Made by a program: the position numbers and the translations under genes
The notes under the pieces: model-generated
What the model saw: the letters and a program-made list of their open reading frames with translations, nothing else
Told to the model about the DNA's origin: nothing
Databases searched by the model: none
Shown here: piece after piece, positions 1 through 64,000 of the stretch
Position numbering within the stretch: the first letter of the stretch is position 1
Layout of the letters: each line of letters begins with the position of its first letter
DNA from: an uncultured bacterium
GTDB lineage: Bacteria; Verrucomicrobiota; Kiritimatiellia; RFP12; UBA1067
Direction: 5' to 3'
DNA: 64,000 bases
Assembly (NCBI GenBank): GCA_902799955.1
Contig: CADCCQ010000009.1
Span: 3,066 to 67,065, forward strand

Positions 1-1
1 C

Positions 2-673
2 AACTACCAGACGTTCACGCTCGCCCCGGCGAGCGCGCAGGAGATGCTCGACCTCACCATGAAGGCGTTTGAGAAGTCCGCGAAGTGGCGCACGCCGGCG
101 ATCGTGTTCGCCGACGGGCTGCAGGGCCAGATGATGGAGTCCGTCAGGCTCCCCGAAAGGGAGATGGAGAGGCCCGACTTCGGCGAATGGGCGGCGCAGG
201 GCGAGCCGAGGACGCGCGCCAACCTGGTGAAGTCGATCTACCTCGACGCCGCCCAGCAGGAGGAGTTCAACCGCCATCTCCAGGAGAAGTACGAGCGCAT
301 GGAGGGGGACGCGATGGCGGAGACGTACCTCGCGGACGACGCGGAGCTGCTGATCGTGGCCTTCGGCATATCGAGCCGCATCGCGCGCACGACCGCCGAG
401 GAGCTGCGGAAGGGCGGCGTGAAGGCTGGCGTGTTCCGTCCGGTCACGCTCAACCCGTTCCCGCGCGGGGCGCTTGCCGCGGCCGCGAAGGGGCGGCGGG
501 TCATGGCGGTCGAGCTCGACGCGGGGCAGTTCGCCGACGACGTGCGCCTCAACCTGGCGAAGGCCGGGCTTGGCGCAGAGGCCGCAGGCGTGGCAATGGT
601 CAACCGCATGGGCGGACAGGTCGTGACGGTCGACGACGCAGTCAAGGCCGCGAGGACGATTCTGGGGAAGTGA
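2..673 (+). CDS. 2-oxoacid:ferredoxin oxidoreductase alpha subunit, C-terminal part (5' end outside the window)
   Basis: The reading frame is open from the window edge. The translation (NYQTFTLAPASAQEMLDLTMKAFEKSAKWRTPAIVFADG...) looks like the C-terminal half of KorA/PorA-type alpha subunits. The beta-subunit gene follows after a 1-nt gap. Confidence 0.7.
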   Translation, partial: NYQTFTLAPASAQEMLDLTMKAFEKSAKWRTPAIVFADGLQGQMMESVRLPEREMERPDFGEWAAQGEPRTRANLVKSIYLDAAQQEEFNRHLQEKYERMEGDAMAETYLADDAELLIVAFGISSRIARTTAEELRKGGVKAGVFRPVTLNPFPRGALAAAAKGRRVMAVELDAGQFADDVRLNLAKAGLGAEAAGVAMVNRMGGQVVTVDDAVKAARTILGK

Positions 674-674
674 C

Positions 675-2129
675 ATGAAGACGATCGAGCAAAAGGGAAT
701 GTATGCGAAGTTCCCGCGCAGCGGGAAGGACGTGAGCTACACGCACTACTGCCCGGGCTGCGGGCACGGGATAATCAACAAGCTGATCGCCGAGGCCTGC
801 GCGGAGCTGGGGCTCCAGGACCGCACGATCTTCGTGGATCCCGTCGGCTGCGGCGTGTTCACCTACTACTACTGGGACGCGGCGCACATCTCCGCCGCGC
901 ACGGACGCGCCTCCGCAGTGGCGACTGGCGTATGCCGCGCCAGGCCCGACGCCGTCGCCATCGCCTACCAGGGCGACGGCGACCTCGGCGCGATCGGCTT
1001 CAACAACGCCTTCCAGGCGGCCTCGCGCGGCGAGAGGTTCGGCTGCATCTTCGTCAACAACTCGCTGTACGGCATGACCGGCGGGCAGATGGCCCCGACG
1101 ACCCTCGAGGGCGAGGTCACAACGACGACGCCCTTCGGGCGCGACCCGGCGGTCGCCGGGCGTCCGCTCCACGTCTGCGAGGTCTTCAACCAGCTCAAGG
1201 CGCCGGTGTACATAGCCCGCGTCTCGGTGGCCGACACGCGGCGCATCATGCAGGCGAAGGCCGCGATCCGCAGGATGTTCGAGATCCAGCGCGACGGCAG
1301 GGGCTATGCGCTTCTGGAGATCCTCGCGCCATGCCCGACGAACTTCAAGATGGACCCGATGAAGGCCGCGGCCTTTTGCATCGACGAGATGGAGAGGGAG
1401 TACCCGCTGGGCGTGTTCAGGGACGCCGAGAAGGGGATTGGGCACGAGACGGCAGACGCGGGCCGTGAAGAGCCGGCTGCCGCGTCTGGTGCCGCGTCCG
1501 TCCTTGCGGTAAAGCCTGTGCCGCAGGTTGCGAGCTGCCATGGCCTGTTCCTGGAGAAGGACGCGGCGCCGGCCGCGGTCGACGACCCGTCGTTCCCGGA
1601 GCGGCGCTTCAAGTTCGCCGGGTATGGCGGGCAGGGCGTCTTGTCGCTCGGGCTCGTGATCGCCGAGGCCGCCAGGCTTGAGCGCCGCCATACGCTGTGG
1701 TTCCCGAGCTACGGGCCGGAACAGCGCGGCGGTAGCGCCAACTGCTCGGTCGTGGTCTCCGGCCTGCCGATCGGCGCGCCGACGGTGGAGCATCCCGACG
1801 TCCTCGTCTGCATGAACCAGCCCGCCTACGAGCGCTTCGCAGGCGACGTGAAGGCCGGCGGCACGGTGATTGTGGACGAGACGGTGCCGATCAACGTCAA
1901 GCCGCCGGAGGGTGTCAGGCTCGTCCGCTGGCCGGCGATCGCGATGGCGGAGGAGTTCGGCGTCCCGAAGGCCGCGAACACCATGATGCTCGCCGCGCTG
2001 AAGAAGTTCCGCTGCATGGGCCTTTCCGACGAAAGCCTGGAGAAGGCGCTCGTCGCAAGCTTCAGGAAGAAGCCCGCCCTCGGCGAGAAAAACCGCGACC
2101 TGCTCAGGCAGGCGGAGGCGCGCGGATGA
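675..2129 (+). CDS. 2-oxoacid:ferredoxin oxidoreductase beta (TPP-binding) subunit fused to a gamma-subunit-like C-terminal domain
   Basis: The N-terminal YCPGCGHG motif and the TPP-type motif YQGDGDLGAIGFNN are present. The C-terminal ~190 aa (FKFAGYGGQGVLSLGLVIAEAA...) resembles the gamma subunit. Confidence 0.75.
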   Translation: MKTIEQKGMYAKFPRSGKDVSYTHYCPGCGHGIINKLIAEACAELGLQDRTIFVDPVGCGVFTYYYWDAAHISAAHGRASAVATGVCRARPDAVAIAYQGDGDLGAIGFNNAFQAASRGERFGCIFVNNSLYGMTGGQMAPTTLEGEVTTTTPFGRDPAVAGRPLHVCEVFNQLKAPVYIARVSVADTRRIMQAKAAIRRMFEIQRDGRGYALLEILAPCPTNFKMDPMKAAAFCIDEMEREYPLGVFRDAEKGIGHETADAGREEPAAASGAASVLAVKPVPQVASCHGLFLEKDAAPAAVDDPSFPERRFKFAGYGGQGVLSLGLVIAEAARLERRHTLWFPSYGPEQRGGSANCSVVVSGLPIGAPTVEHPDVLVCMNQPAYERFAGDVKAGGTVIVDETVPINVKPPEGVRLVRWPAIAMAEEFGVPKAANTMMLAALKKFRCMGLSDESLEKALVASFRKKPALGEKNRDLLRQAEARG

Positions 2130-2938
2130 CGATGCGCCGCGTCCATTTCCATGTGAACCCGACGAAGGACGGCGCCGCGGCGGTGCACGCCGCGCTTGCC
2201 GCCGCGCTGCCTCGCTTCGGCATGGAGGAGTGCGCCTCAGCGGCGGACGCCGACGTGGTGATCGCGCTCGGCGGCGACGGCACGATCCTCCGCGCCGCGC
2301 ACGTCAACCCGCCGCGCCCGGTGGTCGGCTTCAACCTCGGCGGGCTTGGCTACCTCTCCGCCGTCGAGCGCAGGGACTTCGAGACGGCGCTGTCGCTGCT
2401 CGCGGAGGGGCGCTTCTCCATCTCGCGGCGCACGATGCTGGAGGCGTCGCGCGCCGGCGCCGCGGCGGTCCGCGCGTTGAACGACGTCGCGCTCATGCGC
2501 GAGCTCTCCGGGCACGCCGCCGTGCTGGACCTGGCGGTCGACGGACGCCCCGCCGCGCGCTATTTCGCCGACGGGCTCGTAATCGCGACCCCGACTGGCT
2601 CCACCGCGTACTCCCTTTCGGCGGGCGGCCCTGTGCTGATGCCGGACAGCGCCTCGTTCGTCGTCACGCCGATGAACCCCCACGCCCTAGGCGTGCGGCC
2701 GATCGTCGTGAGCGACTCCGTCACGCTCTCCGTGAGCGTCCGCGAGCGCACCGGCGAAGGGCGCGGCGGCAGGATAGGCGTCTACGCCGACGGCGAGAAC
2801 GCCATGATGCTTGACGACGGCGAGGCGATAGAGATTCGCAAGGCCGCCGAATGCGCCCTCTTCGTCGAGCTGGAGGGCTATGACCCATACGGAGTCCTCT
2901 CCAGGAAGCTGGGATGGGCGGGAAGGAGCGCGCTGTGA
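2126..2938 (+). CDS. nadK: NAD kinase
   Basis: Motifs GGDGTILRAA, NDVAL and ATPTGSTAYSLSAGGP are present. The start overlaps the upstream stop by 4 nt. Confidence 0.85.
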   Translation: MTMRRVHFHVNPTKDGAAAVHAALAAALPRFGMEECASAADADVVIALGGDGTILRAAHVNPPRPVVGFNLGGLGYLSAVERRDFETALSLLAEGRFSISRRTMLEASRAGAAAVRALNDVALMRELSGHAAVLDLAVDGRPAARYFADGLVIATPTGSTAYSLSAGGPVLMPDSASFVVTPMNPHALGVRPIVVSDSVTLSVSVRERTGEGRGGRIGVYADGENAMMLDDGEAIEIRKAAECALFVELEGYDPYGVLSRKLGWAGRSAL

Positions 2939-3861
2939 CGATTGAAGGGCTGAATGCGCTTGTCGAGTCGGGCGGCATCGACGAGTACATCCGCGTCTGC
3001 GAGGCGCGGCAGGTGAAGGCGCTGTCGAAGATCGCGGACGACATAACGTCGCGCCCCGGGGTCAGGCTCGCGCTGCTCGCGGGCGCGTCGTCCGCCGGCA
3101 AGACGACCACCGCAAAGCGGCTCTGCACGCAGCTAAGGGTCGACGACCGCGAGGCCATGCTCCTCTCCACCGACGACTACTTCGTCGGCAACTCGAGGAA
3201 CCCGCGCGACGAGAACGGCGAGTTCGACTACGAATGCGTGGAGTGCGTCGACATGCCGCGCCTGGCTGCGGACCTCAACGCGCTCATGCGCGGCGAGGCC
3301 GTGCACATGCGCCGCTTCGACTTCGTCGCCCACGAGGGATTCGACGAGGAGACGACGACCTCCCTTCCGGCCGGCGGCATCGTCGTCCTGGAGGGAATCC
3401 ACGCGCTCAACCCCATTCTCACCGAGCATGTCGCCGACGATTGCAAGTACCGGCTCTTCATCGAGCCGAAGACACAGCTCACCGTGTTCGCCAACACGCG
3501 CCTCCAGCCGGCCGACGGACGCCTCCTCAGGCGCCTTGTCAGGGACAACCAGTTCCGCAAGATGAGCCCGATTGACACGTTCAACATCTGGCCGAAGGTG
3601 CTTGCCGGCGAGCGCAAGTGGATAGACCCGTTCCGCCCCTTCGCGGACGCCGAGTTCGACTCCGGCCTGGAGTACGAGCTCTCCGTCCTCAAGAACTACG
3701 TCGGGGGGCTTCTTGAGATGGTGAAGATCAAGATGCCCGACGAAATGAGGGCGAGGTCGCTCGCGACGATGCTTTCCGCCATACTCCCGGCGGATCCGTC
3801 CAAGGTCCCGGGCGATTCGATACTGAGGGAGACGATAGGCGGAAGCCTTCTCGACTACTGA
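2914..3861 (+). CDS. P-loop nucleoside kinase of the uridine kinase/phosphoribulokinase family
   Basis: Walker A motif GASSAGKTTTAKRL followed by STDDYF and VVLEGIHALNP, as in Udk/PRK-family kinases. An alternative GTG start at 2935 would give a 4-nt overlap with nadK. Confidence 0.6.
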   Translation: MGGKERAVTIEGLNALVESGGIDEYIRVCEARQVKALSKIADDITSRPGVRLALLAGASSAGKTTTAKRLCTQLRVDDREAMLLSTDDYFVGNSRNPRDENGEFDYECVECVDMPRLAADLNALMRGEAVHMRRFDFVAHEGFDEETTTSLPAGGIVVLEGIHALNPILTEHVADDCKYRLFIEPKTQLTVFANTRLQPADGRLLRRLVRDNQFRKMSPIDTFNIWPKVLAGERKWIDPFRPFADAEFDSGLEYELSVLKNYVGGLLEMVKIKMPDEMRARSLATMLSAILPADPSKVPGDSILRETIGGSLLDY

Positions 3862-3871
3862 GGCTAAAGTC

Positions 3872-5808
3872 ATGGCAGTGGAACTCAACGAGGCGACGAT
3901 CGAGGAGCTCAAGGCCCGCACGGACCTGGGCGAGCTGATTGCGTCCTACGGGGTTTCTCTGCGTAGGTCGGGCTCAGGGGTGACGGCGTGCTGCCCGTTC
4001 CACAACGAAAAGACGCCGAGCTTCCACGTGAACGTCTCCAAGGGCTTCTACCACTGCTTCGGATGCGGGGAGTCCGGGGACGCGATCAAGTTCGTGCAGA
4101 AGTACGAGGGGCTGTCCTTCATGGACGCCGTGAAGAAGCTCGCCGCGATGTGCGGGATGGAGATAAAGTCCCGCGAGAACCCGGAGGCCGGGCGCTCGAA
4201 GAGGCTCTACGCCCTGATGGCCGACCTCGCCGCGTTCTACCACAGGTGCCTCGCCAAGACGAAGGAGGCGGCGATCGCGCGCGAATACCTCGAAAGGCGG
4301 CGGCTTGGGGCCGAGGCCCAGGAGGACTTCCTCATAGGGTACGCGCCAGCCGGGGCGGCCATCGTGATGAAGTGGGCGGAGAAGCACGGCTACACGCCCG
4401 AGGAGATGGCAGCCGCCGGGGTCGTCAAGCTCCCGGAGAGGCGCGGAGGCTCGTTCTACCACCGCTTCGCCGGGCGGCTCATGTTCACCGTTCGCGACAG
4501 GCAGGGGCGCGTAGTCGCCTTCTCCGGCCGACAGCTCGTCGAGGACAAGCGCTCCGGAAAGTACGTAAACTCCCCCGAGACGCCCATCTTCAAGAAGGGG
4601 CGCGTCCTCTTCGGCTTCGACAAGGCCGCGTCGAACATCGTCCGCTCCCCTCACCGCGAGGTGATATGCTGCGAAGGGCAGATAGACACCATCCGCCTAC
4701 ACATCTCCGGCTTCAACACCGCCGTCGCGTCGCAGGGCACGGCCTTCACCGAGGACCACGCCAGGATGATCCGCCGCGTCGCCGACTCCGCCGTCCTGAT
4801 GTACGACGACGACGCGGCGGGGCACAAGGCCACGGTCAAGGTCGCGTCCATGCTCCTCGCGATGGAGATGCCGGTCAGGGTCGTGAGCCTCCCCGACGGA
4901 GACGACCCGGACTCCTTCCTGCTGAAGCATCCGCCGGAGGATCTCGCGTCGCGGATCGCGTCGGCGGAGTCCATCGTCTCGTTCCAGTGCAGGATGGAGA
5001 GGGCGAAGGAGGCGAACCCCGGCTCGATAGACGCGGTGATGCGCGTCGCGAAGGCCGTCCTCGAGACGATTGCGTCGTGCCCCGGCGCCGTGCTGAGGTC
5101 CAGCATGGTCGACGAGGCGTCGCGCATACTTTCCATCCCCACCGCCGCGCTCATGGAGGACCTGGCGAAGCTGAAGGCCGCGAAGGCCGCCGCCCGCCCA
5201 GTTCCGGCGGCGGACAAGTCGCCTGCCGGGGGGGCGGAGGGCGTGGACGGCGGCCCGGCGACGGACGCGCCGGCGGCCGCGGACGGCCGCGACGAGGTCG
5301 TCGGGATGTCCGCCGCGGCGGCCGAGCCGCCGCCGGACCGCGAACTCGCGTTCATGGGGTTTCTGATGGCGAACGAGGACGACCCCGACCTCGTGCGCAT
5401 GGCCGTCGCGAACTTCGCCCCGGCGATGTTCGCCAGCGACTTCACGCGGCGCTTCCTCGGCCGCTGGCTTGGCGAGGCGAAGGACGGCGAGGACAGGTTC
5501 GCGGAGTTCCAGGAGGAGCTTGGGGAAGTCGAGAGGAAGTGGTTCGACGGCATCCTCTCCTCCTCCTACCGGAGCTACGCGAGCGGGCTCGACCGCGCGG
5601 AGATCATGCGCGACTTCGCGCGCTCCCTGTGGTGCGACCAGCTCAGGCGCGAGCGAGGTTCGCTCCCGGCGTCGGGCGACGATGCCGCCGCGTCGAGGAG
5701 AATCGAGATTTCAATGGACCTCAAGCGGCTCCAGCAGGCGAGCTGGGAAGACGCTTCGGGGCTGATCGCAGGCTTGGTTGCCAACATGACGAAAGGAGAA
5801 AAAGACAA

Positions 5809-5812
<4 letters not shown>
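3872..5812 (+). CDS. dnaG: DNA primase
   Basis: Zinc-ribbon motif CPFHNEKTPSFHVNVSKGFYHCFGCGESGDAIKF and Toprim region (EGQIDTI, YDDDAAG) are present. There is an Ala/Pro-rich linker before the C-terminal domain. Confidence 0.9.
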
Positions 5813-6767
<955 letters not shown>

Positions 6768-6771
<4 letters not shown>

Positions 6772-8015
6772 CACAAGCCCCCTGGCGCCCAATGCGCAAT
6801 TCCTCCATCGCATGGATAGTGTGCGCCGTCTCGCTCGGCGGACTTCTCTTCGGCTTCGACGCCGGGGTGATCTCCGGGTGCGAGAAGGCGATACAGGCCG
6901 AGTTCGACCTCAGGCCGTTCTGGCACGGGCTTGTCGTCGCGAGCGCGCTGATAGGCACGGTGTTCGGTGCCCTCGCGGCGGGCAGGATGTGCGACCTTCT
7001 GGGGCGCAAGCCCACGCTCGTCTGGATGGGCGTGCTGTTTCTGGTCTCCGCCGCCGGCTGCGCCTTCACGCCGCACGGCGGCGTGGTCGGACCGCACGTC
7101 CTGGGTTGGATGCGCTTTATCGGCGGAATCGCGACCGGCGGCGTGTCGATCGCAGTCCCGATGTACATCGCGGAGATCGCGCCGCCGGAAAGGCGGGGGC
7201 GGCTGGTCCTCGTCTACCAGTTCTGCATCGTCCTAGGAATCGTCGTCTCCTACGTCTCGAACTACTGCGTCGCGAGGTGGCTGCCGTTCCCGCCACGCGT
7301 CGTGTGGCGCGTGATGCTCGGCGCCGAGTGCCTCCCGATACTGATGTACCTCGCCGCCCTGACCAGCGTGCCGGAAAGCCCGCACCAGGCGAAGGTCCAG
7401 GCCTCCGCCCCGCTCTTCGTGCGGCGCAACATGCGTCCGATCCTCCTCTGCTTCACCGTAGCGTTCTTCAGCCAGCTCTCCGGCGTGAACGCCGTGAACT
7501 TCTACTCTCCAAGGATATTCGAAATGATATTCGGCGAGGGGAGCAAGCTCGTCTCGCTCGCCGGGACGATCGGCGTCGGGATCGTGAACCTCGTGTTCAC
7601 CGTCCTCGCGTTCTTCCTGATCGACTGGTTCGGAAGGCGCAGGCTGCTGATATCGGGATGCGTCGCCATGGCGGCGATGCACGGGCTCGTCGCATGGCAG
7701 ATTTCGCTCGGGCCCAATTGCACGCCCTGGCTCGCGCTCGCGGGCGTCTACGGGTTCATTGCGTCGGTCGCGTTCTCCGCGAGCGCGGTCATCTGGGTGT
7801 TCATCAGCGAGATATTCCCGCCGGACGTGCGGGCCAAGGGGCAGAGCTTCGGCGGCGCCGTGCACTGGATCATGTGTATGCTCGTCTCCTGGCTCTTCCC
7901 GGTCGCCGTCGAGCACACCGGGACGTACGCCTTCGCGTTCTTCGCGGCGATGATGCTGATCGAGGCCGTCTGGGCCATATTCGTGATGCCCGAGACTAAG
8001 GGCAAGAGCATCTAA
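6768..8015 (+). CDS. MFS sugar-porter family transporter
   Basis: Start taken at the ATG at 6768 inside track ORF 6342..8015 (4-nt overlap with the MoxR stop). Motifs LGGLLFGFDAGVISG, GRKP, PMYIAEIAPPERRG and PESP are present, along with multiple hydrophobic helices. Confidence 0.75.
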
Positions 8016-8028
8016 GGAGTGCAAGGGC

Positions 8029-9606
8029 ATGGAAGTCTCCCGTCTTGGTTTCCTGAAGGGACTGGCGTCCGCGTTCGGCGCAGGGGCGCTCGGGGGCGGC
8101 ACGCGGCTCTTCGCGGCGCCGCCCGGATGGAAGCCGCCGAAGAACGCCAACCTCGTGTTCGGCGTCGTGAGCGACACCCATCTGAGGACGACGACGGACG
8201 GGAAGTACAGCAAGAAGTACTGGTCCGACAAATGGTTCGTCTCCGCGCTCAAGTGCTTCCGGTCGCAGAATGTGGACGCCGTCCTGCACCTCGGGGACAT
8301 GGCACACACCGGACAGATCGCCGAGATGGAGTTTCACGCCGCCGCGTGGCGCAAGGTGTTCCCGAAGGACCTTGCACCGGACGGACACAAAGTGGAACGC
8401 CTGTTTGTGGCCGGCAACCACGATCTCGACGGAACCACCTACGGCATCGGCAAGCTAGTGAAGAATCTCTATCCCGATCCGGAGGAGTTCAAGAAGCACG
8501 TCCTCTGCACGGACATCGCCGGCAACTGGCAGCGCATCTGGGGCGAGCCGTACGCCGAGGCGTGGCACAGGGTTGTGAAGGGATACCACTTCTTCGGACG
8601 CCACTACGCGGGGAAGGGCTTCAATGCGTGCGAGGCGAAGACCCTTGCGCTCGTGAAGGAGGTCGACGCGAAATGCGGCCTCGCGAAGGACAAGAGGCCG
8701 TTCTTCCATTTCTCGCACATCAGGGCGCACGCCGCCTTCAACAAGGCGATGGCGCCGTATCGCAACGCCGTGGGGTTCTTTGGGCACTGGCACGCCAGCG
8801 CGTCCAACTGGAGCGTCATCCACATGTTCGGTTCCTCCCCGACGATTCAGTGTCCGTCATGCGCGCCGATGGGGTCGAACAGCCTGTCGCCCGGCACGTG
8901 CAAATGGGCGAAGGCGCCGTTCGCGGAAGTTACGCAGGACGACCTCGGCCGCAGCCGCCAGGGATACGTGGTGCGCGTCTACGACGACATGGTCGTGTTC
9001 GAGCGCCACGAGTTCGGGAAGAGCGGCAAGATCGGCGCGGACTGGATAATGCCGCTAGGCAAGTACGATCCGCATCCGTTCGTCCAATCGGAGCTCCTGA
9101 AGGCCATCGGCAAGCCGCAGTTTCGGAAGGGTGCGAAGCTGGAAATATGCAATTGTGGGAATGTGGAATCATGTAAACAGCCATTGTCCAATGGGCAAGA
9201 TGCAAATTCAAAGTCAAGCAACGAAGCGGCGTCACAGCCAATTGGCAATTCCGCTATTCCACAATCCTTGAAGATCTCCATCCCTCCGGCGGACGGCAAT
9301 CCGAAGTGCCGCGTGTTCGCGTACGAGGTCGCAGTTTGCGCCTCCCCCCTCTCGCCGACTCAACCACCCCCGACTCAAACACTCACAACTCAAACACCCA
9401 AACCCTTCTCCAAGCTCGTCTTCGCCACCGGATGCAATGTGAGCGCGGCGCACGCGCCCAAAGGCGGCGTCACTACTGTCGAGTTCAAGAGGGAGGAGCT
9501 TCCGCCGGGAGGGGAGTTGACTTTCCGCGTCACGCCGCGCTCATGCCTGGGCACGTCCGGCGCGCCACTTTGCGAAAATAAAAAGCTGGATTCAATCGTC
9601 TTATGA
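8029..9606 (+). CDS. Secreted calcineurin-like metallophosphoesterase with C-terminal extension
   Basis: The N-terminus is Tat/signal-like (SRLGFLKGLASAFGAGALGG). Phosphoesterase motifs GVVSDTHL, LHLGDMAHTG and GNHD are present. The C-terminal third contains a low-complexity Thr/Pro/Gln linker. Confidence 0.6.
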   Translation: MEVSRLGFLKGLASAFGAGALGGGTRLFAAPPGWKPPKNANLVFGVVSDTHLRTTTDGKYSKKYWSDKWFVSALKCFRSQNVDAVLHLGDMAHTGQIAEMEFHAAAWRKVFPKDLAPDGHKVERLFVAGNHDLDGTTYGIGKLVKNLYPDPEEFKKHVLCTDIAGNWQRIWGEPYAEAWHRVVKGYHFFGRHYAGKGFNACEAKTLALVKEVDAKCGLAKDKRPFFHFSHIRAHAAFNKAMAPYRNAVGFFGHWHASASNWSVIHMFGSSPTIQCPSCAPMGSNSLSPGTCKWAKAPFAEVTQDDLGRSRQGYVVRVYDDMVVFERHEFGKSGKIGADWIMPLGKYDPHPFVQSELLKAIGKPQFRKGAKLEICNCGNVESCKQPLSNGQDANSKSSNEAASQPIGNSAIPQSLKISIPPADGNPKCRVFAYEVAVCASPLSPTQPPPTQTLTTQTPKPFSKLVFATGCNVSAAHAPKGGVTTVEFKREELPPGGELTFRVTPRSCLGTSGAPLCENKKLDSIVL

Positions 9607-9637
9607 CAATAGGAGCTCAAGTGAAAGGGGTACGAAG

Positions 9638-11944
9638 ATGAAAACCATAAACGCGGGGATGTTTGTCGTGATGGCCGGGCTGTGCGCGGCGGCGAATGCC
9701 GTCGAGTTCTCGAAGGCCGGGTACTGGGAGGCGGCGGGGTCTCCGCGCCGAGTGGAGGCGCTGACGACGGGATGGGAGTTCTCCCTCGACGAGTTCAAGA
9801 CGGCGAAGCGCGTCACTCTCCCGCACTGCATAGACGAGGGGGAGCTGGGTCTCGAGGCTTCTGGATGCGTCAACCGCCAGCAGGCGGCGTGGTACCGCCG
9901 CCGCTTCGCGTGGAAGAAGGGCGGCGCGCGCCAGTTCCTGCACTTCGAGGCGATCATGGGCAAGAGCCGCGTGACGCTGAACGGCAGTAAGGTCGCCGAG
10001 CACTTCGGCGGATACCTCCCCATCCACGTCGAGGTGACGGGGATCCTGAAGGAGGGCGAGAACCTCCTGGAGGTCTGGTGCGACAACTCGGACGATCCCA
10101 ACTATCCGCCCGGGAAGCCGCAGACTGCGCTCGACTTCACCTACTTCGGCGGAATCTACCGAGACGCCTACCTGATCGAGACCGGCGAGGCGTACGTCGC
10201 CGACACCGACAGGGGCGGTGTGCGCATAACATCCAACCTCGGCAAGGACGGCAAGTGGACCGTTCGCGCCGACGTAGCCCTCGGGGGCGACGTCGACGGG
10301 GCGAAGGTAGAGCTGTTCTACGACGGGAAGCCGGTGACTTCGCCGTTCCATCCCGAGTCCCCCGCGCTCTGGACGCCCGAGACGCCGAATCTCCATTGGC
10401 TTCGCGTGGACGTCAGGAAGGGCGGCCGGCTCACGGACAGCGTGTGCGTCCGCTTCGGCATCCGCGACTTCACCCTCGACCACGGCGGGCTCACGCTCAA
10501 CGGGAAGCCGTATCCGAAGAAGCTCATCGGGGCGAACCGCCACCAGGACTACGCATTCATCGGGAACGCGCTTCCGAACTCGCTCCACTGGCGCGACGTG
10601 AAGAAGTTCAGGGACTGCGGCATGACCGTGTTCCGCTGCGCGCACTACCCCCAGGACCCGGCGTTCATGGACGCCTGCGACGAGATGGGGATGTTCGTGA
10701 TCGTGGCGACGCCCGGCTGGCAGTTCTGGAACAAGAAGAACCCCGAATTCGAGAAAAGGGTCTACGACGACATCGAGAAGATGGTCCGCCGCGACAGGTC
10801 GCGTCCGTCGCTTCTCATGTGGGAGCCGATACTGAACGAGACGTACTTCCCAGGCTACTTCACTACCAACGCCGTCGCGGCGGTCAAGCGCAACGCGCTG
10901 CCGCCGAACGACTACTGCGGATGCGACCTGCAGTCCGCCGGGAGCGGTGTGTGCGAGGTCAACTACTGCCACCACGGCGCGGGCGCGAACGTGTCGTTCC
11001 GCCGCGAGTGGGGCGACTTCGTCGACGACTGGTCGGCGCAGAACTCCCCGTCCCGCATCCCGTGGGAGTGGGGCGAGTGGCCGATGGTAGTGCAGGCCAA
11101 CCACTACATGTGGATGCTCGACGAGCTCCTGGCCGATCCGCCGCACCACTTCGGCGCGTGCCTCTGGCACGGCACCGACCACGCGCGCGGGTACCACCCC
11201 GACAACTTCTACGGCGGCATCATGACATACGCCCGCCAGAAGAAGTACTCCTGGTATGCCTTCAAGGCCAAGCTCACCGACAAGCCTTTCGTCTATGTCG
11301 CGCACGAACTGGCGTTCTGCTCGCCGGAGACGGTGACGGTGTTCTCGAACTGCTCGTACAAGGCGACGCTCATAGGCGAGCCGTTCAAGCCCGGCGAGAC
11401 GAAGTACGAATACCGCAAGGCGCACGGCAAGGCCTCCGCGTACAGGCGGCAGAGGCGCAGGAACGTGAGGGAGATAGAGAACTTCACGGCGACGCTCCAG
11501 GACGGGACGAAGGTCGTGAAGGTCCCTGCGAAGCGCTGCGTCAAGATCGCGCTCGCGCTGGACACCGAGGGCCTCGCGCCCGTCGCGGACGGCGGGGACC
11601 TCGTCGCGGTCACGGCGACGCTTTCCGACGGAGAGGGGAACCCCAAGCGCTACGAGACCGAGACGATCCGGTTCTCCGTGGAGGGCGAGGCGGACATCGT
11701 GGGCACGAACCCGCAGGTGACGCGCTGGGGCGAGGCCGTCGTGTTGGTGCGCCCGAGGGCGTCTGCGAACCCGAAGCCGATCAAGGTTCGGGCCGCGACG
11801 ATCCGGCAGGGCAGGTACGCCCCGTCGGCCGGCACGCTCGAGTTCACGCCCGGCGCGCCCGGCGTCAGCGTGACGTCCGACGCGGCTGGCTCCGACGCGG
11901 CGATACGCGCCGTCGGCCGCCAGCAGCAGGCTTTTGAACTGTAG
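9638..11944 (+). CDS. Glycoside hydrolase family 2 enzyme (beta-galactosidase/glucuronidase-like)
   Basis: A signal peptide is present. GH2-like blocks include NGSKVAEHFGGYLPIHVEVT, LIGANRHQDYAFIGNA and FRCAHYPQDPAFMDACDEMGMFV. Confidence 0.7.
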   Translation: MKTINAGMFVVMAGLCAAANAVEFSKAGYWEAAGSPRRVEALTTGWEFSLDEFKTAKRVTLPHCIDEGELGLEASGCVNRQQAAWYRRRFAWKKGGARQFLHFEAIMGKSRVTLNGSKVAEHFGGYLPIHVEVTGILKEGENLLEVWCDNSDDPNYPPGKPQTALDFTYFGGIYRDAYLIETGEAYVADTDRGGVRITSNLGKDGKWTVRADVALGGDVDGAKVELFYDGKPVTSPFHPESPALWTPETPNLHWLRVDVRKGGRLTDSVCVRFGIRDFTLDHGGLTLNGKPYPKKLIGANRHQDYAFIGNALPNSLHWRDVKKFRDCGMTVFRCAHYPQDPAFMDACDEMGMFVIVATPGWQFWNKKNPEFEKRVYDDIEKMVRRDRSRPSLLMWEPILNETYFPGYFTTNAVAAVKRNALPPNDYCGCDLQSAGSGVCEVNYCHHGAGANVSFRREWGDFVDDWSAQNSPSRIPWEWGEWPMVVQANHYMWMLDELLADPPHHFGACLWHGTDHARGYHPDNFYGGIMTYARQKKYSWYAFKAKLTDKPFVYVAHELAFCSPETVTVFSNCSYKATLIGEPFKPGETKYEYRKAHGKASAYRRQRRRNVREIENFTATLQDGTKVVKVPAKRCVKIALALDTEGLAPVADGGDLVAVTATLSDGEGNPKRYETETIRFSVEGEADIVGTNPQVTRWGEAVVLVRPRASANPKPIKVRAATIRQGRYAPSAGTLEFTPGAPGVSVTSDAAGSDAAIRAVGRQQQAFEL

Positions 11945-13121
11945 GAGGTGTAAAATGGCTGAAGAAGAAGGCACCAGGGAAGGCAAGGGGACGGCCGTGG
12001 CCAAATCGCGCCGTCTCGCGTCGATCGACGCGCTGCGCGGCTTCGACATGTTCTTCATCACCGGGGGGTCGGCGCTGATCTCCGGGCTCTGCATTGCGTT
12101 CGAAAGCCCCAAGTGCTGGCTTGCGACGCAGATGAACCACGTCGCGTGGACGGGGTTCGCGCACCACGACACCATCTTCCCGCTCTTCCTCTTCCTCGCC
12201 GGCGTGTCGTGGCCGTTCTCCCTCGCGTCGCAGCGGGACAGGGGGCGGGCGACATGGCGCATACAGCTGAAGATACTCGCAAGGGTAGCCGTGCTGTTCC
12301 TAATAGGGCTTTCCTTCGGCGGCATCCTCAAGTTCAAGCCAGAGTTCCGCCTGATGAGCGTCCTCGGCTTCATAGGGATCGGCTGGGGAATCGCGGCGAC
12401 GCTGTCGCTGTACATAAAGCGCTCCTGGCAGCTGTTCGCGATCGCCGTGCTGACGCTCGCCGGGTACTACTACATGCTGCACTGCTGCGTGGCGCCGGGC
12501 GCCCCCGCGGGCGCGGATTCGTATTCCATGGCGTGGAACTACCCCTCGTACCTGGACCGCCAGGCCTGGCCCACCCACCTGTACTACAAGGGCAAGTTCG
12601 ACCCAGAGTCGTTCTTCTCGTTCCCCGGCGGCGCGGCGCTCGCCATCCTCGGCGTCCTCGCCGGACGCCTTCTGAATAGGCAGGACGGCCCGTCGCCGTG
12701 GCTGAGGTCGCTTATCCTCGCGGCAGGGGCGCTCGCCGCCTTCCTCGCCGCCCTTGGAATGGAGAGGTATCTCGGCGACCAGTGCATAAAGAAGCTCTGG
12801 ACCCCCTCGTTCGTCCTCTACGCCGCGACGTACTCCCTTGCAATGCTAGCACTGTTCTACTTCATCGTCGACGTTCTGAAGCTGAGGCGGTGGACGGTCG
12901 TGTTCGACCCGGTCGGCAAGAACTCCATCCTCGCGTATGTCCTAGGCATGATCGGCGTCACCGCCACGATCCAGCGGTTCCTCTTCCCCGGCCTGTGCGA
13001 CTGGGTCGTGGAAAAGTACGGAAAGGAATGGCGCACGGCGGTTGTGGGCCTAACCACCTATCTTGTCGTCTGGGGGATAACGTTCTTCTTCAAGCGCAAG
13101 AAGGTGTTCCTAAAGGTCTAG
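11934..13121 (+). CDS. Polytopic membrane protein, DUF5009 / heparan-alpha-glucosaminide N-acetyltransferase-like
   Basis: The N-terminal motif RLASIDALRGFDMFFITGG is followed by about 10 hydrophobic helices. An alternative ATG at 11955 is possible. Confidence 0.55.
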   Translation: MNCRRCKMAEEEGTREGKGTAVAKSRRLASIDALRGFDMFFITGGSALISGLCIAFESPKCWLATQMNHVAWTGFAHHDTIFPLFLFLAGVSWPFSLASQRDRGRATWRIQLKILARVAVLFLIGLSFGGILKFKPEFRLMSVLGFIGIGWGIAATLSLYIKRSWQLFAIAVLTLAGYYYMLHCCVAPGAPAGADSYSMAWNYPSYLDRQAWPTHLYYKGKFDPESFFSFPGGAALAILGVLAGRLLNRQDGPSPWLRSLILAAGALAAFLAALGMERYLGDQCIKKLWTPSFVLYAATYSLAMLALFYFIVDVLKLRRWTVVFDPVGKNSILAYVLGMIGVTATIQRFLFPGLCDWVVEKYGKEWRTAVVGLTTYLVVWGITFFFKRKKVFLKV

Positions 13122-13229
13122 CAAACTACCTGAAAATGTGATAGAATATAGACAGCGGGCGAGAGGTTCGCCCGGGATGAATGAAAAACAGAGGGGGTCG
13201 AGTGGTGCTGCAGATTTCGGGAGAGACAG

Positions 13230-14051
13230 ATGAGGCCGTTTCCTGACATAGAGTTCACGATGCCAGGCGAGGAGGTCGCACGGACGTCTTATGGCGTGGT
13301 TACGCAGGACGACTGGGGGCGTTATGCATTGCTGAAGGGCGTCGGTCCGGATGATGCGTCGGCGCCGGGCCTCGACCAGACGTATTCTGCATTCGTCAAC
13401 GTCGAGCGCGAGCTGGAGGCGTTCGGCATGGACTTCCCCGACGTCGTCCGCACCTGGCTCTACGCCGACCGCATCCTCGACTGGTACGCCGACCTCAACA
13501 AGGCGCGTGACAGGTTCTTCACGGAGCGCGGCGTCTACGACCGCTACGTCCCCGCCTCCACGGGGATCGGATGGTCGGCGGGCGGGGGCGCGAAGATCGT
13601 CCTCGGCGCGTTTGCCGCGCAGGCGCTGCGGCCGGGCGCCGTCGAGTTCGAGGCGCTGCCCAGCCCGCTCCAGTGCCCGGCGCTGGAATACGGCTCCAGC
13701 TTCTCCCGGGCGGCGGAGGTCCGCACCCCAGGCTGGCGACGCGTGCTCGTCTCCGGCACGGCGTCGATCGAGCCGGAGAGCCACGACGTCGCGCATGTCG
13801 GCGACATCGACCGTCAGATCGACTGCACGATGAAGGCCGTCGCCGCGATCTACGAATCGCGCGGGATGTCGCTTTCGGACGTCACGGGCGCGCTTGTCTA
13901 CTTGAAGGAGGAATCGTTCACGGAACCATGGGAGAGGTGGCTCGATGCCCACCCGGAATACCCGCGAGACCACTCGCGGGCGATCGTGGCCGACGTGTGC
14001 CGGCCCGAATGGCTGTTTGAAATCGAATCGGACGCAACAACATGGAAATGA
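13230..14051 (+). CDS. RidA/YjgF-fold protein, FkbO/Hyg5/XanB2-type chorismatase-like
   Basis: Blocks VRTWLYADRILDWYADLNKARDRFF, PASTGIG and VSGTASIE...HVGDIDRQIDCTMKAVAAI resemble the chorismatase/RidA superfamily. Confidence 0.45.
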   Translation: MRPFPDIEFTMPGEEVARTSYGVVTQDDWGRYALLKGVGPDDASAPGLDQTYSAFVNVERELEAFGMDFPDVVRTWLYADRILDWYADLNKARDRFFTERGVYDRYVPASTGIGWSAGGGAKIVLGAFAAQALRPGAVEFEALPSPLQCPALEYGSSFSRAAEVRTPGWRRVLVSGTASIEPESHDVAHVGDIDRQIDCTMKAVAAIYESRGMSLSDVTGALVYLKEESFTEPWERWLDAHPEYPRDHSRAIVADVCRPEWLFEIESDATTWK

Positions 14052-15475
14052 CATCCACGAGAAGGTCCTTCATCTGGGGCGCGGCCGCGCTGTCGGCGTG
14101 GCCTGCCGCCGCGGCGGTGAAGCCTGGCGGCGCGAAGGGCGCCGCAAAGAAGGGCGCCGCAAAAGGCGCCGCGAAGAAGGCCGCGGTCAAGCCGGCCTTC
14201 GTCTCCCCATGGGAGAAGCCCGACGGCATGGCGACGGACAGCGTGATGGCCAGGCGGCTCTACCTCGACCTCGCCGGGCGCATCCCGACCAAGGACGAGG
14301 CGCGGGAGTACGTCCTTGACGCGAAGCCCGGCAAGCGCAAGCGCCTCGTCGATCGGCTCATGGCGTCCGACGACTTCGCCGACTACTGGGCGATGCGCTT
14401 CTGCGACATCCTCAGGGTCAAGAGCGAGTTCCCGATAAACCTCTGGCCGAACGCCGTGTACGTCTACCACGACCGCATCAGGAGGTTCGTGAAGCGTAAC
14501 GAGCCGTGGGAGGACTTCGGGCGGGCGCTGCTGACGGCGCAGGGAAGCGACTTCCGCGACGCGGAGGTCAACTTCCTCCGCGCCACCGACAAGCGCACCC
14601 CGGATGGCTGGGCGGAGGCGACCGCGCAGGTCTTCCTCGGCGTCGAGCCTTCGGCGCTCCCCAAGGCGAGGAGGGCCGAGATCGCCTCGTACTTCGCGAA
14701 CGTCAGGATAAAGACGACCCGCGAGTGGAAGGAGGAGATAGTCTACGTCGAGGGGCCCGACAGGCGCGGCGAGCTGTGCGACAGGCTGTTCGTGAAGGGC
14801 CGCACCGAGGTCGCCGCCGCGTTCACGCGCCGCGTGCGCGGCTGGCTGTTCGGCCCGGCCGCCGCCGGCGGGGCCGCGGGCCCGACGCGCCTGAAGGACG
14901 CGCTTGCCAGGATACTTCTCTCCGACGAATACGCCAGGGGCTCCGTCACCGGCGGCTTTCCCGTGCGTCGGCTCGACGCGGAGGTGCTGGACGACGTGTT
15001 CTGCACCTTGAGCGGGTCCGTGCGCAACTACCAGTCCCCGGCGCCGGAGCCGTTCACGTTCCTGCCGCCGAAGCGCAAGACGGTCTCCATAGAGGACGGT
15101 TCGATATCCAACGGCTTCCTCACCCTCTTCGGGCGCCCTGCGCGAGACACGGGCCTCGACAACGAGCGAGGCGAGGACGTCACGGCCAAGCAGCGGCTCT
15201 ACCTCTTCAACTCCGGCAAGCTCAACAGGCAGATCGGCAGCATGATCCTGCCCGGCGGGCAGAAAGTCGACGGCAGGCCCAATCCGCTCCTCGCCCTGAA
15301 CTTTCGCCAGCGCATCGAGGAGCTCTACTGGCGCATCGTGTCCCGCGCCCCGACGGAAAGCGAGGTCTGGACGCTCCAGGCCGAGCAGAAGAGGCGCAAG
15401 GGCAGGAACTGGGACCTCTACCGCGACCTCATCTGGTGCCTCGTCAACACCAAGGAGTTCCTCTTCAGGATCTGA
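14042..15475 (+). CDS. DUF1549/DUF1553 (PSD1-like) domain protein
   Basis: Signal peptide, DUF1549-like block ARRLYLDLAGRIPTKDEAREY...DDFADYWAMRFCDILRV, and the typical C-terminal end LVNTKEFLFRI. Confidence 0.7.
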   Translation: MEMTSTRRSFIWGAAALSAWPAAAAVKPGGAKGAAKKGAAKGAAKKAAVKPAFVSPWEKPDGMATDSVMARRLYLDLAGRIPTKDEAREYVLDAKPGKRKRLVDRLMASDDFADYWAMRFCDILRVKSEFPINLWPNAVYVYHDRIRRFVKRNEPWEDFGRALLTAQGSDFRDAEVNFLRATDKRTPDGWAEATAQVFLGVEPSALPKARRAEIASYFANVRIKTTREWKEEIVYVEGPDRRGELCDRLFVKGRTEVAAAFTRRVRGWLFGPAAAGGAAGPTRLKDALARILLSDEYARGSVTGGFPVRRLDAEVLDDVFCTLSGSVRNYQSPAPEPFTFLPPKRKTVSIEDGSISNGFLTLFGRPARDTGLDNERGEDVTAKQRLYLFNSGKLNRQIGSMILPGGQKVDGRPNPLLALNFRQRIEELYWRIVSRAPTESEVWTLQAEQKRRKGRNWDLYRDLIWCLVNTKEFLFRI

Positions 15476-15490
15476 CAACGGAGCAAGACC

Positions 15491-16693
15491 ATGAAACCAG
15501 CGAAGAGCGTAGTTGAGATATGGCTCTGGGGCGGACCCAGCCAGCTTGAGACCTTCGACCCCAAGCCCGACGCCCCGCGCGACTACAACGGCGGGCTGAA
15601 GGCGATCCCGACCAACGTGCCCGGGATGGAGCTGCACGAATGGTGGCCGGAGCTCGCGAAGTGCGCCGACCTTTTCTCCGTCATCAGGACGATGACTCAC
15701 AGGCACAACGGACACGAGAGTGCGGCGTACCTCATGCAGACCGGGCGCATGCCGGGCGGCGGCGAGGTGTGCCCTGCCATCGGCGCCGTGATCTCGCAGG
15801 CGAAGAAGGCCGGGTACAAGGGCGACCTTCCGCCGTACGTGATCCTGACTGCCGCGAAGGGGCGCTTCAGCGAAGTAGGCTTCCTCGGCGCCGAGGCCGC
15901 GCCGCTGGTGACGGGCGGACAGCCCAACTCGCAGCGCTTCGTGGTGGACGGCATCGTCGCGCCGGCCGGCGTCAACCCCGCGGCGTCGAACGCGCGCTTC
16001 GACATGCTCGCAGAGCTCGACGCGTGGCGCCCGAAGGAGGGCTCCGCCAACGCCGCGCGCGCCAGGGAGTTCGACGTCGCCGGCGTCGAGGCGCGGCGCA
16101 TCGCCGAGGGCGACGCCGCGAAGGTGTTCGACCTGTCGCTGGAGTCGGAGGAGACCCGCAACCGCTACGGACGCACCCACGTCGGGCAGTCCCTGCTCGC
16201 GGCGCGCCGCCTCGTCGAGTACGGTGTCCCGTACATAACCTTGAACCACCCGGGCTGGGACTCGCACAAGCGCCACTTCGAGACGATGAAGAAGCGCAGC
16301 GCGGATACCGACATGGCCGTCGCGGCGTTCCTGAAGGACCTCAAGGATCGCGGACTCCTCGACTCCACCATAGTGTGGATGGGCGGCGAGTTCGGGCGCA
16401 CTCCGAAGGTGGGATGGGATCCGCCGTGGAACGGCGGGCGCAACCACTTCGCGAACTGCTTCTCCATGCTCGTCGCGGGCGGCGGCTTCAAGGGCGGATG
16501 CGTCGTCGGCAAGTCCGACGAGACCGCCTCCAAGCCGGTTGAGCGCCCCGTCTCTCCGCAGGACTTCCTCGGCAGCATCTACGAGCTGTGCGGAATCGAC
16601 CCCGACGGCCCGCTCGCCAACAACAAGGGAAAGAAGCTGACGGTCCTGCCGCCGCAGTCCGAGGCCGGTCGCCTCAAGGAGATCTACGCATGA
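15491..16693 (+). CDS. DUF1501 (sulfatase-like) domain protein
   Basis: Blocks VEIWLWGGPSQLETFDPKP, HPGWDSHKRHF and GGEFGRTPKV are present. This is the usual partner of DUF1549/1553 genes in PVC bacteria. Confidence 0.75.
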   Translation: MKPAKSVVEIWLWGGPSQLETFDPKPDAPRDYNGGLKAIPTNVPGMELHEWWPELAKCADLFSVIRTMTHRHNGHESAAYLMQTGRMPGGGEVCPAIGAVISQAKKAGYKGDLPPYVILTAAKGRFSEVGFLGAEAAPLVTGGQPNSQRFVVDGIVAPAGVNPAASNARFDMLAELDAWRPKEGSANAARAREFDVAGVEARRIAEGDAAKVFDLSLESEETRNRYGRTHVGQSLLAARRLVEYGVPYITLNHPGWDSHKRHFETMKKRSADTDMAVAAFLKDLKDRGLLDSTIVWMGGEFGRTPKVGWDPPWNGGRNHFANCFSMLVAGGGFKGGCVVGKSDETASKPVERPVSPQDFLGSIYELCGIDPDGPLANNKGKKLTVLPPQSEAGRLKEIYA

Positions 16694-18579
16694 AACGCAT
16701 TCCGCTTCTCGCGCTCGCCTCCGCGCTCGCGCTCGCCGCGTCCGGCGCCGACCCGTACGCGGGCTACATCTACCCCGCCGGGATCCAGGCCGGGACGACC
16801 AACCGCTTCATCATCGGCGGACAGGGCCTCGGCGGCCTGAAGTCCGTCCACTTCGACAACCCGGGGCTCAGGGTCCTGGAGGTCGAGGTAGTCCCTAATT
16901 TCCCGAACCCCGCAAACGGTCTCCAGCGCAGGCACCTCGTGAAGTGGCTCGACGGCATCGCCGCCGGGAACACGGAGGAGCCGCCGCTGCCTGACGACCC
17001 GCACATCAACGAATGGCGCTCGAATGTCTGGTGGCGGGCGCTAGGCACGCTCGACAAGGGCAAGCTCGCCATCGTCGAGCGCGATCTCTTCGTGCCGAGA
17101 AACGCCCTCCAGGCGACGCCGTCGCTCAGGCAGATGAGGCTCGTCACGGTTGCGGCGGACAAGGACGCCAAGCCGGGATGGTGCAGCTTCATGGTCGTCA
17201 GCCCGGGCGGCATCTCCGCGCCGCGTCCGTTCGAGGTGACTGCCGCGCGCCATGTCGAGGAGCCGCTCTACGTCCCGCCGCACAGAAAGCAGCCCGAGCC
17301 GCCCCTCGTCGACGTCCGCGAGGTCGGCGCGGTTCTTGACGGACAGATCAGGCCGGGCTCCACGGACGTCTTCCGCCTCCACCTCGCGGCGAACAGCCCG
17401 TACGTCCTCTCCGCCACCGCGCGCGAATTGCAGCCCTACATCGGCGACGCGGTCCCGGGGTTCTTCAACGCCGTCCTCGTCCTGAAGAACGAGAAGGGCG
17501 CAACGGTGATGAAGACGGACGACTCGCTCCGGTTCCGCCCGGACCCGGTCATGTACTTCACGCCGAAGGCCGACGGGGTCTTCACGCTTGAGATCCACGA
17601 CGTCCTCTACCGTGGCCGCGCGGACTTCGTGTACTCGATCGCGGTCAACGCGCCGGCGCCGCGCATCCGCTATCCGCAGGGCGGATTCCCGAGGAGCGTG
17701 ATGAACAGAAATCCGGACGGGATTGTGTCCGCGCCAGGGGAGGTCTCCCGCAGGAAGTTCGTCGTGGACGCGCCCGGGCCGCATGTCCTGGAGGTCGTGG
17801 CCCGCCGCCGCGGTTCGCCGCTCGACGCAGTCCTTGCGCTTCGGAAGGCGTCCGGCGGCCCCGTCCTCGCGCAGTGGGACGACGTGACAAACAAGGTGTT
17901 CGTCGGCTCCGTCCCGCAGGGCGAGTGCGATCCGATAGGCGTTTACGACTTCAAGGAGGCCGGCGAGTACGTCGCGGAGGTGACGGACCGCACAGGTCAC
18001 GGAGGCAAGGGCTACAACTGGTGGCTCGACGTGCGCAGGGAGAAGCCGGAGTTTTACGTGTATTCCGCGCGCTCCACACTTCCGCTCGGCTGGAAGAACG
18101 CCCTGAAGGTCGATTTCGTCCTCGAGCGCAGGAACGGATTCACGGGCGATGTCGAGCTGGAGTTCCCGGCGGGCGTGCAGGCTGTGGAGAAGTGCGCCTT
18201 CACCGGTGGGGTGGAGAGGATTACGGCGAAGCTCGTCTACAGGGGGCTGGAGAAGGCGGACATGCGCCAGGTCAAGATGACGGCGCGCGCAAAGGTCGGC
18301 GGCGACGAGATCCTGCGCGTCCAGGTTCTGCCGTGCGACGAGTACGAGCAGGCGTTCGCCTGGAAGCATCTCCTCCCTGCGTCGGCCTTCACCCTGAACG
18401 CGCCGCCCCTGCCGCCGAATGTCGCGAAGAGGCTTCAGCAGCAGAGGCTTCAGCAGCAGAAGAAACTACAGCAACAGCAGAAGCAGCAGCAAAAGCAGCA
18501 GAAGAAGGATCCCCAGATGAAGAAGAATCAGGGGAAAGGCCAGAACAGGAAAGACCAGAAGAGGGAGATTAGGTCATGA
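16690..18579 (+). CDS. Secreted hypothetical protein with Gln/Lys-rich C-terminal tail
   Basis: Start taken at the ATG at 16690 (MKRIPLLALASALALAASGA signal peptide) inside track ORF 16588..18579. The tail is QQQRLQQQKKLQQQQKQQQKQQKKDPQMKKNQGKGQNRKDQK. I recognise no catalytic motif. Confidence 0.5.
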   Translation: MKRIPLLALASALALAASGADPYAGYIYPAGIQAGTTNRFIIGGQGLGGLKSVHFDNPGLRVLEVEVVPNFPNPANGLQRRHLVKWLDGIAAGNTEEPPLPDDPHINEWRSNVWWRALGTLDKGKLAIVERDLFVPRNALQATPSLRQMRLVTVAADKDAKPGWCSFMVVSPGGISAPRPFEVTAARHVEEPLYVPPHRKQPEPPLVDVREVGAVLDGQIRPGSTDVFRLHLAANSPYVLSATARELQPYIGDAVPGFFNAVLVLKNEKGATVMKTDDSLRFRPDPVMYFTPKADGVFTLEIHDVLYRGRADFVYSIAVNAPAPRIRYPQGGFPRSVMNRNPDGIVSAPGEVSRRKFVVDAPGPHVLEVVARRRGSPLDAVLALRKASGGPVLAQWDDVTNKVFVGSVPQGECDPIGVYDFKEAGEYVAEVTDRTGHGGKGYNWWLDVRREKPEFYVYSARSTLPLGWKNALKVDFVLERRNGFTGDVELEFPAGVQAVEKCAFTGGVERITAKLVYRGLEKADMRQVKMTARAKVGGDEILRVQVLPCDEYEQAFAWKHLLPASAFTLNAPPLPPNVAKRLQQQRLQQQKKLQQQQKQQQKQQKKDPQMKKNQGKGQNRKDQKREIRS

Positions 18580-19769
18580 CGAAAGGGAAAATGGCACTGG
18601 CGGCTGCGCTTATGGGCGTTTCCGCCTCCGCGTGGGGCGCAAACGCCCCGGTGAACGTCCCGGAGCTGATGAAGTCGTTCAGCGGAAATGCGATCAAGTC
18701 AGTTGCCGACTGGGAGAGCGTCAGGAACCCGGAGATACTTGAGGCCTACCGCACCGAGGTGTTCGGCGTCAGGCCCAAGGCGGCCGACGAACGCAAGCGC
18801 GTCTCCTTCGAGGTGTTCGACGTCGGCGAGGCGATGGACGGCAGGGCCGTCCGCAAGCAGGTGCGGATCAGGTATGCCGGGCCGCACGGACAGTTCGCGT
18901 TCCCGGTTACCGTCTACATCCCGAAGGGGAAGGCGCCGAGCCCGGCTTTCGTCTACGCCGCCATCTACCACGACACTGTGGTCGACAAGGACGGCTGCGT
19001 GGTGAAGAGCCGCTTCTGGCCTGCGGAGGAGATCATCTCCCGCGGCTATGCGACGGCGGCGTTCATGGTGACGAACGTGGCGGCGGACGCCAAGGCGGGC
19101 TTTTCGCAGGGCGTGTTCCCGTCCGTGCAGCCAGAGGGCGAACGCACGGCGGATAGCTGGGCGACAATCTCGGCCTGGGCGTGGGCCGCGAGCCGCGTCA
19201 TGGACTGGATAGAGGCTGAGCCGCTTATCGACGCGAAGCGCGTCGGCATAGTCGGGCATTCGCGCGGAGGCAAGACGGCGATCTGGACCGGCGCGAACGA
19301 CCGCCGCTTTGCTATGGTCTGCTCTAACGACTCCGGCTGCAGCGGCGCGAAGCTCAACCACATAAACCTCCCACGGTCCGAAAGCATAGCGAAGATAACG
19401 AATAGATTTCCGTACTGGTTCTGCGTCAACTACCGCAGGCACGTCGGCAGGGAGATGGAGATGCCCTTCGACCAGCACGAACTGCTTGCGCTCATAGCGC
19501 CGCGGCTTCTCTGCGTGGCGTCCGCCACTAACGACGCCTGGGCCGGCCCGGAGGGGGAGTGGTGGTCTGCGAAGCTTGCGTCGCCCGCCTGGGAGCTGTA
19601 CGGGAAGAAGGGGCTTGTGGCGGACTCCATGCCCGCCCCCGGGGCTCCACAGCAGGAGGGGTGCGTCTCGTACCACCTGCGCGCCGGTGGGCACGACCTC
19701 TCGCCCTACGACTGGAAGTGCTACATGGACTTCGCCGACCGCCACGGCTGGCGTCCAGCCGCTCCCTAG
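18576..19769 (+). CDS. Carbohydrate esterase family 15-like (glucuronoyl esterase) serine hydrolase
   Basis: A signal peptide and the nucleophile-elbow motif VGIVGHSRGGKTAIW are present. The overall layout is similar to bacterial CE15 enzymes. Confidence 0.6.
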   Translation: MTKGKMALAAALMGVSASAWGANAPVNVPELMKSFSGNAIKSVADWESVRNPEILEAYRTEVFGVRPKAADERKRVSFEVFDVGEAMDGRAVRKQVRIRYAGPHGQFAFPVTVYIPKGKAPSPAFVYAAIYHDTVVDKDGCVVKSRFWPAEEIISRGYATAAFMVTNVAADAKAGFSQGVFPSVQPEGERTADSWATISAWAWAASRVMDWIEAEPLIDAKRVGIVGHSRGGKTAIWTGANDRRFAMVCSNDSGCSGAKLNHINLPRSESIAKITNRFPYWFCVNYRRHVGREMEMPFDQHELLALIAPRLLCVASATNDAWAGPEGEWWSAKLASPAWELYGKKGLVADSMPAPGAPQQEGCVSYHLRAGGHDLSPYDWKCYMDFADRHGWRPAAP

Positions 19770-19807
19770 CCCCGCCCGCGGCCAGTGCGCAAAGTGTATT
19801 TTTCTCC

Positions 19808-19836
19808 TTGTTTTGTATCATTGTTTTTGATATAAT
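19808..19836 (+). promoter_or_regulatory. Possible sigma70-type promoter (TTGTTT-17 nt-TATAAT) at the left edge of the low-G+C island
   Basis: The sequence ttgttttgtatcattgtttttgatataat lies 16 nt upstream of the first ATG of the M48 gene. Promoter rules for this lineage are unknown. Confidence 0.3.
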
Positions 19837-19851
19837 TTATGCGTAACGGGG

Positions 19852-20805
19852 ATGTGCAATGTCGAGGTTGCATTGTGTCGGCATCCGCTACGTAAATCAA
19901 AGATGAGATATATGAACTACAAGGAATTCATACATCCCGAAGATGAAGCGGCGATGCGAAATCTGGAAGCAGTTCCTGGTTTTGACGCCGTGGCGCGTTT
20001 CATACTGGAGCATTATACGGAAGATTTGATGCACGGCCTCTACATGGCGCAGAATGTGCGCCTGTCGCCGACGCAACTTCCTGAGATTTACAACCTTCTG
20101 CCTCCGATATGCGGCAAGTTCGGTCTTGAGCTGCCAGAATTCTATTTGACGATGGATCCAGCGCCAAATGCCTGGACGATAGGAGACAAGAGGAAGTTTA
20201 TCGTCATCACGAGTGGCTTGCTGAATCATGTCACTGATAAAAAGGAACTACAGTCGATCATAGCCCATGAATGTGGGCATATACTTTGCCGACACGTGTT
20301 CTACAATACCATAGCCATGCTTTTAGTTAATTTTGGCGAGAGCCTTGGCTTTGGCAAGATTGTCCTTACGCCGATACTCCTGGCCATGAAGTACTGGCAG
20401 AGGCGCAGCGAACTTTCGGCAGACAGGGCCAGTGCGGTGTTCATTGGCGACTCTGATGTTCCGTGCCGTGCGCTTCTAAGAATATGCGGCGGGCCGGACA
20501 ATTTGACGAAGGACATCAATCTGCATGAGTATGCGGAGCAGGCGAAGTCCTATTATGCTCTTCTTGCAAACAGCAAATGGAACAAGTTTCTTCAAAACAT
20601 GGCCGTTATGAACGCTGAACATCCCTTTGCGGCAGTTCGCATAAACGAACTGCTGTCGTGGACGGGCAATGAGCAGTTTGCCAGTCTGAAAGAGGCGATT
20701 GCGAGCGCCGAGGTTGCCCCGATGTGCCCGAAGTGCGGTAGGCGCATATCCACCAAGGCAAAGTTTTGCAAGTTCTGTGGTAGCATTCTGAAAGGAGGAA
20801 GGTAA
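19852..20805 (+). CDS. M48-family zinc metalloprotease with C-terminal zinc ribbon
   Basis: HEXXH motif IAHECGHILCRH plus downstream SELSADR. The C-terminal motif is CPKCGRRISTKAKFCKFCG. In-frame alternative starts exist at 19903 and 19912. Confidence 0.7.
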   Translation: MCNVEVALCRHPLRKSKMRYMNYKEFIHPEDEAAMRNLEAVPGFDAVARFILEHYTEDLMHGLYMAQNVRLSPTQLPEIYNLLPPICGKFGLELPEFYLTMDPAPNAWTIGDKRKFIVITSGLLNHVTDKKELQSIIAHECGHILCRHVFYNTIAMLLVNFGESLGFGKIVLTPILLAMKYWQRRSELSADRASAVFIGDSDVPCRALLRICGGPDNLTKDINLHEYAEQAKSYYALLANSKWNKFLQNMAVMNAEHPFAAVRINELLSWTGNEQFASLKEAIASAEVAPMCPKCGRRISTKAKFCKFCGSILKGGR

Positions 20806-21044
20806 TGGATTTGCTGCAAAGGCTGGATGAACTAGTCCAGAAGTCGGCGTCATTCCAGAAGATCATGGAAGACGGTGTTGTTGATGATGTCGAGGTTGAA
20901 GAACAGGCAAGACTTGTTGACGCAATGCTGTCTGATCTGGAACGGACGTTGTCGCCTGCAGATTTCGCTCGTGTGACGGAGTTCATGGCGGAGCTTTCCG
21001 TGCTGCAGGTGATTATGCGCTACAACCAAATGGGAGGGCGGTGA
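20805..21044 (+). CDS. Small acidic hypothetical protein (79 aa)
   Basis: The start overlaps the M48 stop (TAATG) and the next gene starts 1 nt after its stop. No motif was recognised. Confidence 0.45.
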   Translation: MDLLQRLDELVQKSASFQKIMEDGVVDDVEVEEQARLVDAMLSDLERTLSPADFARVTEFMAELSVLQVIMRYNQMGGR

Positions 21045-21045
21045 C

Positions 21046-21543
21046 ATGGCATTCACTTCGACAAAGGTATTCATGGTCCCGGCAAATCGTATTCCAGACA
21101 TGACTCGGATGTTGGAGGCGGCGCTTCGCCTGGATGGATATGAGACGCGCAGTGACTCGCTGCTGGGCGGCGGTATGGTCGTGTCAATCACAAAGGGGGG
21201 ATTGTTCAAGGCGATCATCGGGATGAAGACGGCGCTCAAGGTGGAACTGCGCGCGGACAACGGGAACGTACTTGCAAAGACTAGCGTAGGCATCTGGGGG
21301 CACCAGATCGTGCCTACGATGATTATGTGGCTTTGGTTTTGGCCAGTTCTCATCACACAGATATGGGGGTTGGTACAGCAGAACCATCTGGATGCGCAAG
21401 TGATGGAGATACTGGCCAAGGCGGCGGAAAAGGATACAACTACAATGGATGGTCAACCGGCGGATGCGCCTGCATGCTTCTGCTCCGAGTGCGGCAAGCC
21501 AGTAGCCGGCAACTTCTGCTCTAATTGCGGTGCAAAGCTGTGA
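21046..21543 (+). CDS. Hypothetical membrane-associated protein with C-terminal zinc ribbon
   Basis: A hydrophobic segment (IVPTMIMWLWFWPVLITQIWGLV) is present. The C-terminal CSECGKPVAGNFCSNCG is the same ribbon type as on the M48 protein. Confidence 0.5.
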   Translation: MAFTSTKVFMVPANRIPDMTRMLEAALRLDGYETRSDSLLGGGMVVSITKGGLFKAIIGMKTALKVELRADNGNVLAKTSVGIWGHQIVPTMIMWLWFWPVLITQIWGLVQQNHLDAQVMEILAKAAEKDTTTMDGQPADAPACFCSECGKPVAGNFCSNCGAKL

Positions 21544-21634
21544 CGGGTGCAATTCCAGTGGAGAGTCAGAGGTTGTTACAAAGTCCCTAGGCATACTATG
21601 CAAGGTGTGTTGATGTAGAGGAAAGGAAAGAAAG

Positions 21635-23551
21635 ATGGCTATCGTATTTACACTTGCCGGTGTTGTCTTGTGTTGTTTTGTTGTCATGCGCCGCAAATGG
21701 ATGATTGTCACGGGGGTCGCGATCTTCGCATTGGGGTTCGCAATCTATGCGAGCCCGCATTTTTTCGGATGCCGGAGCGGAGGTAGCGGTCTTTTGGGGT
21801 CGTTCAGCAAGTCGTTGTCCGCCTTCTATCCATCCAGAGGCGGATTTGAGGAAGGCTTTGAGGCGTCTTCGTGGTATTGGGCTTTTCATGTGCTTGCAAT
21901 CTTCTACATAACGGTGCTTCTTGTGGCGTTGTTCGGCAGAGAGATGCTGAACAGACTGTCCATTGTCGTCCGCATGTTGCGAAAACGTCCTCTTAACGTC
22001 TTTTGGGGTTACGGCGAAGAGGCCAAGACAATTGCCCAGGGCATAAGCGACGGCAAGGACAGCGTCGTGTTCGTCATGCCGGAGTCCAAGCGCTTGTGGA
22101 CAGGGTTGAACGACGAAGACGACATCCATGCGGTGGCCAAGGCCGGATGGAAGTGGATCACCGGCAAGTCAAGCGCAAGGAGAAGCCTGATTCGCGCCAA
22201 GCGCCATTTCTTCATGGGAGGCGACGGACATCAGAACGTCGCGGACGCGGAGGCGCTGGTCAGGTCTTATGTTGGACGGGAAAAGATCGATGTCTATGTG
22301 CGAATCGCGGCGACGGCCGACGATGACGTGCTCTACAAGTGGGCCGACAAGTGGAACATGTCCGAAGACAAGAACGTCGAGATCGTCATAGTCCGGGAAG
22401 AGTCTCTGGTTTCAAGGCGTTTCCTCCTCGACAATCCCATGTGGCAGTGCAGGGGCGTGGAGATCGACACCAGGAGTGCGACTGTCGAGGGCGAATTCAA
22501 GGTTTTGCTCCTTGGCTTTGGCTCTCAGGGCAAGATTCTGCTGAACGACATGATATGCGATTCGCAGTTCCTGACGTCCAGCGGGACTCCCGTCCGCTTC
22601 ATGGCGCACGTCTTCGATCGCGACTGCGCGTCATTTGGCGCATACGAGGAGATATGCGGCGAGGCGGTCAAACGGTACAACATCACATTTGACTGCCTTG
22701 ACGTCGGGTCGGCGAGATTCTGGCGACGGTTTTCCGACGAGATGGCGAAGGGTCCGTACAGCAGGGTGGTCATCTGCCTTCGCGACGACCGCGAAAACAT
22801 TCGCATCGCAAACGACGTGGCGAGGGTGTTCCGGGAACGCGGGCTGAATCCGGGCTGCACGGTTTTCGCGAGGGTTCGTGACTCGCTGGTTGACGCCTAC
22901 ATCCGCTCCACCTTCCACGGCAACGAGAGCGGGCGCAGGTTTACGTCGTTCGGGGCGATGGGTGACACCTATTCATTTGCGAACATCGTCACGCGCAAGT
23001 GGGAGAAGGGGGCAATATGGATAAACGGCGACTACAGCCTGAAGCCCGATTCCCCCCACGACGAGAGGGCGGACGAGGTCAATTGGAAGAGGGCTTCGTT
23101 CTTCAACAAGGAGTCGTCGCGGGCGTCGTTCTTCTTCCAGAGAAATCTGCTTCGCCTCATCGGATACCGTGTCGACGAAACGTGTGACGACAACAACTGC
23201 TTCAACGACAGGGATCCGATGAATCACCTCGACATCCTTGCCGAGGACGAACATTTGCGATGGATGGCATACCATTTTGTGCGGGGCGTCAAGACGTGGA
23301 TCCCTACTCCGCAGGAGATCGAGGAGAAGCTGGCGCGGACGGGCAAGGCGGTCAAGCACAATGCCATTGACGACATAAACGCGCATGCTGATCTTGTCGA
23401 TTACGACGCACTGCCAGGGGTTGACGCGCTTTTCGATCCCATAAACGAGCGATATGGGTACAAGAAGGACAAGGACACGCAGGAAAAGGACAAGGGCTTC
23501 ATCCGCAGCGAGGCGATGAGGCGCTCAGGACTTGGCATCAGAAGAATATAG
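21635..23551 (+). CDS. Membrane protein with Rossmann-like (TrkA-N-like) regions and a C-terminal RyR-like module
   Basis: There are three to four N-terminal TM helices and a glycine-rich dinucleotide-fold-like motif (KVLLLGFGSQGKILLND). The C-terminal AEDEHLRWMAYHFVRGVKTW...HADLVDYDALP resembles the RyR-domain pattern (HxxW...GW...L.PY..LP). Confidence 0.35.
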   Translation: MAIVFTLAGVVLCCFVVMRRKWMIVTGVAIFALGFAIYASPHFFGCRSGGSGLLGSFSKSLSAFYPSRGGFEEGFEASSWYWAFHVLAIFYITVLLVALFGREMLNRLSIVVRMLRKRPLNVFWGYGEEAKTIAQGISDGKDSVVFVMPESKRLWTGLNDEDDIHAVAKAGWKWITGKSSARRSLIRAKRHFFMGGDGHQNVADAEALVRSYVGREKIDVYVRIAATADDDVLYKWADKWNMSEDKNVEIVIVREESLVSRRFLLDNPMWQCRGVEIDTRSATVEGEFKVLLLGFGSQGKILLNDMICDSQFLTSSGTPVRFMAHVFDRDCASFGAYEEICGEAVKRYNITFDCLDVGSARFWRRFSDEMAKGPYSRVVICLRDDRENIRIANDVARVFRERGLNPGCTVFARVRDSLVDAYIRSTFHGNESGRRFTSFGAMGDTYSFANIVTRKWEKGAIWINGDYSLKPDSPHDERADEVNWKRASFFNKESSRASFFFQRNLLRLIGYRVDETCDDNNCFNDRDPMNHLDILAEDEHLRWMAYHFVRGVKTWIPTPQEIEEKLARTGKAVKHNAIDDINAHADLVDYDALPGVDALFDPINERYGYKKDKDTQEKDKGFIRSEAMRRSGLGIRRI

Positions 23552-23573
23552 AAAGAACAAAAGGAGGTAAGCA

Positions 23574-24659
23574 ATGAAAAGAACGTCAATTGCAGTTGCC
23601 GCGCTGTGCGGCATGGGAATGGCGGCGCTGGCGGGGACGGCGAGGCCGATGGTCGAGGTTGCCCGCGTGGGGACCTGCCAGGATGTGCTGGAGAAGAACC
23701 TTCCGGGGCGCGCCATGGCCGTCGCGAACGTGGACGTGTTCCCGAATGTCGCCGGAACCGTGGTCGAGGCCGCGCTGCGCAACGGCGCACCGGTCAAGAA
23801 GGGGGATCTGCTCTACCGCATTGACGACTCCGGCTTCAAGGTCAAACTTCAAATCGCCGAGGCCAGGGCCGAGGGATGCCGCGTCAAGCTGGCAGCCGCG
23901 AAGAAGGGCTATGAACGCCGCCAGAAACTTGGCGGCGGCGGCATAAGCCAGGAGGCGCTGGAGAACGCCAAGAGCTCGATGGATGCCGCCCAAGCCGAAA
24001 TGAAGGCCGTCGAGGCCGACCTGGCCCTGGCCAAAGGAGATCTCGCCGGGTGTCGGATTGTCGCGCCCATAGACGGAACCGTCGCCAGGGTGCTAAAGGG
24101 CGTCGGTGACCGCGTCCGCGGTGAGACGGTGATGGCTTCAATTGTCAAGCTCTCGCCGATACTTGTTCGCTTCTCGCTTTCCGAGGGGGAGTATCTTCGC
24201 ATGTTCGGCGGCAAGGACTCTGTCGCAAGTTCCAATGCAGTTGTCAGCCTGACGTTGTCGGATGGTTCGGCATTCCCGGAGGAAGGCCGGTTTGAGCGTG
24301 CCGAGAAGTTTGTCGACGCGGCATCTGATTCTCTGCAGCTGTATGCCCAGTTCCCAAACCTGGAAGGGGTTCTCAGGCCTGGCGCATTTGTGTCCGTGAC
24401 GTTGAAGGACAGGCGTCCGATAGTGCGTCGCGTCATCCCGGCGTCGGCCGTCGCCTGGGACGCGAAAGGCCCGTTCGTATGGGTCGTGGATTCCGAGAAC
24501 GTGGTTTCGCGTCGTCCCGTCGAATGCGGGCGCATCGACGGCGGCAGCCGCCATGTCATGGGCGGGCTCGAGGAAGGTGAACGCGTGGTCGTGAGCGGGG
24601 TGCACAAACTCGCTTCCGGCATGAAGGTGGACGTGGCGAACGAGGGGGCTGCGAAATGA
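23574..24659 (+). CDS. RND efflux periplasmic adaptor (membrane fusion protein)
   Basis: Strong RBS (aaaggagg) and a lipoprotein-like signal. HlyD/AcrA-type blocks include GDLLYRIDDSGFKVKLQIAEA, IVAPIDGTVARV and a coiled-coil hairpin. Confidence 0.8.
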   Translation: MKRTSIAVAALCGMGMAALAGTARPMVEVARVGTCQDVLEKNLPGRAMAVANVDVFPNVAGTVVEAALRNGAPVKKGDLLYRIDDSGFKVKLQIAEARAEGCRVKLAAAKKGYERRQKLGGGGISQEALENAKSSMDAAQAEMKAVEADLALAKGDLAGCRIVAPIDGTVARVLKGVGDRVRGETVMASIVKLSPILVRFSLSEGEYLRMFGGKDSVASSNAVVSLTLSDGSAFPEEGRFERAEKFVDAASDSLQLYAQFPNLEGVLRPGAFVSVTLKDRRPIVRRVIPASAVAWDAKGPFVWVVDSENVVSRRPVECGRIDGGSRHVMGGLEEGERVVVSGVHKLASGMKVDVANEGAAK

Positions 24660-27600
24660 TCGCCCGTGGAATAGTTCGCCATCCTCGCGTGACGTTCGCG
24701 TTGACGGCGCTTGCCGTGGCCGTCGGATTGTTCTGCATGCGGCGCCTCCCGTTGGAGGTGTTTCCGGACGTCGCACCGCCGACATTTCAGCTTGTCGTAC
24801 ACGCCGACGGACTTGACGCCGTCGGGGCGAGTCGTTCCGTGGCGGCGCCGATTGAAGAGGCGTTTGCGGACGTTCCCGGCGTGCTTTACCATTCGTCGTC
24901 GTGCACGGACGACGGCATTTGCCGATGTGACGTGACCTTCCGGTCTGACGTTTCACAGGAGACCGCGCAGTCCCGGATCAAGGAACTGGTCCGCCGCATA
25001 GAGGGCAAGCTGCCTGCGTCTGCAGCCTCGCGGGGAGTCGAGATTGTGCAGGGGCTGAACGACACTGTCGCGCTTTATGCGTTTTCCTCCAGCCGTGGTG
25101 CTGTTCCAAGAGGCTTCGTCTCCGGTGCGTTGAAGTCTCGTCTTCTCGGCGTCGACGGCGTTGGGAGGGTGGAGGTCAGCGGCGAGCGCCGCCGGACTGT
25201 TCGGATTGTGCTGGATACCGTAAAGCTCTCCGGGCTGCGCATATCGCTTTCGAATGTCGCCACGAAACTCAGCGCCTGCCGTGGCAGGGGGGAGCGGCTG
25301 AGGGAGGAGAAGGGTGACATCGTCATCGAGGGGCTTGTCAACACACTTGGGGACTTCGGCGGCGTAGTTATATACGAAGACGCCAACACTGGCGGACGCG
25401 TTCTGCTGAAGGACATTTCGCGCATTGAGGTGTATGACTCGCCTGTTGACGGAAGGGGTCTTGACGGGCGGGAGGTTGTGATGATGCGCGTCCGCAAACG
25501 CGCCGGATCCAATGCGTCCGATACCGCAGTCCGCGTAAAGGGGCTCATGGAGGGTCTTGCCAAGGATTTCCCCGAGGGCGTCACCTGCGAACTGGTGACG
25601 GACGCGGCGTCTGGGGCGCGTACGTTCCTGCACGACATGGCGATCACGCCTTTGCTGGCGCTCTTGCTTGTCGGTGTTGTGTTGTTGGCATTCTGGCGCA
25701 GCTTCAAGCTGGCTGTGATACCTTTGATGGTCGCCGTCGTTTCCATTGTCTCCTCGTTCGTCCTGCAATGGTGGTTCGCATTCACGTTCAATGCCCTGAC
25801 TGTGTTTGGGTTTGTCCTTGTCATAGGGTCTCTCGTCGACACCGCGCTTATCGTGATTGAGCGGGCACGTATCGGCATGGCGTCAGGCGGCCAGCCGCCG
25901 CGCCAGGCGATGGAGGACGCCGTGCGCAGCTCCTTCGGTGTCATGTTTGCGTCGACCATCCTTGTGGCGGTTTGCTACATCCCCCTGTTCTTCTGCGGGG
26001 GCGTGGCATCGCGTCTGCACCTTCAATTCGCGTTCACGGCGTGCATGGCGCTTGCGCTGTCCGCAGTGTTTGCGCTTACGCTTGCGCCTGTCGTGTTTGC
26101 TCTTTTCGTCCGGGAGCCCTGCAAAGGAGGTCCGTCCAGAGGTTTCAGCCTGATGTTCCCGCTGCGTGGCTGGGAACGCCTGTACCTGTCTGTCGCGGGG
26201 TGGTTCGTCAGGCATCCCGTGTTTGCCTGCGTCGTCGTCATGGCCGGGCTTTGCTGTTTCCTGCCGTTGAAGTCGATCCTGCCCAAGGTTCTTTTCGGGA
26301 AGGACATGATCGACCGGGCGGTGGTCGAGGTCGTGCTTCCGCCTGAGTGTGGCGGCGACAAGGTCGAGCATGTCTGCGCGGAGGCATCTGCGGCGTTGAA
26401 GGACATGCCGGACCTGAAGCGCGTCATGTTCTCCGTCGGCGAGGGCGAGCTGCAGGGGAACTGCGGAAACTGCGGGAGGCTGTCAGTGGAGTTCAACCAG
26501 CGCCTCAGACCGGCCAGGGCCAATGCGGTCCTGTCGGAGATAAGAGAGCGGCTTTCGTCAATTCGCGATGCGCGGATAGGCGTGTTTGTGCCTTCCTCCG
26601 TCCGCGGAATCGGACGCTTCGACGGACTGGAGTTCAGTCTTTGCCGCCATGGCGGCGCGGCCGACGGATTGTCGGATGCCGCGCGTGCCTTTGCCGCGCA
26701 GATAGAGGGTCTTGACGGCGTGTTGAGCGTCGAATACGCGCCGGCGATGTTCAGGCGCCAGGCCAAGGTGACGTTTGACCATGCCAAGGTCGCGGCCTTT
26801 GGCGTCGCGCCTACAGCAGGGGAGGCTGCTATCCAGGAGGCCGTAATGCCCAAGAGGCTGCCGGCCTTCGGCCTTGCGGACGGTCCCTGCGATGTCATGC
26901 TCGTGAAGTCGGGCGGCGCGGTGGAGATGGATGTCTTGGAGAAGATCCAGCTTCGGGCGGCGGGCGACGCGCTTGTGCCCCTTGCCGCGCTTGGCAAGGT
27001 CAGCATGAAGCCCGTACCCCTTGTGGCCACTCATTTCAACGGCGTGGATTCGGTCGCCTTCGTCGTGAGGCTTGCGCCGGGCGCGTCGCCGGAAAGGCTT
27101 GTGCAGGCCATTGGCGACATTCAGCCGCCGGACGGGTGCACAGTTGCCTGGAGCGGAGTCGCCGTGCAGGAGAACGTCAATCGCGGGGGGACGCGCATTC
27201 TGGTCGGCATTGCCCTTTTCGCGATATATCTGCTGCTTGCGGCGTGGTATGAATCGTGGACGCTCCCCATCCCCGTCGTCGGCGCGGCGCTGGTGGCGAT
27301 TCTGGGCTCTCTGCTCGGCCTCCTTGTCACGGGCGCACCTCTGAACATATATGCCCAGGTCGCACTTGTCGTGGTCGTAGGAGTTGTCGTCAAGCTGGCC
27401 GTGTTGATAGTCGGTTCCGCGCGCAACAGGTTCGCGGAGGGGAAATCCGCAGTGGAGGCCGCGTCGGAAAGCATGCGGCGGACGTTCCTCCCGGTGCAGA
27501 TGGCCGCATGGACGTCGCTTGCCGGATGTGTGCCGTTGCTGTTTGCCGTCGGGTTGGGCACGAGCGAGCAGTTCGTGCTTGGTGTCGTCGCCGTCTTCGG

Positions 27601-27742
27601 CATATCCGCCACGATCTTCATCGGGCTGGTTCTCCTTCCCGCGCTGTATGTCGCGGCGGAGTACCTTGATGGGAAGATCGGCGCCGCGCCCCTTCGCATC
27701 CGCAGCCGCCGTCCGCGTGGGGGAAATCAAAGGAAACAGTAA
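24656..27742 (+). CDS. RND efflux permease (AcrB/HAE family)
   Basis: 1028 aa with a 12-TM layout and two large periplasmic loops. Its start overlaps the adaptor gene by 4 nt. Confidence 0.8.
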   Translation: MIARGIVRHPRVTFALTALAVAVGLFCMRRLPLEVFPDVAPPTFQLVVHADGLDAVGASRSVAAPIEEAFADVPGVLYHSSSCTDDGICRCDVTFRSDVSQETAQSRIKELVRRIEGKLPASAASRGVEIVQGLNDTVALYAFSSSRGAVPRGFVSGALKSRLLGVDGVGRVEVSGERRRTVRIVLDTVKLSGLRISLSNVATKLSACRGRGERLREEKGDIVIEGLVNTLGDFGGVVIYEDANTGGRVLLKDISRIEVYDSPVDGRGLDGREVVMMRVRKRAGSNASDTAVRVKGLMEGLAKDFPEGVTCELVTDAASGARTFLHDMAITPLLALLLVGVVLLAFWRSFKLAVIPLMVAVVSIVSSFVLQWWFAFTFNALTVFGFVLVIGSLVDTALIVIERARIGMASGGQPPRQAMEDAVRSSFGVMFASTILVAVCYIPLFFCGGVASRLHLQFAFTACMALALSAVFALTLAPVVFALFVREPCKGGPSRGFSLMFPLRGWERLYLSVAGWFVRHPVFACVVVMAGLCCFLPLKSILPKVLFGKDMIDRAVVEVVLPPECGGDKVEHVCAEASAALKDMPDLKRVMFSVGEGELQGNCGNCGRLSVEFNQRLRPARANAVLSEIRERLSSIRDARIGVFVPSSVRGIGRFDGLEFSLCRHGGAADGLSDAARAFAAQIEGLDGVLSVEYAPAMFRRQAKVTFDHAKVAAFGVAPTAGEAAIQEAVMPKRLPAFGLADGPCDVMLVKSGGAVEMDVLEKIQLRAAGDALVPLAALGKVSMKPVPLVATHFNGVDSVAFVVRLAPGASPERLVQAIGDIQPPDGCTVAWSGVAVQENVNRGGTRILVGIALFAIYLLLAAWYESWTLPIPVVGAALVAILGSLLGLLVTGAPLNIYAQVALVVVVGVVVKLAVLIVGSARNRFAEGKSAVEAASESMRRTFLPVQMAAWTSLAGCVPLLFAVGLGTSEQFVLGVVAVFGISATIFIGLVLLPALYVAAEYLDGKIGAAPLRIRSRRPRGGNQRKQ

Positions 27743-27768
27743 ACGAGAATGTAAAGGAGGCACAGCAT

Positions 27769-29652
27769 ATGTCCTTCGACAAACCAGGCAAGCGGGAGCC
27801 TAAGAAAACCGGAATGCCGCATTTCCCGTTGTTTTACGCAGCCGTCGGGATGTGTGCGCTCCTCTCCGTATTGGCTGACGGACAGTTGGAGCCGATGGCG
27901 GGAACTGGCGGAGTGATTCGTGACGCAGAACGTCGGGCCTTGGCCAAGCCCAAGCCTGTAAAGACAGACAAAGCCGTTCCCGACATCAAGCCAGATCCCG
28001 CCAAGGTGCCGTCTACGACCCAGAAGGACGTCGAGGGCAAGGTCGTAGGGCCTATCTCGAATGTGAGGGTATTCGGGTCGACGGCGTTTGCCGAGAAAGA
28101 GGGGGTCGCAGGATTGATGCTGGACGGGCTCGGGTCTGATGGCGACAAGACGGTCGGCGACATATTGAAGGCACTGCAGAAAGTCAGGGCCAGGCTTCTG
28201 GAGCGCGGCTTCTATCTGGTCCGGCTTTCGCTGGCGAGATCCGGCACATACGACAAAGACGGAAAGACGCTTTCCATTCTTGTCGATGAAGGGCGCTTCG
28301 GCAAGGTCAACATCAAGTTCGAGGGAAAGGAAGAGGGAACGTGGTTTTCCAGCGGCCAGATTGCCAGAAGGTTTAAAGACTTGGTGGAAGGCGAGACGTT
28401 CGACTACCGTCGGGTTCGCAATGCCCTTTTCGAAGCGAACTCCCATCCAGACCTTGTCATTGACACGTCAATCGACGTTCGCAAGCCGATTGAAGGCGAA
28501 GGGAACGACAGGCGCGTAGCCCGTTACGCAGACTTGAATCTCGACGTGCACGAGTCGTTGCCGTTTCATCTTCTGTGGTCAATCGACAACTATGGCCTAA
28601 AGGACGTGAACGAATGGCAGACGTCGTTGACCGCGCAGTATCTCAACCTCACAAAACACGACGACGTGCTGACGTTCTCGCCGGCCATGAGCCTTGGCGC
28701 GGAGTTGTTCAGTTGTGCGGCATCCTACATGCTTCCGCACGAATACTGGCTTGGGGGCAACACGACGATCTATGGCGGATGGTCTCGCGTAGATGTCGAC
28801 GACATCATCCCGACGCTAGACCTGGAGGGAACAGGTTACTTCCTGGGTCTTCAACATTCCGAGAACCTGTACAACACCGACAGCCACCAGTTTGCGCTTT
28901 CGGCCGGATTGCTGTGGCGCTATATTGAAGACCAGTACACCGTTTCGCACCGTTCGCTCAACGAACGCGGTGCGCACATCCTTCCTCTCACGCTCGCCCT
29001 GAGTTACACCGGCAAGAAGCCCGACATCCTTGGCGGACGCAATTTCGCAACGCTTCAGGGCGTGTACAACGTCATGAACGCCGGCGACGACCTTGAGCAG
29101 ATGTGGAACGGCGCGGACGAGAACTACTGGATTTTCCGCTGGCAGCTGGCCAGGCTCCAGCCGATCTTCGGGAGCACAGACGCCACGACGGAGCAGACGC
29201 TTCACAACTGGCAGCTTTTTGTGAAAGTCGAGGGGCAGTACACTGACGAGACGCTTATCCCCACAGAGAAGCTGATGCTGGGCGGGCATAACTGCCTGCG
29301 CGGCTATCGTACTCGCGGCTATGTCGGCGACTATGGCGTATACGGAACATTCGAGCTGCGTACACCGTTGCTGGTGGACAGTTTTGCCTCGCTTTTCGGC
29401 GACCGCAAGGACAAGGTGGCTTTCGACCGGGTACAGTTCCTGGCCTTCTGCGACTGGGGTGTGGCGCGGTATAACGACTTGCCGTCCGGTTATGACGACA
29501 ACGAGTTCCTGCTCTCGGCGGGCGTTGGCGTCCGCCTTGCCATAACCAAGTATTCCCAGCTCAGGTGCGACGTTGCATTCCCTTGTGTGGACGGTAACAA
29601 CGAAGACGATCGCGACATGGAGGTGTACTTGGCCGTCCAGTTCCAGTTCTGA
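27769..29652 (+). CDS. Two-partner secretion outer-membrane transporter (ShlB/FhaC/HecB family, TpsB)
   Basis: POTRA-like N-terminal part. The C-terminal barrel carries the family motif LMLGGHNCLRGYRTRGY and ends in an aromatic residue (QFQF). Confidence 0.8.
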   Translation: MSFDKPGKREPKKTGMPHFPLFYAAVGMCALLSVLADGQLEPMAGTGGVIRDAERRALAKPKPVKTDKAVPDIKPDPAKVPSTTQKDVEGKVVGPISNVRVFGSTAFAEKEGVAGLMLDGLGSDGDKTVGDILKALQKVRARLLERGFYLVRLSLARSGTYDKDGKTLSILVDEGRFGKVNIKFEGKEEGTWFSSGQIARRFKDLVEGETFDYRRVRNALFEANSHPDLVIDTSIDVRKPIEGEGNDRRVARYADLNLDVHESLPFHLLWSIDNYGLKDVNEWQTSLTAQYLNLTKHDDVLTFSPAMSLGAELFSCAASYMLPHEYWLGGNTTIYGGWSRVDVDDIIPTLDLEGTGYFLGLQHSENLYNTDSHQFALSAGLLWRYIEDQYTVSHRSLNERGAHILPLTLALSYTGKKPDILGGRNFATLQGVYNVMNAGDDLEQMWNGADENYWIFRWQLARLQPIFGSTDATTEQTLHNWQLFVKVEGQYTDETLIPTEKLMLGGHNCLRGYRTRGYVGDYGVYGTFELRTPLLVDSFASLFGDRKDKVAFDRVQFLAFCDWGVARYNDLPSGYDDNEFLLSAGVGVRLAITKYSQLRCDVAFPCVDGNNEDDRDMEVYLAVQFQF

Positions 29653-29679
29653 TGGAGATCTACATAAAGGAGCACCATA

Positions 29680-32600
29680 ATGAAAAACGCCAAAACCCTC
29701 TTCCTGATCCCGTGCATTGCAATAGGCCAAGTGCTGGCTGGCACGTCGTTTCTCAACAACAACGCGGTGCTGTCGCAGGCGACGCGCGCGGCCGTGTCGG
29801 CAAACGGCGACAGCCACGCCATAGCGACGGCGGACCCCAATGCCGCGTCGGCCGTCCTGGACTGGACGAAGTTCAACATCGGCAGCGGACAGCAGATGAC
29901 CTTCAACGGCGGCGGAACGACGTTCTTCAACCTTGTGGATGGCGCGGCCGGCAAGTCGCAGATCGACGGCATCATCAACGGCACGGCGGGGAACGTGTGG
30001 GTAATCAACCCGGCGGGCGTGGCGTTCAGCTCCACGGCGCAGATTGACATCGGCGGGCTTTTCGCCGCGGCGGCGGGCAATATCTCGAACGCCGACGCCC
30101 TCCGCTCCGGTTCGGCGTTGCTTCCCGAGTTCTCGTCGTTCGGGGGGCTTGTGTCGTCTGATGCCGGCGCCACTTTCTCGGCCGATCAGGTCGCGTTCCT
30201 GGGGAAGTCTATCTCCTCCGTCGGTGATTTCGCGGGGGTGAATTCGTTGGTTGTTGGCGCGTCGAGCGGGACGATGACAGTTGACGATGTCGGAGGAGGG
30301 AAGGTGTCGGTCAACATTGGCGACTTTACAGCTGCAGACGCAGAGGTGTCGCTTGGAGATTTGGACGTCGGCGGTTCGCTGTCTGTGAAGTCGGCTGGTG
30401 CAATCGTTTCTACATCTCCCAACGCGTCATCGGCACTGGGCCGGCCGATGCTGCGCACTACTACTACGACAGGGTCGATTATCCAGGCCGGCGACATAGA
30501 TATGATGGCTTACGACAATCTGGAAGTTGACGGCAAGTTGCAGTCTACGGCGGGGAACGTGTCACTGCTTTCGTACGGGAATATCGACGTCAACTCCGAA
30601 GTGGATGCCTACGGCAGTGTTTCGGCTGGGGCGCTTGGCAACATCAACATCTCGGCAGATGTCACGGCTCGAGGCGGAGATTCCGGCATTGGCGGTGTAG
30701 AATTATATGCCTATAATGGCAGTGCCACTGTAAACGAGGGCTCGGCGGTCAATTCCGTTGGAACCGTGAATATCACCGCCGGAATAAGTGCAGGTGCGGA
30801 AGGCAACATAAAGGTTGATGGACTCGTCGAGTCGAAGACTGGAGACGTTGAGCTATATTCTGCGTATGGAAATCACTCAACTGGGGACATAGAGATTAAT
30901 GGAACGGTCAATGGCAATGGTGTCCGAATAGGAAGTGGATTGGCTGACATTGTATATTATGCAGAGACTCGGCAACATGAACCTATGCATGCTTCGTCGG
31001 GTAATGGGAACATAACTGTACGGGGGGCTGTGCAGGGGGTTTCGGATATAGCAATTAATACAAACGAAGGTGACATTAATGTTTGTGTAGGAGGCGAAAT
31101 CAAAACCACGGGGAATCATGCTGCGCTTGATATCTCGGCAGGAGACGGAGTAACCATTTCTGGCAATGTGATAGCGGAAAATTCTGGAGACATTGAAATC
31201 GCCTCCTCGCAAGGCATATTCGAGTATGAGGGTAAGGGCATCACAATTGCATCTACGGGTCGGGTGGACGCAGAAGGGGATTTGACTTTTTATTCGGGGC
31301 TGGATGCTGTCTTCTATTCTAATGGGGACTTGCTAGATTTTTGGGGCCTTGGATATGGTGGAGGTGGGATTGTTGTTGACGGAGTAGTCAAATCAAGAGG
31401 TAATATGAGTATTTATTCCGTAGAAGGTGTAACGGGGAAGGGCTTTTTGGATTCAGGAGCGAGTATATTGAAGGTAGACGGAGGAATGGGCGCTATTAAG
31501 TTCACTGGGCAGATCGCTTCAGGGAATACAACTTTTCTGAGTACAACCTATCTTGACTATGACATTGTCGGCGATGTCAGTGTTCCTAATAGCGATAATG
31601 ATTTTAAAGGGGTTGTAAGCGCGTCGGGGAATAACATCTCAATTGTGGACGGGAATTCGCTTGCATTGGGCAATGTTATTGCGTTTGGGGATGTATTTCT
31701 TCGCTCTGGTGAAGGCATACAAGTTATGGCCGGAACTGTGCTTGCAGAGGGGGATGTTACATTGGCGGCAGGTGGTTCTGTGCTTGAGAATGCCGCCGGA
31801 GTTGTAGAGGCAGGACGGAATCTGGTTGTCACGGCCGAGAATGGGAGAATAGGACTTCTTGGAAGTGTCTCTGCTAACGGGGATGCATCTTTCAATGCCG
31901 ATGGACGAGTTGTCGTTGTTTCGGAGAATGGACTTATATCGTTTGGAGGCATAACGGCAAGAGGTAGCGATGTCGATCTGACGGGGCGTGGTGATGTGAG
32001 TGTTGGAGATGTCGTGGCGACTAGTGGAAATGTCAGACTGTACTGGTCAGAGGGGAATGTTCACATTAAAGAGGGATCAACGGTCAAAACATTGGGAGAT
32101 TCAGCCTCCGTGAATGTTGGCATAGATGTTGGCATTGGATCTGGTGGATTGACAGGTAATGGCGACGTTATAGTGGATGGCAATGTGTCAGCAGAGGGAG
32201 ATGGTGGTCGTGTTAATCTTTTGGCAAGGAATGGTAATGTCGTCGTCAATGGGGGGGTGGATTCTTCTGGCGATATTTATATGATGGCTCATGGCGATGG
32301 CGGGGCTGAGGTCGGTCATGATGCTTTAGTCGCCAGTAGGGAAGGTAAGGTAACGATCAGTTCAGATTCAAAGGCAATGTTTATTGACGGCAAGATTGAG
32401 GGAGAGACAGGGGTTTGGCTGATGACATACTCAGGCGACATAGAAGTTGGCAAATCCGCAACACTTCATTCCAGAGGGCCGGGCGGGGGAATTAACGTTT
32501 ACGCGGCCATGGAAAAAGGAGGGCGTGGTAATGCGATTATTAAGGGTAATCTTATTGCAGATGGCAAGGACGGTTCGGTGGCTGTTGCCACTGCAGGTCA

Positions 32601-33945
32601 CAGCGGAGCTAGCGGGGATGTGATTATTGATGGTAGTTTGACAGGGGGTTCCGAAGTGTCAGTACATGGTGCGACGGGTGCGAATGCGACGAAAGGAAAC
32701 GTAACCATAAATGGATCTATTAAGGCAGGCAATCAAGTTCATGCAATTACGGGTAATGGTGATATAGTTGTAAGTGGAACGGGAACGATAAACGTAGAGG
32801 GAGAAGATGGCCTAGTTGTCATGGGTACGGGATTGCGTAGTGGGCAACATGGAGACATTAATATCGGTGGTTCGGTTTTCGCAAATGCGATTGGTGGGGA
32901 GGTCTATTTGGATGCGGGGAGTTCAGATCCCTTTTCCACAGGAGGAATCCACCTTGGGGGCTCTTGTAATATAATGGCCGGGTCTGGTGCATATTTGATT
33001 ACACATAATGGCAATCTCACTCAGAGCGGGGCGAACATTAATCCGCCTGCTAATGGATATGTCTCTGCTGTGTCACTTCATTCTGCTGTGACGGCCCCGA
33101 CTGTGAATTTAAAGGTTGACGGGTCTGTCGGCAATGGGAATTACGGTTTTGTAGCCGTTGACGGCAAGGTGTTTGGAAGTGTAGAAGGCGATGCTTCCAT
33201 TGCCGCTGCGAATGGGAAGCCATTTGTCGGGGGAGAACACATTGGCTCCAAGATTATAAACTTTGGGAAATCTGATATGGGGGAATATGGCACCATGGAC
33301 TTTGGTAGTGTCATTCTCGACTGGGGGAATATGAATGGCGATTCAACGGTTCAGGTGAGAGGCGGTCTTTCCATATACACTGCGTCAAATATTGAGCCGT
33401 ACGGGAATCTCCTTTCTGGAAGGGACATGACGGTCTCTGCGCGCTCTTTCGGCGATGTGAGCTATCTTCGTGCAGGCGGGACGCTGACAATCAACAATGT
33501 TGGGCGCCCAAAATATCCTCGCATCGCGTACTTCGAGTCACTTGATGGCAAGGAGCCCAAAATCAACAACCTCCCCAACGACATGGTGATATTCGTGGAC
33601 GGCCGGCTCGCCGGCGGCAACATCAACATCATGAACATGTTCGGCGCGAACGAGGCGTTCCTCGTCTCGACTCCGGAGCTGAAGTCGACGCAGGGCATCT
33701 TCGGGAATCCGCCGTTCCTCCACAGCGACCTTGACGTTGCGAACCCGATGGAGGTGAGCGCAATCGACTACCTGATCCAGGAGGTGCCCCGCCTTACTCT
33801 TTCCAGCGAGTTCCCGGCGGACGTCGACCAGAAGGTCGAGGCGAACGGCCTGAGCCTCAAGGACAGCTACTGGTTCGGACAGGAACGCGTGGCGAAGAAG
33901 CCGAGCGAGGCGACAGACGGCAAGGTCGCATCAGCAGAGGAGTAG
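29680..33945 (+). CDS. Filamentous-haemagglutinin-type TpsA exoprotein (1421 aa)
   Basis: N-terminal TPS domain: LDWTKFNIGSGQQMTFNGGGTTFFNLVDG...IDGIINGTAGNVWVINPAGVAFSSTAQIDIGGLFAAA. This is followed by a long Gly/Asn/Val-rich beta-helix-like region. No C-terminal toxin motif was recognised. Confidence 0.8.
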   Translation: MKNAKTLFLIPCIAIGQVLAGTSFLNNNAVLSQATRAAVSANGDSHAIATADPNAASAVLDWTKFNIGSGQQMTFNGGGTTFFNLVDGAAGKSQIDGIINGTAGNVWVINPAGVAFSSTAQIDIGGLFAAAAGNISNADALRSGSALLPEFSSFGGLVSSDAGATFSADQVAFLGKSISSVGDFAGVNSLVVGASSGTMTVDDVGGGKVSVNIGDFTAADAEVSLGDLDVGGSLSVKSAGAIVSTSPNASSALGRPMLRTTTTTGSIIQAGDIDMMAYDNLEVDGKLQSTAGNVSLLSYGNIDVNSEVDAYGSVSAGALGNINISADVTARGGDSGIGGVELYAYNGSATVNEGSAVNSVGTVNITAGISAGAEGNIKVDGLVESKTGDVELYSAYGNHSTGDIEINGTVNGNGVRIGSGLADIVYYAETRQHEPMHASSGNGNITVRGAVQGVSDIAINTNEGDINVCVGGEIKTTGNHAALDISAGDGVTISGNVIAENSGDIEIASSQGIFEYEGKGITIASTGRVDAEGDLTFYSGLDAVFYSNGDLLDFWGLGYGGGGIVVDGVVKSRGNMSIYSVEGVTGKGFLDSGASILKVDGGMGAIKFTGQIASGNTTFLSTTYLDYDIVGDVSVPNSDNDFKGVVSASGNNISIVDGNSLALGNVIAFGDVFLRSGEGIQVMAGTVLAEGDVTLAAGGSVLENAAGVVEAGRNLVVTAENGRIGLLGSVSANGDASFNADGRVVVVSENGLISFGGITARGSDVDLTGRGDVSVGDVVATSGNVRLYWSEGNVHIKEGSTVKTLGDSASVNVGIDVGIGSGGLTGNGDVIVDGNVSAEGDGGRVNLLARNGNVVVNGGVDSSGDIYMMAHGDGGAEVGHDALVASREGKVTISSDSKAMFIDGKIEGETGVWLMTYSGDIEVGKSATLHSRGPGGGINVYAAMEKGGRGNAIIKGNLIADGKDGSVAVATAGHSGASGDVIIDGSLTGGSEVSVHGATGANATKGNVTINGSIKAGNQVHAITGNGDIVVSGTGTINVEGEDGLVVMGTGLRSGQHGDINIGGSVFANAIGGEVYLDAGSSDPFSTGGIHLGGSCNIMAGSGAYLITHNGNLTQSGANINPPANGYVSAVSLHSAVTAPTVNLKVDGSVGNGNYGFVAVDGKVFGSVEGDASIAAANGKPFVGGEHIGSKIINFGKSDMGEYGTMDFGSVILDWGNMNGDSTVQVRGGLSIYTASNIEPYGNLLSGRDMTVSARSFGDVSYLRAGGTLTINNVGRPKYPRIAYFESLDGKEPKINNLPNDMVIFVDGRLAGGNINIMNMFGANEAFLVSTPELKSTQGIFGNPPFLHSDLDVANPMEVSAIDYLIQEVPRLTLSSEFPADVDQKVEANGLSLKDSYWFGQERVAKKPSEATDGKVASAEE

Positions 33946-33957
33946 GCGTGGCGGGCA

Positions 33958-36900
33958 ATGGGTAGTGTCGACACAGACATTCTGGGCGGCTTCAGGCTGC
34001 TGAAAGAGCTTGGCTCGGGTGGCGAAGCCAAGGTCTACAAGGCTGTATGTGTGCGCAATATGCATAAGATTGTGCCCAAGGGCAAGGTTGTCGCGCTCAA
34101 GATTGTATACGAGCACGGTGCGGATGCTGATGGCCATTGGCAGAAGTTGCAGACACGCGTCAAGGAGTTGATGCGTCTCGACAATCCGTATGTTGTCCGC
34201 TATCTGGGATGTTTTCGCGAACGCGGACAAGATGGCGAAAAACATGTGGTGGTACAGGAGTTCCTTGAGGGTCGGACACTTAAAGAGCAGCTTGCGCTAT
34301 CCCGGCTGGGACTTGACGTTGATGAAGGCAGGCGTGTGGTGAATCAGGTGCTTGAAGGACTCGACTATACCACCGGCCAAGGCATATATCATCGTGACAT
34401 AAAACCGGCGAATGTCTTTCTTTGCGCGGACGGCGGAGTCAAACTGATAGATTTCGGGGTCGCCAAGCAGGTGGCAGCCAATGTGACCGTGACCGTGTCG
34501 GACAATATTCGCGGAACATGGAACTACATGGCACCAGAGTTCACGTCCCCGTCCTTTAGCGGAGATGTGAGAAGCGATGTCTTTTCCGTGGGCGTGTTGT
34601 TGCACGAGATACTTGTCGGGACCTTGCCTTATGCCGACTTGAACAGCCTCGGCATGTCTGGCTATTATTCCCGCTGGTCGCAGCAGGCCGCCCCGGATGT
34701 CCCTGCAATCAGAGTCGATCCGATGGCGGAACGTCTCTTGATTGGCGTGGAGAACATCCTGTCCGTGGCTCTGGCACGGAATCCTGCCGCTCGATATGCT
34801 TCGTTTAGGGATTTTCGCAGGGCGTTTGACAGGGTGGAGCCAGTCTGCACAAAGGGTGGGGGGCATACGTATCAACGTTTGAAATTCGTCGGCAGGGGTG
34901 GATTTGGCGAGGTGTTCAAGGCACGATGCCAGGAGACAGGCGAGTTGGTGGCCATCAAGAAGCTTCTCAAACCGGAATATGCCAGCCGGTTCCGGCGCGA
35001 GGCCAAGATTATGCGTCGGCTAGACGATCCTTGCTTTGTCAAGTTCATTGATTTCTTCGAATTGCGCGACGGCGCGTTCCTCGTCATGCGCTTTCTTGAG
35101 GGCATGCCAGGCGGCTCGCTGCACGACGCAATCATACGGGCTGGCGAGAAATGCAGAAATGACGACAACAAAGACTGCGGTCTGCCCAAAGCGCTTGTCC
35201 TTGCCGCCTTCGAGCGCTATGCACGCGGACTTGCCGTGTTGCACGGACGGGGGATTGTCCATCGCGACATAAAGCCAAGCAATCTCTACTACCCGGAAGG
35301 ACATCCAGATTGCGTTGCAATCATGGACTTTGGCATAGTTCGAGCCAAGGACACCACGTTTACATACGGGAACGTGCCATGTACGCCAGACTACGCGCCG
35401 CCGGAAATCGTGATTTCCGGTGATCGCGGAGAGCCGGCGATGGACATCTTTTCGCTGGGGCTTTGCATGTACGAGGCGCTGACAGGTGGGCGAAAGTCGT
35501 ATCCAACGCTTGCTTCCGGCACGGCTGGATACAACGCATTATGTCAGCGCGCCAAGACGATGCAGGAACCGAATTTCGACGATTGCCGGGTTCGGGCCGA
35601 CAGTGAGCTTCTCGAATTGCTTCAGCGGATGACGGCTCCCGACAAATCCGTGCGCATGAATGACGCCAACGAGGTCGCCCGGGAGCTCCGCAGGCTCTTC
35701 TACCGTCCAAGTACGGCCCCGGATTGCCCGACGACGGCTGTGTTCGGTTCGTCCCCTGATATTTCCACGCCCATTGATGCCGCGAAATTGCTGGATTGGT
35801 TCAAGGCATGGAGGGAGAAGCACCCCGTTGAAAAGCCCACGCCGTTACCTGAGCCGTGGCCACATCCTGGTCCGCGAAAGACTGCATGGAAGAGTGTGAT
35901 AGTGGTAGCGCTAGTCGTTGCTTCCCTGGGCGTGGCTACATGGCGGGTCGCGAGATTACGATACGGGAAAGACGATTTTGTGCATCCTGAAACTAGGCAG
36001 GATACTGGCAGTTTGACCGAAACAAATCCAGTACAGAAGGTCGTGGCAGAGGTGCCTACGGTTAAACCTGTCCCCGATGACTACATCAAATTGAAGCATC
36101 AGGCGTTTAAAAACGATTTCGACATCCGCATGAGGGACGAGCCTGTGACAAACCGTCGGGACCGTATTGCAAGTGCGGAAAGGCTGCTTCGAAAGGCGAT
36201 TGTCGAGGATCATCTCTGCACCGAAGGGGAGGCTGCGCGTTTTCGTGCGGAAATCGAAGCCGCCAGGAAGAGGGTCGTGGGCGTCTTGAAGAACGGCAGC
36301 GGTCTGGAGCTCGTTGTGGACGGCAGAAAACTTCCCGCAGGTGTTGAACATACGTTCTCCTTCGACGACGGAGAGCCAATAAAACGTACAATGCGGCTGT
36401 TTGGCCACGACGAACGTCCGCTGCCTTCCAACCTTGACGAGAAGGTCATGGTTGTCACGACAAACGATTTCAATGTGTCTACGGTCAAAGTGGAGTTGCC
36501 GGAATCGCTTGAAGGGGGCGTTACGTGTTTCTTCAACGGGAAGCAAGTAGGCGGGGCCGGCTTGTCGCTTACGCCAGGATCGTATGAATGCGTTTACCGG
36601 AGAGAAGGTTATGAAGAGCAAAGGATTGCCTTTGACGTTTTGTTGGGAACGGGCAGATCCATTCCCGAACCAGATCATTGGAAGGCAAAACCCGTAGATG
36701 TCGAATTGCCCGCTTTTGGCAAGGATGTTGTTTGTTCGGTTGATGGCAAACCGTCATCGGAGGTGAAAAGGCTTATGCCAGGTGAACACGCGGTAGAGTA
36801 TAGGCGAAAGGGGTATTTTAATCAGACGATTCCATTCGTGGCAAGATTGTCCGAGCCTGTTTCCGTGCCGTTGCCAGACAGGGAATGGCGCGTGAGGCCC

Positions 36901-37638
36901 GTGCCTGTGGCGGTGCCGGAGCTGGAGCGTGGCGTCTGGTGTGCTATAGACGGGACGAACGTCGCATCCAAGTCTTCCGTTGAATTGATGCCGGGCAAAC
37001 ACGCGCTTGAGTACGAGAGGTACGGATATGTGCGGCAGGGAACCAACTTTGTCGTCAAGGTTGGCGAGGAGAAGGTGGAAGTGCGCGGGCCTTGTCCATG
37101 GGAGATTGCAAAGGTAAGGGTTTCCGTGCCGAAACTGGAACGGGGTGTCGAATGTAGGATCGACGGCAAGAGCGTGGCAGAGGAAATTGACCTCGTCCCG
37201 GGCGGGTATTCATACGAGTATGTTCGGACAGGATTTAAGACGCAGGCCGATCGATTCGTAGTGATGGCAAATCACCCGATGAATCTGCCAGAACCGGGAG
37301 AATGGGTCATGGTGCCCAGTCCAAAAGCAGTGCCGTCAAGTCCCGATGTCCTGTCGCCGTCGTACAAGGAGGCACTGGAACGGTATGCATTTCAGGATTA
37401 TGGTGGTGCACTTGAGAAGTTCCACGCGGCGCTCAAGGAGGACTGCCGCCCTCGTGCGGATGACATGGATAAAATCGAGGATGCTTTCAAGAAGCGCCTT
37501 GAAGAGATAAATGGCCTGATAAATCGGACCAAGGCCGACATTTCGATTGGTCGGGACCCCAAACGCAGCCTGGATGACTTGGACAATGATCGAAAGACCC
37601 TCATCAAGTGGTATAATGAGCTAAAGGCAGCTCGGTAA
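33958..37638 (+). CDS. Membrane-spanning tandem Ser/Thr protein kinase (two Hanks-type kinase domains, one TM helix, PEGA-like repeats)
   Basis: Kinase 1: LGSGGEAKV, VALK, HRDIKPAN, DFGVAK, YMAPE. Kinase 2: GRGGFGEV, VAIKK, HRDIKPSN, DFGIVR, YAPPE. The TM helix is AWKSVIVVALVVASLGVATW. Four ~70-aa repeats and a helical tail follow. Confidence 0.8.
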   Translation: MGSVDTDILGGFRLLKELGSGGEAKVYKAVCVRNMHKIVPKGKVVALKIVYEHGADADGHWQKLQTRVKELMRLDNPYVVRYLGCFRERGQDGEKHVVVQEFLEGRTLKEQLALSRLGLDVDEGRRVVNQVLEGLDYTTGQGIYHRDIKPANVFLCADGGVKLIDFGVAKQVAANVTVTVSDNIRGTWNYMAPEFTSPSFSGDVRSDVFSVGVLLHEILVGTLPYADLNSLGMSGYYSRWSQQAAPDVPAIRVDPMAERLLIGVENILSVALARNPAARYASFRDFRRAFDRVEPVCTKGGGHTYQRLKFVGRGGFGEVFKARCQETGELVAIKKLLKPEYASRFRREAKIMRRLDDPCFVKFIDFFELRDGAFLVMRFLEGMPGGSLHDAIIRAGEKCRNDDNKDCGLPKALVLAAFERYARGLAVLHGRGIVHRDIKPSNLYYPEGHPDCVAIMDFGIVRAKDTTFTYGNVPCTPDYAPPEIVISGDRGEPAMDIFSLGLCMYEALTGGRKSYPTLASGTAGYNALCQRAKTMQEPNFDDCRVRADSELLELLQRMTAPDKSVRMNDANEVARELRRLFYRPSTAPDCPTTAVFGSSPDISTPIDAAKLLDWFKAWREKHPVEKPTPLPEPWPHPGPRKTAWKSVIVVALVVASLGVATWRVARLRYGKDDFVHPETRQDTGSLTETNPVQKVVAEVPTVKPVPDDYIKLKHQAFKNDFDIRMRDEPVTNRRDRIASAERLLRKAIVEDHLCTEGEAARFRAEIEAARKRVVGVLKNGSGLELVVDGRKLPAGVEHTFSFDDGEPIKRTMRLFGHDERPLPSNLDEKVMVVTTNDFNVSTVKVELPESLEGGVTCFFNGKQVGGAGLSLTPGSYECVYRREGYEEQRIAFDVLLGTGRSIPEPDHWKAKPVDVELPAFGKDVVCSVDGKPSSEVKRLMPGEHAVEYRRKGYFNQTIPFVARLSEPVSVPLPDREWRVRPVPVAVPELERGVWCAIDGTNVASKSSVELMPGKHALEYERYGYVRQGTNFVVKVGEEKVEVRGPCPWEIAKVRVSVPKLERGVECRIDGKSVAEEIDLVPGGYSYEYVRTGFKTQADRFVVMANHPMNLPEPGEWVMVPSPKAVPSSPDVLSPSYKEALERYAFQDYGGALEKFHAALKEDCRPRADDMDKIEDAFKKRLEEINGLINRTKADISIGRDPKRSLDDLDNDRKTLIKWYNELKAAR
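36484..37323 (+). repeat. Four tandem ~70-codon PEGA-like repeats inside the kinase gene
   Basis: Repeat starts are at 36484 (VKVELPES), 36694 (VDVELPAF), 36901 (VPVAVPEL) and 37114 (VRVSVPKL). Each contains a conserved C..(D/N)GK...L.PG.(Y/H)..(V/E)Y.R.G(Y/F) core. Confidence 0.7.
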
Positions 37639-37652
37639 GGAGATGTGCTGTC

Positions 37653-38828
37653 ATGGGCGAGAATCTTGAAGCTGCAAAATACGATGTATTCATCAGTTAC
37701 TCTAGACGGGATATGGGAAGTGTGCAGCCTGTTGTCGACCGGCTGAGGGCAGAGGGGTATAGTTGCTGGATGGACGTGAACGGCATTGAAAGTGGTGATG
37801 AATTCCGTTCAAAACTGGTTGATGCCATAGAGCGCTCCTGCATTGTGGTGTTCTTCTCGTCTGCTGATTCCAATGTGTCAAAATGGACCAGGCGGGAGCT
37901 TTCGGTTGCCGATGAATGTCACAAGCCGATAATTCCCGTCAGGCTTGACCACGCACCATATTCCAATGCCATCAAGCTTATTCTGACGGGCGTGGACTAC
38001 ATTGATTTCCAGGCGGTGGAATTGCGCATGGCGGCAACTGAGAGGTTGCTCAGAAGTGTCAAGGAGAAGACGGAAGATGTCTTGTCGGGACATACGGGGA
38101 TGAAGGGTTTGACCTTGCCCGGTGGTGTGTCAATGCGTTTTAGGTGGTGTCCGCCCGGGACGTTTATGATGGGGAGTCCGCAGACAGAGGAGGGGCATGC
38201 CCAAGATGAGATTCTACATCGCGTCACGCTTACAAAAGGCTTCTGGATGGGGGAGACCCCTGTGACGCAGAGGCAGTGGGAAGCCGTCATGGGTGACAAC
38301 CCTTCTGTTTGCCGGGGCGCGGATCATCCCGTTGAAGGGGTCTCGTGGCATGACTGCATGGATTTCATCAGAAAGGTGAACGAGCAGCAGAAATGCGCAC
38401 TGCGTCTGCCGACGGAGGCGGAATGGGAATATGCCTGTCGTGCCGAGACGAACGGACCATTTGGCGGGAATGGGGTCTTGTGCGAGATGGGGTGGTATAA
38501 TGACGACAGCTACGGCGAAATGCAACCATCGCGGTCGTCCCATCCTGTCAAGAAGAAAGAGCCTAACAAATGGGGCCTCTACGATATGCATGGGAATGTC
38601 TGGGAATGGTGCAGCGACTGGTACGGGGCGTATTCTGCGGAATCGGTCACAGACCCCATTGGGCCGCCCGAAGGGAAGCTGAAGATACGTCGCGGCGGTT
38701 CGTGGCAAGACGAGGCGATGGCATGTCGCTCCGCCTACCGTTTAGTGTTTTCGCCCGAGTCGCGGCACAGCCTCCTGGGTTTCCGTGTCGCATTCGATGC
38801 TGACGCATACGAGGAGAAGGAGAAATGA
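37653..38828 (+). CDS. TIR domain fused to an FGE-sulfatase (SUMF1/PvdO-type) domain
   Basis: TIR motifs: YDVFISYSRRD ... SKWTRRELSVA (conserved Glu). FGE-type motifs: FMMGSP, HRVTLTKGFWMGETPVTQRQWEAVMG, PVEGVSWHDCMDFI, RLPTEAEWEYACR, HGNVWEWCSDWY, RRGGSW...CRSAYR...GFRVAF. There is no signal peptide or TM helix. Confidence 0.8.
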   Translation: MGENLEAAKYDVFISYSRRDMGSVQPVVDRLRAEGYSCWMDVNGIESGDEFRSKLVDAIERSCIVVFFSSADSNVSKWTRRELSVADECHKPIIPVRLDHAPYSNAIKLILTGVDYIDFQAVELRMAATERLLRSVKEKTEDVLSGHTGMKGLTLPGGVSMRFRWCPPGTFMMGSPQTEEGHAQDEILHRVTLTKGFWMGETPVTQRQWEAVMGDNPSVCRGADHPVEGVSWHDCMDFIRKVNEQQKCALRLPTEAEWEYACRAETNGPFGGNGVLCEMGWYNDDSYGEMQPSRSSHPVKKKEPNKWGLYDMHGNVWEWCSDWYGAYSAESVTDPIGPPEGKLKIRRGGSWQDEAMACRSAYRLVFSPESRHSLLGFRVAFDADAYEEKEK

Positions 38829-39136
38829 TGAAATGCAATGAGACAGACAAAGAGTGTTGTCGTCCGCAATCGACGGATACGGGCGATGTCGCATTGCCTG
38901 AATCGCTCATGCCGCTCATCGAGGCGTTGGCGGAGAACGTCCATGACACATGGGCGAAGGGACGAATGGACGAGGGCTGGACATACGGCCCCGTCCGCGA
39001 CGACGCAAGGAAACAGCATCCTTGCCTTGTCCCCTACGCCGACCTTCCCGAATCCGAGAAGGCATACGACCGTGCCACGGCAATTTCAACACTGAAGTTC
39101 ATCTGCAAGATGGGATACGAACTTTGTCTTAGATGA
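38825..39136 (+). CDS. Stand-alone RyR (ryanodine-receptor repeat) domain protein, 103 aa
   Basis: LIEALAENVHDTWAKGRMDEGWTYGPVRDDARKQHPCLVPYADLPESEKAYDRATA matches the RyR-domain consensus almost position by position. The ATGA overlap with the TIR-FGE stop suggests translational coupling. Confidence 0.75.
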   Translation: MMKCNETDKECCRPQSTDTGDVALPESLMPLIEALAENVHDTWAKGRMDEGWTYGPVRDDARKQHPCLVPYADLPESEKAYDRATAISTLKFICKMGYELCLR

Positions 39137-39171
39137 GTAATATGAATTCAAAGGAGAACAGATAACTCGCC

Positions 39172-39510
39172 ATGAAAATGATTACACTTAATGTTACGCG
39201 TGATAAATCACTTGTCGGAGCGGGAATGTCCTATCGCATTTTCATCAATGACAAGGAGGTTGCCAAACTAAGAATCGGCAAGACTTTCTCCTGCCAGTTG
39301 CCAGGCGAACAGTTTACATTGCGCGCTTCAATGGTTGGGAACGCATTGTCATTTCATAAAATCGGGAAGGAGGTCGCAGTATTCCCAGAATACAGTAAGT
39401 CGGGCGTGATTAACTGTAAATTGAGAACACGACAAAATTGGCTGGGTTTTCTTACGCTTGGGATGTTTCAGGCGATTGGCAGAACGGAAATTGAGGTGTT
39501 GTATCAATGA
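39172..39510 (+). CDS. Hypothetical protein (112 aa)
   Basis: Good RBS (aaaggaga) and a beta-rich sequence (YRIFINDKEVAKLRIGKTFSCQLPGEQFTL). No motif was recognised with confidence. Confidence 0.45.
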   Translation: MKMITLNVTRDKSLVGAGMSYRIFINDKEVAKLRIGKTFSCQLPGEQFTLRASMVGNALSFHKIGKEVAVFPEYSKSGVINCKLRTRQNWLGFLTLGMFQAIGRTEIEVLYQ

Positions 39511-39520
39511 GGATTGAACG

Positions 39521-41086
39521 ATGAAGTATTTGGTGATGTTTCTGTCCTGGGCGTTTGGCGTACTGACGGTTCTTTTCCTTGTGTTCATGTCAATGACGCT
39601 TCTGGACGTAGGATCGGCAGACATACCGATAGTATTGGAGAATACAGATGAATACGCCCGTGTCAAATGGGAATTGGAGGGACGTGATTTTGGGCAACCA
39701 ATCATGCTGGTCGTTAGTTATTTTCTGTTCGCCGTTACACATTCGCTTCATCATAGGCTACGAAAAAAGAAATGCGACACGCTCAACGTCGATGCCATAG
39801 AAGGGCCCTTCGTGCTTTATCTGCGCTCCTTTATCGCGGACAGGATAACATCCAGACGGATTTCTCTGTTTGCAGACATCCGTTCGGAGGAAGAGACTCT
39901 AGTTGATGTTCTTTCTGAAATTGCCCCGGTCTATGCAATCGGGGACCCCAAGGACAAGAAAATGCCCGTGGGAGCTTCGCGGATATATGTGGACGACGGG
40001 CACTGGAAGACCACTGTGGAGAAGTTGTCCCAAAAAGCCGTCGTTGTTGTTTTACGACTTGGGGAAACCGACAGTTTCTGGTGGGAAGTGGAAATGGCCG
40101 CACAGAAAGTCCCTCTTGAGAAACTGTTGTTTGTCGTGCCAGAATGCAAGACGTTCAGTAATGTCGCAACGCTATATAAGGTACTACTCGATAATAAAAT
40201 TGACATAAAATCGGCAGGAATCAGCATTGACAGGAAATCGAGGGGGTCAATTTCCAGTTTCATGTTCTTTGGTCGTGACGGAACTCCTGTCGCCAAATCG
40301 GTTAAAATTCCCAGATTTACGCAAATCGTTGTTTCATATGAAAACATACTGAGAAATGCGCTGGCCGAGTTCCGTGCCAAGTACGGATTGCATGCCAGAT
40401 GGGGTGCTGCCATAAGATGGGCGCAATTGCTCCAGATAGTTGTGGTTGGCAGTATGTTTCTTACATTTGTGTCCTTGGGCGTTAGAGATTTCACCAGATT
40501 GAACTGCCAAATGCCGTATGAACTGCTGGAGAAATGCGTTGAGTATCCAGAGTTTACGTCTAAATATTCCAATGATATAAATGGTTCATGCCTAATTTGT
40601 GCGATTGATGAATCTGTAAAAGGTTATTTATGGCTTGCCGACGAGAAGTATAAATTTATGTTATGCACTGAAGCAAAAGCTATTCGGGCAATGAGTCAAG
40701 GCGAACTTAGACAATTGTCAAAGGCACAAAAGAACTCTTTGCTAATGATTAAGAAATACGTTCCTGAATGCTATGATGAGTATGTCGGCATCCTAGCGGA
40801 GGCGGCGATTCTGTCAATTCAACGCCCTAAAGAGACAGAGGATCTAATAAAAGCATATAAGCGCAAGATTGATATGCTTCCGCAATGGATGATAGATTTT
40901 GAGATGAGTCTGCATGATGAATGTGACAACATGCTGATGCGGCTTTCCGACGAAGTTGTCAAACACATTGACGAAAGCAATATTGTCGAAACATTAAAGA
41001 TACTTCATAGTCAAACCATAAATGTTGGTAATACCTCAACTCAAGGGGAAAGTCAACCGTTGGATGAGGATTCGGCGGATATGTGA
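39521..41086 (+). CDS. Hypothetical three-TM membrane protein, possible divergent TIR-like/flavodoxin-fold cytoplasmic domain
   Basis: Two N-terminal TM helices, a basic stretch (HHRLRKKK) and a third TM helix around AIRWAQLLQIVVVGSMFLTFV. The intervening domain shows the strand-helix pattern FVLYLRSF ... PVYAIGDP ... AVVVVLRLGETDSFWWEVEMA. Confidence 0.45.
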   Translation: MKYLVMFLSWAFGVLTVLFLVFMSMTLLDVGSADIPIVLENTDEYARVKWELEGRDFGQPIMLVVSYFLFAVTHSLHHRLRKKKCDTLNVDAIEGPFVLYLRSFIADRITSRRISLFADIRSEEETLVDVLSEIAPVYAIGDPKDKKMPVGASRIYVDDGHWKTTVEKLSQKAVVVVLRLGETDSFWWEVEMAAQKVPLEKLLFVVPECKTFSNVATLYKVLLDNKIDIKSAGISIDRKSRGSISSFMFFGRDGTPVAKSVKIPRFTQIVVSYENILRNALAEFRAKYGLHARWGAAIRWAQLLQIVVVGSMFLTFVSLGVRDFTRLNCQMPYELLEKCVEYPEFTSKYSNDINGSCLICAIDESVKGYLWLADEKYKFMLCTEAKAIRAMSQGELRQLSKAQKNSLLMIKKYVPECYDEYVGILAEAAILSIQRPKETEDLIKAYKRKIDMLPQWMIDFEMSLHDECDNMLMRLSDEVVKHIDESNIVETLKILHSQTINVGNTSTQGESQPLDEDSADM

Positions 41087-41096
41087 CAATCTTGAA

Positions 41097-41234
41097 ATGA
41101 AAAGGGAACCAGGGATGGAGAGATCAATCATCAAGACTCATGTATTCGTCAGCTACGCTCGTAGTGATGTGACGGAAGTGGCTAACCTGCTTCAGCGGAG
41201 ACTTTGGGCGATATTTCCACGGGGAAGGGGTTGA
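41097..41234 (+). pseudogene. 45-codon fragment resembling the N-terminus of a TIR-domain gene
   Basis: Hand translation gives MKREPGMERSIIKTHVFVSYARSDVTEVANLLQRRLWAIFPRGRG*. A TIR betaA-type motif (VFVSYARSD) is present, but the ORF stops after 45 codons. Confidence 0.4.
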
Positions 41235-41238
41235 ATAA

Positions 41239-41376
41239 ATGACACCTAAACGAATCATCCTTGTGCGGCATGTGCGGTCGGCGGCGAATGACGATCCGAC
41301 CGTGTACAGCCGAGTGCCCGACTACAAGATTGAGTCTGTGGATGAGGGGCGCGAACAGTCTGGAGATCTTGCATGA
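41239..41376 (+). pseudogene. 45-codon fragment resembling the N-terminus of a histidine-phosphatase-superfamily gene (copy 1)
   Basis: Hand translation gives MTPKRIILVRHVRSAANDDPTVYSRVPDYKIESVDEGREQSGDLA*. The family RHG motif is degraded to RHV. A paralogous copy lies at 42989..43126. Confidence 0.4.
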
Positions 41377-41510
41377 ATGTTGTCGACAGAATGGCGCGGT
41401 TGGCGATGATCGCGCATAACGGCGTTAACCGAAAGGGACCAGGCAATAAGCCGTATATTGTTCATCCTCATGCCGTTGTGGTGATGTTGAAGGATATGCC
41501 GGTGCGATAA
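41373..41510 (+). pseudogene. 45-codon fragment resembling the N-terminus of an HD-domain (RelA/SpoT-type (p)ppGpp hydrolase-like) gene
   Basis: Hand translation gives MNVVDRMARLAMIAHNGVNRKGPGNKPYIVHPHAVVVMLKDMPVR*. Compare the canonical AHxGQxRKxxGxPYIxHPLxVAxIL. The ORF stops before the HD dyad. Its ATGA overlaps the preceding fragment. Confidence 0.4.
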
Positions 41511-41571
41511 TGAAGTCATGGCGATTTGTCCAAGAAAACGTTTGTAAGTTCAAACAGGAAAAGAACAACTG

Positions 41572-41718
41572 ATGGAATATGGCATCTACATCTCATATCG
41601 CCGCGAGGGGACTCTATCGGTTTTGCAATTGCCTCTTAAGTTAGTGACGCCCTATGCGGAATATATTCGGCATGAGAGGTTCTGTTGCGAGAAGCGCGGA
41701 GTGTGTTCCGCATTTTAG
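41572..41718 (+). pseudogene. 48-codon fragment resembling the N-terminus of the TIR paralogs at 43895/45712
   Basis: Hand translation gives MEYGIYISYRREGTLSVLQLPLKLVTPYAEYIRHERFCCEKRGVCSAF*. IYISYRREG matches the IFISYRREGG of the downstream TIR genes. Confidence 0.35.
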
Positions 41719-41735
41719 TTGCCGCATTTTAGTTG
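41708..41735. repeat. Perfect 14-bp tandem duplication (ccgcattttagttg x2)
   Basis: Read directly from the sequence: 41708-41721 is identical to 41722-41735. It lies about 50 nt upstream of the ATPase start. Confidence 0.9.
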
Positions 41736-41786
41736 TGTTTTGGTACGAATTATGGTATACTTGTGTGCAAAATAGAGGATTTGAAC

Positions 41787-42992
41787 ATGATAGATCGTCC
41801 TTATGGACTTAAGTGGCTTTGGCAATGGAAAGACCAGGAGCCGATAAAAGTCGTCACCGGCATACGCCGGTGCGGCAAATCAACATTGCTTTCAATGTTT
41901 CAGGGGCAATTGCGCGAAGACGGCATCAACGCCGATCAGATTGTCGCCATCAACTTTGAGCATCCGGATTTCATGGAACTTGACAATTCTGTCGCCGTAT
42001 GGAAATACTTGAAACCGAAAATTGTTCAGGGACGAAATACATACGTCTTTCTTGATGAAATTCAACGTGTAAGGGACTTTGAAAAGGTGGTTGACGGACT
42101 TTTTGTGCTGCCTGACGTTGATGTGTACATAACGGGGTCCAATGCCTATCTTCTGTCTGGGGAATTGGCTACATATCTGTCCGGTCGCTATGTCGCGCTC
42201 CATTTGACGCCGCTGTCTTTCCGCGAGTACTATGATGGCGTTGCCTCGTCCGAGTCGCCGGAACGTGCATATCGCGACTATCTTGCATTCAGTTCGTTCC
42301 CCCACAATCGCGCATGGGACAAGGAGCCGGGGCTTGTCGACGATTACATGGAGGGCATCTTAAACACGGTTCTACGAAAGGACGTCATAAACAGAAATGC
42401 ATTTCGCAATCCTGTTGCGCTTGATGCCGTGGCACGATACGTCTTCGGCAACATCGGGAATCTCACGAGCATGCGGAATATCGCGACAGTCCTGAAGTCC
42501 GAAGGTGTTTCAATTGATGCTTCTTCAGTCGAGGACTATGTCTCCGCCCTATGTGGGGCGTATCTAGCCTACAAGGCAGTCCCTAAAGATCTGCGCGGCA
42601 GGGAATTGCTCAAATCGGGCGCAAAATACTATGTCGTGGACATGGGATTGCGTCGGTTTATTCTCGGAAGCCGTGCATTCGACATGGGGCGCGTACTTGA
42701 GAATGTCATATATCTTGAACTTGCCAGGCGTCATCAAGAAGTCTATGTCGGCAGGGTGGATGGACGCGAGGTCGATTTTGTCACGCGGGACGGAGGTGAT
42801 GTCAGATACTGGCAGGTGGCGGAGACATTACGTGGTGAAGGTGTCCGCGACAGGGAGTTCGCTCCGCTAAAGGCGATTGCCGACCATTGTCCCAAGACGA
42901 TTCTATCCCTTGATCTTGACCCCGTTGGCTACGACATCGGCATCAAGACTATGAATGCGCTTGATTTTCTGCTGGAGAAGGGAGAGGAATGA
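41787..42992 (+). CDS. AAA_14/DUF4143-family ATPase
   Basis: N-terminus MIDRPYGLKWLWQWKDQEPIKVVTGIRRCGKSTLL (Walker A) and Walker B-like VFLDEIQRV. An RBS (gagga) lies 9 nt upstream of 41787. The track ORF starts earlier, at 41733. Confidence 0.7.
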   Translation: MIDRPYGLKWLWQWKDQEPIKVVTGIRRCGKSTLLSMFQGQLREDGINADQIVAINFEHPDFMELDNSVAVWKYLKPKIVQGRNTYVFLDEIQRVRDFEKVVDGLFVLPDVDVYITGSNAYLLSGELATYLSGRYVALHLTPLSFREYYDGVASSESPERAYRDYLAFSSFPHNRAWDKEPGLVDDYMEGILNTVLRKDVINRNAFRNPVALDAVARYVFGNIGNLTSMRNIATVLKSEGVSIDASSVEDYVSALCGAYLAYKAVPKDLRGRELLKSGAKYYVVDMGLRRFILGSRAFDMGRVLENVIYLELARRHQEVYVGRVDGREVDFVTRDGGDVRYWQVAETLRGEGVRDREFAPLKAIADHCPKTILSLDLDPVGYDIGIKTMNALDFLLEKGEE

Positions 42993-43126
42993 CGCTGAAG
43001 CAAACAATTCTTGTACGGTATGGTCGGTTGGTGGCGAATGACGATCCGACCATGTATAGCCGTATCCCCGACTACAAGATCGAGCCTGTCAAACAGGGTT
43101 CGTGGCCTGGAGGGTATGAGACATGA
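42989..43126 (+). pseudogene. 45-codon histidine-phosphatase-like N-terminal fragment (copy 2)
   Basis: Hand translation gives MTLKQTILVRYGRLVANDDPTMYSRIPDYKIEPVKQGSWPGGYET*. It is the same length as the copy at 41239 and has the same ATGA junction to the next ORF (MNAVG vs MNVVD). RHG is degraded to RYG. Confidence 0.4.
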
Positions 43127-43869
43127 ATGCTGTCGGTGATAATGGCCGTATGAAATATGATGTCTTCATTTCGGCGAAAAGAGAGGATTACAATCTTGCC
43201 AAGGGCGTTTTCAGGTTTTTGGTGGACAATGGATTGTCTGTTTTCTTGGCAAATGCGGAATTGAGGAAGATTGGAATGTCTCAATATGCAGAAGCTATAG
43301 ACATGGCCTTGGATGCAGCAAAGCACATGATTGTCGTTGCGTCGTGCATAGACCACATTCGCTCGTCTTATGTGCATTATGAATGGTCGGTGTTCAGTAA
43401 TGACCTGAAGAGTGGGTATAGGTCAGGTAATTTGCTAACCATTCTGACCGATGAAGTGCATTTGAGGGAGTTGCCGCCCAGTTTGAGACATCAGCAATCA
43501 TATTGCATTGATACATATCAGCAAGAGATACTAGGATATTTGGGCAAGGGTGAAGATGAAGTCTTTCCGGTAAAACAAAGGCTGACAAGAAATGGAAACA
43601 AACAGGCGAGGCGTGCTATTAATTTAATGTTGATAGTGGGGGTGTTAATTGGTTTTTGTAGTGGAATTATAGTGGAGATTTGGCGATCGAGATTTCCATC
43701 TTCTCAGGTCACAAGTGTGCCTACTGATTTATTGAAAGCGAAAGAAGGGGAAACCAGGCGTATGGAAGCGATTTATGAAAGGGCGCAGAAGCAAAATGTG
43801 GAAAACAAACTTGACAAGGCATTGCAACCACTAGTGCCCGTTGTTGATCGACATGAAATGACAGAGTGA
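43123..43869 (+). CDS. TIR-domain protein with one C-terminal-proximal TM helix
   Basis: TIR motifs: KYDVFISAKREDYNLAKGVFRFL ... MIVVAS ... SSYVHYEWSVFSN (conserved Glu). The TM helix is AINLMLIVGVLIGFCSGIIVEIW, preceded by basic residues. Confidence 0.7.
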   Translation: MNAVGDNGRMKYDVFISAKREDYNLAKGVFRFLVDNGLSVFLANAELRKIGMSQYAEAIDMALDAAKHMIVVASCIDHIRSSYVHYEWSVFSNDLKSGYRSGNLLTILTDEVHLRELPPSLRHQQSYCIDTYQQEILGYLGKGEDEVFPVKQRLTRNGNKQARRAINLMLIVGVLIGFCSGIIVEIWRSRFPSSQVTSVPTDLLKAKEGETRRMEAIYERAQKQNVENKLDKALQPLVPVVDRHEMTE

Positions 43870-43894
43870 AAAATGCCAATGTGGAAAGGGAAAT

Positions 43895-44281
43895 ATGAAT
43901 AAGTCACAGCAATACGACATCTTCATTTCATACCGTCGCGAGGGCGGGTATGACACGGCGCAACTGCTGTATGACAGGCTGACGCAGATGCGCTATCGCG
44001 TATCGTTCGACCTGGAGACATTGCGAGGCGGAAAGTTCAACACGCAACTTTACAAGCGCATTGAGCAATGCTCGGACGTGCTTGTCGTCATGAGCAGGGA
44101 TTCTCTGAACCTTCGCGAGAACCCGGAGGACGACTGGTTCCGACTTGAGATTGCCCATGCGCTGAAGCACAAGAAGAACATCGTCCCAGTGTTCCTAAGG
44201 GACTTCAAGTTCCCGCAGAAAGGGGAGCTGCCCGAAGACATAGCCGACCTGGTGAACTATAGCATTTCGACAGTGTACTGA
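43895..44281 (+). CDS. TIR-domain ORF (128 aa); 5' part of a TIR-TM-PDZ-like gene split by a 35-nt insertion
   Basis: YDIFISYRREGGYDTAQLLYDRL ... DDWFRLEIAHAL. It is nearly identical in protein sequence to residues 8-127 of the 45712 paralog and then diverges into SISTVY*. Confidence 0.7.
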   Translation: MNKSQQYDIFISYRREGGYDTAQLLYDRLTQMRYRVSFDLETLRGGKFNTQLYKRIEQCSDVLVVMSRDSLNLRENPEDDWFRLEIAHALKHKKNIVPVFLRDFKFPQKGELPEDIADLVNYSISTVY

Positions 44282-44331
44282 AGCGAATATGCAGGAACTT
44301 CAAGGCGAAGCCCCATCGGCACAAATGGCCG

Positions 44332-45678
44332 GTGGTCGCCGCCATTGCCGCTGCCCTTCTTGTCGGCGCGGGGATTGGAGTCTGGCTGAAGGCAGACAAG
44401 ATTTTCCCCTATCCTTTTACCAGAGAGGCAAGACAGGAGGTTGATGCATACTATGGAACTGTGTTGCGGATTGGGGCCGCCTATAATGAATTTCTGTCCG
44501 CAAAGATGGAACTTCTTGACAAGGTCAGTTTGAGTATAGAATCTGAAGACAAGGCGCCATATCAAGCCGCCGTACCAGAGTTCTTGCATCGACGCGGAAT
44601 GGCGAGAAAAAATCTCGACGCCGCTGCTGAGGCGTTGGAAAGAGTTGTCAAGGAGAACCCCGGATTGCGTGTGGATCGCGCATACATACCGAATTTCCTA
44701 GAGGGGGTACGACAGGAATTCGGCGATGCGGATGAGTGGGCTGCTCTTTTCAGCCTCCCGTGTGATCCTGATTACGTATGCTCAAAGGCAAACAGGATTA
44801 GGATTGTCATGCTCAATCGCAAGGAGATTGAGATATATGCCGACGTGTTTGCCTATGGCGTCATGTTCCTTTTCGACATGATTTCGCCGGAAGCGCTCGC
44901 TGACTTTAGGGAAGTCGCGGCAAAACAGTGGACGATGTTGAAGCGGTTCAGAGGCGAATGGCTGTCAGATCAAAAGCAGATTGAACAGAATGGCGAGGCT
45001 TCGCTGAACCAGCTTCAAGAAGTGGTCGAGGAGCTTGCGCAGATAATAGGAAATACGGCACAGGCCCTGGAGCAGGCTAAGCGCAACACCAAGCAAATGA
45101 GAATAGACGCGGGAATGTCGCCGGAACAAGCCGAGAGAATCGGCAAGAAGGAGGAGGAGCTTGAGAATTTGAAGGCGCAGAGGAAAGAGACGCAAAAAGC
45201 GATAGCGGATACGCGAGAGCGGATTCGCAAGAAGTTTGCGCCGAAGGATGATGACGACATTGGAATACTTTGGGGCAAAGCGTTGCGGTTCATGTCGGTT
45301 AATATGCCTGAAGACGCCAAGTTATGCATTGATGCGTTACGTCGGCGCAACACTTCGGAGTTTCCGCCCGTGGCGCTTGACACGGCGGAGGCGATATTCT
45401 TGTCTAAGGAACCGTTGCCTTTTGTGGACGGCGTCCTGGTTTGCGCATACGAACCGCCGGCGACGTCTCATGCCATATTCAAAGTCGGAGACGTCATCAC
45501 GAAAGTGAACGAGAAGCCATGTCGGCGTTATGAAGACTATCGTAACAAGGCCGGCAACACCTACACGATATACCGTAGGAACGCGAAGGGCCAGTTTGAC
45601 AAGCTGACGGCAACCATGCCTGAAGGCCAGCCGCGTGTGGCTCTGGTGGATTTGACGGAGAAGGGCTCTGGCAAGTAA
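44332..45678 (+). CDS. TM-coiled-coil-PDZ-like ORF; 3' part of the split TIR paralog (GTG start in the track)
   Basis: It is colinear with residues ~141-626 of the 45712 paralog. The TM helix is VVAAIAAALLVGAGIGVWL. The C-terminus GVLVCAYEPPATSHAIFKVGDVITKVNEKPC...YTIYRRNAKGQFDKLT is PDZ-like. Confidence 0.6.
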   Translation: MVAAIAAALLVGAGIGVWLKADKIFPYPFTREARQEVDAYYGTVLRIGAAYNEFLSAKMELLDKVSLSIESEDKAPYQAAVPEFLHRRGMARKNLDAAAEALERVVKENPGLRVDRAYIPNFLEGVRQEFGDADEWAALFSLPCDPDYVCSKANRIRIVMLNRKEIEIYADVFAYGVMFLFDMISPEALADFREVAAKQWTMLKRFRGEWLSDQKQIEQNGEASLNQLQEVVEELAQIIGNTAQALEQAKRNTKQMRIDAGMSPEQAERIGKKEEELENLKAQRKETQKAIADTRERIRKKFAPKDDDDIGILWGKALRFMSVNMPEDAKLCIDALRRRNTSEFPPVALDTAEAIFLSKEPLPFVDGVLVCAYEPPATSHAIFKVGDVITKVNEKPCRRYEDYRNKAGNTYTIYRRNAKGQFDKLTATMPEGQPRVALVDLTEKGSGK

Positions 45679-45711
45679 ACAGACGGAATAAAGACATTGG
45701 AGGGTGAACAC

Positions 45712-47592
45712 ATGGGAGAAGCACAGCAATACGACATCTTCATTTCGTACCGCCGCGAGGGCGGATATGATACGGCGCAGTTGCTGTACGACCGGCTGAC
45801 GCAGATGCGCTACCGCGTCTCGTTCGACCTGGAGACGTTGCGCGGCGGGAAGTTCAACACGCAGCTCTACCGGCGCATCGAGCAATGCTCCGACGTGCTT
45901 GTCATCATGAGCAGGGATTCTCTTAATCTTCGCGAGAACCAGGAGGACGACTGGTTCCGGCTGGAGATCGCCCATGCACTGAAGCACAAGAAGAACATCG
46001 TCCCAGTGTTCCTAAGGGACTTCAAGTTCCCGCAGAAAGGGGAGCTGCCCGAAGACATAGCCGACCTGGTGAACTATAACTTCAAGGCGAAGCCCCATCG
46101 GCGCAGGTGGCCTGTGGTCGCCGCAATCGCCGCTGCTCTTCTCATCGGTGCGGGAATCGGGGTTTGGTTGAAGTCCGACAAGATTTTCCCATATCCATTC
46201 ACGACAGAGCAGAAGAAACAGGTGGAATCGCTTGCGGCCAACATCATGCTAGTCGGCACTGCCTACAACGACTACCTGTCCGCAGAAAATGACCTGCTTG
46301 TGGCAGCTAGACTCAGTGTGGAGGCCGGAAGCCGGAAAGCGTTTGATGATGCGGCACCGACCTATCTGCATAGGCTGCGGAAAGCGCGAGACAGATTTGC
46401 TTCGGCGTTTACGGCGACTTCTGACTTCGCCAGGCATGTCAGCAACATGCCGATTGACTATGCGGGGATGCAGGTGTTTCTCGAGGGGTTGAAGCAGGAA
46501 CTCCAGCTTGCGGATGATGAGGTGCCGAGTCTGGAACGGGTATGCAACCCGGACTTCCCTTGCGAGAAAGCGGATAGGCTGCGGATGATCAACCACAAGC
46601 AAAAGGATTGGAAACTTCGGTCCGACCTGTTCTCCGTGTCGGTGATGGGAATATTCTGCAATATCGCCCCGGAGGCATTGACGGATTTCAAGAAGGTCGC
46701 GGGAGAATGGATTCACATCCGCCTTCTTCACGATCCATGGCTCCGCGATGAAAAGGAAATTGAGCGCAAAATGGAAGCGCTGTGCAATGAGTTGGCGGCT
46801 GTTGTGGGAGAGATGCAGACGATCCTCGGCAATCAGAATTCTGCACTTGCGAAAGAAACGCAGAAGTTCCGCCATGATATGGCGGAGATTGGCATGTCGT
46901 CCGATCAAGTTGAGAAGATGCTGGCAGCGGAGCGTACGCTTGCGGATATTAGGGGTCTCATTGATACGACGAAAAAACTGCCGGAACAAGAACTTGCCCT
47001 CTATAAGAAGCAATTGATCGAAGCTGGCATGACAGAGGCCCAGGCAGATTCGCTAGTGGGGAAGTTCCGAAAACTCGCCGAACAGAAGCTCGCGTTGTCG
47101 TCGGCGCAAGAACAACTGGCAGAGGCACATGACAGGCTCCGTGAGAAGTTCGCGCCGAGGGATGATGACGACATCGGGATCCTCTGGGGCAAGGCGTTGC
47201 GGTTCATGTCGGTTAATATGCCGGAGGAGGCGAAGCGGTGTTCCGATGTTCTGCGTCGGCGCAATACGCCGGATTTCCCGCCATCGGCGATTGACACGGC
47301 GGAGGCGATTATTCTGTCTAAAGGCGCGTTGCCGTTTGTGGGTGGTGTCTTGGTTTGCTCATACGAACCACCGGCTACGTCTCATGCGATATTCAAAATC
47401 GGAGACGTCATCACGGAAGTGAACGAGAAACCATGTCAGTATTTCGAGGATTACAGCAGCAAGACCGGCAACACCTACACGATATACCGTAGGAACGCAA
47501 AGGGCGAGTTTGACAAGCTGACGGCAACCATGCCCGAGAACCAGCCGCGCGTGGCTCTGGTGAATCTTACGGAGAAAGGCGACGGCAAGTAA
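45712..47592 (+). CDS. TIR-TM-coiled-coil-PDZ-like membrane protein (intact paralog)
   Basis: An RBS (ggaggg) lies 7 nt upstream of the ATG at 45712; the track start at 45697 is also possible. The order is TIR (YDIFISYRREGG, DDWFRLEIAHAL), basic patch KAKPHRRR, TM helix WPVVAAIAAALLIGAGIGVWL, a helical region of about 330 aa, then a PDZ-like end GDVITEVNEKPC. Confidence 0.75.
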   Translation: MGEAQQYDIFISYRREGGYDTAQLLYDRLTQMRYRVSFDLETLRGGKFNTQLYRRIEQCSDVLVIMSRDSLNLRENQEDDWFRLEIAHALKHKKNIVPVFLRDFKFPQKGELPEDIADLVNYNFKAKPHRRRWPVVAAIAAALLIGAGIGVWLKSDKIFPYPFTTEQKKQVESLAANIMLVGTAYNDYLSAENDLLVAARLSVEAGSRKAFDDAAPTYLHRLRKARDRFASAFTATSDFARHVSNMPIDYAGMQVFLEGLKQELQLADDEVPSLERVCNPDFPCEKADRLRMINHKQKDWKLRSDLFSVSVMGIFCNIAPEALTDFKKVAGEWIHIRLLHDPWLRDEKEIERKMEALCNELAAVVGEMQTILGNQNSALAKETQKFRHDMAEIGMSSDQVEKMLAAERTLADIRGLIDTTKKLPEQELALYKKQLIEAGMTEAQADSLVGKFRKLAEQKLALSSAQEQLAEAHDRLREKFAPRDDDDIGILWGKALRFMSVNMPEEAKRCSDVLRRRNTPDFPPSAIDTAEAIILSKGALPFVGGVLVCSYEPPATSHAIFKIGDVITEVNEKPCQYFEDYSSKTGNTYTIYRRNAKGEFDKLTATMPENQPRVALVNLTEKGDGK

Positions 47593-47627
47593 ATGGTACT
47601 TGAACACACAAAGAAAGGAACACGCAA

Positions 47628-47885
47628 ATGATGACTCAAAAGGAACTACATGATGAATTCTGGCTTCTGACGAAGAGCGTACTTCAGGACTCGCGGATAG
47701 ATGCCGCCGAGGCCACGGTGTTGAAGCGCTGGTTGGAGGAACATCAGCAAGGAGATGAGTTTGACTACTTGATCGGCAAGTTGTCTGAACTCCTCTCCGA
47801 CAAATATGTGGATCGCAATGAATCCAGGATTGTCGTTGATGCGCTCGGACGTGTCCTTGCGCAACTTCGCAGTCAACATGAATAG
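47628..47885 (+). CDS. Small helical hypothetical protein (85 aa), faint TerB-like pattern
   Basis: RBS (aaaggaa). DSRIDAAEATVLKRWL...DRNESRIVVDAL is reminiscent of TerB-type helical bundles, but this is weak. Confidence 0.35.
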   Translation: MMTQKELHDEFWLLTKSVLQDSRIDAAEATVLKRWLEEHQQGDEFDYLIGKLSELLSDKYVDRNESRIVVDALGRVLAQLRSQHE

Positions 47886-47999
47886 TCCACGTCGATTATC
47901 CATTGACAGTGGGGCGATAGGCCCTTTACTTGATTTGTTTGTCGTTGCATGGCAAACGCCCGTGAAAACGCGCAATCAACAATCAAGGAGAAGGGCGAG

Positions 48000-48521
48000 A
48001 TGAACGGCAGCGGCAATCTGAAGTCTGGTCGCATTGCGCTGCGCAGGTGGCGGGAGAGCGACGCGGACGCGCTGTTCGCGTTGGCGAGCGAACCGGTTGT
48101 GGGTGAGATGGCGAAGTTCCCTGTCCATGTCGACAGGGCCGAGAGCCTTCGCGTGATCCACGAGATATTCTGCCGGCCGGAGTTCTATGCTGTGACTTCG
48201 TCCGATGGCGATACCGTTCTAGGTTCCATCAGCCTGCATCCCGCCGTGAAGGGCTTGGACGTGTATGAGGCCGAGGAGCTCATCATTGGGTACTGGATGG
48301 GGAGGCCGTACTGGGGGAAGGGGTTCATGACGGAGGCCGTCAAAGCGCTTTGCGAGCGTTGCCGAAGCTCCGGGATGTTCTGGTGCAGGCGGATAATCGG
48401 CTACACAAACAGGGACAACGCGGGCTCGCGGCGCGTCATGGAGAAGGCGGGGTTTCGCCTTCTCGAGACGACGGACGCCGCGGTCCGGTATGCCTTTGAC
48501 GTCGTGGCAAAGGGCGTCTAG
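48000..48521 (+). CDS. GNAT-family N-acetyltransferase (RimJ/RimL-like)
   Basis: Start chosen at the ATG at 48000 behind the RBS aaggag. Motifs: [55 protein letters not shown]. Confidence 0.75.
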
Positions 48522-50134
48522 GCCCTGCCGACGGCCTTGCGGTAGCGGGCGATGAGCTGGTTCGTCGAGGAGTCGTGCTTCAGCGACGGCTTCTTCGCGA
48601 CGAGGTCGGAGAGGACCCCCTTCGCCAGCACCTTGCCGAGCTGCACACCCCACTGGTCGTAGCTGTAGACGTTCCAGATCACGCCCTGCACGAACACCTT
48701 GTGCTCGTAGAGCGCGACGAGCGCGCCCAGGGTCTCCGGCGTCAGCTTGTCGCAGAGGAGCGTGTTCGTCGGGCGGTTGCCCTCGAACGTCTTGAAGGGG
48801 ATCAGCTTCTCCGGCTCTCCCTCCTTCCGGCATTCCTCGGCGGTCTTTCCGAAGGCCAGCGCCTCGGTCTGCGCGAAGAGGTTCGCCATCAGCTTGTCGT
48901 GGAGGTCGCCGATCGGGTTGTGCGTGTTCGAGCACCCGATGAAGTCGCACGGGATGAGGTGCGTCCCCTGGTGGATGAGCTGGTAGAAGGAGTGCTGCCC
49001 GTTCGTGCCCGGCTCGCCCCACTCGATGGGCCCGGTGGAGTAGGTGACGGGGTTGCCGTCCTTGTCCACGCTCTTGCCGTTTGACTCCATGTCCATCTGC
49101 TGGCAGTACGCCGGGAAGCGCGAGAGGTACTGGTCGTACGGGAGGATGCAGTAGCTCTCCGCGCCGTACCCGTTGACGTAGAGGATGCCGAGGAGCGCGA
49201 GGACGACCGGCATGTTGCGCTCGAAGCGCGCGGTGCGGAAGTGGCGGTCCATCTTGTAGTAGCCGCGGAGGAGCCTCTTGTAGTTGTTCCTTCCGATGGC
49301 GATCATCAGGGAGAGCCCGATGGCGGACGGGAGCGAGTACCTGCCGCCGACCCAGTCCCAGAACCCGAACATGTTCTTCGTGTCGATCCCGAACGCGGCG
49401 ACCTCCTTCTCCGCGGTGGAGACGGCGACGAAGTGCTTCGCGACGGCCTTGGCGCTGCCGAGCTTCTCGACGAGCCAGTCCCTGGCGGCGCCGGCGTTGG
49501 ACATCGTCTCCTGGGTCGTGAAGGTCTTGGATGCGACGATGAAGAGCGTCTGCTCGGCCTTCACCTCGCGCAGGGTCTCGGCGAGGTGGGTGGAGTCGAC
49601 GTTCGAGACGAAGAAGAACTTCATGCTGCGCTTCGAGTACGGTGTGAGCGCGATGTTCGCCATGACGGGGCCGAGGTCGGAGCCGCCGATGCCGATGTTG
49701 ACGACGTACTTGATGCGCTTGCCGGTGAATCCCTTCCATTCGCCGCGCCTGACCTTGTCGGAGAAGTCGCCCATCGCCGCGAGGACCTTCCTGACGCCGG
49801 GCATGACGTCCTTGCCGTCGACCTTGACCTTCGCCTTGGGGTCCATGTTGCGCAGGGCCGTGTGAAGCACCGCGCGCCCCTCGGTGGCGTTGATCTTCTT
49901 GCCGGTGAACATCTTCTCGATCTCGTCCTTGAGGCCCGCGCTTTCCGCGAGCTTCACGAGGGCCTTCATCATCTTGGCGTCTATGAGGTTCTTAGAGTAG
50001 TCGAGGAACCACCCCGCCGCCTCGATCGAGAACCTTGACGCGCGGTCGGGATCCTCCGCGAAGTATTCCCTAAGGGTCTTTCCCTGGCTCCTGTCGATGA
50101 GTTCGTCGACCTTTGCCCATGCCTGTGCGTTCAT
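48518..50134 (-). CDS. pgi: Glucose-6-phosphate isomerase
   Basis: 538 aa with blocks [37 protein letters not shown] and [15 protein letters not shown]. Confidence 0.9.
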
Positions 50135-50178
50135 TTTCTTTGTTTCCTTTCTTTTGGCTTTCAGCTTATGGCTTTCAA

Positions 50179-50227
50179 CTTTACACTTTACACTTTACAT
50201 TTTACACTTTACACTTTACATTTTACA
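50179..50227. repeat. Seven tandem heptamers (CTTTACA x5, TTTTACA x2) between argS and pgi
   Basis: Read directly from the sequence: ctttaca ctttaca ctttaca ttttaca ctttaca ctttaca ttttaca. These are preceded by two GGCTTTCA copies at 50156 and 50170. The nearest heptamer is 45 nt, and the GGCTTTCA copy at 50156 is 22 nt, upstream of the pgi start codon (minus strand). Confidence 0.9.
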
Positions 50228-50235
50228 CTCGCTCC

Positions 50236-51906
50236 TCATATCCTGCGCGGCGCCTCGATGCCGAGGAGCCCCAGGCCCTCCTTCAGGATGCGCCCGAAGA
50301 GGGAGACCAGCGCGAGGCGCGAGGCGCGCTCGGCGGCGTCCGCCTTCAGCACCGGCGTGCTCTGGTAGAAGCTGGAGTAGATCTGCGAGGTCTGGAAGAG
50401 GTAGTCGGCGAGGACGCTCGGCTTGTACGCCTCGGCGGCGCGCACGACGGCGCCCGGGAACTCCAGGAGTTGCAGGGCGAGGCGGCGCTCGGCGGGCGTG
50501 GAGGGCGCGAACGCGCCGGGCGCGGCGCCCTCCGCCGCGGCCTTGTCCATGAGGGAACAGACGCGCGCGTGCGCGTACTGGAGGTACGGCCCGGAGTTGC
50601 CCTCCAGGGCGAGCGCCTTGTCCCAGCTGAAGTCGATGGCCGTCGCGGGGTCGTGCGAGAGGTCGGTGTACTTGACCGCGCCGTAGCCGATCTGCTCGGC
50701 GAGCCTTTCGTCGCCGCCGCGGTCCTTCACGATGTCGAGCGCGCGGCGCTTTGCCTCGGCGAGGAGGTCGTCGAGGCGGATGAGGTTGCCCTCGCGCGTG
50801 GATATCGCCTTGCCCTGGAAGCTCATGAGCCCGAAGGGGACGTGGACAAGCGCGGCGGTGACGCCCATCTTGCGGGCGATGGAGAAGAACTGCCTGAAGT
50901 GGAGCTGCTGGCGGTCGTCGGTGACGTAGACGATGCGCTCGGGCGCGTACTCGGCCACGCGGCTCTCGACGCACGCGAGGTCGCTCGTGGTGTAGTTGTA
51001 GCCGCCGTCGGACTTCCTGACGATCGCGACGCCGAGCTTCTCGTCCTCGAGCTTCACGACGAGCGCGCCCTCGCTCTCCTCCGCGAGGCCGGCCTTGACG
51101 AGGCGCTCGACCACGCCGGGCATCATGTCGTTGTAGTACGACTCGCCGCGGTAGGTGTCGAACTTCACGCCGAGCTTCGCGTACATGCGCTCGAACTCGC
51201 CGATGGATATGTCGATGAAGCGCCTCCAGAGCGCGAGGTTCTCCGCGTCGCCCTGCTGGAGCTTCACGAGCTCGGCGCGGCACGCGTCCTTCCACGCGCC
51301 GTCCTCCTCCTTCGCCTTCGCGGCGGAGAGGACATAGCACTTCTCCAGGCTGGCGACGGTGAGGTTCTCGCGCTCGGCGCTCGTCAGGCACTCGCGGTAG
51401 CCCTTGATGAGGATGCCGAACTGCGTGCCCCAGTCGCCGAGGTGGTTGTCCGCGACGACGTCGTATCCGAGGGCGCGGAAGATCCTGTCGATGGCGTTGC
51501 CGATGACGGTCGAGCGGATGTGACCGATGTGCATCTGCTTGGCGGCGTTGGGCGAGGAGTAGTCGATGACTATCCTCTTGCCGGCGCCGGACTGCGGGAT
51601 GCCGCACTTCGGCGCGGCGTCGAGCGCGGCGAGGCTCGACGCGAGCCACGAGGCGGAGACGGTGAGGTTGAGGAAGCCGGGCCCGGCGACCTCCACCTTG
51701 TCGAAGAGCGCCCTGTCGAGGGCGTCCGCAACGCGCTGCGCGGCGTCCCTCGGCTTCATGCCGGCCTTCTTCGCGATCTTCAGCGCGTCGTTGCACTGGT
51801 AGTCGCCAAACCTCGGGTCGGTCGCGGGCACGACCCTCGCGGAGGGGGCCTCCACGCCGGGGAACGCGCTTGCGAACGCCGCATTTACCGTTTCGTCTAG
51901 TGTCAT
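50236..51906 (-). CDS. argS: Arginine--tRNA ligase
   Basis: 556 aa with the HIGH-type motif NAAKQMHIGHIRSTVIGN and a DALR-type anticodon-binding C-terminus. Confidence 0.9.
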   Translation of the reverse strand: MTLDETVNAAFASAFPGVEAPSARVVPATDPRFGDYQCNDALKIAKKAGMKPRDAAQRVADALDRALFDKVEVAGPGFLNLTVSASWLASSLAALDAAPKCGIPQSGAGKRIVIDYSSPNAAKQMHIGHIRSTVIGNAIDRIFRALGYDVVADNHLGDWGTQFGILIKGYRECLTSAERENLTVASLEKCYVLSAAKAKEEDGAWKDACRAELVKLQQGDAENLALWRRFIDISIGEFERMYAKLGVKFDTYRGESYYNDMMPGVVERLVKAGLAEESEGALVVKLEDEKLGVAIVRKSDGGYNYTTSDLACVESRVAEYAPERIVYVTDDRQQLHFRQFFSIARKMGVTAALVHVPFGLMSFQGKAISTREGNLIRLDDLLAEAKRRALDIVKDRGGDERLAEQIGYGAVKYTDLSHDPATAIDFSWDKALALEGNSGPYLQYAHARVCSLMDKAAAEGAAPGAFAPSTPAERRLALQLLEFPGAVVRAAEAYKPSVLADYLFQTSQIYSSFYQSTPVLKADAAERASRLALVSLFGRILKEGLGLLGIEAPRRI

Positions 51907-51967
51907 TTTCTCGTAGCCTCTTTTCTTTTGTAGGGCGCATATTATACCAAATTTTCCGCGTCTAGTG

Positions 51968-51996
51968 TTGACTGAAAGAGATTTTTAGAGTATAAT
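51968..51996 (+). promoter_or_regulatory. Canonical sigma70-type promoter (TTGACT-17 nt-TATAAT) upstream of the sugar transporter/galK genes
   Basis: The sequence is ttgactgaaagagatttttagagtataat. An RBS (aaaaggaga) lies at 52011-52019 and the ATG at 52025. Confidence 0.5.
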
Positions 51997-52024
51997 TTAT
52001 GGAAACCTAAAAAAGGAGAACTCT

Positions 52025-53446
52025 ATGAATACACAAGAAAAGGGCGGCACCAACTGGGTTGCCGTGATAACGATGATGTTCATCTACGGCATGATTTCGT
52101 TCGTGACGAATCTAGCCGCGCCAATGGGCAAGGTCTGGCTCCTGCAGAAGGGCATAGACGGCTCGACCACGCTTGGCATGATGGGCAACATGATGAACTT
52201 CGCCGCGTACCTCTTCATGGGGATCCCGGCCGGCAAGATGCTCGTCAAGTGCGGCTACAAGAAGACGGCGATGATCGGCATCGCGACCGGCTTCGTCGGC
52301 GTGGCCATCCAGTTCCTCTCGGGCAAGGTGCCGTTCGCGGCGGACGGCAACGCGATCGTCCCGTTCTGCGTGTACCTCTTCGGCGCGTTCGTCTGCGGCT
52401 TCGCGGTGTGCATGCTCAACATGGTGGTGAACCCGATGCTCAACCTGCTGGGCGGCGGCGGCAACCGCGGCAACCAGCTCAACATGATCGGCACGACGTT
52501 CAACTCGCTGTGCGCGACCGCGACGCCCGTCCTCGTCGGCGCGCTCATCGGCCAGATCACCAAGACGACGAAGGTCGCGGACGTCAACCTCGTGATGTAC
52601 ATCGCGATGACCGTCTTCGCGGCGGCGTTCGTGATCCTCTCGTTCATCCCGATCGCGAACCCCGAGCAGGGCCAGACGACCGAGGACATCCCGGTCTTCG
52701 CCCCGCTGAAGTTCCGCCACTGCCTGCTCGGCGTCATCGGCATCTTCATGTACGTCGGCATCGAGATCGGCATCCCCGCCACGATGGACCTCTGGCTCTC
52801 GTCCAAGGGCGGCCCGCTCATGAACTCCTCCGACCCCAAGATCGTCGCCAGCGCCGCGACCATCGGCGGGCTCATGGCCGGCTCCTACTGGTTCCTGATG
52901 CTCGTCGGGCGCACCATCGGCGCGTTCATCGGCGGCAAGATCTCCTCGCGTGTCCTCATGACGTTCACGACGTTCGTCGCCATCTGCCTTATCGTCGCCG
53001 GCACGATGACCACCGGCGTCCAGTCGAAGATGTTCGTCCTCGACTTCTTCCACAAGCTTAGCGACAAGGGGCCGGTCATCCAGATCGTCAACGTCCCGCT
53101 CACCGCGGTCCTCTTCGCGATCTGCGGCCTGATGACCTCGATCATGTGGCCCTCGACGTTCAACCTCGCGACCGAGAAGCTCGGCAAGTACACCGCCGCG
53201 GCGTCCGGCCTCTTCATGGTGATGGTCGTCGGCGGCGGCATCCTCCCGCTCCTCCAGAGCACCCTCGCCGGCGCGGCGGGCGGCAAGATCGCGGCCGACG
53301 TCGTCGTCACCGCCGAGGCCGCGTCGAAGTGCACTTCCGCGTTCATGTGGTCGTACATCGTCCCGGGCGTCGCGCTCGCGTACCTCTTCGTCTACTCGGC
53401 GTTCCTCTCGAAGCCGCCGGCGGACATCGACGAGCAGGTGAAGTGA
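52025..53446 (+). CDS. MFS sugar transporter of the FucP/GluP (fucose or glucose/galactose:H+ symporter) type
   Basis: 12-TM MFS layout with a FucP/GluP-like N-terminus (WVAVITMMFIYGMISFVTNLAAPMG). It sits immediately upstream of galK. Confidence 0.7.
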   Translation: MNTQEKGGTNWVAVITMMFIYGMISFVTNLAAPMGKVWLLQKGIDGSTTLGMMGNMMNFAAYLFMGIPAGKMLVKCGYKKTAMIGIATGFVGVAIQFLSGKVPFAADGNAIVPFCVYLFGAFVCGFAVCMLNMVVNPMLNLLGGGGNRGNQLNMIGTTFNSLCATATPVLVGALIGQITKTTKVADVNLVMYIAMTVFAAAFVILSFIPIANPEQGQTTEDIPVFAPLKFRHCLLGVIGIFMYVGIEIGIPATMDLWLSSKGGPLMNSSDPKIVASAATIGGLMAGSYWFLMLVGRTIGAFIGGKISSRVLMTFTTFVAICLIVAGTMTTGVQSKMFVLDFFHKLSDKGPVIQIVNVPLTAVLFAICGLMTSIMWPSTFNLATEKLGKYTAAASGLFMVMVVGGGILPLLQSTLAGAAGGKIAADVVVTAEAASKCTSAFMWSYIVPGVALAYLFVYSAFLSKPPADIDEQVK

Positions 53447-53505
53447 GAGGAGAGCTTGGAGCTAAGAGCTAAGAGAAAAACATCAAACTGAAAGGAATGT
53501 TTAAT

Positions 53506-54678
53506 ATGCAGAACCAGGAAGTCTACGAGGAGCTCGTCTCCAAGTTCGAGAAGATGTACGGCGAGAAGCCGCAGGTGGTGGCGTACGCCCCGGGCCGCAT
53601 CGAGGTTCTCGGCAACCACACTGACTACAACGAGGGCTACGTGTTCTCCGCCGCGATCGACAAGGGCACGTTCTTCGCCGTCTCGCCGACGGCGGACGCC
53701 ACGTGCGAGCTGACGGCCGGCGACTTCATGGAGACGGCGAAGTTCACCACCTCCACCGTCGCCCCGGCCAAGGAGATGACGTGGCAGAACTACGTGACCG
53801 GCACGTTCAACTGGCTCTTCGACGGGAATCCCGCCTCCGCGCCCCACGGCTGGAAGGCGATGTTCCTCGGCAACATCCCGCTCGGCGCGGGCCTCTCCTC
53901 CTCCGCCGCGCTCGAGATGTGCACGGCCCTCGCGCTCTGCAAGCTCTACAGGATCGAGAAGGACAGGACGACGCTCGCGAAGATCGGGCAGAAGGCCGAG
54001 CACACGTTCGCCGGATGCCCCTGCGGGCTCCTCGACCAGGCCTCGTCGATGTACGGCAAGGCCGGCGCGCTTGTGAAGAGCGACTTCCGCACCAACGAGT
54101 TCGAGACCGTCGAGATGGGGCCGTCCGTCGCGTTCATGATGGTCAAGTCCAACGCCAAGCACGCGCTCGTCGACGGCGCGTACGCCTCGCGCCGCCAGGC
54201 GTGCGAGGACGCCGCCAAGTACTTCGCGGGCGTGCTGCGCAAGAAGGTCACGCACCTGCGCGACGTCACGATGGCCGAGTGGGTCCTCTACCGCGGCGGG
54301 CTGGGCGAGACGACGGCGAAGCGCGCGGTGCACCCGATCGGCGAGGACGAGCGCGTCCTCCAGGGCGCGGCGCTCCTCGAGAAGGGCGACCTCCAGGGCT
54401 TCGGCGCGCTGATGTACGACTCCCACGAGTCCAGCCGCAACTGGTTCGAGAACTCCTGCGAGGAGCTCGACGCCATCGTCGACGCCGCGAAGGCGATCCC
54501 CGAGGTCTACGGCGCGCGCCTCTCCGGCGGCGGGTTCGGCGGCAGCTGCTGCCTCCTCGTCGACCCGACGGCGGCGGACAAGATATCCGCGAAGATCATC
54601 AAGGAGTACAAGGCCAGGTTCGGGGACGAGCCGGTCTGCAGCCTCATCAAGCCCTCCGACGGCGCCCATCTCGTCTGA
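53506..54678 (+). CDS. galK: Galactokinase
   Basis: Motifs APGRIEVLGNHTDYNEGYV, GNIPLGAGLSSSAALE and GARLSGGGFGG. The start at 53506 is preferred over 53497 because of RBS spacing. Confidence 0.9.
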   Translation: MQNQEVYEELVSKFEKMYGEKPQVVAYAPGRIEVLGNHTDYNEGYVFSAAIDKGTFFAVSPTADATCELTAGDFMETAKFTTSTVAPAKEMTWQNYVTGTFNWLFDGNPASAPHGWKAMFLGNIPLGAGLSSSAALEMCTALALCKLYRIEKDRTTLAKIGQKAEHTFAGCPCGLLDQASSMYGKAGALVKSDFRTNEFETVEMGPSVAFMMVKSNAKHALVDGAYASRRQACEDAAKYFAGVLRKKVTHLRDVTMAEWVLYRGGLGETTAKRAVHPIGEDERVLQGAALLEKGDLQGFGALMYDSHESSRNWFENSCEELDAIVDAAKAIPEVYGARLSGGGFGGSCCLLVDPTAADKISAKIIKEYKARFGDEPVCSLIKPSDGAHLV

Positions 54679-54713
54679 TGCGGCGCTTCAGGCACAATTC
54701 CGAAAGGACAGCC

Positions 54714-55901
54714 ATGAAAGCGAAAGTTCCAGTTCTCGCCGCGGCGTGCGCGGCCCTTGCGCTTGGCGCCCGCGCCGCGGACGACATTGACGCGCTTCTC
54801 GGCGACGACCCCAAGCCGGCCGCCGCCGAGGCCCCCGCGGCGGAGGAAGGGGCCCCCGCGGCGGCCGACGGCGAGGCCCTCCCGCAGAAGGGCGACCTGT
54901 CCAAGCTGTTCTACCTCCTGCCCTACTGCAGGGAGCTCGACGGAAAGGGCGAGGTCAGGATGCCGGGCGCCTCGGAATGGAAGGCGGTCGAGGAGGGCAA
55001 GTACTACCCACTCGGCTCAGAGTACCGCTGCATAGGCGCGTCTTCCAAGATGACGATACGCTTCGGGCCCGACAGCGACGTGACCGTCCTGGGGGCGTCC
55101 TCGTTCTCCACCAGGATCCACCCGATCCGCGAGTTCAAGAGGGCGATCAACCTCCTCGGCGGCACGATCCTGGTCTCGCTGCCCAACAACCTCCCCGCTG
55201 ACACGTTCACCGTGAACGCGCCGGGCTTCTCGGTCTACAACCCCGCCGGCAGGTCCCGCTACACGTACAAGACGATGGACGACGGCGAAGGCGACGAGGC
55301 GCTGGTGCGCTGCGTGACGCAGACGATGTCCATCAAGGGCCGCCACTTCGACATAACCGGGATGAAGGCCGCCAACGAGCTTCGCATACGCACGTCGAAG
55401 GACAACCTCTTCACCGCGCTGTACGGCAAGAGCGGCGACATCGCCGTGAAGCTCGACCAGGGGCGCATCTTCGTCAAGGACTTCGCGACAGGCAAGGTGA
55501 ACCAGGAGGACAAGTTCCTCGACTGGCGGCTCTCGCCGGAGACCGTCGTTAGGATCCACCGCGCGCTGCCCGCGATTGGCGAGAGGATGTCCGTCACCGT
55601 CATGACGTTCGACTCCCACGGCGAGCTCAAGAACCGCTGCGCGTTCGCCGAGGGCCTCGCCGAGGTCAACTCCGGCGAGCTCGGCCCGACCTCCAAGAAG
55701 GACATGGAGGAGCTTGAGAAGCGCGCCGCGAGCCTGACCGACACGATTGACGCCGACGCGAACGCCGGCGCGGCCACCACCGAGGAGCCGTCCGCCGACG
55801 CCGCCTCGCCGGCGCCTGCGCCGGCCCCCTCCAAGCCCGCTTCCGCGCCGGCTCCGGAGCCGGCCCCCGCCCCCGCGCAGGACGACGGATTCGGATTCTA
55901 G
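54714..55901 (+). CDS. Secreted hypothetical protein with Ala/Pro-rich C-terminal tail
   Basis: Start at the ATG at 54714 (MKAKVPVLAAACAALALGARA signal peptide) inside track ORF 53703..55901. The tail is SPAPAPAPSKPASAPAPEPAPAPAQDDGFGF. Confidence 0.5.
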   Translation: MKAKVPVLAAACAALALGARAADDIDALLGDDPKPAAAEAPAAEEGAPAAADGEALPQKGDLSKLFYLLPYCRELDGKGEVRMPGASEWKAVEEGKYYPLGSEYRCIGASSKMTIRFGPDSDVTVLGASSFSTRIHPIREFKRAINLLGGTILVSLPNNLPADTFTVNAPGFSVYNPAGRSRYTYKTMDDGEGDEALVRCVTQTMSIKGRHFDITGMKAANELRIRTSKDNLFTALYGKSGDIAVKLDQGRIFVKDFATGKVNQEDKFLDWRLSPETVVRIHRALPAIGERMSVTVMTFDSHGELKNRCAFAEGLAEVNSGELGPTSKKDMEELEKRAASLTDTIDADANAGAATTEEPSADAASPAPAPAPSKPASAPAPEPAPAPAQDDGFGF

Positions 55902-55953
55902 CAGAACAATATCGCAGTACAAAAAAACAAACAAAGGAAAGAGCAGTCAACAA

Positions 55954-57657
55954 ATGGTTATTCTCCAGTTCAACAAGCTCATCAGAAACAAATGGGTCTG
56001 GGGCGTGTTCGCGATTGTAGTGTCCCTCGCCTTCGTGGCGCCGGACGAGTGGTTCAGGGGCCGCGACGACGACCGCCGCGGCGCGGACGGGCGCAACAGG
56101 CTCGAAAACGTCGAGATGGACGACGCGCTCTACGAGCAGTGCCGCATGCTCTCCGACGGGTTCCTCGAGAAGTTCCCGTCGCGCGTCGGGGCGCTGTTCG
56201 CTGGCAAGACCGAGCGCGACGTGTGGAAGATGTACGCCGCCGTCACCACCTTCAGGAAGGCCGGCTTCACGATTCCGGACGCCGTCCTGGCCGAGAGGGT
56301 CCGCGCAGTCTTCGTCGGAGAGGACGGCGGCTTCAACGAGGAAGAATATGCCGCCCGCGTCAAGAACTACTTCAACGCGGACGTCAAGACCTTCGAGACG
56401 ATGGTCCGCCTCGTCATGACGCTTGAGTACGGCCTCGGCAACGTGATCGGCACATCCAGCTGGCCCTCGCCGATGGAGGCCGACCAGGCAGCCAGGGACT
56501 TCACCGACAAGCTCACCGTCCAGGTCGCGACGTTCACCGAGGACAAGGACGTCAAGGAGATGAAGCTCGACGACAAGGGCCTCAAGGAGTGGTTCGACGA
56601 GAACGTCTCCAAGCTCTCCGTCCCCGACCGCTTCAAGCTCAGGTACGTGAAGTTCGAAGCCGACTCGTCGAACGCCCTCGCGCGCGTGAAGCTTTCCGAG
56701 GAGGACATCAAGGCCCGCTACGACGCCAACGCCGAGAAGGGCATGTACGACATCAAGCCCGCGACGACAAACGACGTCAAGAAGGTCAAGCCGCTCGCGG
56801 ACGTCCGCGCCGACATCGAGAAGGCTCTTCGCGCGGAGGGCGCGCTTGAGCTGGTGAAGGGCGACGTCGACGACCTCACGGGCGACGACATCTACTGGAA
56901 CAACCCGGAGGCGGCGAAGGGCCTGCTCCCCAAGGTCGCGCAGTCGACAAAGCGCGAGCTCAAGACGAGCGGATGGCTCTCCCTGGGCTACAACCAGCTC
57001 CGCGCCCTCTCGAACCCCATCGAGACCGAGTTCCCCGGCGTGAGGCGCGCGAAGCCCGACATCCTCGCCAGCGTCTGCAACGGCGACAGGCCGTTCGGCA
57101 TCGTCGCGTCCGACAAGGCTGTGTGGCTCGTCGACCTCGTCGAGAAGAGCCCCAAGCACACCCCAACGTTTGACGAGGCCAAGTCGTCCATCGGCGACAT
57201 GGCGCTTCGCGACGCCAAGGCCAAGGCCTTCAAGACCAAGGTCGAGGACTTCGCCAAGAAGGGCGTGAAGGCGGTCCTGGAATCCGGGAACGTCACGACG
57301 AACTTCACGTTCGCGGCGTGCGACTTCGTCCGCGACGAGGCGATGGGCTGGGCCAACCGCTACGGCGAGTGGGACTTCTCGAAGGCGGGCTTCCAGAACG
57401 CCGAGCCCGTGGTCTTCGCCGCGAGGAAGCTCTCCAAGGGGGAGGTCTCCGAGTTCATCCCGCTCGGCTTCGGGCGCGGGCTTCTCGTCGTCTGCAACGA
57501 CCGCAGGAGCGGCGACGCCGCCGAGCTTCTGCGCGGCGAGAGGTTCGCGAAGCGCGTCTCCGCCGGGATGCAGTCCGCCGAGATCCTCGAGAACTGGCTC
57601 GAGAGCAATCTTGTTGCCCTCGGCTTCAAGGAGCGTAGCGGAGACAGGCGCGAATGA
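55954..57657 (+). CDS. Membrane-anchored PpiD/SurA-N-like periplasmic chaperone
   Basis: Start at the ATG at 55954. The N-terminus MVILQFNKLIRNKWVWGVFAIVVSLAFV is typical of PpiD-like proteins. No clear parvulin motif was seen. Confidence 0.45.
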   Translation: MVILQFNKLIRNKWVWGVFAIVVSLAFVAPDEWFRGRDDDRRGADGRNRLENVEMDDALYEQCRMLSDGFLEKFPSRVGALFAGKTERDVWKMYAAVTTFRKAGFTIPDAVLAERVRAVFVGEDGGFNEEEYAARVKNYFNADVKTFETMVRLVMTLEYGLGNVIGTSSWPSPMEADQAARDFTDKLTVQVATFTEDKDVKEMKLDDKGLKEWFDENVSKLSVPDRFKLRYVKFEADSSNALARVKLSEEDIKARYDANAEKGMYDIKPATTNDVKKVKPLADVRADIEKALRAEGALELVKGDVDDLTGDDIYWNNPEAAKGLLPKVAQSTKRELKTSGWLSLGYNQLRALSNPIETEFPGVRRAKPDILASVCNGDRPFGIVASDKAVWLVDLVEKSPKHTPTFDEAKSSIGDMALRDAKAKAFKTKVEDFAKKGVKAVLESGNVTTNFTFAACDFVRDEAMGWANRYGEWDFSKAGFQNAEPVVFAARKLSKGEVSEFIPLGFGRGLLVVCNDRRSGDAAELLRGERFAKRVSAGMQSAEILENWLESNLVALGFKERSGDRRE

Positions 57658-58082
57658 CGGTTGAGTTCAAGAGGGTCCATCCCGACGCGGTCCTGCCTGG
57701 CTACGCAAAGCCCGGCGACGCTGGGATGGACCTGAGGAGCGTGGACGAGCTGTCCGTGCCGCCGCGCGGCAGGGCGCTCGTCCGCACCGGCCTCGTCATG
57801 GCCCTCCCGCCCGGCTACGAGGCGCAGGTGCGCCCCAGGTCGGGGCTCGCGCTCAAGAGCGGGATAACCGTCCTCAACACGCCCGGCACGATAGACTCCG
57901 GCTACCGCGGAGAGGTGGGCGTGATTCTCTTCAACACGACGGACGAGCCTTTCGCCGTCCGCAAGGGCGACAGGATCGCCCAGCTTGTCGTCGCCGCCGT
58001 CGTCGAGGCGCAGGTGGCCGAGGTCGCCGAGCTTGGCGAGACGGAGCGCGGCGCCGGCGGCTTCGGCTCGACTGGCGTTTGA
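57654..58082 (+). CDS. dut: dUTP diphosphatase
   Basis: Motifs GDAGMDL, RSGLALKSGITVLNTPGTIDSGYRGEV and ERGAGGFGSTG. Confidence 0.9.
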   Translation: MTVEFKRVHPDAVLPGYAKPGDAGMDLRSVDELSVPPRGRALVRTGLVMALPPGYEAQVRPRSGLALKSGITVLNTPGTIDSGYRGEVGVILFNTTDEPFAVRKGDRIAQLVVAAVVEAQVAEVAELGETERGAGGFGSTGV

Positions 58083-58104
58083 TTCGCCGGCAGGAGGTCT
58101 GCAA

Positions 58105-58650
58105 GTGGTTCTTCCAGTTGTCAAGTATGGCGACAAGGTCCTCCGCGAGAAGGCGAAGGACGTAGGCGTGATAACCGACGAGCTGCGCCAGCTCGCGCAG
58201 GACATGATCGACACCATGCACAAGTCCAAGGGCGTCGGCCTCGCCGCCGAGCAGGTCGGCCGCCTGGAGAAGGTGTGCGTCATAGACATACCCAAGGGCT
58301 GTGACGAAGTGGACGACGAGCTTTTCAACGCCCCGATCCCCATGCCGCTTGTCATGTTCAACCCCGTAGTCGTGGCCAGGGAGGGCTCCTGCCGCGAGAA
58401 GGAGGGCTGCCTCAGCTTCCCGGGCATCGGCGGCTCCATCACGAGGGCCACCCAGGTCACGTGCCAGTACGTCGACGCGGATGGGCGCGCCCAGATGATC
58501 ACCGCGCGAGGCTATCTCGCCAGGGCGATACAGCACGAGACGGACCACCTCAACGGCGTCCTCTACGTCGACCACATGACCGCGATTGAGCGGCTTTCAT
58601 TTTCCGGCAAGCTGAAGAAGCTTGCCAAGGCAAACGGAGGCGTCCGCTAG
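58105..58650 (+). CDS. def: Peptide deformylase
   Basis: GTG start at 58105. Motifs GVGLAAEQVG, EGCLSFPG and QHETDHLNG. Confidence 0.85.
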   Translation: MVLPVVKYGDKVLREKAKDVGVITDELRQLAQDMIDTMHKSKGVGLAAEQVGRLEKVCVIDIPKGCDEVDDELFNAPIPMPLVMFNPVVVAREGSCREKEGCLSFPGIGGSITRATQVTCQYVDADGRAQMITARGYLARAIQHETDHLNGVLYVDHMTAIERLSFSGKLKKLAKANGGVR

Positions 58651-58668
58651 ACGCATCGCTCCCACGCC

Positions 58669-59100
58669 ATGAAGATCCTAGTTCTCAACGGGCCGAACCT
58701 CAACCTCCTAGGGCTTCGCGAGCCCGAATTGTACGGAAGCAGGACGTATCCAGACCTGGTCGAATTCTGCCGGGGGGCGGCGTCCGCCGCCGGCGCCGAG
58801 GCTGAAGTCCGCCAGACGAACCACGAAGGCGTTCTCGTCGACTGGATACAGCAGGCGCGGGGCGTCTTCGACGCGATAGTCCTGAACGCCGCCGCCTACA
58901 CCCACACGTCCGTCGCCATCCTCGACGCCATCAAGGCCGTCAGGATCCCGGTCGCCGAGGTGCACCTCACCGAACCGAAGGAGCGGGAGCCGTTCCGGCG
59001 CGTCTCCTACGTCGGCATGGCCGCGGAGGCCGTGTTCTCCGGACGCGGCTTTGATTCATACGCCGACGCAATCCGCCATTTCGCCGCGAAGGGGGCATGA
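58669..59100 (+). CDS. aroQ: Type II 3-dehydroquinate dehydratase
   Basis: MKILVLNGPNLNLLGLREPELYG plus NHEGVLVDWIQ and NAAAYTHTSVAILDA. Confidence 0.9.
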   Translation: MKILVLNGPNLNLLGLREPELYGSRTYPDLVEFCRGAASAAGAEAEVRQTNHEGVLVDWIQQARGVFDAIVLNAAAYTHTSVAILDAIKAVRIPVAEVHLTEPKEREPFRRVSYVGMAAEAVFSGRGFDSYADAIRHFAAKGA

Positions 59101-59104
59101 GGGA

Positions 59105-59356
59105 ATGCCGCTCTATGTCTACGAGGCCAGGGACCCGAAGAGGTCCTGCGGCAAGTGCAAGGACGGCTTCGAAATCGTCCAGAAGCTCTCCGACCCGAAG
59201 CTGGAGACGTGCCCGGACTGCGGGGCGCCGATTGTCAAGGTGATCGGCACGCCCGGGATCGGACACTCCCGCACCGACCTCCACTACCGCGCGAAGCGGG
59301 CCGGCTTCCACACGCTCAAGCGTGTCGGCAAGGGCGAATACGAGAAGATGTACTGA
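59105..59356 (+). CDS. FmdB/CxxC_CxxC_SSSS-family zinc-ribbon protein
   Basis: [48 protein letters not shown]. The start is inside track ORF 59051..59356. Confidence 0.7.
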
Positions 59357-59372
59357 CAAGGAGGATGCAGAA

Positions 59373-60137
59373 ATGAGGGATCTTGTAATCGGCGGGAGGA
59401 AGTTCACCAACCGCTTTTTCCTGGGCACGGGTAAGTTCGCATCGCGCGACGTCATGGAAAGGGCGCTCGCCGCGTCCGAAACTGAGCTCGTCACAGCCGC
59501 GCTCACGCGCGTCCACGAGGGCGACGCCGCGCATGACGACATACTCTCCGTCATCGACCGCTCGAAGGTCGAGGTAATGCTCAACACGTCGGGCGCCAGG
59601 AACGCCGACGAGGCCGTGAGGATCGCGAAGATCGGCAAGGCCGCCGGCTTCAACTGGGTGAAGCTCGAGATCCACCCAGACGCACGCTATCTCCTCCCCG
59701 ACCCCGTCGAGACGCTGAAGGCCGTCGAGGAATGCGCGAAACTGGGGATGGTGGTCCTGCCGTATATCAACGCCGACCCCGTCCTCGCGCGCCACTGCGA
59801 GGACGCCGGCGCGGCGGCGGTCATGCCGCTCGGCTCGCCGATAGGCTCCAACAGGGGTATCAGGACCCGCGACATGATCGAGATCATCGTCGAGCAGTGC
59901 AGGGTGCCGGTCGTCGTGGACGCCGGGATCGGCCTTCCGTCCCATGCCGCGGAGGCGATAGAGCTGGGTGCGGACGCCGTCCTCGCCAACACAGCCGTCG
60001 CCGCCGCAGGCGACCCCGTGGCGATGGCCGAGGCGTTCAAGCTCGCCGTCCGCGGCGCGGAACTCGCCGTCGCGGCGCATCCGCCGTCCGTCCGCGCCAC
60101 CGCCTCCGCCACCAGCCCGATGGACATCTTCAAGTAG
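59373..60137 (+). CDS. thiG: Thiazole synthase
   Basis: Start at the ATG at 59373 behind the RBS aaggagg. Blocks: [55 protein letters not shown]. Confidence 0.85.
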
Positions 60138-60231
60138 CCGTTGCCCACTCCCCCAGGGCTTCCCGATTCGATTCACTTGATTGTACAACTTTCCACTTCC
60201 TCTTTGGTTGTTGGATAGGTTGTATATTGAC

Positions 60232-60395
60232 TGAGATTTTGGTATAATATCGCGCAGAGAGCGAATGACTGATGAGAGGTAAATCGACAGATAGCGTCCT
60301 TGCGCGTGACATTCTGGAATGGAACGTTCCAGAAGAGGTGCTTGCGGTTCTGCTGAAGGACCGCTCGACGGGCCGCAATCTCATCTGGGCGACGG
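60232..60395. repeat. 164-bp direct repeat, copy 1 (partner at 61864..62027)
   Basis: Hand alignment shows 15 mismatches over 164 nt, and the last 82 nt differ at a single position. It contains the start of the small ORF MRGKSTDS... Confidence 0.85.
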
Positions 60396-60490
60396 ATGAC
60401 TACGCCGCACGCGGCAAGGTCATGGACTGGAACGCAGGCGAGCCAGTCGAATTCAGGGCGATTGCAGAAAACGGAGGCGGACATGGGTAA
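60272..60490 (+). pseudogene. 72-codon remnant ORF (MRGKSTDSVLARDILEWNVPEEVLAVLLKDRSTGRNLIWATDDYAARG...), probably the 5' end of a displaced restriction-modification-type gene
   Basis: The first 41 codons are duplicated at 61904..62065. The ORF ends inside the start region of the DUF1016 gene. Family assignment is uncertain. Confidence 0.35.
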
Positions 60491-61826
60491 TAAGCACAAA
60501 ACGCAGGTTGCTGTTTATAATGCGGAGGCGACGCATGGATCAATGCCGAGTGATTTTGTGTCGGCGGTAAAGGACATTAAGCTTGCGATTCTGCAGGCTA
60601 GGGCAAATGCCGCTCGTCTCGCAAACGCCGAGGCGTTGAAGCTCTACTTTTTTGTTGGCGGATACATTTCAAAGAAGACTCGCAACGCGAAATGGGGCAG
60701 TGGCGCTATAGATGCGCTCTCCAATCAGTTGCAAGTAGAATTGCCGGGGTTGCGTGGGTTCTCTGCGATGAGCATGAAGTATATGCGTCTGTTTTTCGAG
60801 GCGTGGGCTGGGACGCCTGAAATTCGGCACTTGGCAAGTGTCGAATTTGGGAATTCGGCATTTCGACACTTGTCAAGTGGCGAAATTCGACAGTTGTCAA
60901 CTGCCGAATTTCATTACTTGCCAAGTAAGGAATTCGACGGCGCCAAGAATCGTCAGATGGCGTCTGACGATTTTCGACCAACGGCATTGGGCGAATTGGA
61001 TAAGGATGATCTTGCCGCATTCTTTTCAATAGGATTTACGCATCACCGCGAGATTATCCGTTTCTGCAAAGATTTCGACGAACGCCTCTACTATATCCGG
61101 GAGTGCGCTAAAGGGATGTGGTCTGTCGAGCAGCTGCAACATCATCTTCGCGCCGACGACTATCATCACATCGGCGCGTTGCCGAACAACTTCGAAAAGA
61201 CGCTTTCGCCGATGGCTTTGGCGTCAAGGGCGGTACGCTCGTTCCGCGACGAATACTTGCTGGAACTGGTGAATCTCGACAATGTGGATGCAAGAGGCGA
61301 TCAGGATGTGGACGAGCGCGTTCTGTCGAAGGCGCTTGTTGCGGATGTCGAAAAGACAATACAGGCATTGGGCGGTGACGACTTCTGTTTCATGGGACGT
61401 GAGAAACGGCTTGTGTTTGAAGACGAGGAGTTCTTCATCGATCTTCTTTTCTACCACCGAGGACTCCGCGCTCTCGTCGCTGTCGAGTTGAAGATGGGAA
61501 AATTCCGTCCGTCATATCTTGGACAGCTGAACTTCTACCTTTCGGCGCTCGACAAGATTGTGAAGAGGGCTGACGAGAATCAATCGATCGGGCTGCTTCT
61601 CTGCGAAGAGATGAAGAAGCCTGTAGTTCAGCTCGCTGTGCAGGATGTTTCCAAGCCGATAGGCGTCGCGACATACAAAACCCTCAAGTCTATTCCCCAG
61701 CCGTACAAGACGCTCGCGCCGGTCATCGAGGGCGTGAAGCGCGTCATGGCGAACGCACGGGCCGAATCCGAGTCGAAGCCGAAAAAGAAGTCTGCGCCTC
61801 GCAAGACCTCGAAAGGAGGCAAGTGA
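60483..61826 (+). CDS. DUF1016/YhcG-type PD-(D/E)xK nuclease-fold protein
   Basis: Start at the ATG at 60483 inside track ORF 60396..61826. N-terminal block: AILQARANAARLANAEALKLYFFVGGYIS. Core: FFIDLLFYHRGLRALVAVELKMGKFRPSYLGQLNFYLSALD (D...ELK motif). Confidence 0.7.
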   Translation: MGNKHKTQVAVYNAEATHGSMPSDFVSAVKDIKLAILQARANAARLANAEALKLYFFVGGYISKKTRNAKWGSGAIDALSNQLQVELPGLRGFSAMSMKYMRLFFEAWAGTPEIRHLASVEFGNSAFRHLSSGEIRQLSTAEFHYLPSKEFDGAKNRQMASDDFRPTALGELDKDDLAAFFSIGFTHHREIIRFCKDFDERLYYIRECAKGMWSVEQLQHHLRADDYHHIGALPNNFEKTLSPMALASRAVRSFRDEYLLELVNLDNVDARGDQDVDERVLSKALVADVEKTIQALGGDDFCFMGREKRLVFEDEEFFIDLLFYHRGLRALVAVELKMGKFRPSYLGQLNFYLSALDKIVKRADENQSIGLLLCEEMKKPVVQLAVQDVSKPIGVATYKTLKSIPQPYKTLAPVIEGVKRVMANARAESESKPKKKSAPRKTSKGGK

Positions 61827-61863
61827 TGTCATATCATCAGCTATTGGGAGGTCGTTTGATGGT

Positions 61864-62027
61864 TGAGTTTTTGGTATACTATTGCTCAGAGAGCGAATGA
61901 CGAATGAGAGGTAAATCGACAGATAGCGCATTAAAGCGCGACATACTGGAATGGAACGTTCCAGAAGAGGTGCTTGCGGTCCTGCTGAAGGACCGCTCGA
62001 CGGGCCGCAATCTCATCTGGGCGACGG
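61864..62027. repeat. 164-bp direct repeat, copy 2 (partner at 60232..60395)
   Basis: See copy 1. It lies immediately upstream of the type IIG-like gene. Confidence 0.85.
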
Positions 62028-62065
62028 GGACGGGCGAGAAGGAGAACTTCAAAAATGGGATCTGA
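61904..62065 (+). pseudogene. 53-codon remnant ORF, second copy of the MRGKSTDS... leader
   Basis: Hand translation gives MRGKSTDSALKRDILEWNVPEEVLAVLLKDRSTGRNLIWATGTGEKENFKNGI*. It overlaps the start of the next gene in another frame. Confidence 0.35.
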
Positions 62066-64000
62066 GGCAAAGACAATCAAAGCGGTGACGGAATATGTTG
62101 CCGAGGTGGCGCGGCTGGCGAAAACTGGCAAGGCGACTGAGCACACGTTTCGCGGCGCGTTGGCCGCGCTCATTGATGCGCTCGCTCCGGGGCTTAAGGC
62201 CGTGAACGAGCCGAAACGCTCCGACTGCGGCGCTCCAGATTACATTGTCCAGAATAAGACGGGCCTTGGTGTTTTCTACGTCGAGGCGAAGGACTTGGGC
62301 GACGACGATCTCGACGGCAAAAAGCGCACCGGACACAAGGAGCAGTTCGACCGCTACAAAGCCGCGCTTGATACGATCGTCTTTACCGATTACCTCGACT
62401 TCCACCTCTATCGCCACGGACAGTTCGCCAACTCGGTCAGAATCGCGGATTGGGATGGAGAGGGCAAGGTCTCTGGCAGGCCTGCGGCATACGCAGACTT
62501 CGCCGCGTTTGTAGCCGATGCCGCCGCCGGCGACCCCCAGAAGATAGACAGCGCCAAGCGTCTCGCCGAATTGATGGCGGGAAAGGCTCGTCTCCTTCAG
62601 CGCAACGCAGAGGAGTATCTTACTCCTCTCTCTAAGGCATACGATGACGCGCCCGACGGAGCAAAGCCGCCTGTAACGCCGATTCTCGAGCTTCTGCTTG
62701 GTCTGCGCGACGTGCTGATGCCCGATGTCGGCGCGGACGAGTTCTCCGACATCTTCGCCCAGACCCTCACCTACGGCATGTTCGCCGCACGGCTCAACGA
62801 CCCGACGCCAGAGGACTTTTCGCGCTACGAGGCAATGGCGCTCATTCCCAAGACAAACCCGTTCCTCAAGCAGCTCTTCCAGTATGTCGCCAACAACCTT
62901 GAAGACGAGCTGGAGTGGATGGTGGACGATCTCGCCGATCTCTTTCGCTCCGCCGATGTCGCAAAGATCGTGCGCGGCTACGGGCGAGCCGGCGCAGATC
63001 CGATGATTCACTTCTACGAAGACTTCCTCGCCGCATACGACGCGGGGCTCCGGAAAGACCGCGGAGTGTGGTATACACCGATTCAGGTCGTGAAGTTCAT
63101 CGTCGGCGCGGCGGATTGGGCGCTTCGCACACGCTTTGGTTTGCCCGACGGACTCGCCGACCGCTCGAAGGTCGAGATCGAGCGAGAGGAAGTTGCGCCC
63201 CACGGAAAGCGCATGGCGCACAAGGTGAAAAAGACCGTCCACCGCGTTCAGCTTCTTGATCCCGCGACTGGAACAGGCACATTCATCGCGGAGTCAATTC
63301 GCCAGATATTCGAGAAGTTCAAGGGCAACGAGGGAATGTGGCCCGGCTACGTCGAAAGCGACCTTCTACCGCGCCTCAATGGCTTTGAGCTTTTGATGGC
63401 GTCTTACACGATGGCGCACATCAAGATCGACTTTGCGCTGCGCGAGACAGGTGCCGCGCCATCCGGCAAAGAACGTTTCCGCGTGTTTCTCACCGACTCG
63501 CTCTCCGATTGGCACAAGGAACTTCCGGGCGGACTCTTCGCCTCTGCCCTCGCCCCAGAGCAGCAGGGCGCGGACGAGGTGAAGCGCGACACGCCCGTCA
63601 TGGTCGTCATGGGCAATCCGCCATACAATGTTTCCTCGTCTAACAAGAGCGGCTGGATAGAAAAACTCATGGCCGACTACAAGGCGAATCTCAACGAACG
63701 CAACATACAACCGCTTTCTGACGATTACATAAAGTTCGTTAGATTGGGACATCACTATGTTGAGAAGAATGGAGAAGGAATCCTTGCCTATATCACAAAC
63801 AACTCTTTTCTCGATGGCTTGATTCATCGTGAAATGCGGCGTCGCTTGTTGGGGACATTCGATGAGATATACGTATTGAATCTTCACGGCAATTCTCGCA
63901 AGAAAGAAACCGCGCCAGACGGATCGAAGGACGAGAATGTCTTCAATATCATGCAGGGTGTGGCTATTACGCTGTTCGTGAAGAAGGGTGGTTTAGCCAT
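62055..64000 (+). CDS. Type IIG-like restriction-modification enzyme: N-terminal PD-ExK nuclease motif fused to gamma-class N6-adenine DNA methyltransferase (3' end outside the window)
   Basis: This ORF is not in the supplied track because it has no stop inside the window. My hand translation from the ATG at 62055 is open to position 64000. Motifs: GAPDYIVQNKTGLGVFYVEAKD (PD...ExK), VQLLDPATGTGTF (SAM motif I), VMGNPPYNV (motif IV). Confidence 0.75.
   Translation, partial: MGSEAKTIKAVTEYVAEVARLAKTGKATEHTFRGALAALIDALAPGLKAVNEPKRSDCGAPDYIVQNKTGLGVFYVEAKDLGDDDLDGKKRTGHKEQFDRYKAALDTIVFTDYLDFHLYRHGQFANSVRIADWDGEGKVSGRPAAYADFAAFVADAAAGDPQKIDSAKRLAELMAGKARLLQRNAEEYLTPLSKAYDDAPDGAKPPVTPILELLLGLRDVLMPDVGADEFSDIFAQTLTYGMFAARLNDPTPEDFSRYEAMALIPKTNPFLKQLFQYVANNLEDELEWMVDDLADLFRSADVAKIVRGYGRAGADPMIHFYEDFLAAYDAGLRKDRGVWYTPIQVVKFIVGAADWALRTRFGLPDGLADRSKVEIEREEVAPHGKRMAHKVKKTVHRVQLLDPATGTGTFIAESIRQIFEKFKGNEGMWPGYVESDLLPRLNGFELLMASYTMAHIKIDFALRETGAAPSGKERFRVFLTDSLSDWHKELPGGLFASALAPEQQGADEVKRDTPVMVVMGNPPYNVSSSNKSGWIEKLMADYKANLNERNIQPLSDDYIKFVRLGHHYVEKNGEGILAYITNNSFLDGLIHREMRRRLLGTFDEIYVLNLHGNSRKKETAPDGSKDENVFNIMQGVAITLFVKKGGLA

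Follow-up and report, generated by a model that had tools for sequence, protein, structure and literature searches.

Two preprints of 2026 describe RyR-domain proteins of phages, which either bind the cADPR-type TIR signals 2'cADPR, 3'cADPR and cADPR with affinities in the nanomolar range or degrade them by cleavage (PMC13232231; 10.64898/2026.06.04.730250). The window, a 64,000-nucleotide stretch of an uncultured Kiritimatiellia bacterium (GenBank assembly GCA_902799955.1, contig CADCCQ010000009.1, positions 3,066 to 67,065), carries TIR genes in a low-GC island together with a PADLOC defence-candidate gene (Table 1). A preliminary description had set these genes apart from soluble ThsB-type proteins, and this distinction is borne out by the comparison with canonical ThsB: the NCBIfam Thoeris model ThcB4 reached 41.7 bits where its cut-off is 220, and the PADLOC ThsB models gave domain-level matches only. 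No described system with a TIR-TM-ectodomain-PDZ architecture was found. The linkage of such TIR-TM-PDZ proteins to RyR-domain genes suggests an undescribed signalling system.

Table 1 Features of the window discussed in the text, in order of position.
Feature	Position	Strand	Details
Accessory cassette upstream of candidate effector	19852..21543	+	M48 peptidase with Zn ribbon, 19852-20805; 79-aa protein, 20805-21044; 165-aa Zn-ribbon protein, 21046-21543
Candidate effector, 638 aa	21635..23551	+	3 N-terminal TM helices; Rossmann-like region with GFGSQG (22502-22531); C-terminal RyR-like domain (~23228-23548)
TIR-FGE (formylglycine-generating-enzyme-type lectin fold) protein	37653..38828	+	TIR_2 1e-23; FGE-sulfatase 3e-47
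Stand-alone RyR (Repeat12-type) domain protein, 103 aa	38825..39136	+	Pfam RyR 113 bits (GA 27.4)
Pseudogene-fragment stretch	41133..41672	+	TIR, 41133-41198; HD_4 phosphohydrolase, 41373-41507; TIR, 41575-41610, with C-terminal end 41649-41672
AAA_14/DUF4143 ATPase among the TIR genes	41733..42992	+	PADLOC defence candidate PDC-S01, E 1.6e-135; Pfam AAA_14, DUF4143
Short TIR-TM protein, 248 aa	43123..43869	+	TIR at ~residues 10-135; TM helix nt 43618-43674; variable 64-aa tail
Paralog A, N-terminal piece, TIR domain, 128 aa	43895..44281	+	Premature stop from frameshift; TIR_2 52 bits
Paralog A, lesion	44260..44261	.	22 nt (CAGGGCGTCACGGCGTCGCAGG) missing relative to L001, shifting the frame
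Paralog A, remainder in shifted frame	44296..45678	+	Basic patch NFKAKPHRHK; TM helix 44326-44388; helical ectodomain; PDZ 45427-45654
Paralog B, 626 aa from ATG 45712	45712..47592	+	TIR, TM helix, helical ectodomain, PDZ; ORF open from TTG 45697
Paralog B, lesion	46077..46078	.	57 nt missing relative to L001 = 19 aa (QGVTASQEHFDSVLKRICR), in-frame
Paralog B, TM helix (WPVVAAIAAALLIGAGIGVWL)	46108..46170	+	KAKPHRRR before the helix; KD score 2.43; K+R 5 upstream, 3 downstream
Paralog B, PDZ domain	47341..47568	+	Profile against PDB PDZ domains; AlphaFold/Foldseek

Membrane-anchored TIR proteins of the window

The TIR domains first proposed for three consecutive loci all exceed the Pfam TIR_2 gathering score of 28 bits, with 33 bits (E = 9e-8) for the short protein, 52 bits for paralog A and 54.5 bits for paralog B (motif DDWFRLEIAHAL), to which P0001 is 100% identical. 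In the short protein, the catalytic-position residue Glu87 lies in YVHYEWSV (nt 43369-43392) and is invariant across 19 aligned sequences, among them TIR-FGE and members of the long family. One strong TM helix follows at residues 166-184, with six K+R upstream and two downstream, and the 64-aa tail behind it is poorly conserved among homologs of ~240 aa, including one from a Kiritimatiellae MAG. We read the short protein as a TIR that is tethered to the membrane and bears an unconserved tail, and not as a receptor.

Both long paralogs are members of a family that is rare and without annotation, in which a TIR domain is followed by one TM helix, an ectodomain of helices and a PDZ domain; it is represented by ~100 full-length homologs of 590-660 aa in organisms associated with animal guts or rumens. 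The intact TIR of this family is closest to that of the SARM1/TIR-1 NADases (E = 1.6e-21), and its DWFRLEI aligns with DWVHKEI of SARM1, which contains the catalytic Glu (E642); this Glu is invariant in the family. Elsewhere, TIR modules of the same kind occur in fusions with Macro, Sel1, FGE, MORN, LRR and EF-Tu-like domains, a modularity typical of immune sensors.

Across the family, the mean number of K+R residues is 5.6 before the TM helix and 2.0 after it, and the count is higher before the helix in 67 of 74 homologs, with the reverse in none. This charge bias supports the topology given in the preliminary description, with the N-terminal TIR in the cytoplasm, one membrane crossing, and the helical region and PDZ domain on the extracytoplasmic side. 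In the AlphaFold model of paralog B, the TM helix and ectodomain (pLDDT 88.5) show ~320 aa of long helices together with short hairpins of helices and a beta domain of five strands; no significant structural match was found for the helical ectodomain. In their intact form, the two paralogs are 95% identical over TIR and TM helix, 34% over the middle ectodomain and 82% over the C-terminal region. The middle part of the predicted ectodomain is diverging fast and the predicted PDZ domain is conserved. The PDZ-like C-terminus proposed earlier fell below the Pfam cut-off in the window (PDZ_6 in paralog A below threshold; 16 bits vs 27 in the window copy examined) and was upheld by other comparisons: PDZ_6 was matched in 11 of 17 family members (best E = 1.9e-5), and a profile built from the C-terminal ~95 aa matched only PDZ domains in the PDB (DegP/DegQ/HtrA and RseP, E = 5.5e-8 to 1e-3). 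The modelled PDZ region (pLDDT 91.9) also gave PDZ domains as its top Foldseek matches (HtrA PDZ 7l71, prob 0.99, E = 0.034, which is above 0.001). The predicted domain is of the periplasmic-protease type.

The lesions of the two long paralogs were defined against the 99.99%-identical metagenome contig L001, which carries both long genes intact, encoding proteins of 645 aa and 601 aa, the latter being the paralog A ortholog. In the window, the TIR piece of paralog A has 91% amino acid identity with the TIR of paralog B, and the listed ORF of its remainder (448 aa, 44332-45678) begins at a GTG (44332) inside the TM helix. Paralog B lacks the TIR betaE/alphaE segment (QGVTASQEHFDSVLKRICR), which is kept in 16 of 16 aligned homologs and aligns with the betaE/alphaE segment NGIKWSHEYQEATIEKIIR of SARM1. 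Of the three TIR-TM loci originally described, the short gene and paralog B are open and paralog A is not one ORF; the TIR-FGE gene and two TIR remnants were found as stated, and the supposed four intact TIR ORFs become two intact, one internally deleted and one frameshifted. With lesions at the TIR/TM junction, both long paralogs may be inactive here, or the assembly may be wrong at this place.

The cluster might accordingly be decaying and functionless in this genome, the long paralogs being pseudogenes or crippled alleles left from a system that functions in relatives alone. This explanation, which concerns the window only and is compatible with the readings given below, is rather unlikely in our view. 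In addition to the frameshift in paralog A and the lost segment in paralog B, it is favoured by the three gene fragments at 41.1-41.7 kb and by the truncated ORF 47628-47885, which is the N-terminus of a 614-aa gene present in the related locus L007. The HD_4 gene among these fragments is intact in L007, and the second TIR fragment has intact 182-aa versions in other assemblies. However, the rest of both long genes is free of substitutions relative to L001 (zero in 10.3 kb around the lesions), so any inactivation would be very recent. Moreover, both lesions begin at the same nucleotide position within a stretch 100% identical between the paralogs, which could reflect an assembly or polishing artefact, and no contig other than this one is on record with the deleted versions of the proteins. 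The 248-aa TIR, TIR-FGE, RyR and membrane RyR genes are all intact.

RyR-domain genes as neighbours of the TIR family

The preliminary description reported no ThsA-like effector nearby; this needs correction, as the island has both a stand-alone RyR gene and a gene for a membrane protein with an RyR-like domain. The stand-alone protein, whose start is overlapped by the stop of the TIR-FGE gene, matches RyR1/2/3 (E = 1e-21 to 1e-58) and the Bacteroides thetaiotaomicron structure 3NRT (E = 9e-33) in the PDB. The H, W, H and D ligand residues of phage RyR Tad are conserved in it, positions H129, W132 and H154 being invariant in 11 of 11 aligned sequences and D171 being kept in most. The candidate membrane effector has no match in Pfam, NCBIfam or PADLOC, and shares 40% identity with a gene adjoining the TIR-TM-PDZ gene in L007. 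Its RyR-like domain aligns with the stand-alone RyR (hhalign prob 97.8%, E = 1.2e-12) and, as a profile, with RyR domains in the PDB (E = 1.3e-11). In the window it lies 20 kb upstream of the TIR genes, with RND efflux, two-partner secretion and kinase genes between. The three families of its accessory cassette recur in other loci (L002, L003, L019, L021, L039 and L049).

Full-length members of the family were found at 43 non-redundant loci. At 25 of these, in Bacillota, Bacteroidota and Verrucomicrobiota/Kiritimatiellae, an RyR-domain gene lies no more than 10 kb away, and at 14 the distance is within 300 bp, mostly with co-directional or overlapping genes. The other 18, mostly from the most distant relatives, have no RyR gene within the flank. 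The partner is either a stand-alone RyR protein or an unannotated 3TM-Rossmann-like-RyR-like protein; the window has both. Across the three phyla, no other neighbour of the long family is as well conserved as the RyR-domain genes. In the reverse direction, membrane RyR homologs on other contigs lie next to small RyR genes and to TIR proteins with different domain arrangements (TIR-Sel1, TIR-AAA_16-TPR and TIR-RHS); on one such contig, no Pfam-annotated TIR gene was found within 8 kb. The long family appears to supply one of several TIR "sensor" genes that can stand in for each other in a conserved gene neighbourhood, so far undescribed, of anaerobes from gut and rumen; RyR-domain proteins would be the constant partners there.

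Possible modes of action

The reading that we tentatively prefer, at slightly less than an even chance, is a Thoeris-like system in which a cue from outside would act through the TIR and an NAD-derived signal on an RyR-domain membrane effector. What the analysis shows is the domain assignments, the charge-based bias in topology, the conservation of the Glu and of the ligand-binding residues, and the conserved linkage to RyR-domain genes; the steps that follow are all inferred. The envelope sensing put forward in the preliminary description, and its analogy to Toll-like receptors, are likewise hypothetical. An extracytoplasmic cue, such as phage contact or envelope damage, perhaps the C-terminus of a peptide to which the PDZ domain binds, would cluster the receptor, and the clustered TIR domains would turn NAD+ into an ADPR-derived, cADPR-type signal. 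This signal would be bound by the C-terminal RyR-like domain of the 3TM-Rossmann-RyR protein, which would alter membrane permeability or ion flux and arrest the cell in a Thoeris-like abortive response, while the stand-alone RyR protein may buffer or hydrolyse the signal. Counted against an RyR effector is that all RyR-domain proteins characterised so far are phage anti-defence sponges or hydrolases. Further points counted against the Thoeris-like reading are the 20-kb gap, the RyR-less loci, the TIR-less contig, the lesions in both long copies of the window, the ectodomain's want of a significant structural match, and the lack of any PADLOC or NCBIfam model for the partner genes.

It is unlikely, although not far-fetched, that the membrane TIR proteins are self-contained suicide receptors, sensor and effector in one, which are activated from outside and burn NAD+ like SARM1 or the TIR effectors of other defence systems. 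The RyR proteins would then only regulate, mopping up or hydrolysing ADPR-type by-products or blocking self-activation. The SARM1 type of the TIR agrees with this, SARM1 being an NAD+ consumer, as do the known RyR-domain proteins, which are sponges or glycosidases, the 18 of 43 loci without a nearby RyR gene, and the antitoxin-like placement of the stand-alone RyR gene, often directly after the TIR gene. The large RyR protein, however, with three TM helices and a Rossmann-like domain in a conserved fused architecture, exceeds the needs of a sponge, and it co-occurs with many unrelated TIR architectures, as would be expected of an effector shared by several sensors.

Less likely still is a housekeeping role in envelope stress or cell physiology instead of anti-phage immunity, in which the PDZ ectodomain would read the C-termini of unfolded envelope proteins, like the PDZ domains of DegS and RseP, and a TIR-made second messenger would tune an RyR-domain transporter or channel and membrane proteases. 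The closeness of the PDZ to DegP/DegQ/HtrA and RseP fits this role, as do the recurrent membrane or periplasmic proteases among the neighbours (M48, PrsW and FtsH-like AAA-M41) and the absence of a match to any known defence model. However, the distribution is patchy and strain-variable, the island is low in GC with pseudogene debris, the C-terminal modules of the TIR proteins are extensively swapped, and toxin-antitoxin and restriction genes adjoin one related locus; core stress pathways are not usually so mobile or decay-prone.

Bacterial Tcp proteins are TIR proteins, and the family occurs in organisms of animal guts or rumens; even so, Tcp-like virulence or commensalism factors that disrupt animal TLR signalling in the gut are highly improbable here, since the proteins have no signal peptide, the TIR would remain in the bacterial cytoplasm because it is N-terminal and on the positive-inside face, the catalytic Glu is conserved, and the linkage is to nucleotide-binding RyR domains and not to secretion signals.

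Architecture and spread of the TIR-TM-PDZ family

The window contains a low-GC island (45-58% from ~20 to 48 kb) between flanks of 65-68% GC. All genes of the island lie on the + strand, and its final 4.5 kb are occupied by three loci encoding a TIR domain followed by a transmembrane (TM) helix, namely a short TIR-TM protein of 248 aa and two long paralogs, paralog A (43895-45678) and paralog B. The TIR_2 (PF13676) scores of these loci and of the upstream TIR-FGE protein all exceed the GA of 28 bits.

Features of the TIR/RyR gene set and of the genes between its two halves (window numbering)
Feature	Position	Strand	Remarks
M48 peptidase with Zn ribbon	19852-20805	+	Recurrent neighbour family
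79-aa protein	20805-21044	+	Recurrent neighbour family
165-aa Zn-ribbon protein	21046-21543	+	Recurrent neighbour family
Membrane RyR protein, 638 aa	21635-23551	+	3TM-Rossmann-like-RyR-like; 40% identity to the gene in locus L007
HlyD/AcrB-type RND efflux pair	within 23574-37638	+	
Two-partner secretion pair	within 23574-37638	+	ShlB-type transporter and 1421-aa TpsA-like protein
1226-aa protein	within 23574-37638	+	Two Ser/Thr kinase domains, one TM helix, C-terminal repeats
TIR-FGE protein	37653-38828	+	TIR_2 84.4 bits; stop overlaps start of stand-alone RyR gene
Stand-alone RyR protein, 103 aa	38825-39136	+	Pfam RyR
Short TIR-TM protein, 248 aa	43123-43869	+	TIR_2 33 bits
Paralog A, TIR ORF, 128 aa	43895-44281	+	TIR_2 52.1 bits; stop codon ends ORF
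Paralog A, remainder	other frame from 44296; listed ORF 44332-45678	+	
Paralog B, open ORF	45697-47592	+	TIR_2 54.5 bits; likely start ATG 45712

About 100 full-length homologs of paralog B (590-660 aa) were found, nearly all metagenomic and none carrying a functional name. A search with the ectodomain returned 156 representatives at E ≤0.001 among 1.84 billion clusters (50% identity), and most matches sit in the C-terminal two thirds of ~600-aa proteins, indicating the same architecture. Relatives in named genomes come from MAGs of gut, rumen or faeces, affiliated with Verrucomicrobia UBA3841, Lachnospiraceae, Oscillospiraceae, other Clostridia, Bacteroidales, Alistipes and Victivallaceae. 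The bacterium from which the window derives probably belongs to the Kiritimatiellae. The TIR-TM-PDZ family is small, wholly unannotated and confined to poorly studied anaerobes, which is probably why it was missed by defence-island surveys.

The Glu at the catalytic position is invariant in two alignments and aligns with that of SARM1 WVHKE; one of the two, with 19 sequences, includes TIR-FGE, the long family and the 248-aa protein, in which this Glu is that of YVHYEW. The closest solved TIRs are the NADases SARM1 and TIR-1 (E 1.6e-21). Exactly one TM-like segment is present in 71 of 74 homologs. The 15 residues preceding the helix hold 5.6 Lys and Arg on average, against 2.0 following it; the excess lies on the preceding side in 67 of the 74 homologs and on the following side in none. 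From this charge bias (positive-inside rule), the N-terminal position of the TIR and the lack of a signal peptide, the TIR domain is predicted to be cytoplasmic and the C-terminal ~470 aa to be outside. The membrane-anchored TIR architecture and the retained catalytic Glu of the preliminary description are supported.

The 248-aa protein has a single strong hydrophobic helix (residues 166-184), with six Lys/Arg in the 15 residues upstream and two downstream, and its TIR fold is complete including betaE/alphaE, as is that of TIR-FGE. Its 64-aa tail is not conserved among ~240-aa relatives. Without a conserved ectodomain, it is better described as a membrane-tethered TIR than as a receptor.

AlphaFold modelling of the TM helix plus ectodomain on the family alignment (pLDDT 88.5) gave long helices over ~320 aa, short helical hairpins and a five-strand beta domain. 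Searched by Foldseek against PDB and viral structures, the whole ectodomain model returned generic helical matches only (best E 0.2-0.4), with neither a significant match nor an assignable fold for the helical part. The C-terminal beta domain is probably a PDZ domain. A family profile of the last ~95 aa matched only PDZ domains in the PDB, first those of periplasmic DegP/DegQ/HtrA (E 5.5e-8 to 1e-4) and also those of RseP type (5e-4). The top Foldseek matches of a separate PDZ model (pLDDT 91.9) were PDZ domains as well, led by 7l71 (prob 0.99, TM 0.54), none of them at E ≤0.001. PDZ_6 is matched by 11 of 17 family members (best E 1.9e-5); in the window, paralog A scores 16.2 bits against a Pfam threshold of 27 and paralog B has no Pfam PDZ match. 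The PDZ-like end first noted from the sequence is upheld by the profile comparison and missed at the Pfam threshold.

Two TIR modules also recur, 55-92% identical over the TIR, in collected homologs with other C-terminal fusions, including Macro, Sel1, FGE-sulfatase, MORN, LRR, EF-Tu domains 2/3, Zn ribbon and YARHG (P0090, P0093, P0095, P0100, P0105-P0112 and P0134-P0164). These fusions form a large repertoire with exchangeable non-TIR parts in the same habitats.

RyR-domain genes linked to TIR genes

A total of 49 loci encoding relatives were collected, and their genes were called crudely and then clustered. Linkage was counted in 43 non-redundant loci with a full-length family member and a flank of 10 kb or less. 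The commonest neighbour family has two forms, both with an RyR domain. The small form is a stand-alone RyR-domain protein of ~100 aa, and the large form (610-795 aa, unannotated) begins with TM helices, carries a GxGxxG region in its middle and ends in an RyR-like domain. An RyR-domain gene is found inside the flank in 25 of the 43 loci and ≤300 bp away in 14, where it usually has the orientation of the TIR gene and often shares a few bases with it. The RyR-linked loci span Bacillota, Bacteroidota and Verrucomicrobiota, and at least one further such locus was found by HMM search. Within the window, the distance to the TIR-TM genes is 4 kb for the small RyR gene and ~20 kb for the membrane RyR gene. 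In the reverse check, all three membrane RyR homologs on other contigs adjoin a small RyR gene, and two of them adjoin TIR proteins of other architectures (TIR-Sel1, TIR-AAA_16-TPR, TIR-RHS). Further families found repeatedly near these genes comprise an M48 peptidase, a protein of 80-100 aa, a Zn-ribbon protein of ~170 aa and additional large TIR proteins, joined in some loci by an HD_4 phosphohydrolase; the whole recurrent set is found in the window. The architecture, which the preliminary description had proposed to seek with its neighbours in other genomes, recurs, with RyR-domain genes as its commonest neighbours in the 49 loci. The RyR-domain genes of the island are candidate effectors or partners, contradicting the earlier statement that no ThsA-like effector is nearby.

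A related locus, L053 (ENA ERZ1749157 NODE_1481), carries a restriction-endonuclease-like gene, YoeB/RelB and ParE-type toxin-antitoxin pairs and a staphylococcal-nuclease-like gene at 6680-9769, adjoining a membrane-RyR homolog and small RyR pair. This setting is of the defence-island or mobile-element type.

The large form aligned with the stand-alone RyR proteins in hhalign (probability 97.8%, E 1.2e-12), and its profile matched RyR repeats (1.3e-11) and a Bacteroides thetaiotaomicron RyR protein (1.5e-5) in the PDB. The C-terminus of the 638-aa protein is below the Pfam RyR threshold, and none of five membrane RyR proteins scanned against Pfam had a significant match. The Rossmann-like assignment is based on the GxGxxG motif and weak PDB matches only (NmrA and prephenate dehydrogenase, E 0.3-0.4). 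A classic Repeat12-type RyR domain makes up the 103-aa protein, scoring 113 bits against 27.4 for Pfam RyR (PF02026) and matching RyR1/2/3 in the PDB at E 1e-21 to 1e-58.

In two 2026 preprints, phage PF02026 proteins are reported to defeat Thoeris by nanomolar binding of 2'cADPR, 3'cADPR and cADPR, or by cleavage of 2'cADPR and 3'cADPR (PMC13232231; 10.64898/2026.06.04.730250). The 103-aa protein shows 50% identity over residues 37-82 to a sponge characterised there (RyR Tad), gp68 of Pectobacterium phage CB1. When gp68 was aligned with bacterial domains, four of them stand-alone and six membrane-fused, its binding residues H129, W132 and H154 did not vary and D171 was retained by the majority; the 103-aa protein has the H-x-x-W motif as well as the second His and the Asp. 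Neither preprint treats RyR proteins that are encoded by the host and linked to TIR genes, and NCBIfam and PADLOC contain no family-level model for the TIR-TM-PDZ, membrane RyR, M48, Zn-ribbon or small proteins.

Relation to known systems and a proposed signalling route

Thoeris (types I-XI) combines a ThsB TIR sensor with a signal-activated effector. Like Thoeris, loci of this family can place one or several TIR genes, with variable non-TIR parts and a conserved catalytic Glu, beside a gene with a domain shown to bind cADPR-type molecules, and in the window these genes lie in a defence-type island. Unlike Thoeris, the TIRs are of the SARM1/TIR_2 type and not ThsB equivalogs, the predicted sensor is transmembrane with an extracytoplasmic PDZ ectodomain, and the candidate effector carries an RyR-like domain, as opposed to SLOG, Macro and the other described types. 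NCBIfam ThcB4 scored 41.7 bits against a cut-off of 220, and PADLOC ThsB matched weakly, at the level of the TIR domain, in agreement with the initial view that these TIRs are not ThsB-type. The cluster would work like Thoeris, and it stands outside every described type, since the curated ThsB models are not matched. RyR, PF02026 and PDZ are unmentioned in the text and the covered supplements of a 29-type Thoeris survey. The type X "ion channel" effector of the Sorek-lab survey was also considered; it pairs with a ThsB-type TIR in Vibrio.

With a SARM1-like TIR and an RyR-like partner domain, the set echoes, by analogy, the animal SARM1/CD38-cADPR-RyR connection. The likeness lies in SARM1/TIR-1 being the closest solved TIRs, in the match of the small RyR protein to Repeat12 and in the genetic linkage of the TIR to an RyR-domain membrane protein. 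Unlike animal RyR, the bacterial membrane protein has three TM helices and a Rossmann-like domain, with no channel-pore homology; SARM1, unlike the bacterial TIR, is soluble or mitochondrion-associated and has ARM and SAM domains. In animal RyR, direct cADPR binding to Repeat12 itself is unproven. The window's RyR gene belongs to the same Pfam family, PF02026, as phage RyDEP and RyR Tad gp68, with conserved ligand residues. Unlike the phage genes, it lies on a chromosome and is predicted to share a transcript with host TIR genes, and its domain is also known here as part of a membrane protein. It may act as a buffer, an off-switch or a sensor.

Like Toll-like receptors, the long paralogs are predicted to be single-pass membrane proteins with a cytoplasmic TIR and an outward-facing sensor part, and TIR domains generally act on oligomerisation. 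In contrast to Toll-like receptors, the domain order is reversed, with the TIR N-terminal; an HMM domain scan found no LRR in the ectodomain, which is helical plus PDZ; the pairing of an LRR ectodomain with a C-terminal scaffold-type TIR is absent, and these TIRs keep the catalytic Glu and resemble enzymatic rather than scaffold ones. The likeness is one of topology only and implies no common ancestry of the full architecture. With DegS, DegP and RseP, the family shares the PDZ subtype and its predicted location outside the cytoplasmic membrane; unlike them, it has no protease domain, and its output would be a cytoplasmic TIR.

From the observed domain calls, topology bias and gene linkage, we infer, as the most likely reading, a Thoeris-like mechanism in which diverse TIR proteins would serve as interchangeable sensors and signal generators and the 3TM-Rossmann-RyR protein would be the shared effector reading an ADPR-derived messenger. 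Buffering or ending the signal would fall to the small RyR protein, and the TIR-TM-PDZ family would be the outward-looking sensor variant. Oligomerisation is required for TIR enzyme activity, and clustering of the ectodomains by a ligand would bring the TIR domains together. In its fullest form, the proposal is that gut and rumen bacteria have true transmembrane TIR receptors, in which an outside cue sensed by a fast-evolving helical and PDZ ectodomain leads to a cADPR-type messenger and to gating of a membrane protein via its RyR Repeat12-type domain. The animal SARM1/CD38-cADPR-RyR pathway would then have a prokaryotic counterpart, from which it possibly evolved, and Thoeris-like systems would gain a new class whose effector domain is that borrowed by phages as an anti-Thoeris sponge. 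We regard this fullest form of the proposal as possible and rather unlikely.

To our knowledge, all characterised bacterial TIR immune sensors detect intracellular events; if the proposal is true, an outside-facing TIR sensor would let bacteria begin NAD-based immune signalling ahead of phage entry or in its absence. The conserved RyR pairing provides a specific, testable partner. In the 2026 preprints, cADPR-isomer binding by the RyR domain concerns phage anti-defence proteins only, and a host membrane protein with this domain would explain the source from which phages acquired it. Such a protein would further provide a tractable model in bacteria for an old question, that of a direct action of cADPR on Repeat12 of ryanodine receptors.

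Among the rival readings, a self-contained NAD+-depleting receptor with the RyR proteins as regulators would suit the SARM1-type TIR; the fused architecture of the large RyR protein and its co-occurrence with TIR proteins of other architectures speak for an effector. A non-immune envelope-stress pathway would fit a PDZ domain closest to those of DegP/DegQ/HtrA and RseP, and is less readily matched by the low-GC island with its pseudogene debris and by the exchangeable TIR fusions. A Tcp-like virulence function was rejected on the predicted topology.

The long paralogs and the surrounding island

Four intact TIR ORFs had been counted in the island, a number that does not hold for this sequence, as paralog A is frameshifted and paralog B lacks 19 aa. 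The metagenome contig L001 is identical to the window over 35.7-57.6 kb (21.9 kb) save one mismatch and two gaps, and there both long genes are intact (601 and 645 aa). Relative to L001, 22 nt are missing from paralog A between 44260 and 44261, shifting the frame, and 57 nt from paralog B between 46077 and 46078, removing the 19 aa in frame. The two deletions share the exact start nucleotide, directly after GTGAACTAT, and both deleted segments open with CAGGGCGTC and close with GCAG(G/A); no flanking microhomology was found at either. The 19 residues absent from paralog B, QGVTASQEHFDSVLKRICR, are present in 16 of 16 aligned homologs and align with SARM1 NGIKWSHEYQEATIEKIIR, which forms the final strand and helix of the TIR fold. 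The fold is thus incomplete at betaE/alphaE in both window paralogs, and this segment is present in L001. Protein versions with these deletions are recorded for no contig other than the window's own, of 178,941 nt, and the ~120-nt stretch just before the deletions is 100% identical between the paralogs. The deletions may reflect a genuine inactivation of very recent date, or a fault of assembly or polishing. That the cluster is simply decaying in this genome is a further rival reading, and one that concerns this window only.

The intact paralogs (P0020 and P0002) share 95% protein identity over the TIR plus TM, 34% over the middle ectodomain and 82% over the C-terminal hairpins plus PDZ. At the DNA level (43895-45678 versus 45697-47592), identity is 78-100% in the TIR-coding stretch, 70% in the TM-helix block, 43-55% in the middle and 78-85% at the 3' end. 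The paralogs are mosaics, a pattern that suggests gene conversion of the ends or swapping or diversification of the middle ectodomain, and that would fit a variable recognition surface between conserved signalling ends.

No tRNA gene was found in the window and no integration landmark for the island, and no template/variable repeat pair of a diversity-generating retroelement acting on the FGE domain was found within 19-48.5 kb. A tblastn plasmid search gave a single match, at TIR level only, with no sign of plasmid carriage. The M48/79-aa/165-aa/membrane-RyR cassette is packed tightly at the island start, 20 kb upstream of the TIR-TM loci, and is found again beside TIR genes in at least six other loci. 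Genes of unrelated appearance separate the two halves of the TIR/RyR set, among them the dual Ser/Thr kinase, which matches the PADLOC kinase models mad6 and PD-T4-6.

The stand-alone RyR gene is followed at 39172-41086 by genes for a 112-aa and a 521-aa protein, both unannotated. The latter (39521-41086) has TM helices at residues 4-22 and 303-321, and a homolog adjoins the membrane RyR gene in locus L002; it was considered as a member of the membrane RyR family and rejected, having no relationship to it. Pseudogene debris at 41133-41672 includes an N-terminal TIR fragment, an HD_4 phosphohydrolase fragment, whose gene is intact and adjoins the TIR-TM-PDZ gene in L007, and both ends of a second TIR gene, for which other assemblies have an intact ORF of 182 aa (P0197-P0200). 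The island also carries an AAA_14/DUF4143 gene corresponding to the PADLOC defence candidate PDC-S01 (E 1.6e-135). It is bracketed by a 111-nt direct repeat, 77% identical, at 41238-41348 and 42988-43098, suggesting that an older segment, intergenic or with a small ORF, received the gene by insertion or was duplicated together with it. Downstream of paralog B, an 85-aa ORF (47628-47885) opens with MMTQKELHDEFWL, the same N-terminus as that of a 614-aa unannotated protein encoded directly 3' of the TIR-TM-PDZ gene in L007 and L008, and is probably related, in truncated or diverged form, to a further component of the system.
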